From positions 744,001 to 808,000 of the forward strand of contig NW_027138407.1 of assembly GCF_035084215.1 (NCBI RefSeq): a stretch of DNA of 64,000 nt, in the 5' to 3' direction. The position numbers and the translations under genes are program-made. This document shows positions 1 to 64,000 of the stretch, piece after piece; the stretch's first letter is position 1; each line of letters begins with the position of its first letter. The notes beneath the pieces were generated by a model. That model was not told where the DNA came from. It searched no databases and worked only from the letters and a program-made list of their open reading frames with translations. This DNA comes from Heptranchias perlo. Taxonomy: Eukaryota.

Positions 1-1059
1 GTCTTGCCTTCTCCATGCCCATCGCGAGCTGCTACTTTTAATTTACACTCAATGTCTCCCTCGTATTCTAATATAATGCCAAACGAACCATGCAAGATAT
101 TTGAGCACGGAATCATACGGAGAATAAACACATTAGGATTTTAGGATAATGTCAAAATATTTGTCGAGTTTACTAGCTACTGCCAAAACATAAGCAAAAA
201 AAGGGTGACGCCCTGCAAAAATATTATTATGATATTTTCGATAGGAAAAAGTGTACCAGTTTTCAATGAAACCGGGAATCCAAACAACATTTCGATTTCA
301 ATGTTGTTGGGCCAGAGTTCCTGCTCACTATTTCCCCAGTCTTGGTTACTTATATTACCTTTCATGTAAAACACATGACAATAATTTATTACAAACCGTC
401 TGCCAGTAATACGAGTCGTTGGAGATTATAGACTTAAAAAATCTTTCTGATACATTTCCCTGACAAAAATCGCCAAGATTCTAATATTGGTAGATTTTTC
501 CGACATTTCCATTGTTCATTTTCTTGTTCCTTGAATGAACTTTCTGATTCATATTCTAACTAAAGCACAATATTTATTTTTGGCAAATATAACTACACCA
601 CAATACAATGCATATGGTTTTGTTAATGAAAAGCTAATCTTGAATAAACATGTAGACATATTGTCAGCCTTTAAAGAAAGTAACAAGGTTTATACATCTT
701 GCAGTACCAGTCAGTAATTTAAATCTATTTTGGTAGCAACATTTTCAAAAGATATTGATCTCATTATCATCCGTTCTAGGTAATCATTCATTTAAAAAAA
801 ATTAATTGTATTGCATTTTTGGCTTTTAATATGTATGTTTTACAGGACACATGGTATTAAGATTAATCTGACTTGAACTCTGTTTGGTACAAGTTAGTGA
901 CTCACTGCAAATTCGAGGCTGTAGCATTTTTAAATGGCAGTTTATTTCGCCAAATTGTGGCTCTAAGTGAAATCCTCCCCAGATTTATAGATTCAAGTAT
1001 TATTTTTTGTTAGATTAATGAACCGACTATTATAAGTTATTACAAATCACGTCATTTGT

Positions 1060-1476
1060 GCTCCCTTGAATATAGAAGATTAAGGGGTGATCTAGTTGAA
1101 GTGTTAAATTTGATTAAATGATTTGAAAGGGTAGATAGATAGAATCTATTTCCTCTGGTGGGAGAGTCCAGAACAAGGGGGCATAACCTTAAAATTATAG
1201 TTAGGTGTTCGGGGTAATGTCAGAAAGCACTTCTTTACACAAAGGGCAATGGGAATCTAGAAACTCTCTCTCCCAAAAAGCTGTTGAGGCTGGGGTGAAA
1301 TGAAAGGTTCAAAACTGAGATTGATAGATTTTTGTTGGGCAAGGGTATTAAGGGTTACTGAACCAAGGTGGGTAGATGGAGTTAAGATATAATTCAGCCA
1401 TGATCTAATTGAATGGCGGAATGGGCTCGAGGGGCTGAATGGCCTACTTTTCCCAGGATGTCCTTATGTTCCTATG
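1060..1476 (+). mobile_element. CR1-type LINE 3' fragment (paralog at ~5865-6283)
   Basis: Degenerate RRLRGDL..FPL end of ORF2 plus 3' UTR ending in a TTATGTTCCTATG tail. Confidence 0.8.
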
Positions 1477-1603
1477 ACAGCTTTGGATCAATAATATTGC
1501 TTTAATTCAGATTCTTGTAATAAAACATTCTATGGCATTGTGGAGATTTCTAGGCACTTTGTTGGGGTGGGGGGAGGATAGGGAGGGAAAAGTGAGTACT
1601 CAC

Positions 1604-1666
1604 TCGGTATCACAACGAGTTTAGTCCCAGTTCCAAATATGAGCTCCTTAGTCCCTCCAATATTCA
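1604..1666 (-). CDS. TRAJ: TCR alpha J segment NIGGTKELIFGTGTKLVVIP
   Basis: FGXG motif; GTGAGT donor at 1598-1603; RSS on + strand: CACACCA(1667-1673)-12-ACAAAAACC(1686-1694). Confidence 0.92.
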
Positions 1667-2290
1667 CACACCAATAAACATCCTAACAAAAACCAGCCTC
1701 TGTGGACGCAATTATACTTCACACACATTCTCAGTTGCTGTCTCTCTACTGTGAATTCTGCAGTCAGGGCAAGCATCAGAATATATTGTCCACATGAGTT
1801 ATTACTTTATTCCTGAGCATCAGTGTTGTAACTGGAAGTCTTTGAAGATTTTTTTTTGCGTTGCTTCATTATATTATCACAGAAATAGACTGCAGACTTT
1901 CATATTATTTTACCTTGACCGATTGAATGCAACAATTAAAATATGTGAGATTATTGATTAGCACTCAAGAACTGTGCTGGATAAAGTCAAAAAGCCCACT
2001 GTACGTGTCGCATAGGGCTTATTAGAAACACTTTCGTACATGCTTGATAGATATACTAAATGCCAGGACCCCTGTAATTTCTCCTGAAATAATACAACCA
2101 TTTATATATATTTCTATTTGATTCGATCCTCATATCAAAATTACACACATACAGTTCCTCTTCTCCACTGTTTGATGGACGACCTGTTTAAACATTAATC
2201 ATTCAACCCCAAGTCAATTAAACATAAATTGGATTATTTTCTACTAAAAGCGATATTGTATTTTAGAGAAGATAAAAGCAACAGACTTAC

Positions 2291-2353
2291 TTGGGACTAC
2301 AGTTAGCCGAGTTCCATTTCCAAATATTAGCTTGCTCCCTGCTATATTATTCA
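2291..2353 (-). CDS. TRAJ: TCR alpha J segment NNIAGSKLIFGNGTRLTVVP
   Basis: GTAAGT donor 2285-2290; CACAGTG(2354-2360)-12-ACAAAAACT. Confidence 0.95.
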
Positions 2354-2574
2354 CACAGTGCAAAACGTCTCAACAAAAACTATGTGCACTCTACCGCTGT
2401 CTTCTGTTACATGCACGGTATGTCAAGAGGAATTCGATAGCAATGAGAGGGGGAAAATGGCTGCATTTTCTCCTCCCTAGACCAGGGGTGATGAGGTCAG
2501 CAATAGCACCTGTGGTGTCTCCCCATTTAAAATTGAGGAAGTTAACACCGACTACGGATATAATCTGGGACATT

Positions 2575-2995
2575 GCTCACTGACCCACATTGGCTCAGGG
2601 TCTGGCAACGCTGCGATTAAAAATTCTCACCCTTGTTTTCAAACCCCTCCATGGCCTCGCCCCCTCCCTATCTCTGTAAACTCCTCCAGCCCTACAACCC
2701 CCCGAGGTCTCTGCTCTCCTCCAATTCTGGCCTCTTGCCCATCCCCGATTTTCATCGCTCCATCATTGGCGGCCGTGCCTTCAGCTGCCAAGCTCTGGAA
2801 TTCCCTCCCTTAACCTCCCCGCTCTCTACCTCTCTCTCTCCTTCTCCAGAACGCTCCTTAAAGCTGACATCCTTACCTGTCTTATTATCTCCTTAATTAG
2901 CTCGGAGCCAATTTTTGTTTGATAATCGCTCCTGTGAAGCGCCTTGGGACATTTTACGAGAATAAAGGCGCTACATAAATGCAAGTTGTTGTTGT
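2575..2995 (+). mobile_element. L2-type LINE 3' fragment (paralog at ~7388-7808)
   Basis: KILTLVFK..GLAPPYL..RSLLSS-like end of ORF2 and an AAATGCAAGTTGTTGTTG tail. Confidence 0.75.
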
Positions 2996-3254
2996 AACAG
3001 TCACCGTTACAAACTGGACAACATCAAACCATTTGAGAGCTGCAGAATTGTCTCCTTCAGTTACTTAATGTAGAGATCCATAGAACCAAGGAATTGAACA
3101 CATCTATTCCTTGCTTCTATTGATCTCTACAATGGGTTGGAATCCCCAGAGTTCCAGAGAATGTTTCAACAGGGAAGTAAGCAAACTGAGATGATTTTGA
3201 CCGCTTTTACTATAGGTCAGATATTAAGCAGTAAATTGACATTTCAGTACTCAC

Positions 3255-3320
3255 TGGGTCGCACGACTAACTTGGTGCCACTTCCAAATGTTAGTTTGTA
3301 ACCTCCACCACCAGATGCCA
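3255..3320 (-). CDS. TRAJ: TCR alpha J segment ASGGGGYKLTFGSGTKLVVRP
   Basis: GTGAGT donor; CACAGCG(3321-3327)-12-GCAAAAATG. Confidence 0.93.
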
Positions 3321-3876
3321 CACAGCGTTACACGCCATTGCAAAAATGCCGAGCCTGGGACCTTCCCCTTATCACTGATGCAGTCCATCGAGTCTTTTAA
3401 CGGCATTGTGACACTTCAAATAATAATCCCGTTTTTTGGACTTATGCAAGGGGCGAAATTTGGATATGGGTTGGGACGCAAAACAGGCGGTATCACATCA
3501 GCCGTCCGGTATTCAGTTAAATTGCCTGAATGGAATAATGCGATTCCATCTGTTTTGCGTCCCCGCCTATAACCAATCTCACCCCATTCTGTTCTGCAAT
3601 TAACACGGGTATTACATCAACCTGATCCTCTTAGCAGTGATAAATTCACAAGATAGCCTTCGAAATGAATCTTAAACTTTTCTATAAAATTTTAATTGAA
3701 TAACGTTCTGCATAATGTGTTTGTCTATCATTTTTTTTCTGTCTATCAGGACCAATTTGACACCACTAAGGGGAATATTTTACGCATTTACATTAAAAAG
3801 AGACACTAAGGCTTCTAGTTTCTCCCTATGTAATTGGCAAAGACAGGTTGCTAATGTTTCGAGGCAATGCACTTAC

Positions 3877-3939
3877 TCGGTTCAACAGTAAGTCTTGTCC
3901 CAGGCCCAAATATCTGTTTGAATCCTCCTGCATCTCTCA
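3877..3939 (-). CDS. TRAJ: TCR alpha J segment RDAGGFKQIFGPGTRLTVEP
   Basis: GTAAGT donor; CACAGCA(3940-3946)-12-ACAAAAACG. Confidence 0.93.
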
Positions 3940-4412
3940 CACAGCATTCAGTTTCATCACAAAAACGTCCACATTTGTAATACGTTTCTGGTGCCATTTC
4001 CGTGTTGTATCGATAGGCATTTCAATACGATCATAAACTCCAGGAAATATCTCCTTTGGAACGAAAACCCTTAAACCCATTCAAATTTCGTGATAATGCG
4101 AATCGTCATCGTATATGACCATTCAATTCTGTGTGGGTCTTGTGATCCATTTATCTATTTATCTGGCGTTTGCTTTTCTCTCCTTTCTCTATAGCGGTGA
4201 ATAACAATAGATAACTGACTTATCTCCACCCTTAATTAATTTTTGTACATTCCTGTGTATTTCCTTCAATGTTAAATAGCCTATATCTGTGTGCAGGGAA
4301 AGCTGGATGTGCAAAAAAAACTATTCCCACTGTCAAATATATAATGCAAGCCTCGAGCTATTTGAGCCAAAATAAATCTTATCATTAAATGAATAAAATG
4401 CTGGTTACTCAC

Positions 4413-4474
4413 TCGGCTCCACTCTCAGTTTTGTTCCTTTTCCAAAGGTTAGCTTGATAACCCCTGAACCTGCT
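4413..4474 (-). CDS. TRAJ: TCR alpha J segment AGSGVIKLTFGKGTKLRVEP
   Basis: GTGAGT donor; CACAGCG(4475-4481)-12-ACAAAAACC. Confidence 0.95.
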
Positions 4475-4676
4475 CACAGCGTTACTCTCCCTAACAAAAA
4501 CCTCAGTCCCAGATTGCATTAACTCACGCCCAGCAGTGCAACTGCATATGCACAACTTGCTAATTCACTATTTATTCTCATGTGACAACAAATCATCAAA
4601 ACACACCAACACCGCCAGCATTGTTTCATAGTGAAGGTATCCAATTTATTAATGTAACAAACGGCAACATACTTAC

Positions 4677-4741
4677 TGGGTTCTACAAGTAGGCTGGTTC
4701 CTTTTCCAAATATTAGCTTATTCAGCACTCCTCCAGAATCG
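4677..4741 (-). CDS. TRAJ: TCR alpha J segment DSGGVLNKLIFGKGTSLLVEP
   Basis: GTAAGT donor; perfect RSS CACAGTG(4742-4748)-12-ACAAAAACC. Confidence 0.96.
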
Positions 4742-6419
4742 CACAGTGGGATACACCTCAACAAAAACCTGTTGTACTCAACTGCATTACCTTGTCCAGC
4801 CACCATGTCTTGCCTTCTCCATGCCCATCGCGAGCTGCGACTTTTAATTTACACTCAATGTCTCCCTCGTATTCTAATATAATGCCAAACGAATCATGCA
4901 AGATATTTGAGCACGGAATTATAAGGAGGATAAACACATCAGCATTTTAGGATAATGTCAAAATATTTGTAGATGTTACCAGCTACTGCCAAAACATAAG
5001 CAAAAAAAAGGTGACGCCCTGCAAAAATATTATTATAATATTTTCGATAGGAAAAAGTGTACCAGTTTTCAATGAAATCGGGAATCCAAACAACATTTCG
5101 ATTTCAATGTTGTTGGGCCAGAGTTCCTGCTCACTTTTCCCCAGTCTAGGTTAATTATATTACCTTTAATGTAAAACACATGACAATAATTTATAACAAA
5201 CCCTCTGCCAGTAATACGAGTCGTTGGAGATTATAGACCTAAAAACATCTTTCTGATACATTTCCCTGACAAAAATCGCCAAGATTCTAATATTGGTAGA
5301 TTTTTCCAGCATTTCTCTTGTTCATTTTGTTGTTCCTTATATGAAATTTCTGATTCATATTCTAACTAAAGCACAATATTTATTTCGGCAAATATAACTA
5401 CACCACAATACAATGCATATGGTTGTGTTAATGAATAGCTAATCATGATTAAACATGTAGACATATTGTCAGCCTTTAAAGAAAGTAACAAGATTTATAC
5501 ATCTTGCAGAACCAGTCAGTAATTTAAATCTATTTTAGTAGCAACATTTTCAAAAGATATTGATCTCATTATCATCCGTTCTAGGTAATCATTAATTTAA
5601 AAAAATTAATTGTATTGCATTTTTGGCTTTTAACGTGTATGTTTTACAGGACACATGGTATTAAGATCAATCTGACTTGAACTCTTTTTGGTCCAAGTTA
5701 GTGACTCACTGCAAATTCGAGGCTGTAGCATTTTTAAATGGCAGTTTATTTCGCCAAATTGTGGCTCTAAGTGAAATCCTCCCCAGATTTATAAATTCAA
5801 GTGTTATTTTTTATTAGATTAATGAACCGACTATTATAAGTTATTACAAATCACGTCATTTGTGCTCCCTTGAATATAGAAGATTGAGGGGTGATCTAAT
5901 TGAAGTGTTAAAATTGATTAAATGATTTGAAAGGGTAGATAGATAGAATCTATTTCCTCTTGTGGGAGAGTCAAGAACAAGGGGGCATAACCTTAAAATT
6001 ATAGCACGGCTGTTCAGGGGTAATGTCAGAAAGTACTTCTTCACACAAAGGGTAATGGGAATCTGGAAACTCTCTCTCCCAAAAATCTGTTGAGGCTGGG
6101 GGTGAATTGAAAGGTTCAAAACTGAGATTGATAGATTTTTGTTCGGCAAGGGTATTAAGGGTTACTGAACCAAGGTGGGTAGATGGAGTTAAGATATAAT
6201 TCAGCCATGATCTAATTGAATGGCGGAATGGGCTCGAGGGTCTGAATGGCGTACTTTTTCCAGCATGTCCTTATGTTCCTATGACAGCTTTGGATCAATA
6301 AAATTGCCTTAATTCAGATTCTTGTAATAAAACATTCCATGGCATTGTAGAGATGTCTAGGCACTTTGTTGGGGTGGTGTGGGGGTGCGGTGAGTAGGGA
6401 GGGAATGGTGAGTACTCAC

Positions 6420-6480
6420 TCGGTATCACAACGAGTTTAGTTCCAGTTGCAAAGGTGAGCTTCTGAGTCCCCAATATTCA
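6420..6480 (-). CDS. TRAJ: TCR alpha J segment, atypical: (*)ILGTQKLTFATGTKLVVIP
   Basis: Paralog of 1604-1666; GTGAGT donor; CACACCA(6481-6487)-12-ACAAAAACT; in-frame TGA as first codon and FATG instead of FGXG. Confidence 0.85.
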
Positions 6481-7104
6481 CACACCATTAAACATCCTAA
6501 CAAAAACTCAGCCTCTGTGGACGCACCGATACATGACACACATTCTCAGTTGCATTCACTCGACTGTGAATTCTGCAGTCAGGGCAAGCATCAGAATATA
6601 TTGTCCACATGAGTTATTACTTTGTTCCTGAGCATCAGTGTTGCAACTGGAAGTCTTTGAAGATTTTTTTGGCGTTGCTTCATTATATTATCACAGAAAT
6701 ACACTGCGGACTTTCATATTATTTTACCTTGGCCGATTGAATGCAACAGTTAAAATATGTGAGATTATTGATTAGCACTCAAGAACTATACTGGCTAACG
6801 TCAAAAATCCCACTGTACGTGTAGCACAGGGCTTATTAGAAACACTTTCATAAATGCTTGATAGATATACAAAATGCCAGGACCCCTGTAATTTCTCCTG
6901 AAGTAATATAACCATTTATATATATTTCTATTTGATTCGATCCACATATCAAAATTACACACATACAGTTCCTATTCTGCACTGTTTGATGGGCGAACTG
7001 TTTACATTTTTATCATTCAACCCCAAATCAATTAAACATAAATTGGATTATTTTCTACTAAAAGCGATATTGTATTTTAGAGAAGATAAAAGCAACAGAC
7101 TTAC

Positions 7105-7167
7105 TTGGGACTACAGTTAGCCGAGTTCCATTTCCAAATATTAGCTTGTTCCCTGCTGCATTATTCA
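7105..7167 (-). CDS. TRAJ: TCR alpha J segment NNAAGNKLIFGNGTRLTVVP
   Basis: Paralog of 2291-2353; GTAAGT donor; CACAGTG(7168-7174)-12-ACAAAAACT. Confidence 0.95.
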
Positions 7168-8067
7168 CACAGTGCAAAACGTCTCAACAAAAACTATTTG
7201 CACTCTACCGCTGTCTTCTGTTACATGCACGGTTTGTCAAGAGGAATGAGATAGCAATGAGAGGGGGAAAATGGATGCATTTTCTCCTCCCGAGACCAGG
7301 GGTGATGAGGTCGGCAACAGCACCTGTGGTTTCTCCCCATTTAAATTGAGGAAGTCAACACCGACTACGGATATAATCTGGGACATTGCTCACTGACCTA
7401 CATTGGCTCAGGGTCTGGCAACGCTGCGATTAAAAATTCTCACCCTTGTTTTCAAACCTCTCCATGGCCTCGCCCCCTCCCTATTTCTGTAACCTCCTCC
7501 AGCCCTACAACCCCCCGAGGTCTCTGCTCTCCTCCAATTCTGGCCTCTTGCCCATCCCCGATTTTCATCGCTCCATCATTGGCGGCCGTGCCTTCAGCTG
7601 CCCAGCTCTGGAATTCCCTCCCTTAAACTCCCCGGTCTCGACCTCTCTCTCTCCTTCTCCAGAACGCTCCTTAAAACTGACATCCTTACCTGTCTTATTA
7701 TCTCCTTAAGTAGCTCGGAGCCAATTTTTGTTTGATAATCGCTCCTGTGAAGCGCCTTGGGACATTTTACGACATTAAAGGCGCTACAGAAATGCAAGTT
7801 GTTGTTGTAACAGTCACCGTTACAAACTGGACAACATCAAACCATTTGAGAGCTGCAGAATTGTCTCCTTCAGTTACTTAATGTAGAGATCCATAGAACC
7901 AAGGAATTGAACACATCTATTCCTTGCTTCTATTGATCTCTACAATGGGTTGGAATCCCCAGAGTTCCAGAGAATGTTTCAACAGGGAAATAAGCAAACT
8001 GAGATGATTTTGACCCCTTATACTATAGGTCAGATATTAAGCAGTAAATTGACATTTCAGTACTCAC

Positions 8068-8133
8068 TGGGTCGCACGACTAAATTGGTGCCACTTCCAA
8101 ATGTTAGTTTGTAACCTCCACCACCAGATGCCA
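8068..8133 (-). CDS. TRAJ: TCR alpha J segment ASGGGGYKLTFGSGTNLVVRP
   Basis: Paralog of 3255-3320; GTGAGT donor; CACAGCG(8134-8140)-12-GCAAAAATG. Confidence 0.93.
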
Positions 8134-8685
8134 CACAGCGTTACACGCCATTGCAAAAATGCCGAGCCTGGGACCTTCCCCTTATCACTGATGCAGTCCA
8201 TCGAGTCTTTTAACGGCATTGTGACACTTCAAATAATAATCCCGTTTTTTGGACTTATGCAAGGGGCGAAATTTGGATATGGGTTGGGACGCAAAACAGG
8301 CGGTATCACATCAGCCGTCCGGTATTCAGATCAACTGCCTGAATGGAATAATGCGATTCCGTCTGTTTTACGTCCCCGCCGATGACCAATCTCACCCCAT
8401 TCTGTTCTGCAGTTAACACGGGTATTACATCAACCTCATCCTCTTGTCAGTTAGAAATTCACAAGATAACCCGAGAAATGACACTTTCCTATGAATTTTT
8501 CAATGAATAACGTTCTGCATAATGTGTTTGTCTATCATTTTTTTTCTGTCTATCAGGACCAATTTGACTCCACGAAGGGGAATATTTTTTTCGCATTTAC
8601 ATTAAAAAGAGACTCTAAGGCTTCTAGTTTCTCCCTATGTAATTGGCAAAGACAGATTGCTAATGTTTCGAGGCAATGCACTTAC

Positions 8686-8748
8686 TCGGTTCAACAGTAA
8701 GTCTTGTCCCAGGCCCAAATATCTGTTTGAATCCTCCTGCATCTCTCA
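8686..8748 (-). CDS. TRAJ: TCR alpha J segment RDAGGFKQIFGPGTRLTVEP
   Basis: Coding sequence identical to 3877-3939; CACAGCA(8749-8755)-12-ACAAAAACG. Confidence 0.93.
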
Positions 8749-9224
8749 CACAGCATTCGGTCTCATCACAAAAACGTCCACATTTGTAATATGTTTCTGG
8801 TGCCATTTCCGTGTTGTATCGATAGGCATTTCAATACGATCATAAACCCCTGGAAATATTTCCTCTGGAAATTAAACCCTTAAATCTATTCAAATTTCGT
8901 GATAATGCGAATCGTCATCGTATATAACCATTCAATTCTGTGTGGGTCTTGTGATCCATTTATCTATTTATCTGGCGTTTGCTTTTCTCTCCTTCTTTCT
9001 CGATAGGGATGCATAACAATTAATAACTGAATTATCTCCACCCTTTGTTAATTTTTGTACATTCCTGTGTATTTCCTTCAATGTTAAATAGCATATATCT
9101 GTGTGCAGGGAACGTTGGATGTGCAAAAAAAACTATTCCCACTGTCAAATATATAATGCAAGCCTCGAGCTATTTGAGCCAAAATAAATCTTATCATTAA
9201 ATGAATAAAATGCTGGATACTCAC

Positions 9225-9286
9225 TAGGCTCCACTCTAAGTTTTGTTCCTTTTCCAAAGGTTAGCATGCTAACCCCTGAATTTGCC
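9225..9286 (-). CDS. TRAJ: TCR alpha J segment ANSGVSMLTFGKGTKLRVEP
   Basis: Paralog of 4413-4474; GTGAGT donor; CACAGCG(9287-9293)-12-ACAAAAACC. Confidence 0.94.
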
Positions 9287-10811
9287 CACAGCGTTACTCT
9301 CCCTAACAAAAACCTCACCCCCAGATTGCATTAACTCACGCCCAGCAGTTGTCGTTTTCAAGTTACCAATCACAGAATGAATCTACTCTCCTTCTCCATT
9401 TGAAAGAAAACTGAACTTTATGTTAATTAATTGATTTGCTTTCTGCTCTGGAAAATTCGGTTTGTCCATTTTTCCCACTTTTCTTATTGAAGGTCAGCAT
9501 CATGTGAAACAGAGTAAAGCGCAAAGCACAGATTTTTTGTCTCTACATTGCAACGAAGGAACAGGATTAGGTACTCAACAAAAGAGACGGCCTCGGATCA
9601 ATCGCCAAGTGCAACTATTAACACTTTCCCCTATCCCGTCTTCACACCTTATAGCCTACCCGGACCAATGGGCGCCAAATCGTCGGACAGTTTGACTAAT
9701 TGTCCGATCTACTTTCACTTAAGATGCCCCGTCACCACCAAAATGAGTGATAGGGCGCTCATTTCAGCCTGGACTACATTCGGACGCGGATCCCCATTGT
9801 GAATTCAGTCTCCAACTTACTGTAACACCCCATCCCGTAAAGAAGGAATTGATTTGTCTCAATTAATTCACTTTTATTCTCTCAAAGTGAACCCAAACGC
9901 AACTTTGCTGTCCACGGATATAGTCCCAGTTCTGTAGATCGGAAATAGCCCATCCATCAATAAAGCCCGGGTTATTTATTCCGTTTATTGTGCACCATTG
10001 TGTAATACGTGTTATACCGAAATAAGGCCTAATCATTCTCTGTTTACTCTATTAGATTGTTCAGCGCGCCTCCTCCATAGTTAACACAGCCTTAGATACC
10101 TTCACAAAAAACTCATATAAGGCCAGTGATATTTTAACAGTTTGTTTTGTGAACCTCACCAAATCATGCGTGGCTTTAACCGAGTTACGTTCCAATCTCT
10201 GACACCCTTTCTCCCATATCCAGCTATCTATTTCTCTGCTTACCACCTTTTTCTCCCTGTCTCCCAGTTTCCAGCAAAAGCAAACTTGGGTGTAGTTTTA
10301 ACCGAACCCGCCGATCGGAAAACTGGCGCAAACGTCAGTGTTTCGCCCGTTTTACGCTCCGCCCGATTTTACTCTCCGTTAAAGCATTTCTGCTCACTCA
10401 GTGTTACTCAAGATTGCACCGAAACTGCTCCAGCCATTAAAAGGACAGCACGAATTGCATCAGTATGGGCTGGTGCCGAACCCATTTCCCACAGGGAAAG
10501 GAACTTGTCCAAAACTACTGAAGCACCTAGTGTCCGATCACAGAGAGTATCATACCCTTTGTCCGTGGCTCGAATTGAACGCAGGTGCCATAGATGAAAG
10601 GGCAGTGTTTAACTCACTGCCCCACACAGGCCTCCAAGCAGAGGGAGGGGACCTTCACCACCTCTCTCTACAATGGATTTGAATCCAAGTAGGCGGTGCC
10701 TGATCCACTCCCCAGCCATTCCCGCATACAACGCGTGTCGATTTTACTTCGATGGCTTAACAATTGTTTTCAAATGTGAAATTGCTTGCATGTCCCTTTA
10801 ATCCTACTTAC

Positions 10812-10877
10812 TTGGTGCCACAGTCAATGTAGTCCCTGAGCCAAAGATGAGCTTTCCCATTGCACTTCCATACCACA
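10812..10877 (-). CDS. TRAJ: TCR alpha J segment WYGSAMGKLIFGSGTTLTVAP
   Basis: GTAAGT donor; CACGTCG(10878-10884)-12-ACAATAACC. Confidence 0.9.
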
Positions 10878-11387
10878 CACGTCGATAAACACCCGGACAA
10901 TAACCTCAATCATACCACACCATCGCCTCTCACTGCTCATCTTGCTTTATGAAGGAGGAACACAATCTTATCATTCGTTTCACTGGCACAATCTATTGCA
11001 CATTTCACATCTCCAACAATATGGCAATTGATTGTATCAGAAATAATAATTACTTTACCTGTAATATTCGGTTATTAATATATCAATGTTACTAACCACA
11101 CAATAGATCTATCTCCAACTCTATCCCTAATTAGGATATTTTCCTTTGTCCTTTCTTCTGGGCCATACATTTATTTACATAACCTTCGCCTAATTAAATG
11201 CTAAATTTTGTCAATCAGTCTAAAACTGATTGGGGAAAATTCAGCTCACATTGTTATCCGGGTTCATCACCGTTTTAAATATTATGATTCCTGGAACATA
11301 ATGTGCTCAATATTGCAATAGGTGGAACTTTTACAGGTAATATTTGGAGGTTGAATATTTGCCACACAGTGAATTTCCGATACTTAC

Positions 11388-11453
11388 TGGGTCCTACTGA
11401 TAGCTTCGTTCCAGTTCCAAATATTAACTTGTCAGCTACTCCACCATCATTCA
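11388..11453 (-). CDS. TRAJ: TCR alpha J segment NDGGVADKLIFGTGTKLSVGP
   Basis: GTAAGT donor; CACGTTG(11454-11460)-12-ACAAAAACC. Confidence 0.93.
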
Positions 11454-11641
11454 CACGTTGTTAAAGATACATACAAAAACCCCAAGCGGTGCACAGGAAA
11501 TCTAATATAGAATCACACAGCACGGAAAGAAGGCATTTGGCCCATCGTGCCTGAGTCGGCCTTTTGAAATAACTATCCAGTTAGTTCAAATTCCCCGTGT
11601 CCTTCCCACACCTAGCCCTGCAAGTTTGCTCTTTAAATTCT

Positions 11642-11700
11642 TGGCCCGGTCGGAGATCGAACCCGCGATGTTGACGTTATTGCCAACCAAGCTAACCGGC
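11642..11700 (-). pseudogene. tRNA-Ile(AAT)-derived pseudogene or SINE head
   Basis: Minus strand GCCGGTTAGCTTGGTTGGCAATAACGTCAACATCGCGGGTTCGATCTCCGACCGGGCCA resembles vertebrate tRNA-Ile-AAT with an internal deletion; B-box GGTTCGATC retained. Confidence 0.55.
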
Positions 11701-12394
11701 TTGTACTAACTGGCTGTGCGGACGCATTTAAATTACTTTGTCCAATATGTATATTCGTCTTTTTGTTATTCTCCGTAAACATAAAGCAGTAAATTGTAAT
11801 ATCATGGAACTGGACTTGTGCAGGCAATCGATGAGAGACTATATCCTTTTGAATTCATTGTGTAATTTAGAACGATCGGTCCACTATAGTTTCTGAACTT
11901 GGCATCGATTTGAGATCTTTCATATCCAACACATCTCGCCGAAATAGTTTAATCGGTACAAATTTTTTATTTGGTTTCTTCCCAGTACTGTTTTATGGTG
12001 GAAGCCGATACAATAATAACTTTCAAAAGGAGAATTGGATAAAGACTTGAAGGAGAAACATTTGTGTGTCGATCGGGAAAGAGCAGGGGAGTGGGACTAA
12101 TTGGATAGCTCTCTCAAAGTGCTGGCACAGGTACGATGGGCCGAATGGCCTCCTTCTATGCTGTATCATTTTAATGATTCTATGATTACAATTACGCTTG
12201 TATCATTGGGATCAATGCAAGTCTTTCTTTCAATCTGGTTTAAAAAGAAGGCTCACCGCCACCTTCTGAAGGGCAACTAGGGACGAACAATAAATACTAG
12301 CCTTGCCAGCGATGCACATAGCCCCAGAATGAATTTTAAAAAAAAGTTGTGTTGAGGGAGTGAAATGCTAAACAAATTGCAGATGCCAACTTAC

Positions 12395-12457
12395 TCGGCT
12401 CAACAGTCAGTCTAGTTCCACTTCCAAATATGAGTTTCCGTGCTGTAGCATCATTCA
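12395..12457 (-). CDS. TRAJ: TCR alpha J segment NDATARKLIFGSGTRLTVEP
   Basis: GTAAGT donor; CACAATG(12458-12464)-12-ACAAAAACT. Confidence 0.94.
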
Positions 12458-12667
12458 CACAATGCTAAATAGCTTGACAAAAACTATCCCACATGAGATA
12501 TAAAGGCATTTGCATTAACATTCAGTCGAGTGCTCTCTTAACGACGCTACAGTTTTGTTAAGGTCCCATTTTTATAATCAGTCTATTATATCAGTATAAT
12601 TCATATTTAATGGAACTTAACACACACAAACAATACGTTTGAAAGCAGCTTTCAAGGAGATACTTAC

Positions 12668-12727
12668 TGGGTTCGATTGACACCTGAGTCCCGTTTCCAA
12701 ATGTTAGCTTACTGTCTGCGTAATTCA
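12668..12727 (-). CDS. TRAJ: TCR alpha J segment NYADSKLTFGNGTQVSIEP
   Basis: GTAAGT donor; CACAGTG(12728-12734)-12-GCAAAAACT. Confidence 0.95.
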
Positions 12728-12799
12728 CACAGTGCCAAATGCAATAGCAAAAACTATATTGGTAGATAACCCCAAGAGCTTGTTTATATTCAGGAGCAT

Positions 12800-13935
12800 C
12801 GGAACATATGAACGGGAGTGGGCCACTCAGCCCCTCGTACCTGTTCCACTAATCTATTAGGTGATGGCTGATCTGCCCCTCAACTCCATTGCTCCATCTC
12901 CCTTGATATCCTTACCTAACATAGGAATATAGGAACATAGAGACAGGCGTGGACCACTCAGCCCCTCGAGCCTAACCACAGCCTATCGATCTCAATCATC
13001 TGCTGAAGAGAGTTCACAATCTGGGGAAGAGAGTTCTAAATTTCCACCACCCGTTGTGTGAAAAAAGTACTTCCTGATTTCATTCCTATAAGGCCCAAAT
13101 CTAAGTGTAAAATGGTAGCCCCTTGGTTTGGATTTCCCCACCAGAGGAAATAGATTTTTTTCTGCGTCTCCCCTTTCGAATGCCTTTATGGTTTTAAGCA
13201 CCTCGATTAAATCATCCCTCAAACATCTGAATTCCAGGGAACTTTATGCCACCAGTCCTCGTAATTTAACTCCCTGAGCCCCGAAATCATTCTGCGGAAT
13301 CTGCGCTGTAAAACAAATATAGCTTTCCTAAGGCACCGTGCCCAAAACTGAACGCAGTACTCCAGATGGGGTCTGACCAAGGCTCTGTACAATTGAAGCA
13401 TAACTTCCTTACTTTTGCATTCTAGCCTTCGTGAGATTACCGCCAACATTGCATACGCCTTTTCGAATACTTTTTGTACCTGTGCACTAACGTTTGGTGA
13501 TTTGTAAGGCGAAATCGCTTTGCTCCTTCACAGCTCCTTATCGCTCACCATTAAGACAATTATTCCAGTTTGTCTTTCTCAGAGAAAAAGTGGATGATCT
13601 CACACTTTTCGATGTTGAGCTCCATCTGCCACAGTTTTTTCTCCCCACAAGCTTAGTCCGTCTATGTCCCTTTGTAACTTCCTGCTCCCAACTACACAGC
13701 GTACAACCCCTCCTAACAGAGCGTTATCTCAACTCTTTCATCCAAGTCATTTTTATATATATGGTAAGATTTGAGGCATCGGGCATTCCTGGGGAGCAGC
13801 ACTTGTCACATTCCACAAGTCAGGGAACATTCCCCTTTACCCCTACTCCTTGTTTCCTACCTCCCAACCAATTACCAACCCATGTCACAAGGTTAGATCC
13901 AATTCCATGCGCTTTGATTTTTGCCAATATTCTCT
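12800..13935 (-). mobile_element. Degraded CR1-type LINE
   Basis: ORFs with LYRALVRPHLEYCVQFW and RDDLIEVLK..LFPL, typical of the CR1 ORF2 C-terminus. Confidence 0.85.
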
Positions 13936-14454
13936 TTAAAATTAACACTTCCAAAATATCTTTTACACTGCACCTACGCCGTTGTGTCATCGTCCGGTTG
14001 GCACTACTGCTCAGGCGACTTCCTATCCCATTGGCTTTAAGAATGCTGGATGGAGATTCGCTTTTTATTATGTGCTATTGGTACGTAAGTAAAATCGTGA
14101 ATAGGGACTAATTCCCCTTGTTTGTGATTCCTTTAGAAAGTTCATAAGGACAGCGATGCAGATCATGCTAATTGCGTTCAAGAAGATTTCCGCAGTTCCC
14201 TGCTTCTAGCAAACTCGCAAACACACTCCAACCGAGTCTTGTAGCAATAGGGTACAGAGAGAACTTTCTGGAATGCATTTCTCATATTCGTTATACATTC
14301 TTCCTTTTGCTTCCAGGATGGTGGTTTTTACGCATCTTTCTTAGAATGTACCAATATTTTTCTTGTCAAATCCTATTTCGATTAGTGGTCTAGGAGTGAG
14401 TCAAAGTAAAAGCAATTCAAAGTGAAGCTATATCAATAACTGGACAGCTGTAGG

Positions 14455-14850
14455 GACATAGGAAGAACAGAGGAACAGGGGTAGGCCACTCAACATTTCG
14501 AGCCTATTCCGCCGTTCAAGTAGACCATAGATGATTAGCCCCATGTACCCGCCTTGGTTCTGTATCCCTTGCCTAACAAAAATCTACCAATCTCAGTTTT
14601 GAAATTTTCAATTGACCCCCAGCCCTCAACAGCTTTTTAGGGGAGAGAGTTCCAGATTTCCACTCCTCTTTGTGCGAAGAAGTGATTCCTGACATCACCC
14701 CTGAACGACCTGGCTCTAATTTTAAGGTTATGCCCCCTTCTTCTGGACTCTCACACCAGAAGGAATAGTTTCTCTCTATCTACCCCATCGAATCCTTTAA
14801 TCATCATGACCAATTCAATTGGATCTTCACTTAATCTTTTATACCAGAGG
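14455..14850 (-). mobile_element. CR1-type LINE 3' fragment
   Basis: Reverse complement of the CR1 3' end seen at 1060-1476. Confidence 0.75.
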
Positions 14851-14975
14851 GAATTTATACTTTCTGTTGATCGCTCTCTTTATAATTAACAACATTTACG
14901 TACGCTTTTATCTATTTTTTTATTCAAACGAAAATAAAGCGTCTAAATATTCCCAAACATGAACGGTCTACTTAC

Positions 14976-15041
14976 TGGGTGCCACAATCAGTTTGCTCCC
15001 GCCGCCAAACCTAAGCTTCCCAGTACCGGTTTCAAAGCTTT
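14976..15041 (-). CDS. TRAJ: TCR alpha J segment SFETGTGKLRFGGGSKLIVAP
   Basis: GTAAGT donor; CACAGTA(15042-15048)-12-ACACAAAGC. Confidence 0.9.
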
Positions 15042-15621
15042 CACAGTATTTAACAAGGTGACACAAAGCTCCCCGCGTTACTCAGTGTCTAACAGCAGTT
15101 TTCATATGTCCTTCTGCATCGCTTACACGAGCAGATTTTTCGGTCACACAAAAAAATCCGTTTACCTTAATTAACAACGAAGAGGAAGAATTACTCTCTG
15201 CGCTATATGTAGCAGGTCGAACATGAATGCGTCATTCGGCTAAAGTTAGCCACCAGGCCAATCTCCAACAATACATTTCTGGTGTCGCTTTACATAGCGG
15301 TCTGAGATATTGCATAGAGTCTACAGCACAGAAACAGGCCCTTCGGCCCAACTGGTCCATGTCGGCATTTATGCCCCACAGGAGCCCCCCTACCACCCAT
15401 CTTCATCTAACTATTGTTCCTTAGTTATGCTTTAAGCTGATTGGCAAGACATGTCGATAGAGTTAAATTGTGGTTTCGAAACGTGTAGTATCGCCTTTAA
15501 AGCATAATTGACATTGATTTATTGTCCTTCTTTTCATGATTAGCAAATATCGCATGTAACATAAAATCTAACCTTTGGACATTTGGATTAGTTGGTTGCA
15601 ATAAGGTTAGGATATACTTAC

Positions 15622-15686
15622 TGGGCAAGACCAAGAGTTTAGTTCCATTGCCGAAGAGAAGCTTGTAGCTTCCACCTTGATAATCG
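15622..15686 (-). CDS. TRAJ: TCR alpha J segment DYQGGSYKLLFGNGTKLLVLP
   Basis: GTAAGT donor; CACGGTA(15687-15693)-12-ACAAAAACC. Confidence 0.94.
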
Positions 15687-16556
15687 CACGGTATCACAAT
15701 GCAGGACAAAAACCTCTCCGCCAGATAGCTACACATATGCATCCACCGATTCATCCATCTCCATCTCTTCATTACCTACTTTTCTCATTCCATTCACGTC
15801 TCATCTTATTTTTCGTTATTTTGGTTTCTAAGCTAAGCTCGATTCCATCAAGTCATTCCCTTACTCTTTATGAAATATATTACCTGATGTTTGATAAGAA
15901 CTTTTCAAACTTAAAAACAAAACTCACATTCTGTACATGTCAAAATACAGTTCAGTGAAATCTGGTTTTAATTCGAGACAACACAGGTACAGTATGTTCA
16001 AATCACCTGTGTGTCAGGTTGCAGCGCATGTGTTTTGAACTATTTCACGTAGCATCGAACTGAGTGTACAGGTACCCCTTTATTAGAATTTCCCCCAATG
16101 CTGCCCTATGTGTTTTGTACACGATGAAGAAATGGTAAATAATATTATTACTAATATGATTATTATTTGAATTAAGCATAATAGTCAGACACCCTTCAGT
16201 CAAGAAAGTTCACGTTATATTTGAATGAATATACCACTGATTTTACACAATGTCTAACATCCTTCTATTTATTTGACAAAGTAATGGGGAGATCGTTCTC
16301 TCAACATCCGATTATAATAATCACTGGGCGTACACTCAGTTCGATGCTATATGAAATAGTTCAAAACACATGAGCTGCAACCTGACACACAGGCGATTTG
16401 CACATACTGTACCTTCTATTTGTTATTTTACATGTAGCAATCATGTTTCTATTCATCATTTTTCTGGTATTCTTTAACGCGCACTGAACGTTATCGTTTC
16501 TGATCCCCCCACCACCACACACACAAACAGAAATATTCTTTATCTTATCAACATTA

Positions 16557-16862
16557 CTTCGAGAACTCGGAGTTCCTCCAACTCTGGCCTCTTGTGCATC
16601 CCCCACTGCCTTCGCCCCACCATTGGCGGCCGTCCCTACAGCCCTCTAAGCTCTGGAATTCCACCCCCCCCAACCTCTTTGCCTCCCGGCCTCGCTCTCT
16701 TCTCCTTTAAGATTTTGCTTACAAATTACCTCTTTGACCAAACTATTGGCCACCTGTCCTAATGCCTCCTTCTTTGGCTTGTTCGTCAGATTGCGCTCCT
16801 GTGAAGAGCCAGGAGGCGTTTTACTACATTATAGGTGCTACATAAATGCAAGCTGTTGTTGT
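16557..16862 (+). mobile_element. L2-type LINE 3' fragment abutting a J splice donor
   Basis: CATTGGCGGCCG..GCTCTGGAATTC body and AAATGCAAGCTGTTGTTG tail, as in 2575-2995. Confidence 0.7.
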
Positions 16863-16868
16863 ACTTAC

Positions 16869-16931
16869 TGGGTTCTACAGAGAGTTTGGTCCCTCTTCCA
16901 AATGTGAGCTTGTCACCTGCTCCTTGATTCA
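16869..16931 (-). CDS. TRAJ: TCR alpha J segment NQGAGDKLTFGRGTKLSVEP
   Basis: GTAAGT donor; CACAGTA(16932-16938)-12-ACAACAACA. Confidence 0.92.
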
Positions 16932-17269
16932 CACAGTAACAAGCACCATAACAACAACATAACCAGTAGACAACCTCTTAATTGTTATAGGAATTACTGT
17001 CAATCATTGTGACGATGACGAGGATGATAATAATAAAGAAGGAAATTGACATTTTATAGCGTCTTGAAAGACCTCAGGGCGCCCATAGCGCTTCAAAGTC
17101 AACTGGGGTACTTTATTTCAAGTGTAGTCATAATAATAAGTCAATTTCCTCGATACAATCTTCATCATCTCCTTCATGCATTTTGGATTTAGCCCTCTTT
17201 ATTATTTGTTTTCACTGTTATTGCTGTTCCATTGAATTTCAGCGTACATTTCGGACCAATCAATCCCAA

Positions 17270-17455
17270 GGGGGTAATTTTAACTTTGGGAGGTAGAATA
17301 AATTGGGCGATATCGAATTTGCCGCCCATTATACGCCCGCCTGGTTTTCTCCTTCATTGCCTTTAATGGCAAGGAAAATCAGGCGAGGTGTATAATGGAC
17401 GGCAAGTCCTATATCGCCCATGTTACGCTGGAGCCCAAAGTTAATATTATCCCCA
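17270..17455. mobile_element. Short palindromic MITE-like element
   Basis: GGGGGTAATTTTAACTTTGGG ... CCCAAAGTTAATATTATCCCC terminal inverted repeats with nested internal inverted repeats. Confidence 0.6.
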
Positions 17456-17567
17456 TTGTGTGCACGACAATCGATAGATAAACGTGGGCAATGGCGCCGC
17501 CGTACGTTCTACGTAAAGGTTCGCAACTACCAACTGCACTTCAGAATGTTTCATCCTACTGTTTTAC

Positions 17568-17995
17568 AACAACAACTACTTGCATTTATACAGCGGCCTG
17601 TAACATAGTAAAACGGCCGAAGGCTCGTCACAGGCGCTTATCAGACAATATTTGACATCGAGCCACATACAGAGATATTAGGGCAGGTCAAAGAGATAGG
17701 TTTTAAGGAGCGTCTTAAAGGAGGAGGGAGGTTTAGGGAGGGAATTCCAGAGCTTGGGGCCTGGGCAGCTGAAGGCAACGGTAGAGCGATGAAAAGGGAC
17801 ATGACCATGGAGGGATTTGAAAACAAGGATGAGGATTTTAAAATCGAGGTGCTGCCTGACCGGGAACCAATGTAGGCCAGAGGGCACAGGGGGGTGATGG
17901 CTGAACGGGGCATGATGCGAGTTAGGATACAGGGCAGGAGAGTTTTGAGATAAACTCAAGTTTACAGAAGGTAGCAGGTTTATCTCACTAGAGCA
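17568..17995 (-). mobile_element. L2-type LINE 3' fragment
   Basis: ORF LHWFPVRQHLDFKILILVFKSLHG..KLWNSLP..FKTLLKTYLF. Confidence 0.85.
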
Positions 17996-18169
17996 TTCTG
18001 AATTGGGCCTTGTAAGGTCGCATAATTCGACGGAAATGTACAATTGTTGTGCGAGCTGGAGCCTCGGTACAGTCTCGGCATTGTTTCGAGTAAATAACTT
18101 CGAGGATGGACTGAACAAACGGATAATCTGGCAGTTAGCTTCACCGAAAGGACGCTTAAGTCTACTTAC

Positions 18170-18235
18170 TGGTTTGCACTGTCAGTGTTGTCCCGCTCCC
18201 AAAGCTAGTCTTCCATCCTCCTGTACTTATAGTCA
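18170..18235 (-). CDS. TRAJ: TCR alpha J segment TISTGGWKTSFGSGTTLTVQT
   Basis: GTAAGT donor; CACAGCA(18236-18242)-12-ACAAATAGC. Confidence 0.9.
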
Positions 18236-18673
18236 CACAGCAGTACACGCCCTGACAAATAGCCCCTCCAGTTTTGAAGTGACACCTATCCCAAACTATC
18301 CCAGCTACACAAGAAAGACCATGGGATGGTACTCGCTGACCACATCTCCGCTACATTTATATCCTTATACGAAAGGGAACCGCTTAACTGTTGGACGGAA
18401 ATCATTCAAGACCCGGTGCAATTACAAATCATGAAAGCATTGGCTCGCCATAGCCTTATTTTGGCCTGTGTAGGCACCCATTTGTGCTTCTCAGAGAGGT
18501 CTGAGGTGGAACTTTTGGTTTGCTCCAGAAAAGGGTCTTTGAACCATAGTTAAAAAAAAGAGACGACGCGACCGAAATGGGCATTTCAACTGACTAGAAC
18601 AAGTTCGATTTAATACTATAACGGCTCTGATTAGAGCCAATACAGCGCTACTTTATAGTAGAACAACACTTAC

Positions 18674-18739
18674 TTGGCTCCACCACCAGTTTGGTTCCAC
18701 TTCCAAATATTAGTTTGAGACTAGCTGTTCCAGAAAGCA
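18674..18739 (-). CDS. TRAJ: TCR alpha J segment LSGTASLKLIFGSGTKLVVEP
   Basis: GTAAGT donor; CACGGTG(18740-18746)-12-ACAAAAACC. Confidence 0.95.
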
Positions 18740-19577
18740 CACGGTGCTGCAAACCTTAACAAAAACCCTGGGCACGAGACCAGATGGGTAATTTAAATAA
18801 TAGATCATTGAAAATTCTGTAATTGTAGTTTTGTGAATTTCTTTCTTACTTTCATCCTTTCTTTGTTATCTTTCTTTCGAACCTTAGACGCTTTCAGCAC
18901 AGAAAGAGTCCATTCGGCGCTCCTTGTCCGTGCAGGCGCTTAGCTACAGCAATCCAGAACTAATCCCACTTCCCCGTTCTCTTCCTACAGCTCCTGATTG
19001 TACCTCTGCTTCAAACTTCCGCCTATTTTCCAAGATACAGCGGCCTCTGCCTCAGCAACTCCCTGTGGCAAAACACTCCATGTTCTATCAACCTGCCGCT
19101 TATAGGCATTTCTCCCACCTTCTTCAACTTGAAATTGGTGCTCCCCACCCCCCTACTCCTTGTCATCGATTACCCAACCACAGGAAATAATTTGACCTAA
19201 TTCAGTCTATTAAAGCACTTCATTTAGGGCAGGAAATTGGACATGAATTTAGCTTTGAGGTTAGGATCAGATCAGCCATGATCTTATTGAATGGCGGAGC
19301 AGGCTCGAAGGGCCGATTGGCCTACTCCTGCTCCTATTTCTTATGTTCTTATAATTTTATAAACGTCTATTAAATTTCCGCAGCCTTCTCCGATTCACTG
19401 GAAATTGACTCATTATCGTAGTTTCTCCTCATAACGAATCCTCGATGTCATCTATCTCTCTTCATCCTTTTCTCCCATCAGTTATGTCAATAGTTGGAAT
19501 CCAATTATTTTATACGATGGTATTGGGATATACACCTTATGCATTATTTACACTAGAAGAAACAGAATAATACTCAC

Positions 19578-19641
19578 TTGGTATCACTAACAGTTTGGTT
19601 CCATTTCCAAAATTAAGCTTATTAACTATTGTTCCATAACT
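19578..19641 (-). CDS. TRAJ: TCR alpha J segment SYGTIVNKLNFGNGTKLLVIP (intact ORF, defective heptamer)
   Basis: GTGAGT donor; GACAGTG(19642-19648)-12-ACAAAAATC; the first C of the essential CAC is mutated. Confidence 0.88.
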
Positions 19642-20562
19642 GACAGTGTCACAGACCTTGACAAAAATCCAACAGTAGCGCAATTAAATCTGTTGCCTTT
19701 GGTGCAATAAGTTGCAAATTGCAGAGTTATTTCATTATTGATCAATTTGCGGTCACGTCTGCAAATTGAACTATGGATAGGTACAACAGCCATCGTGTTT
19801 TGAAAGGCTCATTCACTCGGACTTGATTAAGGCAATGATTTAGTTTTCATATTGCCGAATGAAAGATTTCAATTTATTTTACTTTGCTGTCTGATTTGAA
19901 CGTAGCTGTTCGCTACATTAGAAACACATTTTTATTCGCCATAAATTACTTACAATGCCATATCACATTGCTTTTTGTTTCCAGCCTCAGCACAGCTGAG
20001 AAAGAATCCCATACAAATAAGGAAATTTGTGCTCTCGCATACAGCCGGCACGGACTCGATGGGCCGAATGGTCTTCCCTTCCGTGCTGTAACCTGTCTAT
20101 GATTCTATGATTTAATCGACTGTCTGTTTTGAATTTTAATGGCGTTTTGATAAGGTGAGTAATGAAAGGTTATTTCCTCTGTTTGGCGAGTCAGTAAGGA
20201 GATGTCATCAATTTAAGACCTGTCACTAAGATAATTAGGAAGGAGGTTGGAATGCTTGTCAGAGGTAAGGTTGACAGCAGAGAGCATCGTAGGTTTTAAG
20301 GGGAAATTGAATAAACATTTGAGGCAAAGTGAGGTGCAGGGTTTTGGGAAGGCTACAGTGCGTGGCGGTTAATATTGCATTGTTTTAGAGAAGAATGCGG
20401 AGGGGATCGATGGGCCGAATGGACTCTCACTGTGCCTTAAAATGTCATGGTTCCATAGTTCCCTAGTTAATGTCTCCATTATTTCCAGCATAGATCCCCC
20501 CCCCCCCATAACATCACTATGCCGTTTATTGTTTGGGCAACAAAGATGACTAAAGTACTCAC

Positions 20563-20630
20563 TCAGCTCCACTATCAGTTTGGTTCCACTTCCAAACATT
20601 AGTTTGCTCGTTACTGCTCCATACTCCACA
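20563..20630 (-). CDS. TRAJ: TCR alpha J segment VEYGAVTSKLMFGSGTKLIVEL
   Basis: GTGAGT donor; CACAGTG(20631-20637)-12-TCAAAAACC. Confidence 0.94.
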
Positions 20631-21444
20631 CACAGTGCTAGATGTCTAATCAAAAACCACGGCCTACTAAGTAAAAGCCAACGCGACTGTTGTGCCTGAT
20701 TGGCTCGGTATAGATCTGTCTGCTCTGTGTATCAACGTATCCTTCCCTCTGCAATAAGTTTCAACTAATTGTGATTCTACCCTCACCGCTACTCAGTTAC
20801 AACCGTTAGATTCTAGAACATAAATCATAGCAACACTTTAGTCTTGTGTAGTCCAGAGTTTTTGCTGCTTCCCATTCTGACTGAGGTTCCATCGTCAACA
20901 GGTAGCTTCATGAAACTCTTTCTATAACTGTCACAAGGCTAAGAATTTAGTTGACAGCTATGCTTAAAGAGATGGTGAATACTCGCGTGAAGTTTGCGAC
21001 TGTTCTGCGCTTCTTAGCCAGACCTCAAAGATGTTACTTTATAACTTTCAGAACTTAGAGTTTCGCTAGACGCAGCAAAAAGACGAAATCTACAGCAACA
21101 TTTCTGTCCCGTTGGAGCAAGCGAATTTTAACCGGACTGGCAGGGCGGGACTCCCGCCTGATCGGCTGGAACGCTGGTTTTACACCCCGCCCGATATTAC
21201 TCACCATTGATTAAAATCGATTGGGGTGTAAAACCAGCGTCCCACCCTGATTCCATCAGTTTCCCGACGGGCTGGTTAGGTTAATATTGCCCACGGAGGT
21301 CAGAGGAATTCTTCCCGTGTAGCTACTGAGCACTGAATAGGCCCGGCATCTTTTGATTGGAATATGAATTATATTCCGTATGAGCTGGGTTTGCCCTCGC
21401 GGTGATGTTTGATCAGCGCATCCCATAATAAGTGAGATCCTTAC

Positions 21445-21501
21445 CAGGAATTACGTGGAGTTCGGTTCCACTGCCAAAGATAAGAGTATAGCCGTCGTTC
21501 C
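21445..21501 (-). CDS. TRAJ: TCR alpha J segment NDGYTLIFGSGTELHVIP
   Basis: GTAAGG donor; CACGGCA(21502-21508)-12-GCAAAAACC. Confidence 0.9.
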
Positions 21502-21813
21502 CACGGCAGCAACACCCATGGCAAAAACCGTGCCTGGGCCCAGTTCATTTAACAAAACTCATGTCAAACGCAGGAAGATTTTGGGAGGTCGCTATTTGTT
21601 AGGACACCATAAACACAGCAGGAATATCTCCTTTATTTTCTGCTGGTTCGGAGCACCCTCGCTAGAAATAACGAACAAGTTCCCGCTAAGTTCACGATGT
21701 GCTTAAAGCGTAGAGATCCGAAAAAATCCCTCTCATATAACACACATGGTATTGTTGATTCATATTTATAGTAGTTGCAATCTTCTTCATTTATGCTATC
21801 TGACTTTACTTAC

Positions 21814-21850
21814 TGCGTGGAGCAGTCCTGAACGTTAGCTTGGGGGATAT
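21814..21850 (-). pseudogene. TRAJ: Possible TRAJ relic (PKLTFRTAPR + donor)
   Basis: KLTF followed by a phase-1 GTAAGT donor; FGXG lost; a SINE fragment occupies the RSS position. Confidence 0.35.
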
Positions 21851-22243
21851 TTTGCATCGACCTGAAAGGGCAGACGAGGCCTCGGTTTTATGTCTCATCC
21901 GAAAGACGGCGCTTTCCGACAGTGCAGTACTCCCTCAGTACTGCATTGGGGTATCATCTTAGAATTTTACACTCAAGCCTCTGGAATGGGACGACTAACC
22001 CATAACCCTTTGACCTAAAGGCGATTGTGCTACCAACTGAGCTGACCTTCAACTTTGGCCGACTTGTGCATTTTATCTGCACATCAGAAAGTTTTCAATG
22101 TTGCTAACTTTTACATATTAAGATGGCATTTGGTATTCCTATATTCAGAATCAAGGCGACCTGCAAATAAATTAACCCGCGTTCTGCACTATAATTTTAT
22201 ATATTTATTAATTGTGCCAGTCAAACAGCGAAGAAGTACTCAC

Positions 22244-22300
22244 TGGGATTGACGATGAGCCGTGTCCCCTTGCCGAAAGTTAGCTTGTCGTTATTGTATG
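22244..22300 (-). CDS. TRAJ: TCR alpha J segment YNNDKLTFGKGTRLIVNP
   Basis: GTGAGT donor; CACAATG(22301-22307)-12-ACAAATACA. Confidence 0.93.
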
Positions 22301-22519
22301 CACAATGATACATCTCCGCACAAATACATATAGTCACCTTCACCATTGACACTGGTTGCCTTAATGTGTTAGGACCAATTATATGTGTTGGAGGATACCT
22401 AGGTTGTCCTGCAACGTGAACACGTTCAGTCCACAGCGTGGCAATTAACGAAATGTTAAGGAAATTGCAAAAAAAAATTACCAGTCGAACAATGAGTCTA
22501 GTTAAAAATAAGACGTGCA

Positions 22520-22970
22520 TTACTAGAGCGCTTTTCACCACCTCACGGCGCCCCAAAGCGCTTTACCGCCAATTAAGTGCTATTTGAAGTGTAGCCACTT
22601 TTATAATGTGGGAAATGTGGCAGCCGATCTGCGCACTGTAAAGTTCCACAAACAGCAATGCGATGAATGACCAGAGAGTCTGTTCTTATGCGTTGATCTA
22701 GGTATAAATATTGATCAGAGCACCGGAGAGAATTTCCCTGCTCTTCTTCAAAATAGTGCCATGGGATCTTTTGTACCCACCTGCGAGGGCAGGCGGGGCC
22801 TCGATTTAACGTTTTATCCCAAGGACGACACCCCCGCCAGAGCATCATTCCCCCAATAAGGCACCAGAGTGTCAGCCTAGATTTTGTGCTCAAGTCGCTA
22901 GAGTGGAATTTGAACCCATGACTTTCTGACTCAGAGGCGAGAGTACTACCACTGAGTCACGGCTAACACC
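22520..22970 (-). mobile_element. tRNA-derived SINE with L2-type tail
   Basis: Minus-strand head GACTCAGTGGTAG..GGGTTCAAAT (A/B boxes); body shared with copies at 34005-34395, 47330-47745 and 62265-62700. Confidence 0.75.
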
Positions 22971-23147
22971 ATAGTCCCGTCACGCTGTTGTGTTACAGGA
23001 GTTTTCTAATATCGTTGAACCGCTCGCAGGAATGCGCTCAATGTCAGGGTAAATGACGTTACTCCTTCTACTTCTTCACTAGCGTTTTAAAATAACATCC
23101 CTTTTAGATATGACTAAGCAGGAAAGAAACAGAGTGTAATAACTTAC

Positions 23148-23210
23148 TGTGTTCTACAGTCAGTCTGGTTCCTCCGCCGAAAAGAAGCTCCTTACCACCC
23201 GCTGTATTTA
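23148..23210 (-). CDS. TRAJ: TCR alpha J segment NTAGGKELLFGGGTRLTVEH (most 5' TRAJ)
   Basis: GTAAGT donor; CACAGTG(23211-23217)-12-ACAAAATCA. Confidence 0.93.
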
Positions 23211-23499
23211 CACAGTGTTACAGACTAGAACAAAATCACTTCTATATGGTGAGAGAGCCGGATGATACGATTATTTCTATTTTCCAGTTGAATGCATTCT
23301 ATAATATTATTTTTTAAAAACACGGAACTATGACAAATGAAAGTTTCCAGCTTTCCCTTTTATACATCATTGGAATGCGAGTCCCATTCACATATCTGTA
23401 CGTCCCTGCCTATCTATTTATCTTTCTGTCTATCCAAGTAGCAAGCGGGGAGCATAGCAAACTAATGTTTGATGCAATGTATGTATTGGTAGCAGATGC

Positions 23500-23890
23500 A
23501 TACATTGACCTAGATGTACATGCATTCAAACAGATATGGAAACAATGCATAGATGCATCACTGCCTCGATCTTATGTAATGCATACCACAGAACCTAATC
23601 ATTGACACCCCTCTGTCTTCGTGTCCAGCTATCCTTGTAGAAACTAACACAACTAACATTTATATTCGTGCTTTAAATAATAAAGTAATTGTAATAAAAT
23701 ATGGAACTTCGGTGAAAGTAGAGTCGTTAATTTAAATTGGCTTCGTGCGGAGGTGAAAAGAATATATTGTTTTTAAATGCTTCTTTGTTTTCGATTTCCC
23801 ACCCTGTTACTCGTTGAAAATCCAATCTTCCTTCGCGGTGTGGTAACAGGTGAAATGTGCTAAACATCCACAAGGGGGCGCAAGCGCGCT
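23500..23890. promoter_or_regulatory. Candidate TEA-like element: CTCF, RUNX, E-box and RORE motifs
   Basis: CCACAAGGGGGCGC (23868-23881), TGTGGT (23839-23844), CAGGTG (23847-23852), minus-strand ACATCTAGGTCA (23506-23517); 0.3-0.7 kb upstream of the first TRAJ. Confidence 0.45.
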
Positions 23891-24650
23891 ATGCACGACA
23901 TTAAAGAGAAGTTAGAATTGGAAAGCTTGTCCACCGGCTTCCCTGACGATAATAAAAAGTTCACTCTTCAGATCGATACTTGACATCAGAATTTCGTTTC
24001 CAAATAAAGAGCAGACCCAACACAATTAATTGTCGATCAATGGCCACCGATAAATACCTACCTCGCGTTACTTATTTTGCACATAAAACTTCATCTTCAA
24101 GTGCAGGAATACTTTATTGGCCTCTTGAAGTAAAAAGTCTATATATAATTTATAAATTACTCTTATTTTAGAGTATAACTGGGAGAAAGGAAAAGGAAAG
24201 AAACAAGAAAGGAAGGAAGAAATAATGGACGGTTGAACGCTATCTTTAAAGAGATAAATTTAACGCTATTTTAAACTCCAACGCCTTAAAGAAAAAACAG
24301 ATGAGAAGCTTTAATTTGTGCAATCGCTTCTCAAGTCTCACAGAAATGGATCAGAGTTCTATGGAAATAATGGATTATTTCAGAATGTAGTATCGGAAAA
24401 ATGTGAGATATGTAAGACGGTGCAGAGGAGATTTATCAGAATGGTACCAGGGATGAGGGACTTTAGTTGCGTGGAGAGACTGGGGAAACTGGGATTGTTC
24501 TCCTTAGAGCAGAGAAGGTTAAGGGGAGATTTAATAGAGGTGTTCAAAAATCATGAAGTGTATTGATAGAGTAGATGAGGAGAAACCGTTTCCACTGGAA
24601 GGAGGGTCAGTAACCAGAGGACACAAATTGAAGTTAATTGGCAAAAGATT

Positions 24651-27600
24651 CAACAACAATATCAACAACTTGCATTTATATAGCGTTTTCACTGTAGTAA
24701 AACGTCCCAAGGCGCTTCATAGAAGCGATTATCAAACAAAATTTGACACTGAGCCACATAGGGAGATATTAGAACAGGTGACGAAAAACTTGGTGAATGC
24801 AATAGGATTTAAGGGCCAGACTGGGAGCACAGGGGTGATGAGTGAACGGGACTTGGAGCGAGTTAGGATACAGACAGCAGAGTTTTGGATGACCTCACGT
24901 CTATGGAGGGTGAAGATGGGTGGATGGCCAGGAGAGCATTGGAATAGTCAACTCTAGAGGAAAGAAAGGCATGGGTGAGGGTTTCAGCAGCAGATGAGCT
25001 GAGGCAGGGGCGGAGACGGGCGATATTACCGAGGTGAAAGTAGGCGGTCTTGGTGATGGAGTGAATATGTGGTCAGCAGCTTATCTCAGGGTCAAAGGGG
25101 ACGCCCAAGGTTGCGAACAGTCCGGTTCAGCCTCAGACACTGGCCAGGGAGAGGGATGGAGTTGGCGACTGGGGAACGGAGTTTGTGGCAGGGACTGAAG
25201 ACAATGGCTTCGATCTTCCCAATATTTAGTTGGAGGTTATTTCTGCTCATCCAGTACTGGATGTTGGACAAGCAGTGTGACAAATCAGAGACAGTGGAGC
25301 GGTCGAGGGTGGTGATGGTGCGGTAGAGCTGGTTGTCGTTAATGGACATGTGGAACCTGATGTCATGTTTTCGGATGATATCACCGAGGGGCAGCATGTA
25401 GATGAGAAATAGGAGGGGGCCAAGGATAGATCCCTGGGGGTCTCCAGAGGTATCGGTGTGGCAGTGGGAAGGGAAACCATTGCAGGTGATTCTTTGGCTA
25501 TGACTGGATAGATAAGATTGGAACCAGGCGAGGGCAGTCCCTTCCAGCTGGACGACGGAGGAGAGGCATTGGAGGAGGATGGTGTGGTCGACCGTGTTAA
25601 AGGCTGCAGTCACGGTCACATAGGATGTCATTTGTGAGTTTGATAAGGGTTGTTTCATTCAAGTGCGAGGGCCGGAAATCAGATTGGAGGGATTCAAACA
25701 TGGAGTTGGGAGAAAGATGGACACGGATTTGAGAGGCAACAATCCGTTAAAGGACTTTGGAGAGGAAAGGGAGGTTGGAGATGGGGCGGTAGTTTGCAAG
25801 GACATAGGGGTGATGATGGCAGATTTGAAAGAGCAGAGAATAGTGCCTGAGAAGAGGGAATCGTTAACAATATCAGCTAACATGGGGGCCTGGAAGGGAA
25901 GTTGAGTGGTCAGCAGCTTGGTGGGAATAGGGTCGAGGGAGCAGGAGGTGGGTCTCATGGTCAAGATGAGCTCGGGGAGGGCATGAGGGGCGATAGGAGA
26001 GAAAGTAGAGAAAGATGTGAATTCAGGGCTCGGGCAATGGGAAGTTTGGCTCAGTGGGCTAGAGCAAGGCAGGGAAGTGGCAGAGGCAGCTGAATGGATG
26101 GTCTCAATCTTAGAGACAAAAAAGTGCATAAGCTCCTCGCACTTGTTGATGGAGGTGCGGGTGGAGGAGGCAGGGGAGAGGGGTTTAAGAAGATGGTTTG
26201 CGGTGAAGAGAAGCCGGGAGTTATCTTTGTATTCTAGACTGAGCCTGGAATAGTGATCAGTTTTGGCAGAGGACAGCAGGACCCGATAATACTTTATGTG
26301 GTCCAGCCAAATCTGGCGATAAATGGATAAACCAGTTGTCCGCCATACACTTTCAAGTGTGCGTCCTTTGGAGGTAAAGGATTGGAGATGATGGTCGTCC
26401 GAAGGGGAATGAAAAGGTTGAGAGAGAGTAATGGTTTTAATGGGGACAAGGGCATTAGTGGTGGCGGTGAGGGTGTGATTGAACTGACCGATGGCTGCAG
26501 AAATGTCAAAGCATCGATAGTTGGGAATTTGAAAGTGCCGTTGTAAGTTGCTTGGGGGAGAGTTTTTTCCAGGGGCGGACACAGAAGTAAGTGGGTTTGG
26601 GAGGGGGAAGGGAAATGTGGGTGGAGAGGGATACAAGGAAGTCCTCAGAGATGGCCTTATCTGCAATTGACATGATGGCAGCAGAGAGGCCACGTGAGAT
26701 AACAAGATCGAGGGGGCGGCTGTGAAGATGGGTAATGGAGTTAAATGGAGGGAGATATTAAGGGAGGATAAGAGGGCAGTGAAATCACCAATAACCTGCT
26801 CACCGATGCTCAGTTTGGGTTCCGCCAGGACCACTCGGCTCCAGACCTCATTACAGCCTTGGTTCAAACATGGACAAAAGAGTTGAATTCCAGAGGTGAG
26901 GTGAGAGTGACTGCCCTTGACATCAAGGCAGCATTTGACCGAGTGTGGCACCAAGGAGCCCGAGTAAAATTGAAGTCAATGGGAATCAGGGGGAAAACTC
27001 TCCAGTGGCTGGAGTCATACCTCGCACAAAGGAAAATGGTAGTTGTTGGAGGCCAATCATCTCAGCCCCAGGGCATTACTGCAGGAGTTCCTCAGGGCAG
27101 TGTCCCAGCCCAACCATCTTCAGCTGCTTCATCAATGACCTTCCCTCCATCATAAGGTCAGAAATGGGGATGTTCGCGGATGATTGCACAGTGTTCAGTT
27201 CCATTCGCAACCCCTCAAATAATGAAGCAGTCCGAGCCCGCATGCAGCAAGACCTGGACAATATCCAGGATTGGGCTTATGAGTGGCAAGTAACATTCAC
27301 GCCAGACAAGTGCCAGGCAATGACCATCTCCAACAAGAGAGAGTTTAACCACCTCCCCTTGACATTCAACGACATTACCATCGCCGAATCCCCCACCATC
27401 AACATCCTGGGGGTCACCATTGACCAGAAACTTAACTGGACCAGCCACATAAATACTGTGGCTACGAGAGCAGGTCAGAGGCTGGGTATTCTGCGGCGAG
27501 TGACTCACCTCCTGACTCCCAAAAGCCTTTCCACCATCTACAAAGCACAAGTCAGGAGTGTGATGGAATACTCTCCACTTGCCTGGATCAGTGCAGCTCC

Positions 27601-28690
27601 AACAACACTCAAGAAGCTCGACACCATCCAGGACAAAGCAGCCCGCTTGATTGGCACACCATCCACCACCCCAAACATTCACTCCCTTCACCACCGGCGC
27701 GCAGTGGCTGCAGTGTGGACCATCCACAGGATGGACTGCAGCAACTCGCCAAGGCTTCTTCAACAGCACCTCCCAAACCCGCGACCTCTACCACCTAGAA
27801 GGACAAGAGCAGCAGACACATGGAAACAACACCACCTGCACGTTCCCCTCCTGGTCACACACCATCCCGACTTGGAAATATATCGCCATTCCTTCATCGT
27901 CGCTGGGTCAAAATCCTGGAACTCCCTTCCTAACAGCACTGTGGGAGAACCGTCACCACACGGACTGCAGTGGTTCAAGAAGGCGGCTCACCACCACCTT
28001 CTTAAGGGCAATTAGGGATGGGCAATAAATGCCGGCCTTGCCAGCGACGCCCAAATCCCGTGAACGAATAAAGAAAATGTCGCTCGTTGCACAGGAGCTG
28101 AGGGAGGAAAGCAGCGAAGACACCTCGGTGATGAACATGGTGGTACTTGGGTGGCAGGTAAATAACGAGGATTTTTAAGGGATAGGTGAGAGGGATGGAA
28201 CAAGGTGAGATGCTCAAATGTGGAGTAGGGGGACAGTCCAAGATGTGAGTTGGCCATAAGGGCCACGTCACCATTGTGTCGGTCTGGACGGAGCAAGTGG
28301 TGGAAGGTATAACCAAGCGTGGCGTGGAGACTTCATTAAGGGGGAAGGTGTCAACACCCGTCAGCTAGGTTTTCGTCCAGGCCATATCAATACAATCATC
28401 CACAATTAGCATATGGCTGTCAAGGGCATTGTTCACAAATGAACGGGCATTCTGGAGGGAGATGCGGAGAGGGCGTTGATCGCTGATCCACTGGCAGAGT
28501 CTACAGGGTCAGGGCTGGGAGGGGTGAGTCGAACGGGAAGGAGATTGGCAAGAATAGCCCCCATTGGGCGCATTGGGTGGCAGTTAGGGATGCTGCTGGT
28601 AATGAGCCAGCGATAAGTGCATCCATGAGCCCTTTGGAGGATGCCACGAGAGGCACAGATGGTTGCTGTGGGCTGAGCCACCAGAGTGGA
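24651..28690 (-). mobile_element. Long degraded L2-type LINE (interrupted at 26786-28075)
   Basis: ORFs 25092-25658 (AFNTVDH..PQGSILGPLLF) and 25659-26785 (PTSCSLDPIPTKLL); L2 tail near 24651. Confidence 0.85.
26786..28075 (+). mobile_element. Younger non-LTR retrotransposon (CR1/L2 group) nested in the L2
   Basis: RT motifs LDIKAAFDRVWH, GVPQGS, FADD; the same 3' end occurs at 41671-42120, 42851-43803 and ~12234-12340. Confidence 0.88.
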
Positions 28691-29287
28691 GATGAGGAGA
28701 TTTTTTTTTAACGCAGCGTGATATTATGATCTGAAATGGACTGGCTGAAAGGGTGATGGAAGCAGATTCAATCGTAACTTTCAGAAGGGAACTGGAGAAA
28801 TACTTGAACTGGAGAAAATTGAGGGTATGGGGAAAGAGCTGAGGTGAGTGGGACTAATTGGATAACTCTTTCAAAGAGCCGGCATAGGCACGATGGGCCG
28901 AATGGCCTTCTTCCGTGCTGTATGATTCTATGATATTGGAGATGATGCAAATACAAGAATTTCAATCCTAAGTAGCGATTTGCTACAGAAATCTATCAAG
29001 TTCGCTGTCCCTAAATTGATAACACAGCAATTGTTTCATACAGCACTCATATATGAAGGGTTTTGATCTTTAAATAGGGAGAAACGGTTTTCACTGGCGG
29101 GAGGAGGCACAGATTCATGAATAGAGCCCCAGCCTATTCAGTCTTTCCTGATAGGTGTAACCTGATCGGTTAGTATCGAAGAGTAAAATCCGTGAAGATT
29201 CAATTATCCAAATGCAGAATGAAATATTGAACTTGAGGAGACGTTTCTCAAACACATATGCACAATCTTTCGTTCAAAATGCACATT

Positions 29288-29320
29288 GTCCATAGCAACG
29301 GGCAGCCAGTAGAGGGCGCC
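29288..29320 (+). promoter_or_regulatory. CTCF-like motif with adjacent RFX X-box-like motif
   Basis: CCAGTAGAGGGCGC (29306-29319); GTCCATAGCAAC (29288-29299). Confidence 0.45.
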
Positions 29321-29482
29321 CATCACGCGTACCACCTTACAAAAGCAGAGAGGAAACGTGCAAGAAAAGTGGAGCCACCCAGAACTGGTCAAATTAAACA
29401 AAATCTGCTTGCTAGTTATTACTTATTGGTTAGTTGCCACATAACGGAAACAGAAATCCAAATGCTATTCAGCCATCCGTCA

Positions 29483-32400
29483 TATACTGGATAGGGAAAG
29501 CAAGCTTTCAGAAAAAGTAATTAATTCTGGGTTGTTTTAAATATTTAGAAAGGAACTGTGTGAATATCTGCCGATAACGGGGGATTGAGCGTTCCAGAGA
29601 TACTGGAATAACTGCTTGCTTCACATGGGGGTTATGATTCAAATGCATTTGGTGTTAAATTGGGTAATGCTAAACGTTTATAAATCACTGGCTAGGCCGC
29701 AGCTGGAGTATTGTGTTCAATTCTGGGCACCACACGTTCGGAAGGATGTCAAGGTCCTGGAGAAGGTAGCAGGGATGAGGGACATCAGGTATGTAGAGAG
29801 ACTGGAGAAGCTGGGGTTGTTCTCCTTAGAGCAGAGAAGGTTACGGGGAAATTTAGTAGAGGTGGTCAAAATTATGAGGGGGTTTGTTCGAGTAGATAGG
29901 ATGGGGATGAGAGGAGATATTTTTACACAGCGAGTTCTTATGATCTGGAATGCACTGCCTGAAAGAATGGTGGAAGCCGAGTCAATACTTGCTTTCAAAA
30001 GGAAGTTGGATTTATACTTGAAAATGAGTCGTGTGGAGCATAAAACCAGGCATGGATCTGTTGGGCCGAATAGCCTGTTTCTGTGCTGTGTATTCCATGT
30101 AAAAAGAACAAAATGAGAAATTACAGGGCTGTGGAGAAAGAGCAGTGGAAGTAGGACTAATTGTGTAGTTCTTTCAAAGAGACGACACAGGCACAATGGG
30201 CCGAATGGCCTCCTTCTTCGCTGTATGATTCTGTGATTCTAAGAATTGAGCTGTTTCCCTTTTCTGCTGAGGTGCGTCACTCTACGCATTGACTGCCAAT
30301 CAATGATAATACAGATAGGGCACTGTTGCACTGCGCTACTTGCAGCAGCCGAGCTCACTGCACGTTTTGTTTTGGATTAACTCTGTAAGTGCTGGACCAT
30401 CATATCCGCTTTTAAGTCAGACTCTCGTACTGATAAATGAACAAACTAGAGCATGAAGTTAGATTATTTTAATGTCCTGGAAGAAAGAGCACATTTCAAA
30501 ATAATTTCTTTCCTTCTTTCTCTTTTTCTCTTTCTTTCTTTCTCCCTTTCGTTCTTTCTCTCTTTCTTTCTTCCTTTCTTTCTTGATGTTTTTTCTTCTA
30601 TTTTTATTTTTTTCTTGTTTTTATTTGTAGCTTACCGTTTAATTCATAATGTTTTCTGGGTGTCTTGGTGTCCAGAAAAAAAACGAAGTCGTCATGACTT
30701 TTTCTGCTTCACGGTTAAAGTAAATAACTTTATGAGAAAAGAAAGATTGAAACCGGACCTGTTTTTATGACAATGAAGAAGATCAAAAGCAGACATTTAT
30801 TAAAGGCTTTAACAAGATAAATATGGGACAAAATATTACCAATGCCCGATCAGTCGAAAACTGAAGGTAGTGAATTTAATGCCACTACCAAAAAAATTCA
30901 GAATAAAATTCTTGACCCAGAGAGTGTTGAGAATGTGGAACTTGCTATCACGTGGAATGATTGAAGGGAATAGCATAGATGCATTTAGGGGGAAGCTACA
31001 TAAGTACATGAGGGAGAAAGGAGTAGAAAGCATGTTGAGAGAGTGAGATGAAGTAGGGTGGGAGAAGGCTCACGTGGAGCATAAACACCGGCGTAGACCA
31101 GTTGGGCCGAGTGGCCTGTTCCTGTGCTGTAAATGCTATAACAAAACGAAGGAAGAGAATAGAGGATATTTTGAATATTCTGGCAGAAACAGTGATGGAA
31201 ATAGCGATAGACTTAGTATTCACAACAAAGGAAAGCCTGCAAAAATTTTAAGCTAAACAAATAGCAGGGGGAAAGTACATGAGAAATAGGACTGGGTGGG
31301 TAGCTCTTTTAAAATTCAGAGATGCATTTAGATGAAGTTAGACAAGTATACGGGAGAGAAAGGACTAGAAGGATATGATGATAGGGTGAGATGAAGTAGG
31401 GAGTGAGGACGCTCGTGTGGAGCATAAACGCCAGCACAGACCAGTTGGGCCGAATGGCCTGTTTCTGTGCTGTATATTCCATGTAAAAAAAAACGAGAGC
31501 GGACCGAATGACCATATTACGCATTGTAAAATGCGACGAGTTTATGAAAAATGAAGAGATTGTAACTCAGAGAAGTGCTATTTCTGAAAGGACCGTACCC
31601 TAAATGAGATTCTGCTAGTTGAAATGCAAGTGAAGGTATCACATGTCACAGTGTGTCTGCTCCATATCTTGATATTATTGAAATGTAGGTTAAGCTTTCA
31701 CCTGCAATGAACCAAAATGTTGAATCAGAAGGTCATGGGTTCAAGACCCATTCAAGTGACTGGAGCAATCAGGCGCTCGCCGTATACTGGATACGGAAAG
31801 CAAGCTATCAGAAAAGGTAATTAATTCTGGGTTGTTTTATACATTTGGTGAGGAACTGAGTGAATATCTGCCGGTAAAGGGGGATTGAGTAATATTGGCA
31901 TAACTGCTTGCTACACATGTGGGTTATGATTCAAATACATTTGGTGCTGCATGGGGTAACGCTTCGTCAACGGATTCTAAACCTTTATAAATCACAGGCT
32001 AGGCCGCAGCTGGAGTATTGTGTTCAACTCTGGCCACCACACTTTCGGAAGGATGTCAAGGCCCTGGAGAAGATACCAGGGATGAGGGACTTCAGTTATG
32101 TGGAGAGACTGGAGAAGCTGGGATTGTTCTCCTTAGAGCAGAGAAGGTTAAGGGGAGATTTATTATAGGTGGTCAAAATTATAAGGGGTTTTGATCGAGT
32201 AGATAGGGTGGGGGTGAGAGGAGATTTTTTTTGCACAGCGAATTCTTATGATCTGCAATGCACTACCTGAAAGAATGGTGGAATCCGAGTCAATACTTGC
32301 TTTCAAAAGGGAGTTGGATTTATACTTGATAATGGGTCGTGTGGAGCATAAAAACAGGCATGGACCTGTTGGGCCGAATAGCCTGTTCCTGTGCTGTTTT

Positions 32401-34050
32401 TCTAAGTAAAAAGAACAAAATGAGAAATTGCAGGGCCGTGGAGAAAGAGCAGGGGAAGTGGGACTAATTGTGTAGTTCTTTCAAAGAGCCGGCATCGGCA
32501 CAATGGGCCGAATGGCCTCCTTCTTCGCTGTATGATTCCATGATTCCATGAAATGAGCTGTTTCTCTTTTCTGCTGAGGCGCGTCATTCTACGCATTGAC
32601 TGCCGATCAATGATAATACAGATAGGGCACTGTTGCACTGCGCTACTTGCAGCAGCCGAGCTCACTGCACGTTTTGTTTTGGATTAACTCTCTAATTGCC
32701 GGTCGTTCATATCCGCTTTCAAGTCAGACTCTCGTACTGATATAAGAAAAAACTAGAGCATGAAGTTAGGTTATTTTATTGTCCTGGAAGAAATTGCTCA
32801 ATACAAAATCATGTCTTTCCTTCTTTATCTTTCTCTCTTTCTTTCTTTCTCTCTTTCTTTCTTTCTTAATGTTTTTCTTCTATTTTTATTTTTCCTTTAT
32901 TTTTATATGTATCTTACCGTTTAGTTAATTATGTTTTCTGGGTGTCTTGGTGTCCAGAAAAAAAAACGAAGTCGTCATGACTTTTTCTGCTTCACGGTTT
33001 ATTAGAAAAGAAAGATTGAAACCGGAGCTGTTTTTATAACAATGAAGAAGATCAAAAGCAGACATTTATTAGAGGCTTTAACAAGATAAATATGGGACAA
33101 AATATTACCAATGTCCCATCAGTCGAAAACTAAAGGTGGTGAGTTTAATACCACTACCAAAAAAATTCAGGATAAACTTCTTGACCCAGACAGTGTTGAG
33201 AATGTGGAACTTGCTACCACGTGGAATGATTGAGGGGAATAGCATAGATGCATTTCGGGGGACGCTGCATAAATACACGAGGGAGAAAGGAATAGAAAGG
33301 ATGTTGAGAGAGTGAGATTAAGTAGGGTGGGAGAAGACTCGTGTGGAGCATAAACCCCGGCATTGACCAGTTGGGCCGAGTGCCCTGTTCCTGTGCTCTA
33401 AATTCTATGTAATAAATTCGAAGGTAGAGAATAGTGGATATTTAGAATATTCTGGTAGAGACAGTGATGAAAATAGTGTTAGACATAGTATTCATAACGA
33501 CTTTCAAAGGAAAGCCTGCAAATATTTTAAAGCGAAACAAAGAGCAGGGGGGAAAGTACATGAAAAATAGGAGTAGGTGGGTCGCTCTTTTAAAATTCAT
33601 AGATGCATTTAGATGGAGTTAGATAAGTATACGAGAGAGAAAGGACTAGAAGGATATGATGATAGGGTGAGATGAAGTTGGGAGGGAGGAGACTCGTGTG
33701 GACCAAGAACACCAGCAGGAACCTGTAGGGCCGAATGGCCTGTTTCTGTGCTGTTCATTCCATGTAAAAAAAAAGCAAGGGAGCGGACCGAATGACCATA
33801 TTATGTGTTGTAAAATGTGATGAGTTTATAAAAAATGAAGAGATTGTAACTCAGAGAAGTGCTATTTCTGAAAGGACCGTATCCTAAATGAGATTCTGCT
33901 AGGTGAAATGCAACTGAAGGTATCACATGTCACAGTGTGTCTGCTACATATCTTGATATTATTGTCACGTAGGTTATGCTTTCACCTGCAATGAACCAAA
34001 ATATTAAGTCAGAAGACCGTGGGTTCAACTCCCACTCCAGAGACTGGAGC
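29483..34050. repeat. ~2.3-kb tandem duplication (29483-31767 and 31783-34050) of CR1 fragments and unique DNA
   Basis: TATACTGGATA.GGAAAGCAAGCT..TAATTAATTCTGGG starts both copies, which stay colinear to ..TCAGAAG..GGGTTCAA..CTGGAGCA. Confidence 0.9.
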
Positions 34051-35735
34051 AGAAAACCAATGCCAGCACTCCCGGTGCAGTATTGAGGGAAATGTTGCAC
34101 TGTCTTCCCGACGAGACGTTAAACTGAGGCCCTTTCTGCCCTCCGAGATGGACGTAAAAGATCCCATGGCACTGTTTCGAAGATAAGTTCTCCCCGGTCC
34201 AATATTCATCCAACAGCTTATCTGGTTATTATCACATTGCTGTTGGAGGGATCTTGCTGTGCACAAATTAACTTCTGCGTTTCCTACATTACAATAGTGA
34301 TTCCACTCCAAAAAGGTACTTAATTGGCTGTACAGTTCTTTGGGGCGTGCTGAGGTCCTGAAATCCGCCATATAAATGGGAGTTCTTTCTTTCTCTTTTA
34401 GATTTAAGTCGAAGGCCCCAAAACCCTTACTAAGTGCCATTCCCCATCTTGAAAGGAGCCGGAGAGAAGCCCAGATAAGTCAACAATAGGTGGTAAGGAG
34501 TGGCAGCATGTTGGGCCTTACAAACTCATAGACCATCGGACGAAGGGAAGAGTGTGGAGAGGACTTCCGCAGCTCACCTGCTCCTGGGAAAGAATGAGAT
34601 AGTATACCATGAATCGCAGACTATAGAACCATGGAATCCAGTGCAGGGAATGGTCATTAGGTTCAATATCTCAGTCCTTGTGTTGTTTCTACATGAATCA
34701 GGGCCTAGTCGATACTTGAGGGCGCGGGAAACAGATTGAAATCCACCCAGTTAAATTTCTGCACCTACATGCTTTGCTCACTGCATGCTGGCGTAGATTT
34801 TCGCCTTTGCCCTATGGGTTCGAATCATCGCTTGGAAGGGGCACAGCAAAGGAGATTGGCCGGATTGGTTGGAACGCCCCGAACAGAACGAGCCGGATTT
34901 TTGTTCTGTTAATTTCAATGGACATACAATCAGGCGGGTTCACTTCCTGATATGGCAGGAATTACTGCCCATCCCTCGTTCCCCGAGGACATTCACAGGC
35001 AACCACATACTGTGAGATTGAATTCAGGCGTAGGTCATACCCTTTGGTGTGGGGATACCCTATCGGACGGCGGGGTGGTCCGCACGGCTGGGCCCACAAT
35101 CCAGGGCTATGGAAGCCTTCTCCTCGTTGGCAGACTTCCCATGCTTCCCTCGCCCTCTGCTATTCCATTGTAACCATTTACACTTCCTTTACTTGTCCCA
35201 TTACCAACTCCCCTCACCTTTGCTTACATCATCATCCCTGCTGTCATTTCATCATCTCCTGCCCCTCCACCCTCTCACGGACCTGCCCTTTTGTTCTTTC
35301 CCTCCCTCCTTTTTCCCTGGCTCTGTGTTTGCTTAAGAACTGTTCATCTCTGATATCTTCCAGTTCTGATGAAAGGTCATCGAACCGAAACATTAATTTT
35401 GTTTCTCTCTCCACATATGCTGCCTGACCCGCTGAGTGTTTCCAGCAATTTCTGTTTTTATTTCAAGTCTCCAGCGTCTGCAATATTTTGCCAATGCAGT
35501 AGGGCTCCTGAAAGCCATTAGTGGCCCATTTCGGTTATTACCACAATCCCGCTGCATTCATTGTAAATTTATCTGGTACTCGATGGTAAATTAACAGATG
35601 TAAAAAAAACAATTTGACAAATTACCAATGGTGGGATTTGTACTTACCATGTCTATATGTATTTTAAGGGGAAGGGGAGACTAGAGGGGAGGGACGGGAC
35701 AATCTCACCTAAATATCTTTCATGGAAGTAGATCA

Positions 35736-36568
35736 ACATAGAAACATAGAAAATAGGAACAGGGGTAGGCCATTTGGCCCTTCGAGCCTGCTCCACCATT
35801 CAATATGACCGTGGCTGATCCTCTATCTCAATACCACATTCCTGCTCTCTCCCCATACCCCTTGATGCCTTTTGTGTCTAGAAATCTATCCAGCTCCTTA
35901 TTAAATATATTCAGTGAATTGGCCTCCACAGCCTTCTGGGGTAGAGAATTCCACAGGTTCACCACCCTCTGAGTGAAGAAATTTCTCCTCATCTCAGTCC
36001 TAAATGTCCTACCCCGTATCCTGAGACTGTGACCCCTCGTTCTAGACCCCCCAGCCAGGGGAAACATCCCTCCTGCATCCAGTCTGTCTAGCCCTGTCAG
36101 AATTTTATATGTTTCAATGAGATCCCCTCTCATTCTTCTAAACTCGAGTGAATACAGGCCGAGTCGACCCAATCACTCCTCATACGACAGTCCTGCCATC
36201 CCAGGAATCAGTCTGGTGAAACTTCGCTGCACTCCCTCTATGGCAAGTATATCCTTTCTTAGGTAAGGAGACCAAAACTGCACACAATACTTCAGGTGTG
36301 GTATCTCCAAGGCCTTGTATAACTGCAGTACGACATCCTTGCTCCTGTACTCAAATCCTCTTGCAATGAAGGCCAACATACCATTTGCCTTCCTAACTGC
36401 TTGCTGCACCTGCATGTTTACTTTCAGTGACTGATGTACAAGGACACCCAGGTCCCTTTGTACATCAACATTTCCCAATCTGTCACCATTTAAATAATAC
36501 TCTGCCTTTCTGTTTTTCCTTCCGAAGTGGATAACTTCACATCTATCCACAGTATACTGCATGTGACA
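35736..36568 (-). mobile_element. CR1-type LINE 3' part
   Basis: ORFs 36173-36574 and 35828-36172 (CEVIHFG, RRMRGDLIETYK, FFTQRVVNLWNSLP). Confidence 0.92.
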
Positions 36569-37284
36569 ATTCAAATACTGTTTAAGTTAGGTGAGGCCTT
36601 GTGTGAAGTTAATAAACAGTTTGATCCAACGTATGGCCGCATTCAGATCTTACATTTAAATGTTGCTTGAGGCAATAACTTCAAAGATTTTTGAGCGATT
36701 AGAGGAGCTGGGATTGTTCCCCTTACAGCAGGGAAGGTTCAGGGGAGATTTCTTATCGGAGTTCAAAATTCTGATAGGGACAAACTTTATCCATTGTTAG
36801 GAGGGTGAGACACAGGTTTAAGATAATTGGCACAAAAAATCCAGATGGGAAATTAGGAGTTTTTCTTTAACGCAGTGACTTGTTGTGATCTGGAATGCAC
36901 TGCCTGACAGGGCGGTGGAAGCAGATTCAATAATAACTTACCAAAGGGAATTGGATATAAACTTGAAAAGGAGAAATTTGCAAGGCTATGAGGAAAGAGC
37001 TGCGGGGGTGTGGGACTAATTGGATAGCTCTTTCAAAGAGCAGGCACAGGCACGATGAGCCGAATGGCCTCCTTCTGTGCTATGTGATTCTTTGATTGTC
37101 AGTAACGAACAAGTGCAGTCACATAGCAACATAGCGACGTTTTTTGATTGACTTTGGTTGCATGTCTAAATAACAGATACAATTGAAGCTTTTAAAAAAG
37201 AAATTCTGTCCCAAATCTGTGTTGCTGAGAAAGTCACTCCTTAATGCTGCTATGTTTTTATATTCTTGCTGATTGCAACATCCG

Positions 37285-37510
37285 CCGTCCCCTCCCCCGC
37301 CTAACTGCCACCTCGCTGCTCGAGTTTCCAGCTCACCGATTAAACCGCACTCTCTCCGTGTGTGCAAACTGACACATTCCGCGACCGTGTTCACTGAAAC
37401 CGCACCTTCAACCCCATTTCCTGCTGCCCTTGGTTGCCTTGTCAACGGGGCTCTGGTTCCCCCAATCAAGAGACAGTTCCTGCGTCGTTATCTCTTAACA
37501 GTTGCTGTCG
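37285..37510. promoter_or_regulatory. Candidate T-cell enhancer/promoter motif cluster
   Basis: AACCGCA RUNX x2 (37343, 37398), TTCCTG ETS x2, CAACGG/CAGTTG MYB-like, TTATCT GATA, CCAAT and a GC box in non-repeat, CpG-richer DNA. Confidence 0.4.
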
Positions 37511-37709
37511 AAACACGAAGCCTGAAGTCAATTAACCCTCCTGATGCCGGGGGGTTGATTTTAAAAAACCGAACGAAAAATTAGGCCATGAACCTTGAGG
37601 CTGATCCAGTGTCACGGTCTTTTGTGCTATTCAATGATTTTAGATTAGAGTGCCGAAAGATTCAAATATAAAATTCAAAGAGATAAGGTAGCTTATTCTG
37701 TATCTTAAG

Positions 37710-39375
37710 GCAGTTATGCTCAACCTTTATAAATCACTGGTTAGGCGTAGCTAGAGTATTGTGACCAATTCTGGGCAGCACACGTTAGGAAGGATGTCAA
37801 GGCCTTGGAGAGGGTGCAGGGGAAATTTATCAGAATGTTACCAGGCATGAGGGACTTCAGTTATCTGGAGAGACTAGAGAAGCTGGGATTGTTCTACTTA
37901 GAGCAGAGAAGATTGAGGGGAGATTTAACAGAGGCGTTCAAAATTATGAAGTGTTCCGATAGAATGAGAGGGTGAAATTGTTTCCACTGGATGAAGTGTC
38001 GGTAACCAGAGGGCATACAGATTTAAGCTAAGAATTTAAGCTAAGTGACTGGAAGCAGAGAGTAGTGGTGAACGGTTGTTTTGCGGACTGGAGGGAGGTG
38101 TACAGTGGTGTTCCCCAGGGGTCGGTGCTGGGACCACTGCTTTTCTTGATATATATTAATGACATGGACTTGGGTGTACAGGGCACAATTTCAATTTGCA
38201 GATGACACAAAACTTGGAAGAGTAGTGAACAACGAAGAAGATAATGATAGACTTCAAGAGGATATAGACAGGTTGGTGGCATGGGCGGACACGTGGCAGA
38301 TGAAATTTAACGCAGAAAAATACGAGGTGATGCATTTCGGTAGGAAGAATGAGGAGAGGCAATATAAACTAGAGGGCACAATTCTAAAAGGGGTACAGGA
38401 ACAGAGAGACCTGGGGGTATATGTGCATAAATGGTTGAAGATGGCAGGGCAGGTTGAGAAAGTGGTTAAAAAAGCATACGGGATCCTGGGCTTTATAAAT
38501 AGAGTACAAAAGCAAGGAAGTTATGATGAACCTTTATAAAACACTGGTTCGGCCACAACCGGAGTATTTTTCCAGTTCTGGGCACCACACATTAGGAAAG
38601 ATGTGAAGGCCTTAAAGAGGGTGCAAAAGAATGATTCCAGGGATGGGGGACTTTAGTTACGTGGATAGACTGGAGAAGCTGGGGTTGTTCTCCTTGGAAC
38701 AGAGACGGTTGCGAGGAGATTTGATAGAGGTGTTCAAAATCATGAAGGTCCTAATCAGAGTAGATAGAGAGAAACTGTTCCCATTGGCGGAAGGGTCAAG
38801 GACCAGAGGGCATAGATTTAAGCTGCTTGGCAAAAGAAACAAAGCTGACATGAGGAAAAACTTTTTATACAGTGAGTGGTTATGATCTGGAATGTACTGC
38901 CCGAGGGGGTGGTGGAGGCAGATTCAATTATGACCTTCAAAAGGGAACTGGATAAGTTCTTGAAAGGAAGAAATTTGCAGGGATACTGGAATAGAGTGGG
39001 GGAGTGGGACTAGCTAGATTGCAATTGCATAGAGCCGGCACGAACTCGTTGGGCCGAATGGTCTCCTTCCACGCTGCAACCTTTCTATGATTCTATGATT
39101 CTATGCTAATTGGCAAAAGAACCAGAGGGGAGATGAGGACTTTTTTTTTGACTTAGCGAGTTGTTACGATCTGGAAAGCACTGTCTGAAAATATAGTGGA
39201 AGTAATTTCAATAGTAACTTTCAAAAGGGAATCGGATACATACTTGAAAAGGAATAATTTGCAGGGCTGTGGGGAAGGAGTAGAGGAGTGTTACAAATTG
39301 GATAGCTCTTTCAAAGACCCGGCACAGGCACGATGGGCCAAATGGCCTCCTCCTGTGTTGTATCATTCTATTTTG
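37710..39375 (+). mobile_element. Nested CR1-type LINE fragments (younger copy ~38030-39105 inside an older one)
   Basis: RT ORFs 38159-38539 and 38631-38885 with an ATTCTATG tail, after which the host CR1 resumes (TAATTGGCAAAAGA). Confidence 0.85.
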
Positions 39376-39439
39376 ACTAAATGTCTTAATATGTTTATTC
39401 CCATTGCGTTATAAATGGGAAAATGGATCGAAACCACAC

Positions 39440-40811
39440 ATCATTCAAGTTATCAAATTTATTGAGAATTCATTGCGATACAGCCAAAAGATACATTGGT
39501 AGGTATATTAACTCAAAACAAATGTGATTAATCTACATGTTAACACCTATCTGCGAAATAACATGAATGCATTGAACACATCCTAGATTTTTGTTTAGCT
39601 AAGCTTCAGGCAAAATGTTCTAAAACACACGCTCCTTTTGGTAAAAAGGTATAATCGCAGAACAAAAATATATGTACAGCGTTCGTTGTGTTGCTGCTAA
39701 CCATTTAGGCTCAGAAATTCAAAGCAGATTTTCGGCCTGGATGTAAAGCACAGCTTGGGCGCAGCACAAGAACGAAAATCTGGCGTCCAGGCGATGCCAT
39801 GGGGGTAGAAAATCATCCTGGGCGGTAGAGTAAAACGGGCGGTATCGCATCGGCCGCCCATTGTATGATTCGCCTGATATTCAACTGCATTGCAGTCAAT
39901 GGAACTGAATACCGCCCGTTTTACGCTACCGCCCAGGATGATTTTCGTAAAACGGGCGGTATTCAGTTCCATTGACTGCAATGCAGTTGAATATCAGGCG
40001 AGTCATACAATGGGCGGCCGATGCGGTACCGCCCGTTTTACGCTACCCGCGCAAGTCGAATTTCTTGTGTCTGAGTGCTAAAGACAAACATCGGTGTTAC
40101 TATATACAAAAATAATGTAAGAAGTACAGGCCTTTAACCTGCGTGTCTCATCATTTCATAGAGTTATTTCTAACCTAATAACGCAGTTCTTGCCATGGCT
40201 GTTTGACAACCAAACTCCTCTCCCTCCTGCTCCTGCAGCATTGGAAAGATCAGTGGAATAGCCGGAAAATGACCTTTCTTTCAGGTACCTGAAGCCCCAG
40301 GGCAGGCCAGAAGCATCAATTCGCTGCTGCTCAGCTGATTTGCGCTCGGTTTATGTGACCACGTGTGCCTGAGAAACTGGGCACAATGTTATGAGCCACA
40401 CTGCCCCGCTGAACAGGCGCAATTGGAGGAGACTCGCATTTCAGTACTGGAGGGAGGCCAATTTTCGTGGGGGGGGACTTGTTCGGACACAGGGTTCAAT
40501 GGGGCGAACATAAACGATTGCGGATATTTGGGTGCATTGTAGTCACGAGCGTAACTCATTTACGACCAAATTTCAGCGATTTTAACATCTGTTTTAACTT
40601 GTTTGCACCCAGATTGTCTCGGGGCAAACCAGGAGGAAAATCTGGCCGATAAGCATCCTGGGAATTATTTCCTCTGATTGTTAATTTCGTAGGGCACATT
40701 AGCCAATAGCGAACAGACATTACCTTCTCTCCATGTTTACCATACCCCAAATGCAAGGCGAACAAAGACAATCTCTTCCTCTAAATGGTAAAGTCAGAGC
40801 GACATTAAAAC
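39440..40811 (-). other. TRDC: Putative non-coding last exon / 3' UTR of TRDC
   Basis: The TM exon has a donor right after its stop, so a further exon is expected; acceptor ctgttttctcgttcag at 40812 and AATAAA at 39458-39463 followed by GT-rich DNA; boundaries are inferred only. Confidence 0.3.
39801..40047. repeat. MITE-like element plus inverted partial duplicate forming a ~100-bp-arm hairpin
   Basis: 39821-39925 is a near-perfect reverse complement of 39946-40047 with a 20-nt loop; the ORF track shows the same peptides on both strands. Confidence 0.9.
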
Positions 40812-41670
40812 CTGAACGAGAAAACAGCTCTGGGAAATGCACCTGGCGCTCTTAAATTATATAAAATATATAATCACATTTAAAATAACTTTCAGAGAAA
40901 AAGGAACATATTTGCAGGGCAATGGGGAAAGAACGAGGGTGTGACCAATTGGATAGCTCTTAAAATGAGCCGACACAGGGACGATGGGCCGAATGGCCTC
41001 ATTCTGTGCTGTAAGATCCTAAGTAAAGCATATAAAATTATATATGTATTTCAATCTAAAATGCTATTTTAAAATAGTTCTTTTGACTCATCCAAGCTTA
41101 AAAACATAATTATGAGCTCTACCTATTTAAATCTATGATGTTCGTGCATGTCATTGATTTGTTTACCTAGTAAATGCAATATGGCTTCATCGAAACTATG
41201 ACTATAGAATCAATGTGTCACAGAAAGTGGACAAAAGTTACCTAAAGGAGAAAGTCTTAACAGTGGCGACAGCAGAGAATTAGCCACTTAAAAGCAGCTA
41301 TATTGAATTGAGCTAAGCTATGTCAGCAGAACTCGATGTCTCGGGCCTTGAATTCCCAGTGGGTTGTGTTCAGACTTGAATCCATTTCACCGGAGCAAAT
41401 TCCTGTTTGAATAAAAATACCAGTAGTAATGACTGCAATATAAGAAGTGACATCGAATAGTGTGCCACTAAAGCGCAAGTTTAATCTTCATTCGGATTTT
41501 AGATGATGAATGTATTGCTGTCTCTAACTCTCTAGCTTGAAAAATTGTGCTGTGCCAATTCTAAAACACTCCATATCGCTTTCCTCTGTTCTTCTACCTA
41601 AATTTTAAGGGACCAGGTAATTAATTTCATGCTAGAGCCTGCAAACAGAGAGAGACCCGAATTTCGTGCC

Positions 41671-42120
41671 ACAGGACAAAGCAGCCCGCTTGATTGGCAC
41701 CCCATCCACCACCCTAAACATTCACTCCCTTCACCACCGGCGCACAGTGGCTGCAGTGTGTACCATCCACAGGATGCACTGCAGCAACTCGCCAAGGCTT
41801 CTTCGACAGCACCTCTCAAACCCGCGACCTCTACCACCTAGAAGGACAAGAGTAGCAGGTACATGGGAACAACACCACCTGCACGTTCCCCTCCAAGTCA
41901 CACACCATCCCGACTTGGAAATATATCGCCGTTCTTTCATCGTCGCTGGGTCAAAATCCTGGAACTCCCTTCCTAACAGCACTGTGGGAGAACCTTCACC
42001 ACACGGACTGCAGCGGTTCAAGAAGGTGGCTCACCACCACCTTCTCAAGGGTAATTAGGGATGGGCAATAAATGCTGGCCTCACCAGCGACGCCCACATC
42101 CCATGAACGAATAAAAACAA
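41671..42120 (+). mobile_element. LINE 3' fragment (family of 26786-28075)
   Basis: QDKAARLIGTPSTTLNIHSLHHRR..SWNSLP. Confidence 0.9.
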
Positions 42121-42850
42121 AACCTTGTGGGTAAGTATGGAACATAGGAGTAGTCTATTCTGCCCCTCAAGCCTGCTCCACCATTGAATGAGATCATGGC
42201 TGATCCGTACCTGAACTCCATTTTCCCGCCTTAGCTCCATATTAATTGCTAGCCTTACCTGACAGAAATCTATCTATCTCAGCCTTTAAAACTCTATTGA
42301 CCCCCAGCATTCACAACCTTTTGTGCGAGAGACTTTCAGATTTCGACTGCCCTTTGTGTGAAATAAAGCTTCCTGATTTCACTCCTAAATGGCTTAGCTC
42401 TAATTTTAAAATTATTTCTTCTCGTTATTGATTCCCACACCAGAGGAAATAGTTTCTCTGCATCTAATCTATCGACTGCTTTTAACATTTGAAACCCCTC
42501 GATCAGATCATCCTCCCCCACAATCTGCAACCTGACCTCTTAACCTGTCGTCAGGAATGGGGAAAAGTTAGAAATTAACAGAGTGAAGTAAGTTTTTTAA
42601 AAATCAGATGAGCAAGATGTAGCTGGTGGGATGAATATGTTCGGTGTTGGGACTTCGTAGACGTGCGTGATTTGGGCATAGGCATGAAGGACATAGCACA
42701 TTTGCTGACCATACGATTTGGGGAGTGGAGACTTGGTGGGAAAGAATGGAACAGATTGCATGAGGACCTATGTGAACTCGAACGTGTTTGGGGAAAAGGA
42801 ATCTAAAATGGAATTATATTCCGAATTACAATAGAGCAGATAAACCGATA

Positions 42851-43803
42851 GGTGAGGTGAGAGTAACTACCCTTGACATCAAGGCAGCATTTGACCGAGT
42901 GTGGCACCAAGGATCCCTAGTTCAGTTCCATTCGCAACACCTCAGATAATGAAGCAGTCCGTGCCAGCATGCAGCAAGACCTGAACAACATCCAGGCTTG
43001 GGCTGATAAGTGGTAAGTAACATTTTTGCCAGACAAGTGCCAGGTATGACCATGTCCAACAAGAGAGAGTCTAACTACCTCCCCTTGACATTCAACGACA
43101 TTACCATCGCCGAATCCTCCACCATCAACATCCTGGGGGTCACCATTGACCAGAAACTTAACTGGACCAGCCACATAAATACTGTGGCTACAAGAGCAGG
43201 TCAGAGGCTGGGCATTCTGCGGCGAGTGACTCACCTCCTGACTCCCCAAAGCCTTTCCACCATCTACAAGGCACAAGTTCAGGAGTGTGATGGAATACTC
43301 TCCACTTGCCTGGATCAGTGCAGCTCCAACAACACTCAAGAAGCTCGACACTATCCGGGACAAAGCAGCCCGCTTGATTGGCACACCATCCACCACCCTA
43401 AACATTCACTCCCTTCACCACCGGCGCAAGTTGGCTGCAGTGTGTACCATCCACAGGATGCACTGCAGCAATTCCCCAAGGCTTCTTCAACAGCACCTCC
43501 CAAACCCGCGACCTCTACCACCTAGAAGGACAAGGGCAGCAGGCACATGGGAACAACACCACCTGCACTTTCCCCTCCAAGTCAGACACTATCCCGACTT
43601 GGAAATATATCGCCGTTCCTTCATCGTCGCTGGGTCAAAACCCTGGGACTCCCTACCTAACAGCACTGTGGGAGAACCTTCACCACACGGACTGCAGCGG
43701 TTCAAGAAGGCGGCTCACCATCACTTTATCAAGGGCAATTAGGGATAGGCAATAAATGCCGGCCTTGCCAGCGACGCCCACATCCCATGTACTAATAAAA
43801 AAC
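42851..43803 (+). mobile_element. LINE fragment with internal deletion (family of 26786-28075)
   Basis: ILGVTIDQKLNWTSHIN..MEYSPLAW..WDSLP. Confidence 0.9.
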
Positions 43804-44823
43804 AAAGATCCAGGGACTGGAGGTCGACGGGTAGTAGGGATAGTGTCAGGAATCACCCAACAACAATATGGAGCTCTTTTAACGTAGTGAAAGGCGCTTC
43901 ACCTGAGAGTTATCAAACAACATTTGACACTGAGATACATAAGGAGATATTAGATCAGGTGACCAAACGCTTGGCCAAAGGGGTAGGCTTTGGGGACCAT
44001 CTTCACGGAGAAGGAGAGAGGTAGAAAGGCGGAGAGAATTATGAAGGGAATTACAGAGCTCACGGGCTAGACAGCTGAAGGCACGGCCGCCAATGGTGGG
44101 GCGAAGGGAGTGGGGGATAAACAAAAGGTCGGAATTGGAGGAACGCAGAGTTTTCGGAGGGTTGTCGGGCTTGGTGAGGTTACAGAGATCGGGAGGGGTG
44201 AGGCCAGAGAGGGATATGAACAAAATGATATGCTAAACAAGAGGGATCATCATACCAAGTGGCTGACGAATAACGTGTACAAAGCGTTAGTTGGTGCTCA
44301 GCTGGAGTGTTGTGTGCACCTGTGGGCATTTTGCTTTAAAGGGGGACATTCAAGCAATTAAGAGTTGCAATCGAAAATAAATGGACTGACAAAGGCATAA
44401 ACGGCTTTACTGATGAGAGACTTGGGAAAATTGAGGCTTTACTCATTGGGCCACAGAAATGTTCCAAATCTGGACAGATTTCAGAAAACAAAAGGGTTAA
44501 AATGCAACTTCGATGGGGTGCAAAATGGGCAGTAGAGGGATCGGTTGATCATTATGCTACAAGGGAAAGGAAAATCGATTGGGTGCATAAGCGGAGGCCG
44601 ATACCGGACCGGCCGTTTTGCACCACCGTCGAAGTTGAATTTTACACCCAAATAGTACAGGACTATTTTCACTGTCTGGTGTAAGAGTGACGTTGCGGAT
44701 CGGCTGCCTGTTACAGCAATGGGAATCAAGAGGCTTTACTCTATTGGTTACCATGTTTATTATTGACAATATTGTTCATGACAATCTATATTTTTGCATG
44801 TGCATTGAGGTGATCAATCTTAC

Positions 44824-44934
44824 CTTAAAATAACCACACTCTGGCCGTCAGCAGGACATTGAAGGCAACGCTCTTAAAAAAGAGAACTCTCAATCCCAAC
44901 ACCGTCAAAGACAGAAAATTTGCCCTCGGTAGAT
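44824..44934 (-). CDS. TRDC: TRDC transmembrane exon (D)LPRANFLSLTVLGLRVLFFKSVAFNVLLTARVWLF*
   Basis: ttacag acceptor; TCR alpha/delta-type TM with intramembrane R and K and the FN motif; TAA at 44825-44827 then G|GTAAGA donor. Confidence 0.95.
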
Positions 44935-45164
44935 CTGTAATAATTATCAAATTAAAGCATTGATTTAGTTAAACAATCCCACTGTATTACACTAACAGAA
45001 ATATATCTGTGCCACAAAATTGGAATATATTGTTGTATCTAGCTGGCTGGCTATTGTACATCCATCTATTTGTCTGTCTATATCTCTATCTATCTCGCTC
45101 TATCTCTCTATCTGTCTCTCGGCCTCTGTCTTTTACCTAAACACATATAACAGAAAGTACTGAC

Positions 45165-45221
45165 CTTTTTGGGTGTCCTTTAATCCTACTGTGGAATCAT
45201 TTGAACGTTTTTCACAGACAG
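45165..45221 (-). CDS. TRDC: TRDC connecting-peptide exon, 5' end in gap: ..VCEKRSNDSTVGLKDTQK
   Basis: Interchain Cys, NDS sequon, phase-1 G|GTCAGT donor in frame with the TM exon. Confidence 0.8.
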
Positions 45222-45351
45222 NNNNNNNNNNNNNNNNNNNNNNNNNNNNNNNNNNNNNNNNNNNNNNNNNNNNNNNNNNNNNNNNNNNNNNNNNNNNNNN
45301 NNNNNNNNNNNNNNNNNNNNNNNNNNNNNNNNNNNNNNNNNNNNNNNNNNN
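45222..45351. other. Assembly gap (130 N)
   Basis: Run of N. Confidence 1.
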
Positions 45352-45469
45352 ATGGAGGAAGCAATAATAAAGCAGTCCGATTGGCTCTTTAGCCTATTAT
45401 TAATCACAGTCGGACTTCCACGATTGTGTCAGCCGATCAGTGGTCGCAAACTGGCGTCTGAAAATCGGT

Positions 45470-47140
45470 GAGGGGTTTGGTCCGTTGGGATTGTGTACAT
45501 TTGGAGTAATTGGGAAGGGATTTTGTCTATTGGGATTCTGCACATTGGGAGGGATTGGGAAGGGATTTAGTCCATTGGGATTGTGTACATTGGGAGGGAT
45601 TGGGAAGGGATTTCGTTCATTGGGATTCTGTACATTGGGAGGGATTGGGTAGGGACTTGGTCCATTGGGATTGTGTACGTTGGCAGGGATTGGGAAGGGA
45701 TTTAGTCCATTGGGATTGTGTACATTGGGAGGGACTGGGGAGGGATTTAGTCCATTGGGATTGTGTACATTGGGAGGGATTGGGAAGGGATTTAGTCCAT
45801 TGGGATTCTGTACATTGGGAGGGATTGGGTAGGGACTTGGTCCATTGGGATTGTGTACGTTGGCAGGGATTGGGAAGGGATTTAGTCCATTGGGATTGTG
45901 TACATTGGGAGGGATTGGGGAGGGATTTAGTCCATTGGGATTGTGTACATTGGGAGGGATTGGGAAGGGATTTAGTCCATTGAGATTCTGTACATTGGGA
46001 GGGATTGGGTAGGGACTTGGTCCATTGGGATTGTGTACATTGGGAGGGATTGGGAAGAGCTTTAGTCTATTCGGATTCTGTACATTGGAGTGATTGGGTA
46101 GGGACTTGGTCCATTGGGATTGTGTACATTGGGAGGGATTGGGAAGGGATTTAGTCCATTGGGATTGTGTACATTGGGAGGGATTGGGGAGGGATTTAGT
46201 CCATTGGGATTGTGTACATTGGGAGGGATTGGGAAGGGATTTAGTCCATTGGGATTCTGTACATTGGGAGGGATTGGGTAGGGACTTGGTCCATTGGGAT
46301 TGTGTACGTTGGCAGGGATTGGAAAGGGATTTAGTCCATTGGGATTGTGTACATTGGGAGGGATTGGGGAGGGATTTAGTCCATTGGGATTGTGTACATT
46401 GGGAGGGATTGGGAAGGGATTTAGTCCATTGGGATTCTGTACATTGGGAGGGATTGGGTAGGGACTTGGTCCATTGGGATTGTGTACATTGGGAGGGATT
46501 GGGAAGGGCTTTAGTCTATTCGGATTCTGTACATTGGGAGTGATTGGGTAGGGACTTGGTCCATTGGGATTGTGTACATTGGGAGGGATTGGGAAGGGAT
46601 TTCGTTCATTGGGATTCTGTACATTGGGAGGGATTGGGTAGAGACTTGGTCCATTGGGATTGTGTACATTGGGAGGGATTGGGAAGGGATTTATTCCATT
46701 GGGATTCTGTACATTGGGAGGGATTGGGTAGGGACTTGGTCCATTGGGATTGTGTACATTGGGGGGGATTGGGAAGGGATTTATTCCATTGGGATTCTGT
46801 ACATTGTGAGGGATTGGGTAGGGATTTGTTCCATTGGGATTGTGTACATTGGGAGTAATTGGGAAGGGATTTAGTCCATTGGGATTGTGTAGATTGGGTG
46901 TAATTTCGACGGGATTTAGTCTATTCGGATTCTTTACAATGGGAGGGATTGGGAATTGATTTAGTACATTGGGATTGTGTACATTGGGACTGATTGGGAA
47001 GGAGTTTGGTCCATTGGGACTCTATACAATGTGACTGAATAGGAAGTGGTTTGGTCCATTGGAATTCTATAGAATGGGAGGGAATGGGAAGGGGTTTGGT
47101 CCATCGGAATTCTATACAATGGGAGTGAATAGGAAGAGGT
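45470..47140. repeat. 45-bp G-rich minisatellite in TRDC intron 1 (~35 units)
   Basis: Unit CATTGGGATTGTGTACATTGGGAGGGATTGGGAAGGGATTTAGTC; gives spurious 15-aa repeat ORFs. Confidence 0.97.
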
Positions 47141-47329
47141 TGGTGTAGTGCACTTTGATGCAAAGCTCCCTCTATACTGTCCCATCAACACTCCCAGGGC
47201 AGATACAGCATGTGTTAAATCCATAGTAAAGATCCCTCTACACTTAAATTGGTGAATATTGGCTACAATCCCCGTGTACCCCTTTCATTTCGCTCTGTGC
47301 CAAAAAGCCTTCTGGTTGTCCAAAGAATG

Positions 47330-47745
47330 GTTAATCCACTCAGGAGACTTGAGCCCACTCTCCAGGGCGACACTCCCAGTGTAGTAGTGAGGGAATGCTG
47401 CACTGTTGGCGGCGCCGTCTTTCGGGTGAGATATTAACCCGAGGGCCCGTTTGTCCCCTCATGTGAATGTAAAAGATCCCACGGCCACTATTGGATGAAG
47501 AGCAGGGGAGTTCTCCCTGGTGTCCTGGGCTAATATTTATCCTTCAACCAACATAACTATGAACAGATGACCTGGCCATTATCACATTGTCGTTTGTGGG
47601 AGCTCGCTGTGCGCAAATTGGCTGCCGCGTTTCCCTATGTAACAACAATGACTACCCTTCAAAAAGTAGTTCATTGGCTGTAAAGCGCTTTGGGACGTCG
47701 GGAGGTCGTGAAAGGCGCTGTAGGAGTGTAAGTCCTTCTTTTCAT
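47330..47745 (+). mobile_element. tRNA-derived SINE with L2-type tail
   Basis: Same body as 22520-22970 and 62265-62700. Confidence 0.75.
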
Positions 47746-47762
47746 GAAACCTTATCACTCAC

Positions 47763-48080
47763 CAGCTCCAGATTGTCGGGCGTCGCTTGCTACGGGAGAG
47801 TCTTTATTGTCTCTTGCCTCACATGTGACATTTACTGATTGTTCGTTTCGATTGAAAGAGAGGAATCCGGAGCTTCTATAGAGCCCGTTGTTTAACAAGT
47901 GACTGGATCCTGTGAAGTTGTTTTTTTCGTTAGTCGTCGTCTTCAAGAAGAACTCGAAATCTTTGGGGAAGAATTCCGACACCAGACACACCGCCGCCGT
48001 GTCGACGCTGCCTCCACCCCCAATTGGTATGGCGGGTGGGTAAAAGACCGACAAGGTGGGATTTTTCTGAGGTTGGTCCT
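47763..48080 (-). CDS. TRDC: TCR delta constant Ig-C1 exon DQPQKNPTLSVFYPP..AAVCLVSEFFPK..GLYRSSGFLSF..VNVTCEAR..SGA
   Basis: taattttcag acceptor and G|GTGAGT donor, phase 1/1, 318 nt open; two C1 cysteines, CL..F.P motif, NFT/NVT sequons; resembles shark TRDC as recalled; lies downstream of a 12/23 D and a J cluster and upstream of a long J array. Confidence 0.92.
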
Positions 48081-48980
48081 CTGAAAATTAAAGAATAAAA
48101 ATGGGAAATTTTATTCAGAATCGATCAACGTGAGCACAGAATGTTCGATCAATAAATGACCGATAAACAAATTCGATAAAAAAATGATAGTCCATATTTT
48201 TTTTAAAAAAAACAACTCCTCGAGTCTGCTCTGCCATTCAATTAGATCATGGCTGATCTGTATCTTAACAACATTTACCTGCTTTGGTCCGGCACCCTTA
48301 ATACCCTTACCCAACAAAAATCTATCAATCTCAGGTTTGAAATTTTCAATTGACCCACAGCCTTCAACAGCTTTTTGGAGGAGAGGGTTCCAGATTTCCA
48401 CTACCCTTTGTGTGAAGAAACGCTTCCTGACATTACCCCTGAACGGCCTAGCTCTAATTTTAAGGTTATGCCCTCTTGATCTGGATTCACCGACTAAAGG
48501 AAATAGTTTCTCTCAATCTACCATCTCAAATTCTCAACCCCTCATGCATTCCCCGTTGAGAAACATCCCATTTTCCAACAACACTCTGCGTAAAGACATT
48601 CCTCTCATCCCCCTCCCTTTCGTGGCAATTTTAAATTGGCGAATCCTCATAAAAATGTTAGTTTTTCAAATCCTTAAATAAAGAGTGAAATGCTATCTCT
48701 TAATCCACTGACTCCAATTCCCTCCTTTAAAAATGTGATTCCCTCCCAGCAAATATGGATTACTGGTTTAATTCCGTGAACCACCATAATTCTGGTGATC
48801 AAACAATTGGGATTTTACGCATAATTTCTGCTTGTGTAAGATAGGCTATTTGCGAAAAGAATGCACCCCATAACATCCAAACGTAAATAGTTTGCAAGTC
48901 ATCAGCACACAATGCTTTGTGAATCCAGATTATTGTTCCTGTGCATTAATGTGTATGAGACATGGACTATTTGGACTTAC

Positions 48981-49044
48981 TCAAATCTACATTGAGTGTT
49001 GTTCCATTTCCAAATGCAAGAACATCTGTATATCCACCGCCAAA
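48981..49044 (-). CDS. TRDJ: TCR delta J segment FGGGYTDVLAFGNGTTLNVDL
   Basis: GTAAGT donor; CACGGTG(49045-49051)-12-ACAAGGGCC (weak nonamer). Confidence 0.85.
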
Positions 49045-50041
49045 CACGGTGTTAAATTTCAAAACAAGGGCCTATCTGTGCACATCTGCAAATTTCTGCA
49101 TATCCTTCACCAAATGAATAGGAACACAACAATCAATGCAATGATTTAACGGCCCCTATATTAATCCTGGAGTAATGATTCAACAAACAACATCTGGAAT
49201 GATTCAGCAGACACTGAACCCACCGCTGGTTTCCTTTCCTTCGCGGATGGTGCGGATAGATTAAACCTCCCAAGTGCATCCAATTCAATATCTTTACATA
49301 AATAATTACTACTCTCGCATAATCGCTGGAAAATTGCGTCTGACGTCGAAGGGGAAAGTATCAAAATGTCAGCTTGCTACGTAGTGAACCTTTACATGGT
49401 TTAACTGTGAATAGGATGGTGCATTATAAGAAGGGATATAAAAAAAGCCACAGCGGCCAAAAAGTATGATTTGTTTGCTTGCACCTCGCACAAAAATGCT
49501 TAATTTCCCCCTTCACTTTCAGAGAGGAGTATTTAGCATTTGCGTCACACTAAACTATTTGCCTGAGCTATAGAAACTTCATTCTGTTTACCATTTTAAT
49601 AGAATCATATAGAATGGTGCAGCACTGGGGGAGGCCATTCTGCCCGACTTGCCTGTGCCGGCTCTTTGAAAAAACTATCCAATTAGTCCCACTCCCGCTC
49701 TCTTTTCCCGTAGCCCTGCAAATTTTTCGCCATTCATGTATTTATCCAATTCCCTTTTTGAAAGTTACTATTCAATCTGCTTCCACCGCCCTTTCAGGCA
49801 GCGCATTCCAGGTCATCACAAATCGCTGCTCCTCGTGTCGCCTCTGGTTCTTTTGCCAATTAACTTAAATCTGTGTCCTCTGGTTACCGACCCTTCTGCC
49901 ACTGGAAACAGTTTCTCCTTATTTACTCTATCAAATCCCTTCATGATTTTGAACGCCTCTATCAAATATTCCCTGAACGTTTCCTTCTCTATCTTGCCTG
50001 GGATTATTCCAGAATCTTCGAAATGTTTTTTTTTTACTTAC

Positions 50042-50103
50042 TTGGTTCCACTATGAGTTCCGTTCCAGCTCCGAACGTCAGTGGGTCTCTGTAACTATAG
50101 CTC
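50042..50103 (-). CDS. TRDJ: TCR delta J segment SYSYRDPLTFGAGTELIVEP
   Basis: GTAAGT donor; CACCGTG(50104-50110)-12-ACAAATTCC. Confidence 0.9.
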
Positions 50104-50685
50104 CACCGTGACTCGCCTTCATACAAATTCCTCACTCCCTTCAATAAAGCGCCCTTCATACAGTATCAACTTTAAACCTTTTTTACACGCGTCTCATGAC
50201 AGTTACGCCGATTTTTTTGAAAAGCGACCTCAAAGAGAGGAGCAGCAAACACCCTGATTTCTGTCCATCCGACAGTATGTTCAGGCCGTTTTAGTTAGAC
50301 ACCTAGTCAAATAATTTCAAGAATATTGCTTTTCGCCAATTCTTGGTGTGTATAATTTAAAAAAAAAACACTCGTGAGGCAGGAATAGAACCATGCAATC
50401 ATTGAAATTTACAGCATAGACGGAGGCCATTTGGCCCATCGCGCCTGTGCTGGCTCTTTCCAAGTGAAATCGGAAATTAATATCGTCGTCTCTTTTAATG
50501 GCCCTGTTTCTTGTTCTGATTCAAATATATATCCAACTTTTCATTAAAAGATGCAATGGTCACTGCCTCGACTATTCTGTGTTCTGAGAATGCTCCGTGC
50601 ATAAATAATTTGGGCATAATCTCTTTTTTTCGTTCGCAGTGAAAAATTCAAATGTACGATGAGTAGCAAGTTGGTTTTTACTTAC

Positions 50686-50745
50686 TTGTTTCCACAGTTA
50701 CTTTGGTACCAGCTCCAAATATGAGCTTGTCGATATTCAAGTTCA
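50686..50745 (-). CDS. TRDJ: TCR delta J segment NLNIDKLIFGAGTKVTVET
   Basis: GTAAGT donor; CACATCA(50746-50752)-12-ACAAAAGCT. Confidence 0.88.
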
Positions 50746-50894
50746 CACATCAGCATATCTCTCAACAAAAGCTGACTCCCTGCAACATGCTTGATTGAAA
50801 TTATGATAGTCCATTCAAAAATTATGATAAAGTATAAGATAGATAGATAGAAAGATAAATAGAAATATTGATAGATAGATACATAGATAGATAG

Positions 50895-53745
50895 GGGCCG
50901 GTATTAGGACCACTGCTCTTTTTGATATATATTAATGACCTGGACTTGGGTATACAGAGTATAATTTCAAAGTTCGCAGATGAAACAAGACTCAGGAATG
51001 TAGGAAACAGTGTGGAGGATAGTAACAGACTCCAGGAGGACATAGACAGACTGGTAAAATGGGCATACACTTGGTAGATGAAATTTAATGCAGAGAAGTG
51101 TGAAGTGATTCATTTTGGTAGGGAGAATGAGGAGAGGCAATGTAAACTAAATGGTACAATCTTAAAGGGGATACAAGAATAGAGAGACCTGAGGAGGGGT
51201 GGCGGGTTGGGGGGGGGGGGTGTACACAAATCTTTGAAGGTGGTAGGACAAGTTGAGAAGGCTGTTAAATAAAGTATATGGGAACCGGGGCTTTATAAAT
51301 CGAGGCATAGAGTACAAAAGTAAGGAAGTTATGCTAAACCTTTATAAAACACTGGTTAGGCCCCGGCTGGAGTATCGTGTCCAATTCTGGGCACCACATT
51401 TTAGGAAGGATGTCAAGGCCTTGGAGAGGGCGAGGAGGAGATTTACTAGAATGGTACCAGGGATGAGGGACTTCAGTTCTGTGGAGGGATTCGAGAAGCT
51501 GGGATTGTTCTCTCTAGTGCAAAGAGCTTCTACAAATACATAAAGGGCAAAAGAGTAACTAGGGAGAGAGTAGGGCCTCTTAAGGATCAACAAGGTCATC
51601 TATGTGCGGAACCACAAGAGATGGGAGAGATCCTAAATGAATATTTCGCATCGGCATTTACGGTTGAGAAAGGCATGGATGTTAGGGAACTTGGGAAAAT
51701 AAATAGTGATGTCTTGAGGAGTGTACATATTACAGAAAGGGAGGTGCTGGAAGTCTTAACACGCAACAAGGTAGATAAATCTCCGGGACGTGATAAAATG
51801 TCTCCCAGGACGTTATGGGAGGTTAGGGAGGAAATTGCGGGTCCCCTAGCAGAGATATTTGAATCATCGACAGCTACAGGTGAGGTGCCTGAAGATTGGA
51901 GGGTAGCAAATGTTGTGCCTTTGTTTAAGAAGGGCGGCAGGGGAAAGCCTGGGAACTACAGACCGGTGAGCCTGACATCTGTAGTGGGTAAGTTGTTAGA
52001 GGGTATTCTGAGAGACAGGATCTACAGGCATTTGGAGAGGCAGGGACTGATTAGGAACAGTCAGCATGGTTTTGTGAGAGGAAAATCATGTCTCACGAAT
52101 TTGATTGAGTTTTTTGAAGGGGTAACCAAGAAGATAGATGAGGGCTGTGCAGTAGACGTGGTCTACATGGACTTTAGCAAAGCCTTTGACAAGGTACCGC
52201 ATGGTAGGTTGTTATATAAGGTTAAATCTCACGGGATCCAAGGTGAGGTAGCCAATTGGATACAAAATTGGATTGACGACAGAAGACAGAGGGTGGTTGT
52301 AGAGGGTTGTTTTTCAAACTGGAGGCCTGTGACCAGCGGTGTGCCTCAGGGATCGGTGCTGGGTCCGCTGTTATTTGTTATTTATATTAATGATTTGGAT
52401 GAGAATTTAGGAGGCATGGTTAGTAAGTTTGCAGATGACACCAAGATTGGTGGCATTGTGGACAGTGAAGAAGGTTATCTAGGATTGGAACGGGATCTTG
52501 ATAAATTGGGCCAGTGGGCCGATGAATGGCAGATGGAGTTTAATTTAGATAAATGTGAGGTGATGCATTTTGATAGATCGAATCGGGCCAGGACCTACTC
52601 TGTTAATGGTAGGGCGTTGGGGAGAGTTATAGAACAAAGAGATCTAGGAGTACAGGTTCATAGCTCCTTGAAAGTGGAGTCACAGGTGGATAGGGTGGTG
52701 AAGAAGGCATTCAGCATGCTTGGTTTCATTGGTCAGAACATTGAATACAGGAGTTGGGATGTCTTGTTGAAGTTGTACAAGACATTAGTAAGGCCACACT
52801 TGGAATACTGTGTACAGTTCTGGTCACCCTATTATAGAAAGGATATTATTAAACTAGAAAGAGTGCAGAAAAGATTTACTAGGTTGCTACCGGGACTTGA
52901 TGGTTTGACTTATAGGGAGAGGTTGGATAGACTGAGACTTTTTTCCCTGGAGAGTAGGAGGTTTAGGGGTGACCTTAAAGAAGTCTATAAAATAATGAGG
53001 GGCATAGATAAGGTAGATAGTCAAAATCTTTTCCCAAAGGTAGGGGAGTCTATAACTAGGGGGCATAAATTTAAGGTGAGAGGGGAGAGATACAAAAGGG
53101 TCCAGAGGGGCAATTTTTTCACTCAAAGGGTGGTGAGTGTCTGGAACGAGCTGCCAGAGGCAGTAGTAGAGACGGGTACAATTTTGTCTTTTAAAAAGCA
53201 TTTGGACAGTTACATGGGTAAGATGGGTATAGAGGGATATGGGCCAAGTGCAGGCAATTGGGACTAGCTTAGTGGTATAAACTGGGCGACATGGACATGT
53301 TGGGCCGAAGGGCCTGTTTCCATGTTGTAAACTTCTATGATTCTAGTGCAGAGAAGGTTCAGGGGAGATTTGATAGAGGTGTTCAAAATTATGAAGGGTT
53401 TTGACAGAATAAATAAGGAGAAACTGTTTCCACTGTCAGGAGGGACGGTAACCAGAAGAAACACATTTAAGATAATTGCCAAAAAGAGCCAGGAGGGGAG
53501 ATGAGCATATTGTTTTTTACTCAGTGACTTTTAGGTCCTGGAATGCATTGTCTGAAAGGGCGTTGGAAGCAAATTCAATATTAACTTTCAGAAGGGAATT
53601 GGATATATACTTGAAAGGGCACTATTTTGCACGGCTATGGGGAAAGAGCAGAGTGGCGTGCGCCTAATTGTACAACACTTTCATAGAGCCAGCACAGGCA
53701 CGATGGGCCAAAATGTCTCCTTCTGTGCTGCATCATTCTATGAAA
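50895..53745 (+). mobile_element. Older CR1-type LINE, interrupted at 51522-53341
   Basis: RT fragments; the host sequence GGGATTGTTCTC..GCAGAGAAGG is split by the insertion. Confidence 0.85.
51522..53341 (+). mobile_element. Young 5'-truncated CR1 LINE with a 548-aa open RT-containing ORF2 (51621-53267)
   Basis: YRPVSL, QHGF, DFSKAFD, GVPQGSVLGP, FADD without stops; flanked by a TCTAGTGCA direct repeat (51513-51521, 53342-53350). Confidence 0.95.
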
Positions 53746-53933
53746 AGCGCTGGATTAATGCTATCGCTAAAATGGTGTTCGTAGTTCGTACGAGACAATG
53801 CAATGTCACCGTCCCTTATTTCCAACGTAAATGTTATTATTAAGACAAACATTCTTTTGGGATGATGCAACGTTTTGTTCAGGAACCATCTTGTCTTTTC
53901 ATGACATAAACATTTTTTATCAGAAAATAATTA

Positions 53934-55270
53934 ATGAGAGGGTGACTGAACACCTCGAGAATTTTCAGTTAATCAGAGTGAGCCAGCATGGATTTGTGAA
54001 AGGTAGGTCATGCCTGACAAACCTGATTGAATTTTTTGAAGAGGTGACTAAAGTAGTGGACAGGGGAATGTCAATGGATGTTATTTATATGGACTTCCAG
54101 AAGGCATTTGATAAGGTCCCACATAAGAGACTGTTAGCTAAGATAGAAGCCCATGGAATCGTGGGAAAATTACGGACTTGGTTAGGAAATTGGCTGAGCG
54201 AAAGGCGACAGAGAGTAGGGATAATGGGTGTGAACTTACATTGGCAGGATGTGACTAGTGGAGTCCCGCAGGGATCTGTCTTGAGGCCTCAATTATTCAC
54301 AATATTTATTGATGACTTAGATGAAGGCATAGAAAGTCTCATATCTAAGTTTGCCGATGCCACAAAGATTGGTGGCATTGTAAGCAGTGTAGATGAAAAC
54401 ATAAAATTACAAAGCGATATTGATAGATTAGGTGAATGGGCAAAACTGTGGCAAATGGAATTCAATGTAGACAAATGTGAGGTCATCCACTTTGGATCAA
54501 AAAAGGATCGAACAGGGTACTTTCTAAATGGTAAAAAGTTAAAAACAGTGGATGTTCAAAGGGACTTAAGGGTTCAGGTACATAGATCATTGAAGTGTTA
54601 TGAACAGGTGCAGAAAATAATCAAGAAGGCTAATGGAATGCTGGCCTTTATATCTGGAAGACTGGAGTACAAGGTGGCAGAAGTTATGCTGCAGCTATAC
54701 AAAACCCTGGTGAGACCGCACCTGGAGTACTGAGAGCAGTTCTGGGCCACGCACCTTCGGAAGGACATATTGGCCTTGGAGGGAGTGCAGCGAGGGTTTA
54801 CTAGAATGATACCTGGACTTCAAGGGTTAAGTTACAAGGAGAGATTACACAAATTGGGGTTGTATTCTCTTGAGTTTCGAAGGTTAAGGGGTGATCTGAT
54901 CGAAGTTTATAAGATATTAAGGGGAACAGATAGGGTGGATAGAGAGAAACTATTTCCGCTGGTTGGGGATTCTAGGAGTAAGGGGCACAGTCTAAAATTT
55001 AGGCCCAGACCTTTCAGGAGTGAGATTAGAAAACATTTCTACACACAAAGGGTGGTAGAAGTTTGGAACTCTCTTCCACAAACGGCAATTGATACGAGCT
55101 CAATTGCTAAATTTAAATGTGAGATAGATAGTTTTTTGGCAACCAAAGGTATTCAGGGATATGGGTCAAAGGCGGGTATATGGAGCTAGATCACAGATCA
55201 GTCATGACCTTATCAAATGGCGGAGCAGGCACGAGGGGCTGAATGGCCTACTCCTGTTCCTATGTTCCTA
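53934..55270 (+). mobile_element. CR1-type LINE 3' part
   Basis: RT ORFs 53831-54733 and 54770-55189; TGTTCCTA tail. Confidence 0.92.
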
Positions 55271-55377
55271 TATCAATACTATATTTTCTGCAAATTCCCT
55301 TTGGAAAGGGGCGAAGAGACAATTTAACGTAAGCAACCCAGAAACCATTAAATTGGTTTTCAACCGTTTGAACTCAC

Positions 55378-55433
55378 TCGGTTCCACAGTTACCTTAGTC
55401 CCACCATCGAATCTTAACCCCTTAGCGTTACAA
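55378..55433 (-). pseudogene. TRDJ: TRDJ pseudogene NAKGLRFDGGTKVTVEP
   Basis: GTGAGT donor and nonamer ACAAAAACT (55453-55461) but no CAC heptamer at 12 bp; FDGG instead of FGXG. Confidence 0.75.
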
Positions 55434-55948
55434 ACGACAGCCACTTCTTTCAACAAAAACTTTCCACTATATTCATAGTCCCGGGTTCTTGCCATTGACA
55501 TATATTGTCAACGCACATATATTGTGAGCTAGGTCGAGTAGTACCCGCTCACATTGTCCCACATCTTGAACTCACACTGCCTATGTAATGCCCCACATTT
55601 AGTTTAATATCGTTTTCCATTTAGTACCCGACCTGAAGGGGTAGTGCAAGCAAATTCAATACTGACTTTCCAAGCCCCAAATTCGCGAGGAAGTGGGGTG
55701 AATTGGATCGCTCTTTCAAAGTGCGGACATGGACACGGTGGGCCGAATGGCCTCCTCCTATGATATATGATTCTGTAATTCTATAATATAATTGTGAATG
55801 CGCATAATTTCTGACCTCAATTTGTAGTGGTCATTTTATCCCTCCCCAAATTTTATACTGCAGAAGTGTTTTGCACATACTTCAGAATGCGAAAGCTCAG
55901 TTATTTTTACTAAAGCAAGATCAAAATAAGAGACGTTAGAAGACTTAC

Positions 55949-56008
55949 TGGGTTCTACAATGAGTTTGGTGCCACTTCCAAAGATAAGCTTTTCAGTTCT
56001 GTAGTCAG
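55949..56008 (-). CDS. TRDJ: TCR delta J segment DYRTEKLIFGSGTKLIVEP
   Basis: GTAAGT donor; CACAGTT(56009-56015)-12-ACAAAAACA. Confidence 0.92.
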
Positions 56009-56431
56009 CACAGTTGTACCAGATGTGACAAAAACAGGTCCAACCAAATGAACAGTATTGTAAGGGTTTTTTTTAAAAAAACAATCCTGACTTGACTAGC
56101 TTTGAGTTTCAAGTATACTTTGCGATTATACTTGCTTCCATTTCCTCCCGAAACAAATATAACGGTTTTCCCCACCATCAAACTGAATTTCCTTTGCACT
56201 ATTTTAAAAGCACAAGGAATGGATACCAGTTCACCTTTCCTTCCTGACATTTTTCCATTAGCATCTTTCTGTAGCCAACTCCTGAGGGAATTGTTTGACA
56301 TCAGAATGATTTTGATATCAGTAGATTCGATCAGTATATATTGATTTCAAATACGCATGCCTTAGTTCTGCGTTAGCGGTTGAAAACAAACAAAGCAATG
56401 TGTTGAGAAGGAAAAATGAGGTTCCATTCAT

Positions 56432-56492
56432 TCCATTCCACAGTTATTTGGGTCCTCTTTCCAAATGGGAGTTTCCTATCACTGTAGCAATA
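56432..56492 (-). pseudogene. TRDJ: TRDJ pseudogene CYSDRKLPFGKRTQITVEW
   Basis: FGKR; donor decayed to ATGAAT; CACAATT(56493-56499)-12-GCAATATCC. Confidence 0.65.
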
Positions 56493-56720
56493 CACAATTC
56501 TGTATTTCAGGGCAATATCCTATTACAGAGACCTGGAGTTTCAACTCCTGGCCACTGCACGTTTAATTAATGGGTGAGCTGAGTTGGACTGCTATCTTCT
56601 TAAAGTTTCTTTTCTCAATGAAAGTTTCTTTTCTCAATGGCTCTTTGCCAACAGTCGCCAGATAAATTTCAGCCGAAAATTACATCAAGATGAAAGTAAC
56701 AAAACTCAGTTAGCACTTAC

Positions 56721-56782
56721 TTGGCACAACTGTCAGTTGGGTCCCGCTGCCGAAGGTTAGTTTCTCAGTATAGTCATAATTA
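56721..56782 (-). CDS. TRDJ: TCR delta J segment NYDYTEKLTFGSGTQLTVVP
   Basis: GTAAGT donor; CACAGTA(56783-56789)-12-ACAGAAACC. Confidence 0.92.
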
Positions 56783-56848
56783 CACAGTAACAATTGCCCT
56801 GACAGAAACCTTCACTTGGACCAACTGATCCAGTTTCCAGCTTTACAC

Positions 56849-56900
56849 TAGAAAGAAGCACTTTGGTCCCATCTCCAAATGTCAGTGATAACTAGCCTGT
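56849..56900 (-). pseudogene. TRDJ: TRDJ relic (*)LSLTFGDGTKVLLS
   Basis: LTFGDGTK motif; in-frame TAG upstream, weak GTGTAA donor, no RSS. Confidence 0.5.
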
Positions 56901-57430
56901 AATCAACCTCCCATTGTCCGAGAAATTCTCGCCCTAGGAATTAAACTACCAACAGGTGCATTCTGTGTTTATCAAGCTTGGTGCCCTGTTTAGTCATAGC
57001 CCAATACAAACATATGGGACACGGTATCCTTCACTTTAGGCTCAGTGGGTAGCAATCTTGTCTCTGCGTCAGAAGGTTGTGGGCGCAAACTAGCAAAAGA
57101 ACCGGAGGGGAAATGAAGGGAATCTTTTTACTCCGTTTTTTACTCAGTTTTACTCATAACTTTGTTACGACCTGGAATACACTGCCTGAAAGGATGGTGG
57201 AAGCAGATTCAATAGTAAATTTCACAAGGAAATTGAATACATACTTGGAAAGGAAAACATTGCAGGCAATGGGGAAAGAGCAAGGGAAGTGGGATTAATT
57301 TGATTGCTCTTTCAAAGAGCTGGCGCAGGCACAATGGGCCGAATGGCCTCCTTCTGTGCTGTATGATTCTATGATTTTATGATTGAAAGGACACAAAATC
57401 GCTCATGTGCATTTAACAGTTCATACTTAC

Positions 57431-57482
57431 TTGGTTCCACTATGAGTTTCGTCCCTTTACCGAAGATAAGCTTATCAGTGAA
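57431..57482 (-). CDS. TRDJ: TCR delta J segment FTDKLIFGKGTKLIVEP (TRDJ1-like)
   Basis: GTAAGT donor; CACGGTG(57483-57489)-12-GCAGAAACC. Confidence 0.94.
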
Positions 57483-57584
57483 CACGGTGCTAAATCTTTG
57501 TGCAGAAACCGCCTGTCACACAACGTATCTGCCACCATGAGTACCTTAGCGTTCCTAACTATCTGTGTTTTTCACGACACAACA

Positions 57585-58135
57585 TTATCTGGTCTCCATA
57601 TTACAAAAAGGATACAGAGGATCTGTCGACGGTGCAAAAAAGATTTACAACGATGATACCAGAATTCAGAGGTTATATCTGTCAGGAAAGGCTGAACAGG
57701 CTGGCGCTCTTTTCTCTAGAGAAGAGGAGGCTGAGGGGTTACCTGAAAGAGGGCTTTAAGATTATGAACGGTTTCGATAGGGTAGACGTGGAGAAGATGT
57801 TTTTTTTTTCACTTGTGGGGGAATTCAAAACTAGAGGTCATAAATTTAAGATAGTCACTAATAAATGCAATAAGGAATTCAGGAGCAACTTCTTTACCCA
57901 GAGAATGGTTAGAACGTGGAACTCGCTACCACAAGGAGTAGTTGAGGCGAATAGTATAGCTACATTTAGGGTAAAGCTAGATAAACACATGAGGGAGAAA
58001 GGAATAGAAGGTTATGCTGATATGGTGAGATGAAGTAGGTTGAGAGGAGGCTCGTGTGGACCATAAACACCGGCATAGACCTGTTGAGCCTAATGGCCTG
58101 TTTCTGTGCTGTAAACTCTATGCAATTTTATGTAT
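57585..58135 (+). mobile_element. CR1-type LINE 3' fragment
   Basis: WSPYYKKD..RRLRGYL..FFTQRMVRTWNSLP. Confidence 0.88.
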
Positions 58136-58607
58136 CAAATATTTTCTCCTTACAAGACGTGTGCCTGCGGCCCAATAGTTAGACAAAGTTAAAAAAAAAT
58201 CAGCATTGAAAGGAGCAAAACCAGAGAATTTGTGGGGCCCACTATAAAATGGAGTCTTGAGGAGCATAAGGAAGCGTGTTGGTCTCACTCACATCGACCT
58301 CATTCTAAATGATTTCGTATTGGGGCTTTCAATGGGGAAAAGTAATTTTCAAAAGGTGATCAAGTTTCTTTTGGATCATTCTGGTACCCGGATCACCTGA
58401 TAACCCTCAGTGCACCTGAGATAATTAGTCTTGAGAAGAACCGATTGTGTACAAATATAGAAAGCACATTTCCCCCTCACTGGAGAATTTCTTATGCTCA
58501 CTTTCCTGGATGCCAACTAACAATTTTGCTCCCCTCTTTTGAAGAGAGCAGCAACTTCTGCATGTAAAATGAATCTCGCCAAATCGATAACAATAGTTTA
58601 TACTCAC

Positions 58608-58652
58608 TTGGCTCCACAGTCAGCTTGGTCCCAGTTCCGAATATTAGCGGGG
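58608..58652 (-). CDS. TRDJ: TCR delta J segment PLIFGTGTKLTVEP (heptamer only, no nonamer)
   Basis: GTGAGT donor; CACAGTG at 58653-58659; expected nonamer position reads TAGGTTATA. Confidence 0.75.
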
Positions 58653-58685
58653 CACAGTGATACATCTACAGTAGGTTATACTCAC

Positions 58686-58746
58686 TCGGCTCCACAGTTA
58701 ACCTGGTCCCGCTACCGAAGGTTAGTTTCTGAAGGCTGCTTGTTCA
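58686..58746 (-). pseudogene. TRDJ: TRDJ pseudogene TSSLQKLTFGSGTRLTVEP (no RSS)
   Basis: Intact FR4 and GTGAGT donor; no CAC heptamer or nonamer upstream. Confidence 0.75.
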
Positions 58747-59091
58747 AGCATTGATTGTAAAATCCAATTCACTTTCCTTCATTAATTTCAACCTCTACAC
58801 AAATCATGAACTGCATTGATGGTAAGTATAAAAACTGCGAAATCTTAGAACTAGAACCAGAGGAAATCTCCACCTGCCACCCCCCACCCCCTATAAGCGT
58901 AACTCAAATTTGAGGTTTTGGAAAGGCTGTAGGGCTCCCTAAATTGTCCTTGTTGTAGTTTTTGCATCTGAAACATGGCTTATCATTTCAAACTGATTCC
59001 TTAGCATTAGAACTAAGGCACGCAGAAAAAAAATTAGATTCATTTGCAGACTTGAAATCGTATCGCAAATATTCTGGTGGAATACACTTAC

Positions 59092-59155
59092 TGGGTTCCA
59101 CTATCAACGTGTTCCCATTTCCAAATGTCGCCTTCGCACTCTTACCGATAACTTT
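59092..59155 (-). pseudogene. TRDJ: TRDJ pseudogene VIGKSAKATFGNGNTLIVEP
   Basis: FGNG motif and GTAAGT donor; no recognisable CAC heptamer. Confidence 0.7.
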
Positions 59156-59600
59156 TAAGCTCCAAACATTCCTCAACCTGACAATTTGCAACATTTGTAA
59201 ACTGTACCTTAACACTCTATGTCAAAGTGCAGTGAAGCCTAATCTATACCACGGTTCTTAGAAGTAAATTTGTACATGGAGGGAGGATGAGAAGGTGGTA
59301 GTGGTGGTTGGGGCGGTGGATTAAGGATTTGCCTGGGTCCCTATCTGTAATGCACTGCCTGAAATGATGGTAGAAGCAGATTCAATAAAAACTTAATAAA
59401 AGTTAAATTCAATAAAAGGGAATTGGGTAATTATTTGAAAGGGAAATATTTGCAAGGCTATAGAGACAGAGCAGCCGAGTGGGACTAACTAGTTTGCTCT
59501 TTCTGGCCCCTCTACCAAGATTCACCAGAAGACAAACACCGGGCGATTGTTTCCATCTACAAGGGAAGAGAACGGGACACTTTCCTTACGTTTTACTTAC

Positions 59601-59666
59601 CCGCTTCTATAATTACTCTGGTCCCACTTCCGAATATTAGTGTAGTCGTACGATCCCAATAATCTG
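59601..59666 (-). CDS. TRDJ: TCR delta J segment DYWDRTTTLIFGSGTRVIIEA
   Basis: GTAAGT donor; CACAGTG(59667-59673)-12-CCAGAAACT. Confidence 0.9.
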
Positions 59667-60014
59667 CACAGTGACAACTGAACAGCCAGAAACTTCCAGG
59701 AACACATTTAGTGTTTCAGGGCGGTGAGGGGCTAGGGGGTGCATGTAACTGTCTGGGCTGGAGCTTAAAAGAAGCACCAGGAATTTAGATTGCGGCCGAA
59801 ACTGGCTGAAATTACGAACTGGACAACTTTAGAATTGTTGCTTAATTGTACTACGCCGTTACACATGTAGGTCAGTGAAACAACGCCCGCTGGTACATAC
59901 ACGTATTTGTTCGTGCTAAGGACTGGATATCGGGTTAAGGAAAAGACCCCGACTTTGCATCATCCGCTAAAGCGCCCCGAATATGAGAGAGAGAGAAGGC
60001 TCAAATCCACTTAC

Positions 60015-60070
60015 TCGGTTGCACAATCAATCTGCTCCCCGGTTCCAAATGTCAGCTTAACCCCCCAGCC
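60015..60070 (-). pseudogene. TRDJ: TRDJ pseudogene KLTFGTG/SRLIVQP (frameshift)
   Basis: An extra G after FGTG shifts the frame relative to the GTAAGT donor; heptamer missing. Confidence 0.75.
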
Positions 60071-60172
60071 AATACTGTTGTGTACAAAAAAAACTGTGCG
60101 AACTATTAATTAAGTCTCCAAATAGTAAAAGGAGAAAAAGTTGAGAGACCAAATTGAGGTGTTGGTACTTAC

Positions 60173-60235
60173 TGGGTTCCACAATCAGCCTGGTTCCATT
60201 CCCAAACGTTAACTTTTCATCCTGCCCAAATATAA
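60173..60235 (-). CDS. TRDJ: TCR delta J segment IFGQDEKLTFGNGTRLIVEP (D-proximal)
   Basis: GTAAGT donor; CACACCG(60236-60242)-12-ACAAGATCC. Confidence 0.88.
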
Positions 60236-60568
60236 CACACCGTTTAATCCTACAACAAGATCCCTTGGCATCTCCTCCACATCTCCCGGTGACTGGTGTT
60301 CTTGTTCCAGAAGGGTAATACTAATAAGTAAACTAGACATGTCCTTATTCTAAGGTCGTCTTGCAGTAGTTCCCGCAGTTGGACCCGGCAATAAGTATCC
60401 CGGAGAAATCAAGCTGAAAAGAATCGAAAATGGGAACGGTCCGGGGGGTAATCGTTGCTTGATTCTAACCGGGCCATCCCGGGGGAGGGGGTGTTGAGCG
60501 TGGTGTTGTACTGTTCTGTGTAGGTAGAAGGTTATTGTACGAGCGCATAAGGAAATTCAATTACTGTG

Positions 60569-60583
60569 CGTATACCCCAGTCC
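60569..60583 (-). CDS. TRDD: TCR delta D segment GGACTGGGGTATACG
   Basis: 5' 12-RSS (+ strand CACAGTG 60584-60590, 12 bp, ACAAAAACT 60603-60611) and 3' 23-RSS (+ strand GGTTATTGT 60530-60538, 23 bp, TACTGTG 60562-60568); open in all three frames (GLGYT, DWGI, TGVY). Confidence 0.95.
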
Positions 60584-60624
60584 CACAGTGATACAGCTCA
60601 GCACAAAAACTGTTCACTTGCTGC

Positions 60625-60662
60625 TGCCGCCAACTGGGTCACGTGACGTAGCGACGTCAGAA
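60625..60662. promoter_or_regulatory. Candidate D-delta germline promoter
   Basis: CAACTG (MYB, 60631-60636), palindromic GTCACGTGAC (USF-type E-box, 60638-60647) overlapping TGACGT, and GACGTCA (CRE-like, 60653-60659), all just upstream of the D 12-RSS. Confidence 0.55.
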
Positions 60663-60689
60663 CCTCTCTGAGAGCTGCAAAATCACCCA

Positions 60690-61270
60690 CGTGCATTTAA
60701 ACAGCGCCTTTAACTTAGTGAAACGTCCCAAGGCGGATTATCAAACAAAATTTGGAAACCGAGCCACATAAGGAGACATTGGAACATTTGGTCAAAGAGA
60801 TAGGTTTTAAGGAGCGTCTTACAGGAGGAGAGAGAGGTGGAGAGGCGGAGAGATTTAGGGAGGGGATTCCAGAACTTAGGACATAGGCAGCTGAAGGCAC
60901 GGCCGCTAATGGTGGGATGAAGGAAGTGAAGGATGCGCAAGAGACCAGAGTTGGAAGAACGCAGAGCTCTCGGAGGCTTGTCGAGTTGGAAGAGGTTACA
61001 GAGATAGGGAAGGGTGAGGCCATGGAGGCATTTGAAAACAAGGACGAGAATTTGAAAATGGAGGTGCTGTTAGACTGGGAGCCAATGTAGGTCAGGGAGC
61101 ACAGGGGTGATAGGTGAGAGGGACTTGGTGCAAGTTAGGATTGGGGCAGCAGAGTTTTGGATAAGATCAAGTTTACGGAAGGTGCAACTTGGGAGGCCGG
61201 CCAGGAAAGCATTAAAATTGTCGAGTCTGGAGGTAACAAAGGCACTGATAAGGGTTTAAGTAGCAGGTGA
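60690..61270 (-). mobile_element. L2-type LINE 3' fragment
   Basis: GRAFSC..FWNPLPKSLRLS..KTLLKTYLF. Confidence 0.85.
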
Positions 61271-62264
61271 GTTTATAATGTAAATATGATAGTCACCAGG
61301 GTCTAATAGTTCATTTTTTAAAAATGTAAGGCGACGAACAGACGTAGCAGTAGTCCCCTCTTTCGACAATGCAACATACATTTAGACCTTTAAGATCTAC
61401 ATGCACTTTCTGGCAATTCCTGTTCACCTTCCAGCTTTAAATTCCCATTGCAACATTTAATGGAAACTTCCTATGTAAACATGTCACGCTGGTCTTACAC
61501 TCAACTCCTGGTAGAGGTGCTACGGAGTCCCACTGCAGGAGGGTGTAATTGCGGCACTCAAATATTTTACATTGTACATGTGGACAGAGAATTATGTAGA
61601 ATGTGCAGCATGCAAACAGGACATTCGGCCCAACTGGTCCGTGCCAGTGTTTATGCTGCCCTCGAGCCTCCTCCTACCCCTGTTCATCTAACCGTATCAG
61701 CATGACCTTTTATTCCTTTCTACCTCATGTGTTTATTTAGCATCCCCTTAAATGCATCTATGCTATTCGCCTCATTTGCTCCAGGTGGTAGCGAGTTCCA
61801 CATTCTCACCACTCTCTGGGTAAATAAATTTCACCTGAATTCACTATTGGATTTATTAGTGACTATCTTATATTTATAACCTCAATTTTGGACTCACCCA
61901 CAAGTACAAACATTTTCTCTACGTCTTCCCTATCGAACTCCTTCATAATCTTAAAGACCTCTATCAGGTCACCCCTCAGCCTTCTCTTTTCTAGAGAAAA
62001 ATGCGCCAGCCTGTTTAGTCTTTCCTGGTATCATCCTTGTAAACAGGAATTTATAGTGGGAAAAATAACAATAGCGACAGAATGTAAGGACTGAATTACC
62101 CCCGCGCATCCTGATACTGTATCATCCGGCTTCTAACCTCACTTGATCTGAACACTAACGTGATCTCGACTTGGGAGATCAATAAATGCTGCTTTAATTG
62201 CTGTGCATTTGGCAACTTTCAGCAAGCTCCAGTCTCAGAAATGCAGCGTTTTGGGACTTTATCA

Positions 62265-62700
62265 ACCGTGGCTCGGTGGGTAGCACTCTTGCTTCGGGGT
62301 CAGACGATTGTAGGTTCAGCTCTTACTCCAGGAACTTCAGCACAAAATTTAACCTGCCAGTACTGAGGGAGTGGTGCTCTCTTTGGGGTGAGGTATTAAC
62401 ACGAGGGCCTAGCAGCCCCCTCAGGTGAACGTGAAAAACCCTGTGGCACTATTTGAAGAGGAGCAGGGGAGTTCTCCCCGGTGTCCTGGCCTATATTTAT
62501 CCTTCAACCAACATCCAAAAACAGATGGTCTGGTCATTATCACGTTGCTTTTTTTGTGGGACCTTGCTGTGCGCAATTTGGCTGCCGCGTTTCCTACATT
62601 ACAAGAGTGACCACACTTCAAACGTTCTCCATTGAATATAAAGCGCTTTGGGACGACCTGTGGTCGTGAAAGGCGCTATATAAATGCAAGTCTTTCTCTC
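62265..62700 (+). mobile_element. tRNA-derived SINE with L2-type tail
   Basis: GTGGCTCGGTGGGTAGC..GGTTCAG head; AAAGGCGCTATATAAATGCAAGTC tail. Confidence 0.78.
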
Positions 62701-63254
62701 TTTTTGGAAAATATTTGATAAACAGTGAAGAGTGTTGTTGTAAGAAATCCCCGCTTTCAAATCCACTATTGAACAATGCTACAAATGCTTTTACTGAATC
62801 CATAATGAATAACTAAATGCACATTGTACTTCGAGACTGAATGACCCGGAGAAGCAACATGTGTTCATTTGATCAGCTTGCTCGAAATAACTTGCATTGT
62901 AACATTGGGCTTACGTGCATCGGCAAATGTCCCAGTGGCGCGCTGTTCTTTTCCTGAATTCTGATTGGTTAGGTCACTCAGCGGTCGCGGCCGTTCCGTT
63001 TCCTGTGCGAAACCACTATCTCTGGTTTTTAATTGTGATTGGCCATATCACAGGAAGGTGTCAGAAATGCTGCATCGTGTGTCAAAAGACCGTTCTGTCC
63101 ATTCCATATTTGTTTATAAAGCTTGCTACAGGGAATTTGAGTGTGAGAGTTGAGAGCGAACCCAGAAATGCTGCATATAATAATATAGAAATGATGACGA
63201 CAAGAATATGATGGTGACGGTGAAGAAGAAATTGACAATTCATAGAATGATAAA

Positions 63255-64000
63255 ATGGTTACAGCACAGCAGGAGGCCATTCGGTCCGTCGAGCTCTCTG
63301 CAAGAACAATCCAGCTAGTCCCACTCCCCCGCCCTTGCCCCCTACCGCTGCAACATTTTTCCCTTCAAATACTTATCCAATTCCCTTTTCAAAGCCACAA
63401 TTGAATCTGCCTCCGCCAACCTTTCAGGCAGTGCAGTCCAGATCATAACTGCTCGCTGCGTCAAAAAGTTTTTCCTCATGTCGCCTTTGATTCCTTTGCC
63501 AATTACCTTAAAGCAATCTCCTTTTGTTCTCGACCCTTCTGCCAATGGGAACAGTTTCTCCCTATCGACTCTGTCTTGAACCCTCGTGATTTTGAACACC
63601 TCTATCAAATCTCCTCTCAACCTTCTCTGCACTAAGGAGAACAACCCCAGTTTCTCCACTCTAGCTGCATAACTGAAGTCCCTGCTTCATCTTACTCTCT
63701 ATCTCTTTCATCAACCAGGGAGCTCTGGCTTTGTTTGCCGTTTGTTTCCCGAATCAACTCCTCTTTAAAGGCTGCCCATTGTTCGATTACAATTTTGCCT
63801 GCCAATCTTTGATTCCAATCTCATTGAAACATATAAAATTCTGACAGGGCGAGATAGACTGGATGCAGGGAAGATGTTTTCGCAGGCTGAGAGGTCCAGA
63901 ACGAGGGATTACAGCCTCAGGATACGGGGTAGGACATTTGGGACTGAGATGAGGAGATATTTCTTCACTCAGGGGGTCGAGAACCTGTGGAATTATCTAC
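63255..64000. mobile_element. CR1-type LINE fragments (minus 63255-63685; plus ~63820-64000)
   Basis: ORF 63342-63659 EKLGLFSL..RRLRGDLIEVFK. Confidence 0.85.

What the first reader, a model, noticed from the sequence alone, without database searches (positions are those of the whole stretch)
23500..23890. Candidate shark TEA element: CTCF + RUNX + E-box + RORE just 5' of the first J-alpha
Seen: a strong CTCF-like 14-mer CCACAAGGGGGCGC, TGTGGT and CAGGTG within 45 bp of each other, and ACATCTAGGTCA closer to the J. Known: the mammalian T-early-alpha promoter lies between C-delta and the first J-alpha, binds RORgamma-t and carries a CTCF site facing the V/D-delta side. This motif also points toward C-delta/D-delta. 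Inference: CTCF-loop control of delta versus alpha rearrangement may date to the jawed-vertebrate ancestor.
Basis: partly seen in the sequence, partly recalled or inferred. Interest (0 to 1): 0.7.

Follow-up and report, generated by a model that had tools for sequence, protein, structure and literature searches.

The report
Shark TCR delta/alpha CTCF boundary pair
Between the delta and alpha parts of this shark's T-cell receptor locus sit two strong motifs for the genome-folding protein CTCF, in the same place and direction as the mouse boundary site, so they likely anchor a similar loop, but duplicated copies suggest the flagged motif cluster is recent rather than ancient and binding is untested.

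Summary
The CTCF motif (23865, 20.1 bits) faces the V side like the mouse TEA site. These are the only two motifs of 18 bits or more in 204 kb, and convergent motifs lie 57-70 kb away, just past the first four V genes.

The interval was duplicated with C-delta into the V region (11 copies, about 79% identical). All 11 keep a recognisable 29303 site (7 of 11 at 19.8 bits or more). At 23865, the 9 copies covering it score only 6.8-10.9 bits, and none keeps the RUNX, E-box or RORE motif. Trees place 80-85% of the distinguishing branch on the window's side, so the cluster is likely younger than a lineage-specific duplication. The 29303 site lay about 2 kb from J-alpha-1 before a 4-kb retroelement insertion.

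RNA evidence for a promoter here is inconclusive; no other species' DNA was available. Verdict: plausible TEA-like boundary; ancient TEA promoter not supported. Earlier scan notes already described the duplicated cassettes.

The parts
23865..23883 (+).
   Evidence: 20.1 bits; homologous site 6.8-10.9 bits in 9 of 9 copies that cover it; that weak form is 97% identical among copies, 95th percentile of 1129 windows
29303..29321 (+). CTCF motif 2, V-facing, stronger and present before the duplication; best candidate for the TEA-site equivalent
   Evidence: 23.3 bits; present in 11 of 11 copies, 19.8 bits or more in 7, 11.5-13.2 in 4; window-versus-copy identity at the 98.5th percentile of 597 windows
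23839..23844 (+). RUNX hexamer TGTGGT
   Evidence: kept in 0 of 8 copies
23847..23852 (+). E-box CAGGTG
   Evidence: kept in 0 of 4 fully aligned copies, and the copies carry a roughly 300-bp insertion at this point
23506..23517 (-). RORE-like half-site ACATCTAGGTCA
   Evidence: fails strict pattern; kept in 0 of 5 copies
23148..23238 (-). First J-alpha (coding 23148-23210, FGGG motif) and its 12-RSS (23211-23238); the duplicated block ends inside it at about 23187
22244..22328 (-). Second J-alpha and 12-RSS; covered by an unrearranged contig of a probable RNA run that leaves the genome at the splice donor
   Evidence: single copy in the assembly
24650..28680 (.). About 4-kb retroelement-rich insertion, absent from the copies, that moved motif 2 from about 2.06 kb to 6.09 kb from the first J-alpha
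   Evidence: copies are contiguous across it; RVT_1 piece at 25350-25643, E 1.4e-06, just under the Pfam cut-off; distances
44825..48080 (-). C-delta gene (C1 exon about 47755-48080, TM exon about 44825-44937)
   Evidence: C1-set match E 0.0039; assignment to delta rests on the upstream 12/23 D segment and on recalled TM sequence features
49000..60620 (-). Seven J-delta (RSS at 49045, 50104, 56009, 56783, 57483, 59667, 60236) and one D-delta (60569-60583, 12 and 23 RSS) that the predicted loop would enclose

Best explanation
Two strong CTCF motifs (23865 and 29303), both facing the V genes, lie between C-delta and the first J-alpha and likely form the delta/alpha boundary anchor of this shark locus, working like the CTCF site of the mouse TEA promoter. 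Shown: positions, orientation, rarity, convergent motifs at C240:829,933 and 837,670, and the states of both motifs in duplicated copies. Inferred: CTCF binds; cohesin extrusion stops at the pair and at the convergent sites, giving a 57-70 kb loop around C-delta, seven J-delta, D-delta and the four nearest V segments; the same anchor would later hold proximal V genes near the 5' J-alpha. Inferred history: 29303 is the older site and sat about 2 kb from J-alpha-1; a retroelement insertion pushed it away; a weak site at 23865 was strengthened by two substitutions on this lineage (order of the last two events unknown). The RUNX, E-box and RORE matches are probably recent or incidental; promoter activity here is not shown.
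For: Motifs of 18 bits or more: 0 in 143 kb of J-alpha arrays and C-alpha genes, 2 of 2 V-facing in the 21.8 kb between J-alpha-1 and C-delta, 0 in the next 39 kb. [quoted passage not shown] First strong motifs on the V side face back toward the pair (829,933, 21.4 bits; 837,670, 21.1 bits). Motif 2 is shared with 11 of 11 copies. Stem estimates of 0.025-0.033 against a pendant branch of 0.156-0.165 in four trees put 80-85% of the window-versus-all-copies changes on the window's lineage; likelihood ratio for unprotected versus protected is about 10-17 for motif 1 alone and over 7,000 for the 7 of 38 differing positions of all four motifs. The C-delta tree groups window and six cassettes apart from five Mustelus sequences, 100/100.
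Against: No binding, chromatin or cross-species DNA data. The matrix was recalled from memory. Constraint on motif 2 is modest: 0 of 14 fixed differences has probability 0.26 under neutrality, 4 of 11 copies have decayed to 11.5-13.2 bits, and several non-motif 14-mers are as conserved. V-region motifs point both ways (10 plus and 10 minus in the proximal 172 kb), so a convergent partner is easy to find, and the nearest V-side motif (828,398, 17.8 bits) faces away. The polarity argument needs a rough clock and has no outgroup; if the copies evolved twice as fast, the ratio for motif 1 falls to 2.7. The C-delta protein tree carries a long-branch warning and its bootstrap had not settled. Copies keep motif 2 without any J-alpha array downstream, which fits a plain C-delta 3' insulator equally well.
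Confidence: 0.5

Rival explanations
1. One reading: 23.5-23.9 kb is an ancestral TEA promoter (CTCF, RUNX, E-box, RORE), and the V-region copies lost the motifs right after duplication because an active J-alpha promoter was useless or harmful there.
For: All four motifs are intact only in the copy that still precedes J-alpha; 7 of 38 motif positions differ from all copies against 3.45 expected, P about 0.05; RUNX plus E-box beside a CTCF motif is uncommon (1 of 51 V-region motifs); a 257-nt contig of probable RNA run X5 covers 23391-23647. RORgamma-t at the mammalian TEA promoter is in print (PMC13739257 passage citing Villey 1999).
Against: Seven changes would have to fall on a stem holding 15-20% of the branch. 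The weak CTCF form is conserved among copies rather than decaying. The RNA piece has depth 3.3, like other scattered intron pieces at 2.6-6.7.
Confidence: 0.15
2. Motif 2 is only a 3' insulator of the C-delta gene that travelled with every C-delta duplication; motif 1 is weakly or not bound; J-alpha germline transcription comes from several J-proximal promoters and no TEA-like element exists here.
For: Motif 2 is kept in cassettes with no J-alpha array. Unrearranged J contigs occur at the second J-alpha (22243-22477, depth 25) and at an internal J (7105-7233, depth 31, with a piece to 7302 beside a CACCTGTGGT motif at 7321). The second J-alpha cluster (first J at C240:681,045) has no homologous element and no motif of 18 bits or more upstream.
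Against: A C-delta 3' insulator facing V is functionally half of what the mouse TEA site does; it does not explain why a second strong motif arose next to J-alpha-1. Mouse also has internal J-alpha promoters alongside TEA (recalled; Hawwari 2005 not held).
Confidence: 0.2
3. Neither motif is functional; both are chance or passenger matches.
For: No occupancy data; formal constraint on motif 2 is not significant (P 0.26); 2 of 60 simulated windows reach motif 1's score.
Against: Two same-direction motifs of 20 bits or more in one 21.8-kb interval and none of 18 or more in the flanking 182 kb; 0 of 60 simulations reach 23.3; both sites rank in the top 5-6% of windows for identity among copies.
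Confidence: 0.1

Closest known systems
[quoted passage not shown]
   Same: Lies between C-delta and the first J-alpha; CTCF motif faces the V genes; few or no other strong motifs in the J-alpha array; convergent motifs beyond D-delta.
Mouse INT1/INT2-TEA 80-kb loop (Chen 2015, not held; known from passages of PMC7696796 and PMC13639285)
   Same: Predicted 57-70 kb loop would enclose D-delta, J-delta, C-delta and a few proximal V segments.
   Different: Candidate partners (C240:829,933; 837,670) lie among V genes and may be V-linked motifs; no contact data; four V segments would be inside.
Shark NAR-TCR delta cassettes (PMC12227049 passages; earlier scan notes e1-8656682 and e1-9548874)
   Same: The V-region copies used here as controls are the 3' flanks of six NAR-type V-D-J / supporting V / J / C-delta cassettes plus five partial tandem copies.
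   Different: Here they serve as a natural experiment on the TEA interval; the cassettes themselves were not the object of this finding.

Membership tests
TEA promoter / TEA CTCF site | Located between C-delta and the most 5' J-alpha | tested here: met
TEA promoter / TEA CTCF site | CTCF motif oriented toward the V genes | tested here: met
   two motifs, 20.1 and 23.3 bits, both plus strand; mouse orientation from PMC5859386 passage; matrix recalled
TEA promoter / TEA CTCF site | CTCF and cohesin actually bound in thymocytes | not testable with these tools
   no ChIP or ATAC data offered
TEA promoter / TEA CTCF site | Drives a germline transcript through the 5' J-alpha segments | tested here: inconclusive
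   one probable RNA run (X5, contigs only, unstranded, same sample as the DNA): unrearranged second J-alpha at depth 25, 257-nt piece at 23391-23647 at depth 3.3; starts cannot be seen
TEA promoter / TEA CTCF site | RORgamma-t site | tested here: inconclusive
   half-site present, fails strict pattern, expected within 400 bp at 11.7% of positions and kept in 0 of 5 copies
TEA promoter / TEA CTCF site | Convergent INT-like CTCF site on the V side of D-delta | tested here: inconclusive
   convergent motifs at C240:829,933 and 837,670, but V-region motifs point both ways and contact is untested
TEA promoter / TEA CTCF site | Deletion reduces use of the 5' J-alpha segments | not testable with these tools
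   mouse phenotype from PMC13639285 passage
Ancient (jawed-vertebrate) conserved element | The CTCF+RUNX+E-box+RORE cluster is retained in diverged homologous sequence | tested here: not met
   paralogs only: RUNX 0 of 8, E-box 0 of 4, RORE 0 of 5, strong CTCF form 0 of 9
Ancient (jawed-vertebrate) conserved element | Conserved at the orthologous place in other cartilaginous fish | not testable with these tools
   all 7 listed runs are one organism and one sample; no look-alike window in other genomes

The most novel reading that the evidence does not exclude
The INT-TEA type CTCF loop that separates TCR-delta from TCR-alpha recombination already existed in the jawed-vertebrate ancestor and is kept in sharks by binding-site turnover: a retroelement pushed the old V-facing site (29303) away from the first J-alpha, and a weak neighbouring site was upgraded and gathered RUNX, E-box and RORE motifs to rebuild a TEA-like promoter next to J-alpha-1.
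Probability: 0.25. Interest if true: 0.7.

Novelty: new member of a known kind. Interest (0 to 1): 0.42.

Why it matters
TEA and its CTCF loop are studied in mouse and human; my searches of the held library found no paper on a shark equivalent. If bound, the pair would push loop-based control of delta versus alpha rearrangement back to cartilaginous fish, and it gives two exact sites and two partner sites to test. The duplicated C-delta flanks also show that the most eye-catching motif cluster is probably not the old part, a caution against reading ancestry from motif lists in one sequence.

Tried and rejected
Cross-species test: the run search listed 7 runs, all one organism and one sample; no RNA holder on record. 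Earlier-finding look-ups for look-alike DNA gave nothing. RNA run X5 showed no cover at 23648-24211 or 22970-23390, and X6 and X7 none at 23159-24211; contigs drop records, so these holes are not used as evidence. The 776 letters of the second-J-alpha contig that do not fit the stretch were not shown; the match runs one base into the donor, unlike two other J contigs, and a contig that long is unexpected for a shared C-alpha exon, so its partner exon is unknown; a second genomic copy was sought and not found. Two C>T differences in X5 (22311, 23564) sit in WRC contexts but may be alleles; not pursued. A TEA paralog upstream of the second J-alpha cluster was sought by BLAST; the 40 best hits shown lay in repeat-rich parts of the query and none covered 23.2-24.4 kb. 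No non-repeat minus-strand splice donor matching my patterns was found in 23240-30500, so no TEA exon can be named. Idea that the element is a genome-wide repeat: rejected, all 35 listed matches are on this contig. Idea that it derives from a V-gene flank: rejected, the copies carry a J-alpha-1 fragment with its 12-RSS and the whole C-delta gene, so the donor is the main locus. PDB search of the C1 exon gave only generic antibody constant domains; a near-length protein search gave no hit. Primary papers Chen 2015 and Hawwari 2005 were not held. Ancestral-state inference was not available, so polarity rests on branch lengths only.

Full report
Observation. The four motifs are at the stated place: RORE-like half-site 23506-23517 (minus), RUNX 23839, E-box 23847, CTCF 14-mer 23868. 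An RSS scan shows a minus-strand TCR locus: one D with 12 and 23 RSS at 60569-60583, seven J-delta, C-delta (C1 exon about 47755-48080, TM exon about 44825-44937), then a J-alpha array starting at RSS 23211. The window is G000:C240:744,001-808,000. I examined C240:624,001-1,673,000, 1,049,000 of the contig's 1,715,135 bases.

How unusual are the motifs. Motifs of 18 bits or more number 0 in the 143 kb of J-alpha arrays and C-alpha genes, 2 in the 21.8 kb from J-alpha-1 to the end of C-delta, 0 in the next 39 kb, then 20 in the proximal 172 kb of V genes (10 each way) and 31 in the next 490 kb. The small motifs are less telling: RUNX plus E-box within 50 bp at 0.8% of 10,215 random positions, any two of eight classes at 13.9%, a RORE half-site within 400 bp at 11.7%; 1 of 51 V-region CTCF motifs has RUNX plus E-box beside it. 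The RORE does not match my stricter pattern.

Comparison with mouse. [quoted passage not shown] Both shark motifs face V. The first strong motifs beyond D-delta that face back are at C240:829,933 (21.4 bits) and 837,670 (21.1), 57-70 kb away, with four V segments inside; a 17.8-bit motif at 828,398 faces away. Because V-region motifs point both ways, this is a match in layout, not proof of a loop.

A natural control. A search of the own genome with 23250-24200 returned 35 matches, all on this contig. Mapping showed 11 copies of parts of the interval at 1.14-1.49 Mb, about 79% identical to the window. Six belong to cassettes with a NAR-type V, D and J, a supporting V, their own J and an open C-delta C1 exon of about 60% protein identity; five are partial tandem copies. 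Earlier scan notes had described these cassettes. The copies hold an inverted piece of J-alpha-1 with its RSS, so the main locus is the donor. The window has a 4-kb retroelement-rich insertion (24650-28680) that the copies lack; without it motif 2 lies 2,062 bp from the first J-alpha RSS.

What the copies keep. Motif 2 is present in 11 of 11 copies, at 19.8-21.8 bits in 7 and 11.5-13.2 in 4; window-versus-copy identity is at the 98.5th percentile of 597 windows. Motif 1 is covered by 9 of 11 copies and scores 10.2-10.9 in 7 and about 7 in 2, owing to two shared core differences; this weak form is 97% identical among the copies (95th percentile of 1129 windows). RUNX is kept in 0 of 8, the E-box in 0 of 4 and the RORE in 0 of 5 aligned copies.

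Which side changed. Four trees (two from BLAST projections, two from MAFFT alignments) give a window branch of 0.156-0.165 and a mean depth of the copies of 0.096-0.115, so under a clock the shared stem of the copies is only 0.025-0.033 and 80-85% of the branch is the window's own. The window base is absent from all copies at 191 of 2,102 columns (9.1%); in the four motifs at 7 of 38 positions (3.45 expected, P about 0.05) and in motif 2 at 0 of 14. If the motifs were old and protected in the window, the seven changes would have to fall on the short stem; the likelihood ratio against that is over 7,000 for all four and 10-17 for motif 1 alone, falling to 58 and 2.7 if the copies evolved twice as fast. 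Selection against the motifs in the new cassette could still have done it, and there is no outgroup. Against my own reading: 0 of 14 for motif 2 has probability 0.26 under neutrality, so its age is shown but its constraint only suggested. A protein search returned 7 hits: two cassette proteins labelled Heptranchias perlo and five from Mustelus asterias. The window's C-delta and the six cassettes form one clade apart from Mustelus (100/100, with a long-branch warning and unsettled bootstrap), so the duplication, and any later gain, is likely lineage-specific and cannot date to the jawed-vertebrate ancestor.

RNA. Seven runs were listed, all one organism and sample, none on record as RNA. In probable RNA run X5, a 1,011-nt contig of depth 25 carries the second J-alpha with its unrearranged RSS and 176 further bases (22243-22477) and leaves the genome at the splice donor within one base; its other 776 letters were not shown. 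This fits a spliced germline J-alpha transcript. A similar contig covers an internal J or its duplicate (7105-7233, depth 31). A 257-nt piece at 23391-23647 has depth 3.3, similar to other intron pieces (2.6-6.7).

Mechanism. Most likely (0.5) the two V-facing motifs are a boundary anchor: bound CTCF would stop cohesin coming from the delta side and pair with convergent sites beyond the first V genes, confining early recombination to D-J-delta and later holding proximal V genes near the first J-alpha. Positions, orientation, rarity and paralog states are shown; binding, looping and any promoter are inferred. Rivals: ancestral TEA promoter lost in the copies (0.15), plain C-delta 3' insulator with J-local promoters (0.2), no function (0.1).

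Novelty. Searches for 'T early alpha'+CTCF+shark and shark+TCR alpha+TCR delta+locus+CTCF found 0 papers; CTCF+cartilaginous fish+T cell receptor+recombination gave 3 unrelated listings; none of the 15 listed of 155 papers held 'TEA promoter'. Passages of PMC12227049 and PMC5931798 on shark TCR loci contain no CTCF, enhancer or TEA discussion for the terms searched. Most subscription papers on the nurse shark locus are not in the library and supplements were not opened, so absence from print is not established. Interest 0.42.

Noticed in passing
G000:C240:1,137,000-1,492,000: Six NAR-type cassettes, each with its own J and open C-delta C1 exon; the supporting V ends in a 23-RSS flank homologous to the main D-delta flank, and its Tyr-His-Cys codons contain the same heptamer as the D 5' RSS, suggesting a germline V-D fusion. 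Already noted by earlier agents.
   Followed up: partly
G000:C240:632,000-767,300: Two J-alpha/C-alpha clusters in tandem: J at 723-767 kb with C-alpha at about 717.8 kb, and J at 644-681 kb with C-alpha at about 635.4 kb (C1 domains 84% identical).
   Followed up: partly
G000:C240:701,458 and 702,607: Two identical V-facing CTCF motifs (15.7 bits) about 13-14 kb downstream of the first C-alpha, with strict RORE matches at 702,999 and 703,823; possible enhancer-side boundary or control region for the second J-alpha cluster.
   Followed up: no
G000:C240:1,490,000-1,590,000: [quoted passage not shown]
   Followed up: no
window 7321-7330 and 2507-2516: Overlapping E-box/RUNX motif CACCTGTGGT about 125 bp upstream of the RSS end of a duplicated J-alpha whose unrearranged form appears in run X5 up to 7302; candidate internal J-alpha promoter.
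   Followed up: partly
G000:C240:1,221,082; 1,230,238; 1,240,252; 1,250,344; 1,374,495: Five copies in which the last 20 bases of a V segment with its 23-RSS are fused to the homolog of window 23388-23592, next to an inverted J-alpha-1 fragment; origin of this rearrangement unexplained.
   Followed up: no
window 29480-34050: Internal tandem duplication of about 2.3 kb (88% identical) downstream of CTCF motif 2, and a 90-bp tandem repeat at 45460-47140 inside C-delta.
   Followed up: no
window 22311 and 23564: C>T differences in run X5 not seen in DNA run X2, both in WRC contexts; alleles or AID-type changes, undecided.
   Followed up: no
G000:C240:1,051,000-1,094,000: Ig-heavy-like V, D and J segments (J reading WGQGTMV) embedded in the TCR V region.
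   Followed up: no

What the first reader, a model, noticed from the sequence alone, without database searches (positions are those of the whole stretch)
57431..57510. J-delta nearly identical to human TRDJ1
Seen: TDKLIFGKGTKLIVEP in a short 52-nt segment. Recalled human TRDJ1: TDKLIFGKGTRVTVEP, giving 13 of 16 identical residues, including the CDR3-forming TDKL and a similar length. With the TRDD3-like D, the germline parts of the dominant human delta junction (D3-J1) appear to exist in a shark, implying very deep constraint on CDR3-delta.
Basis: partly seen in the sequence, partly recalled or inferred. Interest (0 to 1): 0.7.

Follow-up and report, generated by a model that had tools for sequence, protein, structure and literature searches.

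The report
Ancient shark TCR-delta joining segment
This is an intact, spliced joining segment of a shark T-cell receptor delta gene that matches the human delta joining segment at 13 of 16 amino acids; much of that match is shared by all such segments, but the rest likely marks an old delta-type family kept from sharks to mammals, probably for folding and chain pairing rather than for a shared antigen.

Summary
Observation confirmed. A 52-nt J (minus strand, 57482-57431; 12-RSS, GT donor) lies between the one D found and a C-delta gene, and an RNA-like contig joins it to C-delta. It matches the J of solved human delta chains at 13/16, the best of 61 J-like segments in 94 kb. The number alone is weak: the other shark Js' consensus scores 12/16, three shark Js score 12, and human TRAJ34 scores 12 and also carries TDKLIF. 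Independent support comes from elsewhere: an acid-K-L stem occurs in 5 of 8 shark delta Js versus 5 of 48 alpha Js, and in 15 of 38 delta-type versus 0 of 15 alpha-type chains retrieved without the motif, including sturgeon, coelacanth, tortoise, birds and platypus (14/16). Axolotl lacks it. Best reading: an ancient delta-type J family, several copies in this shark, likely under structural constraint. One-to-one orthology, dominant use and an antigen-driven D3-J1 junction are not shown.

The parts
57431..57482 (-). TCR-delta J coding segment, 52 nt, FTDKLIFGKGTKLIVEP (the finding)
   Evidence: spliced to C-delta in run X1; 13/16 to human delta J
57483..57510 (-). 12-spacer recombination signal of this J (nonamer GGTTTCTGC, heptamer CACCGTG; 3 mismatches to the recalled consensus)
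57425..57430 (-). splice donor GTAAGT, 34 nt from the FGXG Phe as in the published J pattern
60530..60611 (-). the one D-delta found: 15-nt G-rich coding part 60583-60569 between a 12-RSS and a 23-RSS
   Evidence: window plus 40 kb upstream scanned
60173..60235 (-). D-proximal J-delta (DEKLTF type); joined to C-delta with its germline upstream DNA in run X2
59601..59666 (-). J-delta, no acid-K-L motif
58608..59136 (-). three J-like segments with poor or missing RSS (likely degenerate); left out of the 56-segment counts
56721..56782 (-). J-delta, TEKLTF; neighbour and likely family member
   Evidence: 35 of 49 nt identical to the finding's J
55949..56008 (-). J-delta, TEKLIF; closest relative of the finding's J in the locus (14/16 aa, 39 of 49 nt)
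50686..50745 (-). J-delta, IDKLIF; 12/16 to human delta J and also hits human delta chains first in PDB
50042..50103 (-). J-delta
48981..49044 (-). C-proximal J-delta
47763..48080 (-). C-delta Ig-domain exon (CLVSEFFP fits the published TRDC signature CLXXXFXP)
44824..44934 (-). C-delta transmembrane exon
1604..23210 (-). J-alpha array (25 segments in the window, continuing beyond it to C-alpha at G000:C240:717751); used as internal control

Best explanation
This is an intact, spliced shark TCR-delta J segment that likely belongs to an ancient delta-type J family (T/A-D/E-K-L-I/V-FG), probably kept since the jawed-vertebrate ancestor because the motif forms the C-terminal stem of CDR3-delta and the last beta-strand that pack against the gamma chain. 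Shown: RSS, donor, position between D and C-delta, splicing to C-delta, 13/16 identity, enrichment of the motif in delta over alpha Js. Inferred: RAG joins the D 23-RSS to this 12-RSS (established V(D)J rule); common descent of the motif rather than repeated origin; selection on protein packing. About nine of the 13 shared residues are the general alpha/delta J framework; the informative ones are T, D, the K of FGKG and E. The shark holds three adjacent T[DE]KL Js, so the relation to human TRDJ1 is likely many-to-one.
For: Locus anatomy. Contig of 78 nt in run X1 covers 57431-57479 with no difference and continues into the first 29 nt of the C-delta exon. Best of 61 shark J-like segments against the human delta J and the only one of 56 with TDKL. 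T[DE]KL in 3 of 8 delta vs 0 of 48 alpha Js (Fisher p 0.002); [DE]KL 5 of 8 vs 5 of 48 (p 0.003). Panel retrieved with two shark delta chains whose Js lack the motif: [DE]K[LM] in 15 of 38 delta-type vs 0 of 15 alpha-type rows, named as catshark, smoothhound, bamboo shark, sturgeon, coelacanth, tortoise, loon, duck, goose, platypus, galago. Salmon's single TRDJ is DKLTFGKAINLIVEP, 11/15 to this J, joint best of 56; 7 of the 11 shared codons differ at the third base (my count by eye), pointing to protein-level constraint. Opossum TCR-mu J 12/16. Shortest of 56 shark Js (52 nt); chicken TRDJ1 is also 52 nt by coordinates. Replacing the whole human J part DKLIFGKG abolished surface assembly of a V-gamma4/V-delta1 receptor (PMC3138283 passages).
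Against: The segment is the third most consensus-like of 49 non-redundant shark Js; the consensus of the other shark Js is itself 12/16 to the human J. Margin over rivals is one residue: human TRAJ34 12/16, three shark Js 12/16 to human, one shark J-alpha 13/16 to this J. DKLIFG also occurs in 2 shark J-alpha and a salmon TRAJ. The motif was chosen after seeing the data; panel rows are not independent (duplicates, many from one shark genus, one Ig light chain and two rows without a readable J among the 38). Both axolotl TRDJ lack it, as do four frog gene models; trout has A for D. None of six duplicated delta cassettes on the same contig keeps a paralogue of this J while all six keep paralogues of three other Js. 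The assembly experiment replaced the FGXG too and did not hold for V-gamma9/V-delta2. A 16-residue segment cannot give a supported tree.
Confidence: 0.62

Rival explanations
1. Regression to consensus: an ordinary shark J-delta that happens to sit near the general alpha/delta J consensus, so it matches any consensus-like foreign J; TDKL arose independently, as it did in human TRAJ34 and TRDJ1.
For: Third most central of 49 shark Js; consensus 12/16; best-of-60 chance 0.31-0.49; TDKLIF in human TRAJ34; a catshark J reaches 13/16 through other columns.
Against: Does not predict delta-over-alpha enrichment in the shark locus (p 0.002-0.003) or in the vertebrate panel, nor that the best match is also a delta J and the shortest of 56 (post hoc).
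Confidence: 0.28
2. One reading: D plus this J rebuild the dominant human D3-J1 junction, conserved because CDR3-delta must bind an ancient shared ligand.
For: First ten residues identical to human; shark D is G-rich and ends in ATAC-G, like salmonid TRDD2/3 ending in ATAC; peptide and cell-binding data implicating the J flank in PMC3138283.
Against: Human TRDD3 not retrieved; only one shark D found, so no D choice; the T is trimmed in some solved human chains (3omz); shark has eight good Js; usage share unmeasured; axolotl has no TRDD and no such J; residues lie at the loop base, not its tip (established knowledge).
Confidence: 0.08
3. Artefact: human or other contaminating DNA in the assembly.
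For: None beyond the peptide likeness.
Against: Single hit in the genome inside a continuous shark-type TRA/TRD locus; spliced to the local C-delta; 39 of 49 nt shared with a neighbouring shark J.
Confidence: 0.01

Closest known systems
Human TRDJ1 (as the J of solved delta chains 1hxm, 8zjy, 3omz and others; the gene name is recalled)
   Same: 13 of 16 residues, TDKLIFGKGT and VEP; delta position; 12-RSS
   Different: three framework residues; the shark has eight good J-delta with three T[DE]KL members against four human TRDJ; usage share unknown
Platypus, tortoise, bird, coelacanth and sturgeon delta-type Js (P0147, P0125, P0145, P0150, P0069, P0200)
   Same: T[DE]K[LM][IV]FG[KS]GT stem; 11-14 of 16 identical to this J
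   Different: single gene models, not complete germline sets; delta identity assigned here by C-domain motif
Salmonid TRDJ (PMC8559430, passages and Supplementary Data 7, 8)
   Same: short segment, DKL, FGK, LIVEP; 11/15
   Different: FGKA instead of FGXG; only TRDJ of the species; trout lacks the D
Human TRAJ34 (PMC13158186 table passages; MAV36 alpha chain)
   Same: TDKLIFG; 12/16
   Different: alpha J, longer 5' end, different framework end
Shark TRA/TRD locus (PMC12227049, PMC10322711, PMC6795676 passages)
   Same: V-D-Jdelta-Cdelta-Jalpha-Calpha translocon with IgH-like V segments near D
   Different: no statement on J-delta sequence conservation in the passages seen; the main nurse-shark papers were not held

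Membership tests
TRDJ (TCR-delta joining segment) | 12-spacer RSS 5' of the coding end | tested here: met
TRDJ (TCR-delta joining segment) | FGXGTX[LV]X[VI] motif with donor 34 nt from the Phe | tested here: met
   pattern from PMC10322711 methods
TRDJ (TCR-delta joining segment) | lies between D and TRDC, upstream of the TRAJ array and TRAC | tested here: met
TRDJ (TCR-delta joining segment) | spliced to C-delta in transcripts | tested here: met
   1 of 4 runs of one sample; RNA status of the run is the tool's guess, but the joint removes a GT-AG intron
TRDJ (TCR-delta joining segment) | seen in a rearranged V-D-J junction | tested here: inconclusive
   contig stops at 57479, 3 nt short of the coding end, with no upstream letters
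One-to-one orthologue of human TRDJ1 | human TRDJ1's best match among shark Js | tested here: met
   13/16 vs at most 12 for 60 others; margin one residue
One-to-one orthologue of human TRDJ1 | best match among all human TRDJ and TRAJ | tested here: inconclusive
   PDB ranks delta chains first, TRAJ34 12/16; the full human J set was not available
One-to-one orthologue of human TRDJ1 | single copy, no equally related paralogues | tested here: not met
   three adjacent T[DE]KL J-delta; 56008 shares 14/16 with this J
One-to-one orthologue of human TRDJ1 | phylogenetic support or conserved order through intermediate lineages | not testable with these tools
   16 residues; no vertebrate genomes searchable except the window's own
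Ancient delta-type T[DE]KL J family (proposed here) | motif enriched in delta over alpha Js in several vertebrate classes | tested here: met
   post hoc motif, non-independent rows
Ancient delta-type T[DE]KL J family (proposed here) | present in all gnathostome lineages | tested here: not met
   absent from both axolotl TRDJ and four frog gene models
Dominant D3-J1 junction of human delta chains | D homologous to TRDD3 | tested here: inconclusive
   human TRDD3 not retrieved; G-rich D ending ATAC shared with salmonids
Dominant D3-J1 junction of human delta chains | majority share of the delta repertoire | not testable with these tools
   only assembled contigs were available; they cannot rank segments

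The most novel reading that the evidence does not exclude
A short T[DE]KL J is the primordial TCR-delta joining segment, preferentially used from sharks to humans, and with the G-rich D it gives gamma-delta T cells a germline-encoded CDR3 surface for a ligand as old as jawed vertebrates.
Probability: 0.1. Interest if true: 0.7.

Novelty: new member of a known kind. Interest (0 to 1): 0.36.

Why it matters
J segments turn over quickly, so a delta-specific J motif traceable from sharks to mammals would be a rare fixed point in CDR3-delta and names two residues (the acid and the lysine before LIF) that can be mutated in human gamma-delta receptors to ask whether they serve pairing or ligand binding. 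As it stands it is a modest comparative point: one residue above the generic J background, with support from a small panel.

Tried and rejected
Ranking J usage from RNA: (13.1 kb) was swamped by repeats; one search gave one contig in X1 (depth 122; the C-exon contig had 450 and the D-J60235 contig 31) and none in X2-X4; the tool says contig depth cannot rank and absence is no proof, so neither is used as evidence. No run was on record as RNA. PDB search with the C Ig exon returned antibody chains and did not type the chain; the transmembrane exon did. A protein-collection search with the 26-residue J was not run (one search was a parameter error). Protein searches returned gene models, not nurse-shark cDNA sets. 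Human TRDD3 was not found in print by motif. Nurse-shark papers (Criscitiello 2010, Deiss 2019, Ott 2021) were not held. Duck supplement too large; chicken FASTA files unreadable; PMC10322711 supplements: 12 searched without a hit, file 15 searched, files 13, 14, 16-19 not searched. The C-delta hinge exon was not found by a simple scan. No structure or complex was predicted: it would not resolve side-chain roles. Contamination rejected.

Full report
Observation. The plus-strand frames show nothing; on the minus strand 57482-57431 is a 52-nt J coding segment, F-TDKLIFGKGTKLIVEP, with a 12-spacer RSS (57510-57483) and donor GTAAGT. Human J length and human TRDD3 came from no call.

Locus. Read on the minus strand the order is V segments (upstream stretches, two nearest ones IgH-like), one D at 60583-60569 with 12- and 23-RSS (the only one found in the window and 40 kb upstream), twelve J-like segments of which eight have a good RSS, a C exon at 48080-47763 and a transmembrane exon at 44934-44824 whose first 12 of 22 PDB hits are human delta-type chains, then a J array (25 in the window) and C-alpha at G000:C240:717751. 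This is the published 5'-trdc-(traj)n-trac-3' layout with its C signatures (PMC10322711, method passages). Nearest C-domain relatives are annotated shark proteins. In 1 of 4 runs of one sample a 78-nt contig covers 57431-57479 without differences and runs on into the first 29 nt of the C exon, so the segment is spliced to C-delta. It is a working J-delta by every feature tested except a full V-D-J junction.

How much does 13/16 mean? I catalogued 61 J-like segments over 94 kb, 56 with RSS score 5 or better (8 delta, 48 alpha; five dropped for poor RSS, four of them on the delta side). The finding's J is the best match to the human delta J, but three others reach 12/16, the consensus of the other 48 non-redundant Js reaches 12/16, and nine of the shared columns (K, L, I, F, G, G, T, V, P) are carried by 46-100% of shark Js. 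A column-independent null gives P(13 or more) of 0.006-0.011 per segment, 0.055-0.096 for best of 9 and 0.31-0.49 for best of 60. The segment is the third most central of 49. Human TRAJ34 carries TDKLIF (PMC13158186, table passages) and scores 12/16; one shark J-alpha scores 13/16 to this J; a salmon TRAJ has DKLIFG. On identity alone the finding is close to ordinary.

What argues for more than consensus. The informative residues are T, D, the K in FGKG and E (10-44% among other shark Js). T[DE]KL occurs in 3 of 8 delta and 0 of 48 alpha Js (p 0.002), [DE]KL in 5 of 8 and 5 of 48 (p 0.003). A panel was gathered with two shark delta chains whose own Js lack the motif and filed by C-domain motif: [DE]K[LM] in 15 of 38 delta-type and 0 of 15 alpha-type rows. 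The 38 include one Ig light chain, two rows without a readable J and duplicates (two of the 15 are sturgeon repeats); one alpha row has DKV; the motif was chosen after looking. Carriers are named as platypus (14/16 to this J, 13 to human), tortoise (13, 15), galago (13, 14), loon (12, 12), coelacanth (12, 11), sturgeon (11, 11), catshark (12, 13), plus duck, goose, smoothhound and bamboo shark; the 11 alpha rows score 6-11 against the human J. Salmon's only TRDJ (PMC8559430, passages and supplements) is 11/15 to this J, tied for best of 56 with a J-alpha; opossum TCR-mu J is 12/16. This J is the shortest of the 56; chicken TRDJ1 spans 52 nt by coordinates, sequence not seen (PMC10972964 supplement).

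Limits. Both axolotl TRDJ lack the motif and axolotl has no TRDD (PMC12529555, passages and Table 1 supplement); four frog gene models and two marsupial delta cDNAs use other Js; trout has A for D. In the shark the neighbours at 56782 and 56008 are TEKL, the latter 14/16 and 39 of 49 nt identical, so the relation to human TRDJ1 is likely many-to-one. Six duplicated C-delta cassettes on the same contig keep paralogues of J60235, J59666 and J49044 but none of this J. The shark D is G-rich and ends like salmonid TRDD2/3, which fits a general D-delta character; with one D found there is no choice of 'D3'.

Mechanism. By established V(D)J rules the D 23-RSS joins this 12-RSS, trimming and N addition reshape the 5' end, and splicing adds C-delta. 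From general TCR structure (recalled) TDKLI is the descending stem of CDR3 and FGXG-strand G packs in the V-delta/V-gamma interface. Seven of 11 codons shared with salmon differ at the third base (by eye), so the constraint is on protein. Replacing the human J part DKLIFGKG blocked surface assembly of a V-gamma4/V-delta1 receptor but, per the same paper's discussion, not of V-gamma9/V-delta2 (PMC3138283, abstract and passages); that test is coarse because it removes FGXG. I put 0.62 on an ancient delta-type family under structural constraint, 0.28 on convergence to consensus, 0.08 on a ligand-driven D-J junction.

Literature. Motif searches found no paper with DKLIFG and shark and five papers with four motif variants, none on cartilaginous fish by title or abstract start (listing only except PMC3138283 and PMC8559430). 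The main nurse-shark TCR-delta papers were not held and several supplements could not be read, so prior description cannot be excluded. Also seen as passages only: PMC5931798, PMC13433984, PMC12227049, PMC5278385, PMC3457774, PMC2275272, PMC13149839, PMC8514952, PMC6795676; none gave shark J-delta sequences. Earlier scan notes: none near this place, none with 'trdj1'; two described the miniclusters.

Verdict. Real, functional, new member of a known kind. Interest 0.36.

Noticed in passing
G000:C240:1160155-1476831 (L017-L022, L024-L035): Six further C-delta-like exons (59-62% to the window's), each in a cassette: NAR-type V, D (12/12, seen in five), NAR J with 23-RSS, supporting V, own Js and own C. 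A TCR-mu-like layout; already noted by the scan.
   Followed up: partly
L024, L026, L028, L030, L032, L034, ends of the supporting V: In 6 of 6 cassettes the supporting V ends in the last bases and 3' RSS region of the window's D (77-84% over 70 nt), suggesting a germline V-D join before the cassettes multiplied.
   Followed up: partly
G000:C240:817680 and 823043 (L002, L003): The two V segments nearest the D end in YYCAR, IgH-like, as described for shark TCR-delta-associated Ig-like V.
   Followed up: no
window 60580-60173 joined to 48080-47763: Run X2 holds a 1329-nt contig of unrearranged DNA from the D through the first J spliced to C-delta, a likely sterile germline transcript.
   Followed up: no
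window 60584-60611: The D's 5' spacer and heptamer resemble the AVYHC-coding end of the cassette V segments, the known embedded-heptamer pattern (recalled).
   Followed up: no
window 58608-59136 and 55378-55441: Four J-like segments with donors but poor or absent RSS, two of them 78 nt apart in tandem; likely decaying J-delta copies.
   Followed up: no
window 1604-9286 and L010-L011: The J-alpha array contains recent block duplications with identical or near-identical Js about 4.8 kb apart.
   Followed up: no
window 45400-47300: A long tandem repeat with open frames sits in the intron between the C-delta Ig exon and the transmembrane exon; the hinge exon was not located; an N run lies at 45222-45351.
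   Followed up: no
window 23300-44800: No inverted V segment was found between C-delta and the first J-alpha by an RSS plus YYC scan; the interval is filled with LINE fragments.
   Followed up: partly

What the first reader, a model, noticed from the sequence alone, without database searches (positions are those of the whole stretch)
60530..60611. D-delta core matches human TRDD3 at 12 of 13 nt
Seen: GGACTGGGGTATACG with a 5' 12-RSS and a 3' 23-RSS, open in all frames. Recalled human TRDD3: ACTGGGGGATACG, versus ACTGGGGTATACG here; both are the J-proximal D. Extreme conservation is well known for D-beta (GGGACAGGGGGC) but much less appreciated for D-delta. Nucleotide-level conservation in all frames suggests a constraint on both peptide (LG, WG, TG motifs) and DNA (RAG or factor binding).
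Basis: partly seen in the sequence, partly recalled or inferred. Interest (0 to 1): 0.8.

Follow-up and report, generated by a model that had tools for sequence, protein, structure and literature searches.

The report
Shark T-cell-receptor delta D segment
This is a genuine diversity (D) gene segment of a shark T-cell receptor delta locus whose 15-letter core matches the human TRDD3 segment at 12 of 13 letters, more than chance gives; it is an expected gene with a modestly interesting conservation, because bony fish and cattle share only a looser motif.

Summary
On the minus strand, 60611-60530 holds a 12-RSS, the core GGACTGGGGTATACG and a 23-RSS, with 29 of 32 consensus positions. It is the only D-type unit in the window. 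It lies about 340 nt upstream of a J-delta cluster, C-delta and the J-alpha array.

Composition-preserving shuffles of the shark core reach 12 of 13 in only 3-6 per 100,000.

The "extreme conservation" reading is only partly supported. Germline D-delta cores of salmonids and cattle share a looser motif (GGAYTGGGG, GGGATAC(G) at the 3' end; per-core p about 0.01 to not significant). Axolotl has no D-delta. So this is a conserved motif family, and the shark-human pair sits in its upper tail.

New here: spliced RNA contigs of the same animal break 2-3 nt inside the core, keep the germline 23-RSS and splice from the first J to C. That is either a V-to-D (or D-to-D) joint made before D-to-J, as in human TRD, or a germline transcript from a promoter-like E-box/CRE/Myb cluster just upstream, as at mouse Trdd2.

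Verdict: new member of a known kind, moderate interest.

The parts
60603..60611 (-). 5' D-RSS nonamer AGTTTTTGT (8 of 9 to consensus)
60591..60602 (-). 12-nt spacer GCTGAGCTGTAT
60584..60590 (-). 5' D-RSS heptamer CACTGTG (7 of 7)
60569..60583 (-). D-delta coding core GGACTGGGGTATACG. Positions 60581-60569 match the human TRDD3 13-mer at 12 of 13.
   Evidence: human string
60562..60568 (-). 3' D-RSS heptamer CACAGTA (6 of 7)
60539..60561 (-). 23-nt spacer ATTGAATTTCCTTATGCGCTCGT
60530..60538 (-). 3' D-RSS nonamer ACAATAACC (8 of 9)
60625..60693 (-). Promoter-like cluster 40-110 nt upstream of the core: two CACGTG E-boxes (60640, 60688; 2 of only 8 in the window), CRE-like TGACGT/ACGTCA (60644, 60654) and a Myb-type CAACTG (60631). 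It lies in unique sequence between a repeat and the D.
   Evidence: the unique DNA contig ends at 60732; mouse Trdd2 promoter precedent
60173..60581 (-). Stretch carried without any difference by spliced RNA contigs of the same animal. It runs from 2-3 nt inside the D core, through the germline 23-RSS and the D-J spacer, to the last base of the first J exon. One contig carries unmatched letters 5' of 60581. Another carries 921 nt beyond the splice donor.
   Evidence: records 15 (X5) and 24 (X6)
60173..60232 (-). First J-delta-like segment (..KLTFGNGTRLIVEP) with a weak 12-RSS (12 of 16) and a GTAAGT donor at 60172. The transcript above uses it as its splice donor.
57431..57510 (-). J-delta with a 12-RSS, encoding TDKLIFGKGTKLIVEP. 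The TDKLI motif is the one seen in human CDR3-delta sequences.
   Evidence: human TDKLI
47763..48080 (-). C-delta exon 1 (Ig C1-set-like). It places the D in a TRD context.

Best explanation
[quoted passage not shown] It probably corresponds to the J-proximal D-delta of mammals (human TRDD3, mouse TRDD2).

How it works (from established V(D)J biology): RAG cuts at the heptamer-core borders under the 12/23 rule. A V segment with a 23-RSS, or an upstream D, joins the 5' side through the 12-RSS. The 3' side joins a J-delta with a 12-RSS through the 23-RSS. The 15-nt core, read in any of three open frames (GLGYT, DWGI, TGVY), supplies the Gly/Trp/Tyr-rich centre of CDR3-delta.

Shown here:
- the anatomy and the position in the locus;
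- the 12 of 13 identity to the human TRDD3 core, and that chance is a poor explanation for it;
- related cores in teleosts and cattle;
- an RNA-specific discontinuity 2-3 nt inside the core, with the 3' RSS still germline.

Inferred:
- The core similarity reflects descent from one ancestral D-delta kept by selection, mainly on what the three frames encode. Local DNA constraints may add to this, because both ends are RAG coding flanks and a germline promoter-like cluster sits 40-110 nt upstream.
- The RNA discontinuity is a V-to-D (or D-to-D) coding joint made before D-to-J joining. That is the order peculiar to mammalian TRD.
For: - D unit: canonical 12-RSS, 15-nt core and 23-RSS, 29 of 32 consensus positions, the only such unit in the window.
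- Locus order on the minus strand: D, then J-delta cluster, C-delta exon 1, then J-alpha array.
- C-delta exon 1 is most similar to shark TCR delta-type constant regions.
- The human 13-mer is verified in papers.
- The 12 of 13 match has shuffle p of 3e-5 to 6e-5.
- Related germline cores: cattle TRDD1 and TRDD5, salmonid TRDD2 and TRDD3, the mouse TRDD2 3' end.
- A germline DNA contig is identical across the unit (record 8).
- Spliced RNA contigs in two runs end or diverge at 60580/60581, retain the 23-RSS, and splice exactly at the J donor 60173|GT (records 15 and 24).
- No AG precedes 60581, so the break is not a splice acceptor.
- V-to-D first is the documented order in human TRD (abstracts).
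- Promoter-like cluster upstream. Mouse Trdd2 has its own germline promoter, regulated by USF1, Runx1 and c-Myb, whose transcripts end up spliced to C-delta.
Against: - No rearranged CDR3-delta sequence from this species was seen.
- The letters of the unmatched contig overhang were not shown, so a V end could not be recognised. A library adaptor or a transcription start at the core cannot be excluded.
- The RNA runs are only guessed to be RNA by their record, although the exact exon-end break argues for RNA.
- Conservation is uneven. Salmonid TRDD3, the J-proximal D there, is not significantly like the shark core, and cattle TRDD5 is borderline. Axolotl lacks TRDD.
- Orthology of a 15-nt element cannot be proved from sequence alone.
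- No other cartilaginous-fish locus could be examined.
- No Runx consensus is present in the upstream cluster.
Confidence: 0.6

Rival explanations
1. The D segment is real, but its near-identity to human TRDD3 is convergence rather than retained ancestry. Short D cores of TCR delta and beta are repeatedly pushed toward the same G-rich, stop-free strings that encode Gly/Trp/Tyr in all frames, with purine or pyrimidine preferences next to the heptamers. Independent lineages therefore land on similar sequences.
For: - The shark core also resembles the D-beta 12-mer (8 of 11, p 0.04). That 12-mer recurs in mouse, human, catfish and squamate TRB papers.
- Intermediate lineages are less similar to the shark than human is. 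Salmonid TRDD3 is not significant and cattle TRDD5 has p 0.06. That is not what simple clock-like descent predicts.
- D-delta number and sequence turn over quickly in mammals (5-9 in ruminants and camels) and D-delta is lost in axolotl.
Against: - The shuffle null already fixes composition and still gives 3-6e-5 for 12 of 13.
- The shared 3' block ATAC(G) is not G-rich. It is flush with the 3' heptamer in shark, human, cattle, mouse and trout.
- Position relative to a TDKLIFGKG-type J and to C-delta is the same across these species.
Confidence: 0.25
2. The RNA discontinuity at 60580/81 is the start site of a sterile germline transcript, not a recombination joint. The transcript would be driven by the E-box/CRE/Myb cluster just upstream, as at mouse Trdd2. 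It would run through the unrearranged 23-RSS and spacer and splice from the first J to C-delta. The D would then double as part of a core promoter, which would add a DNA-level constraint on its sequence.
For: - Two CACGTG, two CRE-like sites and a Myb-type site lie 40-110 nt upstream of the break.
- Mouse germline Tcrd transcripts start at a Trdd2-associated promoter and are spliced to C-delta.
- The X6 contig simply ends at 60580.
- A gene model of another sevengill-type shark (XP_067833084.1) also reads from germline sequence upstream of a J into C-delta. Its first 33 residues align to window 60340-60242.
Against: - The X5 contig continues beyond 60581 with letters unlike the germline.
- The bases around 60581 (GG|AC) are not a pyrimidine-purine initiator. 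No TATA-like box is evident other than the T-rich nonamer.
Confidence: 0.35
3. The 12 of 13 match is plain chance among many short G-rich D segments and many possible species comparisons.
For: - The elements are only 13-15 nt long.
- Several other D-delta cores do not match significantly.
Against: - Shuffle p is 3-6e-5, which survives correction for the roughly 12 cores compared.
- The match sits exactly between the two heptamers and nowhere else in 64 kb.
- Related motifs occur in the same position in teleosts and mammals.
Confidence: 0.05

Closest known systems
Human TRDD3 (D-delta-3), the J-proximal D of the human TRD locus
   Same: - The 13-nt core is identical at 12 of 13 positions.
- Two frames encode the same or nearly the same peptides: WGI in both, and LGYT against LGDT.
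- Human TRD joins V to this D before D-to-J. The shark RNA contigs are compatible with that order.
   Different: - The shark core has two extra 5' G and a T where human has G. This gives TGVY instead of TGGY, and Y instead of D in the L-G frame.
- Human RSS and flanks were not compared. No human sequence was fetched, by rule.
- Humans have two further D-delta segments upstream. For the shark this is unknown beyond the window.
Mouse TRDD2 with its germline promoter (regulated by USF1, Runx1 and c-Myb)
   Same: - The 3' end reads GGGATACGAG, then heptamer CACAGTG (primer). The shark reads GGGTATACG, then CACAGTA.
- A promoter is tightly associated with the D, and its germline transcripts are spliced to C-delta.
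- The shark has USF-type E-boxes and a Myb-type site directly upstream.
   Different: - No Runx consensus was found in the shark cluster.
- Promoter activity is untested.
- The primary paper on the mouse promoter was not readable here. Only its title and a citing paper were available.
Salmonid TRDD1-3 (Atlantic salmon, rainbow trout)
   Same: - Same unit grammar of 12-RSS, core of 8-14 nt, 23-RSS, open in three frames.
- TRDD3 lies about 330 nt upstream of the single TRDJ, as here (about 340 nt).
- Cores end in GGGATAC or GGGTTAC, and TRDD2 begins TGGAT-TGGG.
- By eye, the shark's 12- and 23-nt spacers match those of salmon TRDD3 at 7 of 12 and 13 of 23 positions.
   Different: - Ungapped identity to the shark core is modest: 9 of 12 for salmon TRDD2, and not significant for TRDD3.
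- The teleost V array is inverted downstream of the D-J-C cluster.
TRBD1 core
   Same: - Short, G-rich and open in all frames.
- Shares GGAC-N-GGGG with the shark D-delta (8 of 11).
- Its conservation from fish to mammals is the textbook precedent. The string occurs in mouse, human, catfish and squamate papers.
   Different: - It belongs to a different locus (TRB).
- It lacks the ATACG 3' block.
- TRB joins D to J before V to DJ.

Membership tests
TCR delta diversity gene segment (TRDD) | Short coding core flanked by a 5' 12-RSS and a 3' 23-RSS, with both heptamers abutting the core | tested here: met
   29 of 32 consensus positions, spacers exactly 12 and 23 nt
TCR delta diversity gene segment (TRDD) | Lies upstream of J-delta and C-delta, in the same orientation, inside the TRA/TRD locus (J-alpha array downstream of C-delta) | tested here: met
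   On the minus strand: D at 60.57 kb, J-delta at 60.2-49 kb, C-delta exon 1 at 48.08-47.76 kb, J-alpha 12-RSSs at 23.2-1.7 kb. V segments lie outside the window and are known only from unchecked scan notes.
TCR delta diversity gene segment (TRDD) | Readable without stop in the three forward frames | tested here: met
   GLGYT, DWGI, TGVY
TCR delta diversity gene segment (TRDD) | Used in somatic rearrangement (core found in junctions) | tested here: inconclusive
   RNA contigs break at 60580/81 inside the core while DNA is continuous. The overhang letters were not available, so a transcription start is not excluded.
Counterpart of human TRDD3 / mouse TRDD2 (J-proximal D-delta) | It is the D nearest to the J-delta cluster | tested here: met
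   No other D-type unit in the window. The first J lies about 340 nt downstream.
Counterpart of human TRDD3 / mouse TRDD2 (J-proximal D-delta) | Core sequence homologous to the mammalian one | tested here: met
   12 of 13 to the human core, p 3-6e-5. 7 of 8 to the GGGATACG block of cattle TRDD5 and mouse TRDD2.
Counterpart of human TRDD3 / mouse TRDD2 (J-proximal D-delta) | Own germline promoter bound by USF1, Runx1 and c-Myb | tested here: inconclusive
   Two CACGTG, CRE-like sites and CAACTG within 110 nt upstream; no Runx consensus. Activity was not testable here.
Counterpart of human TRDD3 / mouse TRDD2 (J-proximal D-delta) | V-to-D joining precedes D-to-J joining | tested here: inconclusive
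   A transcript carries a break at the 5' side of the core with the 3' RSS intact. The same pattern fits a germline start site.
Counterpart of human TRDD3 / mouse TRDD2 (J-proximal D-delta) | Syntenic continuity through intermediate lineages (other chondrichthyans, basal bony fishes, amphibians, sauropsids) | not testable with these tools
The nurse shark and Xenopus papers are not held. Only salmonid, cattle and partial mouse data were obtained.

The most novel reading that the evidence does not exclude
The whole J-proximal D-delta module would be one ancient recombination-centre unit kept since the last common ancestor of sharks and mammals. The module comprises the germline promoter (USF-type E-boxes, Myb, CRE), the 12-RSS, a core constrained both as peptide in three frames and as DNA, and the 23-RSS. 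On this reading, the peculiar V-to-D-first order of TRD rearrangement is equally ancient and is visible in this shark as abundant VD-only transcripts spliced from a weak-RSS J.
Probability: 0.25. Interest if true: 0.6.

Novelty: new member of a known kind. Interest (0 to 1): 0.4.

Why it matters
D segments are the shortest genes in the genome and are usually thought too small and too fast-evolving to trace. D-beta is the one textbook exception. A D-delta core that is nearly the same in a shark and in humans suggests two things. The centre of the gamma-delta receptor's main antigen-contacting loop has been held to a narrow set of peptides (WGI, LG-T, TG-Y) for over 400 million years. The local machinery around it (promoter, order of joining) may be just as old. 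That would give a concrete, testable handle on what germline-encoded CDR3-delta motifs are for. If the similarity is only a family motif plus luck, this is a routine annotation of an expected gene segment.

Tried and rejected
**Fetching other shark loci failed**
- C-delta exon 1 found nothing in the word search.
- The full HMMER search gave shark TCR delta-type proteins from Heptranchias, Pristiophorus, Mustelus, Scyliorhinus, Hypanus and Chiloscyllium.
- A second word search with P0001 gave only NAR-TCR-cluster paralogues and gene models without D-encoded junctions.

**Literature**
- The nurse shark, NAR-TCR and Xenopus papers are not held.
- No held paper text contains 12-mers of the shark core.
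- Sheep, dromedary and duck D sequences are in figures that are not held.

**Readings considered and rejected**
- A splice acceptor at the RNA break: no AG precedes it.
- Another D in the window: none.
- A chance match elsewhere in the window: none.

- J and C exons were not joined into a spliced model for searching.
- I did not scan metagenome contigs with a degenerate core pattern, because it would mainly retrieve human contamination.
- The run of N at about 45.2-45.4 kb was left as it is.

Full report
**What is there**

Read on the minus strand, window 60611-60530 is a textbook D gene unit:

- nonamer AGTTTTTGT
- a 12-nt spacer
- heptamer CACTGTG
- the 15-nt core GGACTGGGGTATACG (60583-60569)
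- heptamer CACAGTA
- a 23-nt spacer
- nonamer ACAATAACC

A consensus scan finds 26 12-RSS matches in the window against 0.8 expected, all in the orientation of J segments on the minus strand. It finds exactly one 23-RSS, the one on the 3' side of this core. My own relaxed scan for complete D-type units on both strands returns only this unit, with 29 of 32 consensus positions. The core is open in all three forward frames (GLGYT, DWGI, TGVY) and in the reverse frames too.

**Context**

Downstream on the minus strand lie these features:

- A cluster of J segments with FGXG motifs and GTAAGT donors at 60.2-49 kb. One of them encodes TDKLIFGKGTKLIVEP.
- An Ig C1-set-like exon at 48080-47763. Its best relatives are shark TCR delta-type constant regions, the best being Heptranchias perlo at 62% identity.
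- A connecting-peptide exon and a transmembrane exon near 45.2 and 44.9 kb.
- A J-alpha-type array from 23.2 to 1.7 kb.

This is the D-J-C delta unit nested in a TRA/TRD locus of a cartilaginous fish. An earlier follow-up note of this scan calls the genome a sevengill shark. I did not verify the species.

**The match to human**

It appears whole in a human CDR3-delta clone primer. Its inner 11 nt are assigned to TRDD3 in a repertoire table.

The shark core from 60581 to 60569 equals it at 12 of 13 positions, with one G-to-T change. The consequences for the three frames are:

- WGI stays unchanged.
- LGDT becomes LGYT.
- TGGY becomes TGVY.

Nowhere else in the window is within two mismatches of the human string. 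Shuffling the shark core, which keeps its G-richness, reaches 12 of 13 in 61 of 2,000,000 trials and 3 of 50,000 trials. Chance is therefore a poor explanation, even after allowing for the dozen cores I compared.

**Other lineages**

Germline D-delta units printed in supplements give the following picture.

Cattle:
- TRDD1 is GTTGGACTGGGGGG and shares GGACTGGGG with the shark (9 of 11, p 0.009).
- TRDD5, the J-proximal one, is GGTGGGATACG (8 of 11, p 0.06).

Mouse:
- TRDD2 ends GGGATACGAG directly before CACAGTG. This comes from a ChIP primer.

Salmonids:
- Trout TRDD3, the J-proximal one about 330 nt from the J, is TGGGGTGGGATAC.
- Salmon TRDD3 is TGGGGTGGGTTAC.
- Salmon TRDD2 is TGGATTGGGATAC (9 of 12, p 0.011).
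- TRDD1 is TGGACTAC.

A family motif therefore exists: GGAYTGGGG at the 5' side and GGG(N)ATAC(G) flush with the 3' heptamer. It appears in shark, teleosts and mammals. But the intermediate lineages are less like the shark than human is. Axolotl has no TRDD at all, and ruminants and camels have multiplied and diversified theirs.

The shark core also resembles the D-beta 12-mer (8 of 11, p 0.04). That 12-mer is itself widespread in TRB papers from fish to mammals.

My reading is that a motif family is conserved, probably by descent with selection on the encoded peptides. The shark-human near-identity is the lucky upper tail of it. It is not evidence for unbroken nucleotide-level stasis.

**Evidence of activity**

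Contigs of four runs from one animal were laid on 55900-60900.

- A DNA contig covers 58098-60732 with no difference, so the germline sequence is sound.
- In two of the three runs guessed to be RNA, contigs match without any difference from the last base of the first J exon (60173, directly before GTAAGT) up to 60581 (X5) or 60580 (X6).
- The X6 contig carries 921 further letters beyond the splice donor. The X5 contig carries unmatched letters at both ends.

These are spliced transcripts. They contain the germline 23-RSS and the D-J spacer but stop being germline 2-3 nt inside the D core. No AG precedes 60581, so the break is not a splice acceptor.

Two readings remain.

- **A V-to-D (or D-to-D) coding joint.** This joint would have two G trimmed and would be made before D-to-J joining. 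Its transcript would run on to the first splice donor. That order is described as a unique property of the TRD locus in human (abstracts). The unmatched overhang in X5 and the non-initiator sequence at the break favour this reading.
- **A germline transcript starting at the core.** Directly upstream, in unique sequence, lie two of the window's eight CACGTG E-boxes (60640, 60688), two CRE-like sites (60644, 60654) and a Myb-type CAACTG (60631). Mouse Trdd2 has its own promoter, regulated by USF1, Runx1 and c-Myb, whose transcripts end up spliced to C-delta. A gene model of Heptranchias perlo likewise reads from germline sequence upstream of a J into a C-delta. Its first 33 residues align to window 60340-60242.

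I put it at roughly 60:40 in favour of a joint. Either way the D lies in an active part of the locus.

**How it most likely works**

RAG cuts at both heptamer borders under the 12/23 rule. V segments or an upstream D join the 5' side, and a J-delta joins the 3' side. The core contributes up to five residues to CDR3-delta in any frame. This follows from established V(D)J biology and the anatomy shown here. Actual use in shark CDR3s is inferred.

Both ends of so short a core are RAG coding flanks, and a promoter-like cluster sits within 110 nt. Nothing here tests it.

**Novelty and verdict**

A D-delta segment at this place is expected. In the searchable library no paper lists a shark D-delta core or remarks on D-delta conservation beyond mammals. 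However, the key nurse shark papers are not held, so priority cannot be judged.

I class it as a new member of a known kind, of moderate interest.

**Limits**

- J and C were not joined for any search. Exon 1 was searched alone.
- The N run near 45.2-45.4 kb was left untouched.

Noticed in passing
window 60625-60693: Dense cluster of two CACGTG E-boxes, two CRE-like sites and a Myb-type site directly upstream of the D 12-RSS. Only 8 CACGTG occur in the whole window. It resembles what is reported for the mouse Trdd2 promoter.
   Followed up: partly
window 60173-60232: The first J downstream of the D has only a weak 12-RSS (12 of 16; heptamer CGGTGTG, nonamer GGATCTTGT) but a perfect donor. It is the donor used by the D-containing transcript, so it may act mainly as a splice donor for unrearranged or VD-only transcripts.
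   Followed up: partly
window 57403-57569: The DNA run shows zero depth over the J that encodes TDKLIFGKGTKLIVEP, while one RNA run shows depth about 36. The DNA hole is probably the tool's silent filter for human-like reads, not a deletion.
   Followed up: no
window 60242-60340 versus P0001 (XP_067833084.1, Heptranchias perlo): The D-J spacer aligns, as a translated string, at 48% to the N-terminus of a gene model attached to a second C-delta (62% identical). The related model P0024 carries NAR-type and supporting V domains. This suggests that duplicated J-C delta clusters copied part of this spacer.
   Followed up: partly
window 45440-47230: A long tandem array gives repetitive ORFs (GLGRDLVHWDCVHWE...) on the plus strand, inside the C-delta gene between exon 1 and the connecting-peptide exon. 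A run of N lies beside it at about 45.2-45.4 kb and was left as it is.
   Followed up: no
window 25000-28100, 41600-43800, 51600-55200: Reverse-transcriptase ORFs of LINE-type retroelements (up to 548 aa) are interspersed in the J-delta to C-delta and C-delta to J-alpha intervals. Very high read depth at 57.0-58.2 kb and beyond 60.74 kb marks SINE- or LINE-type repeats.
   Followed up: no
window 56086-56635: Low-depth RNA-run contigs cover intergenic sequence between two J-delta segments, with three T-to-G or T-to-C differences from the assembly that are absent from the DNA run. Each rests on one contig at depth under 7, so they may be errors.
   Followed up: no
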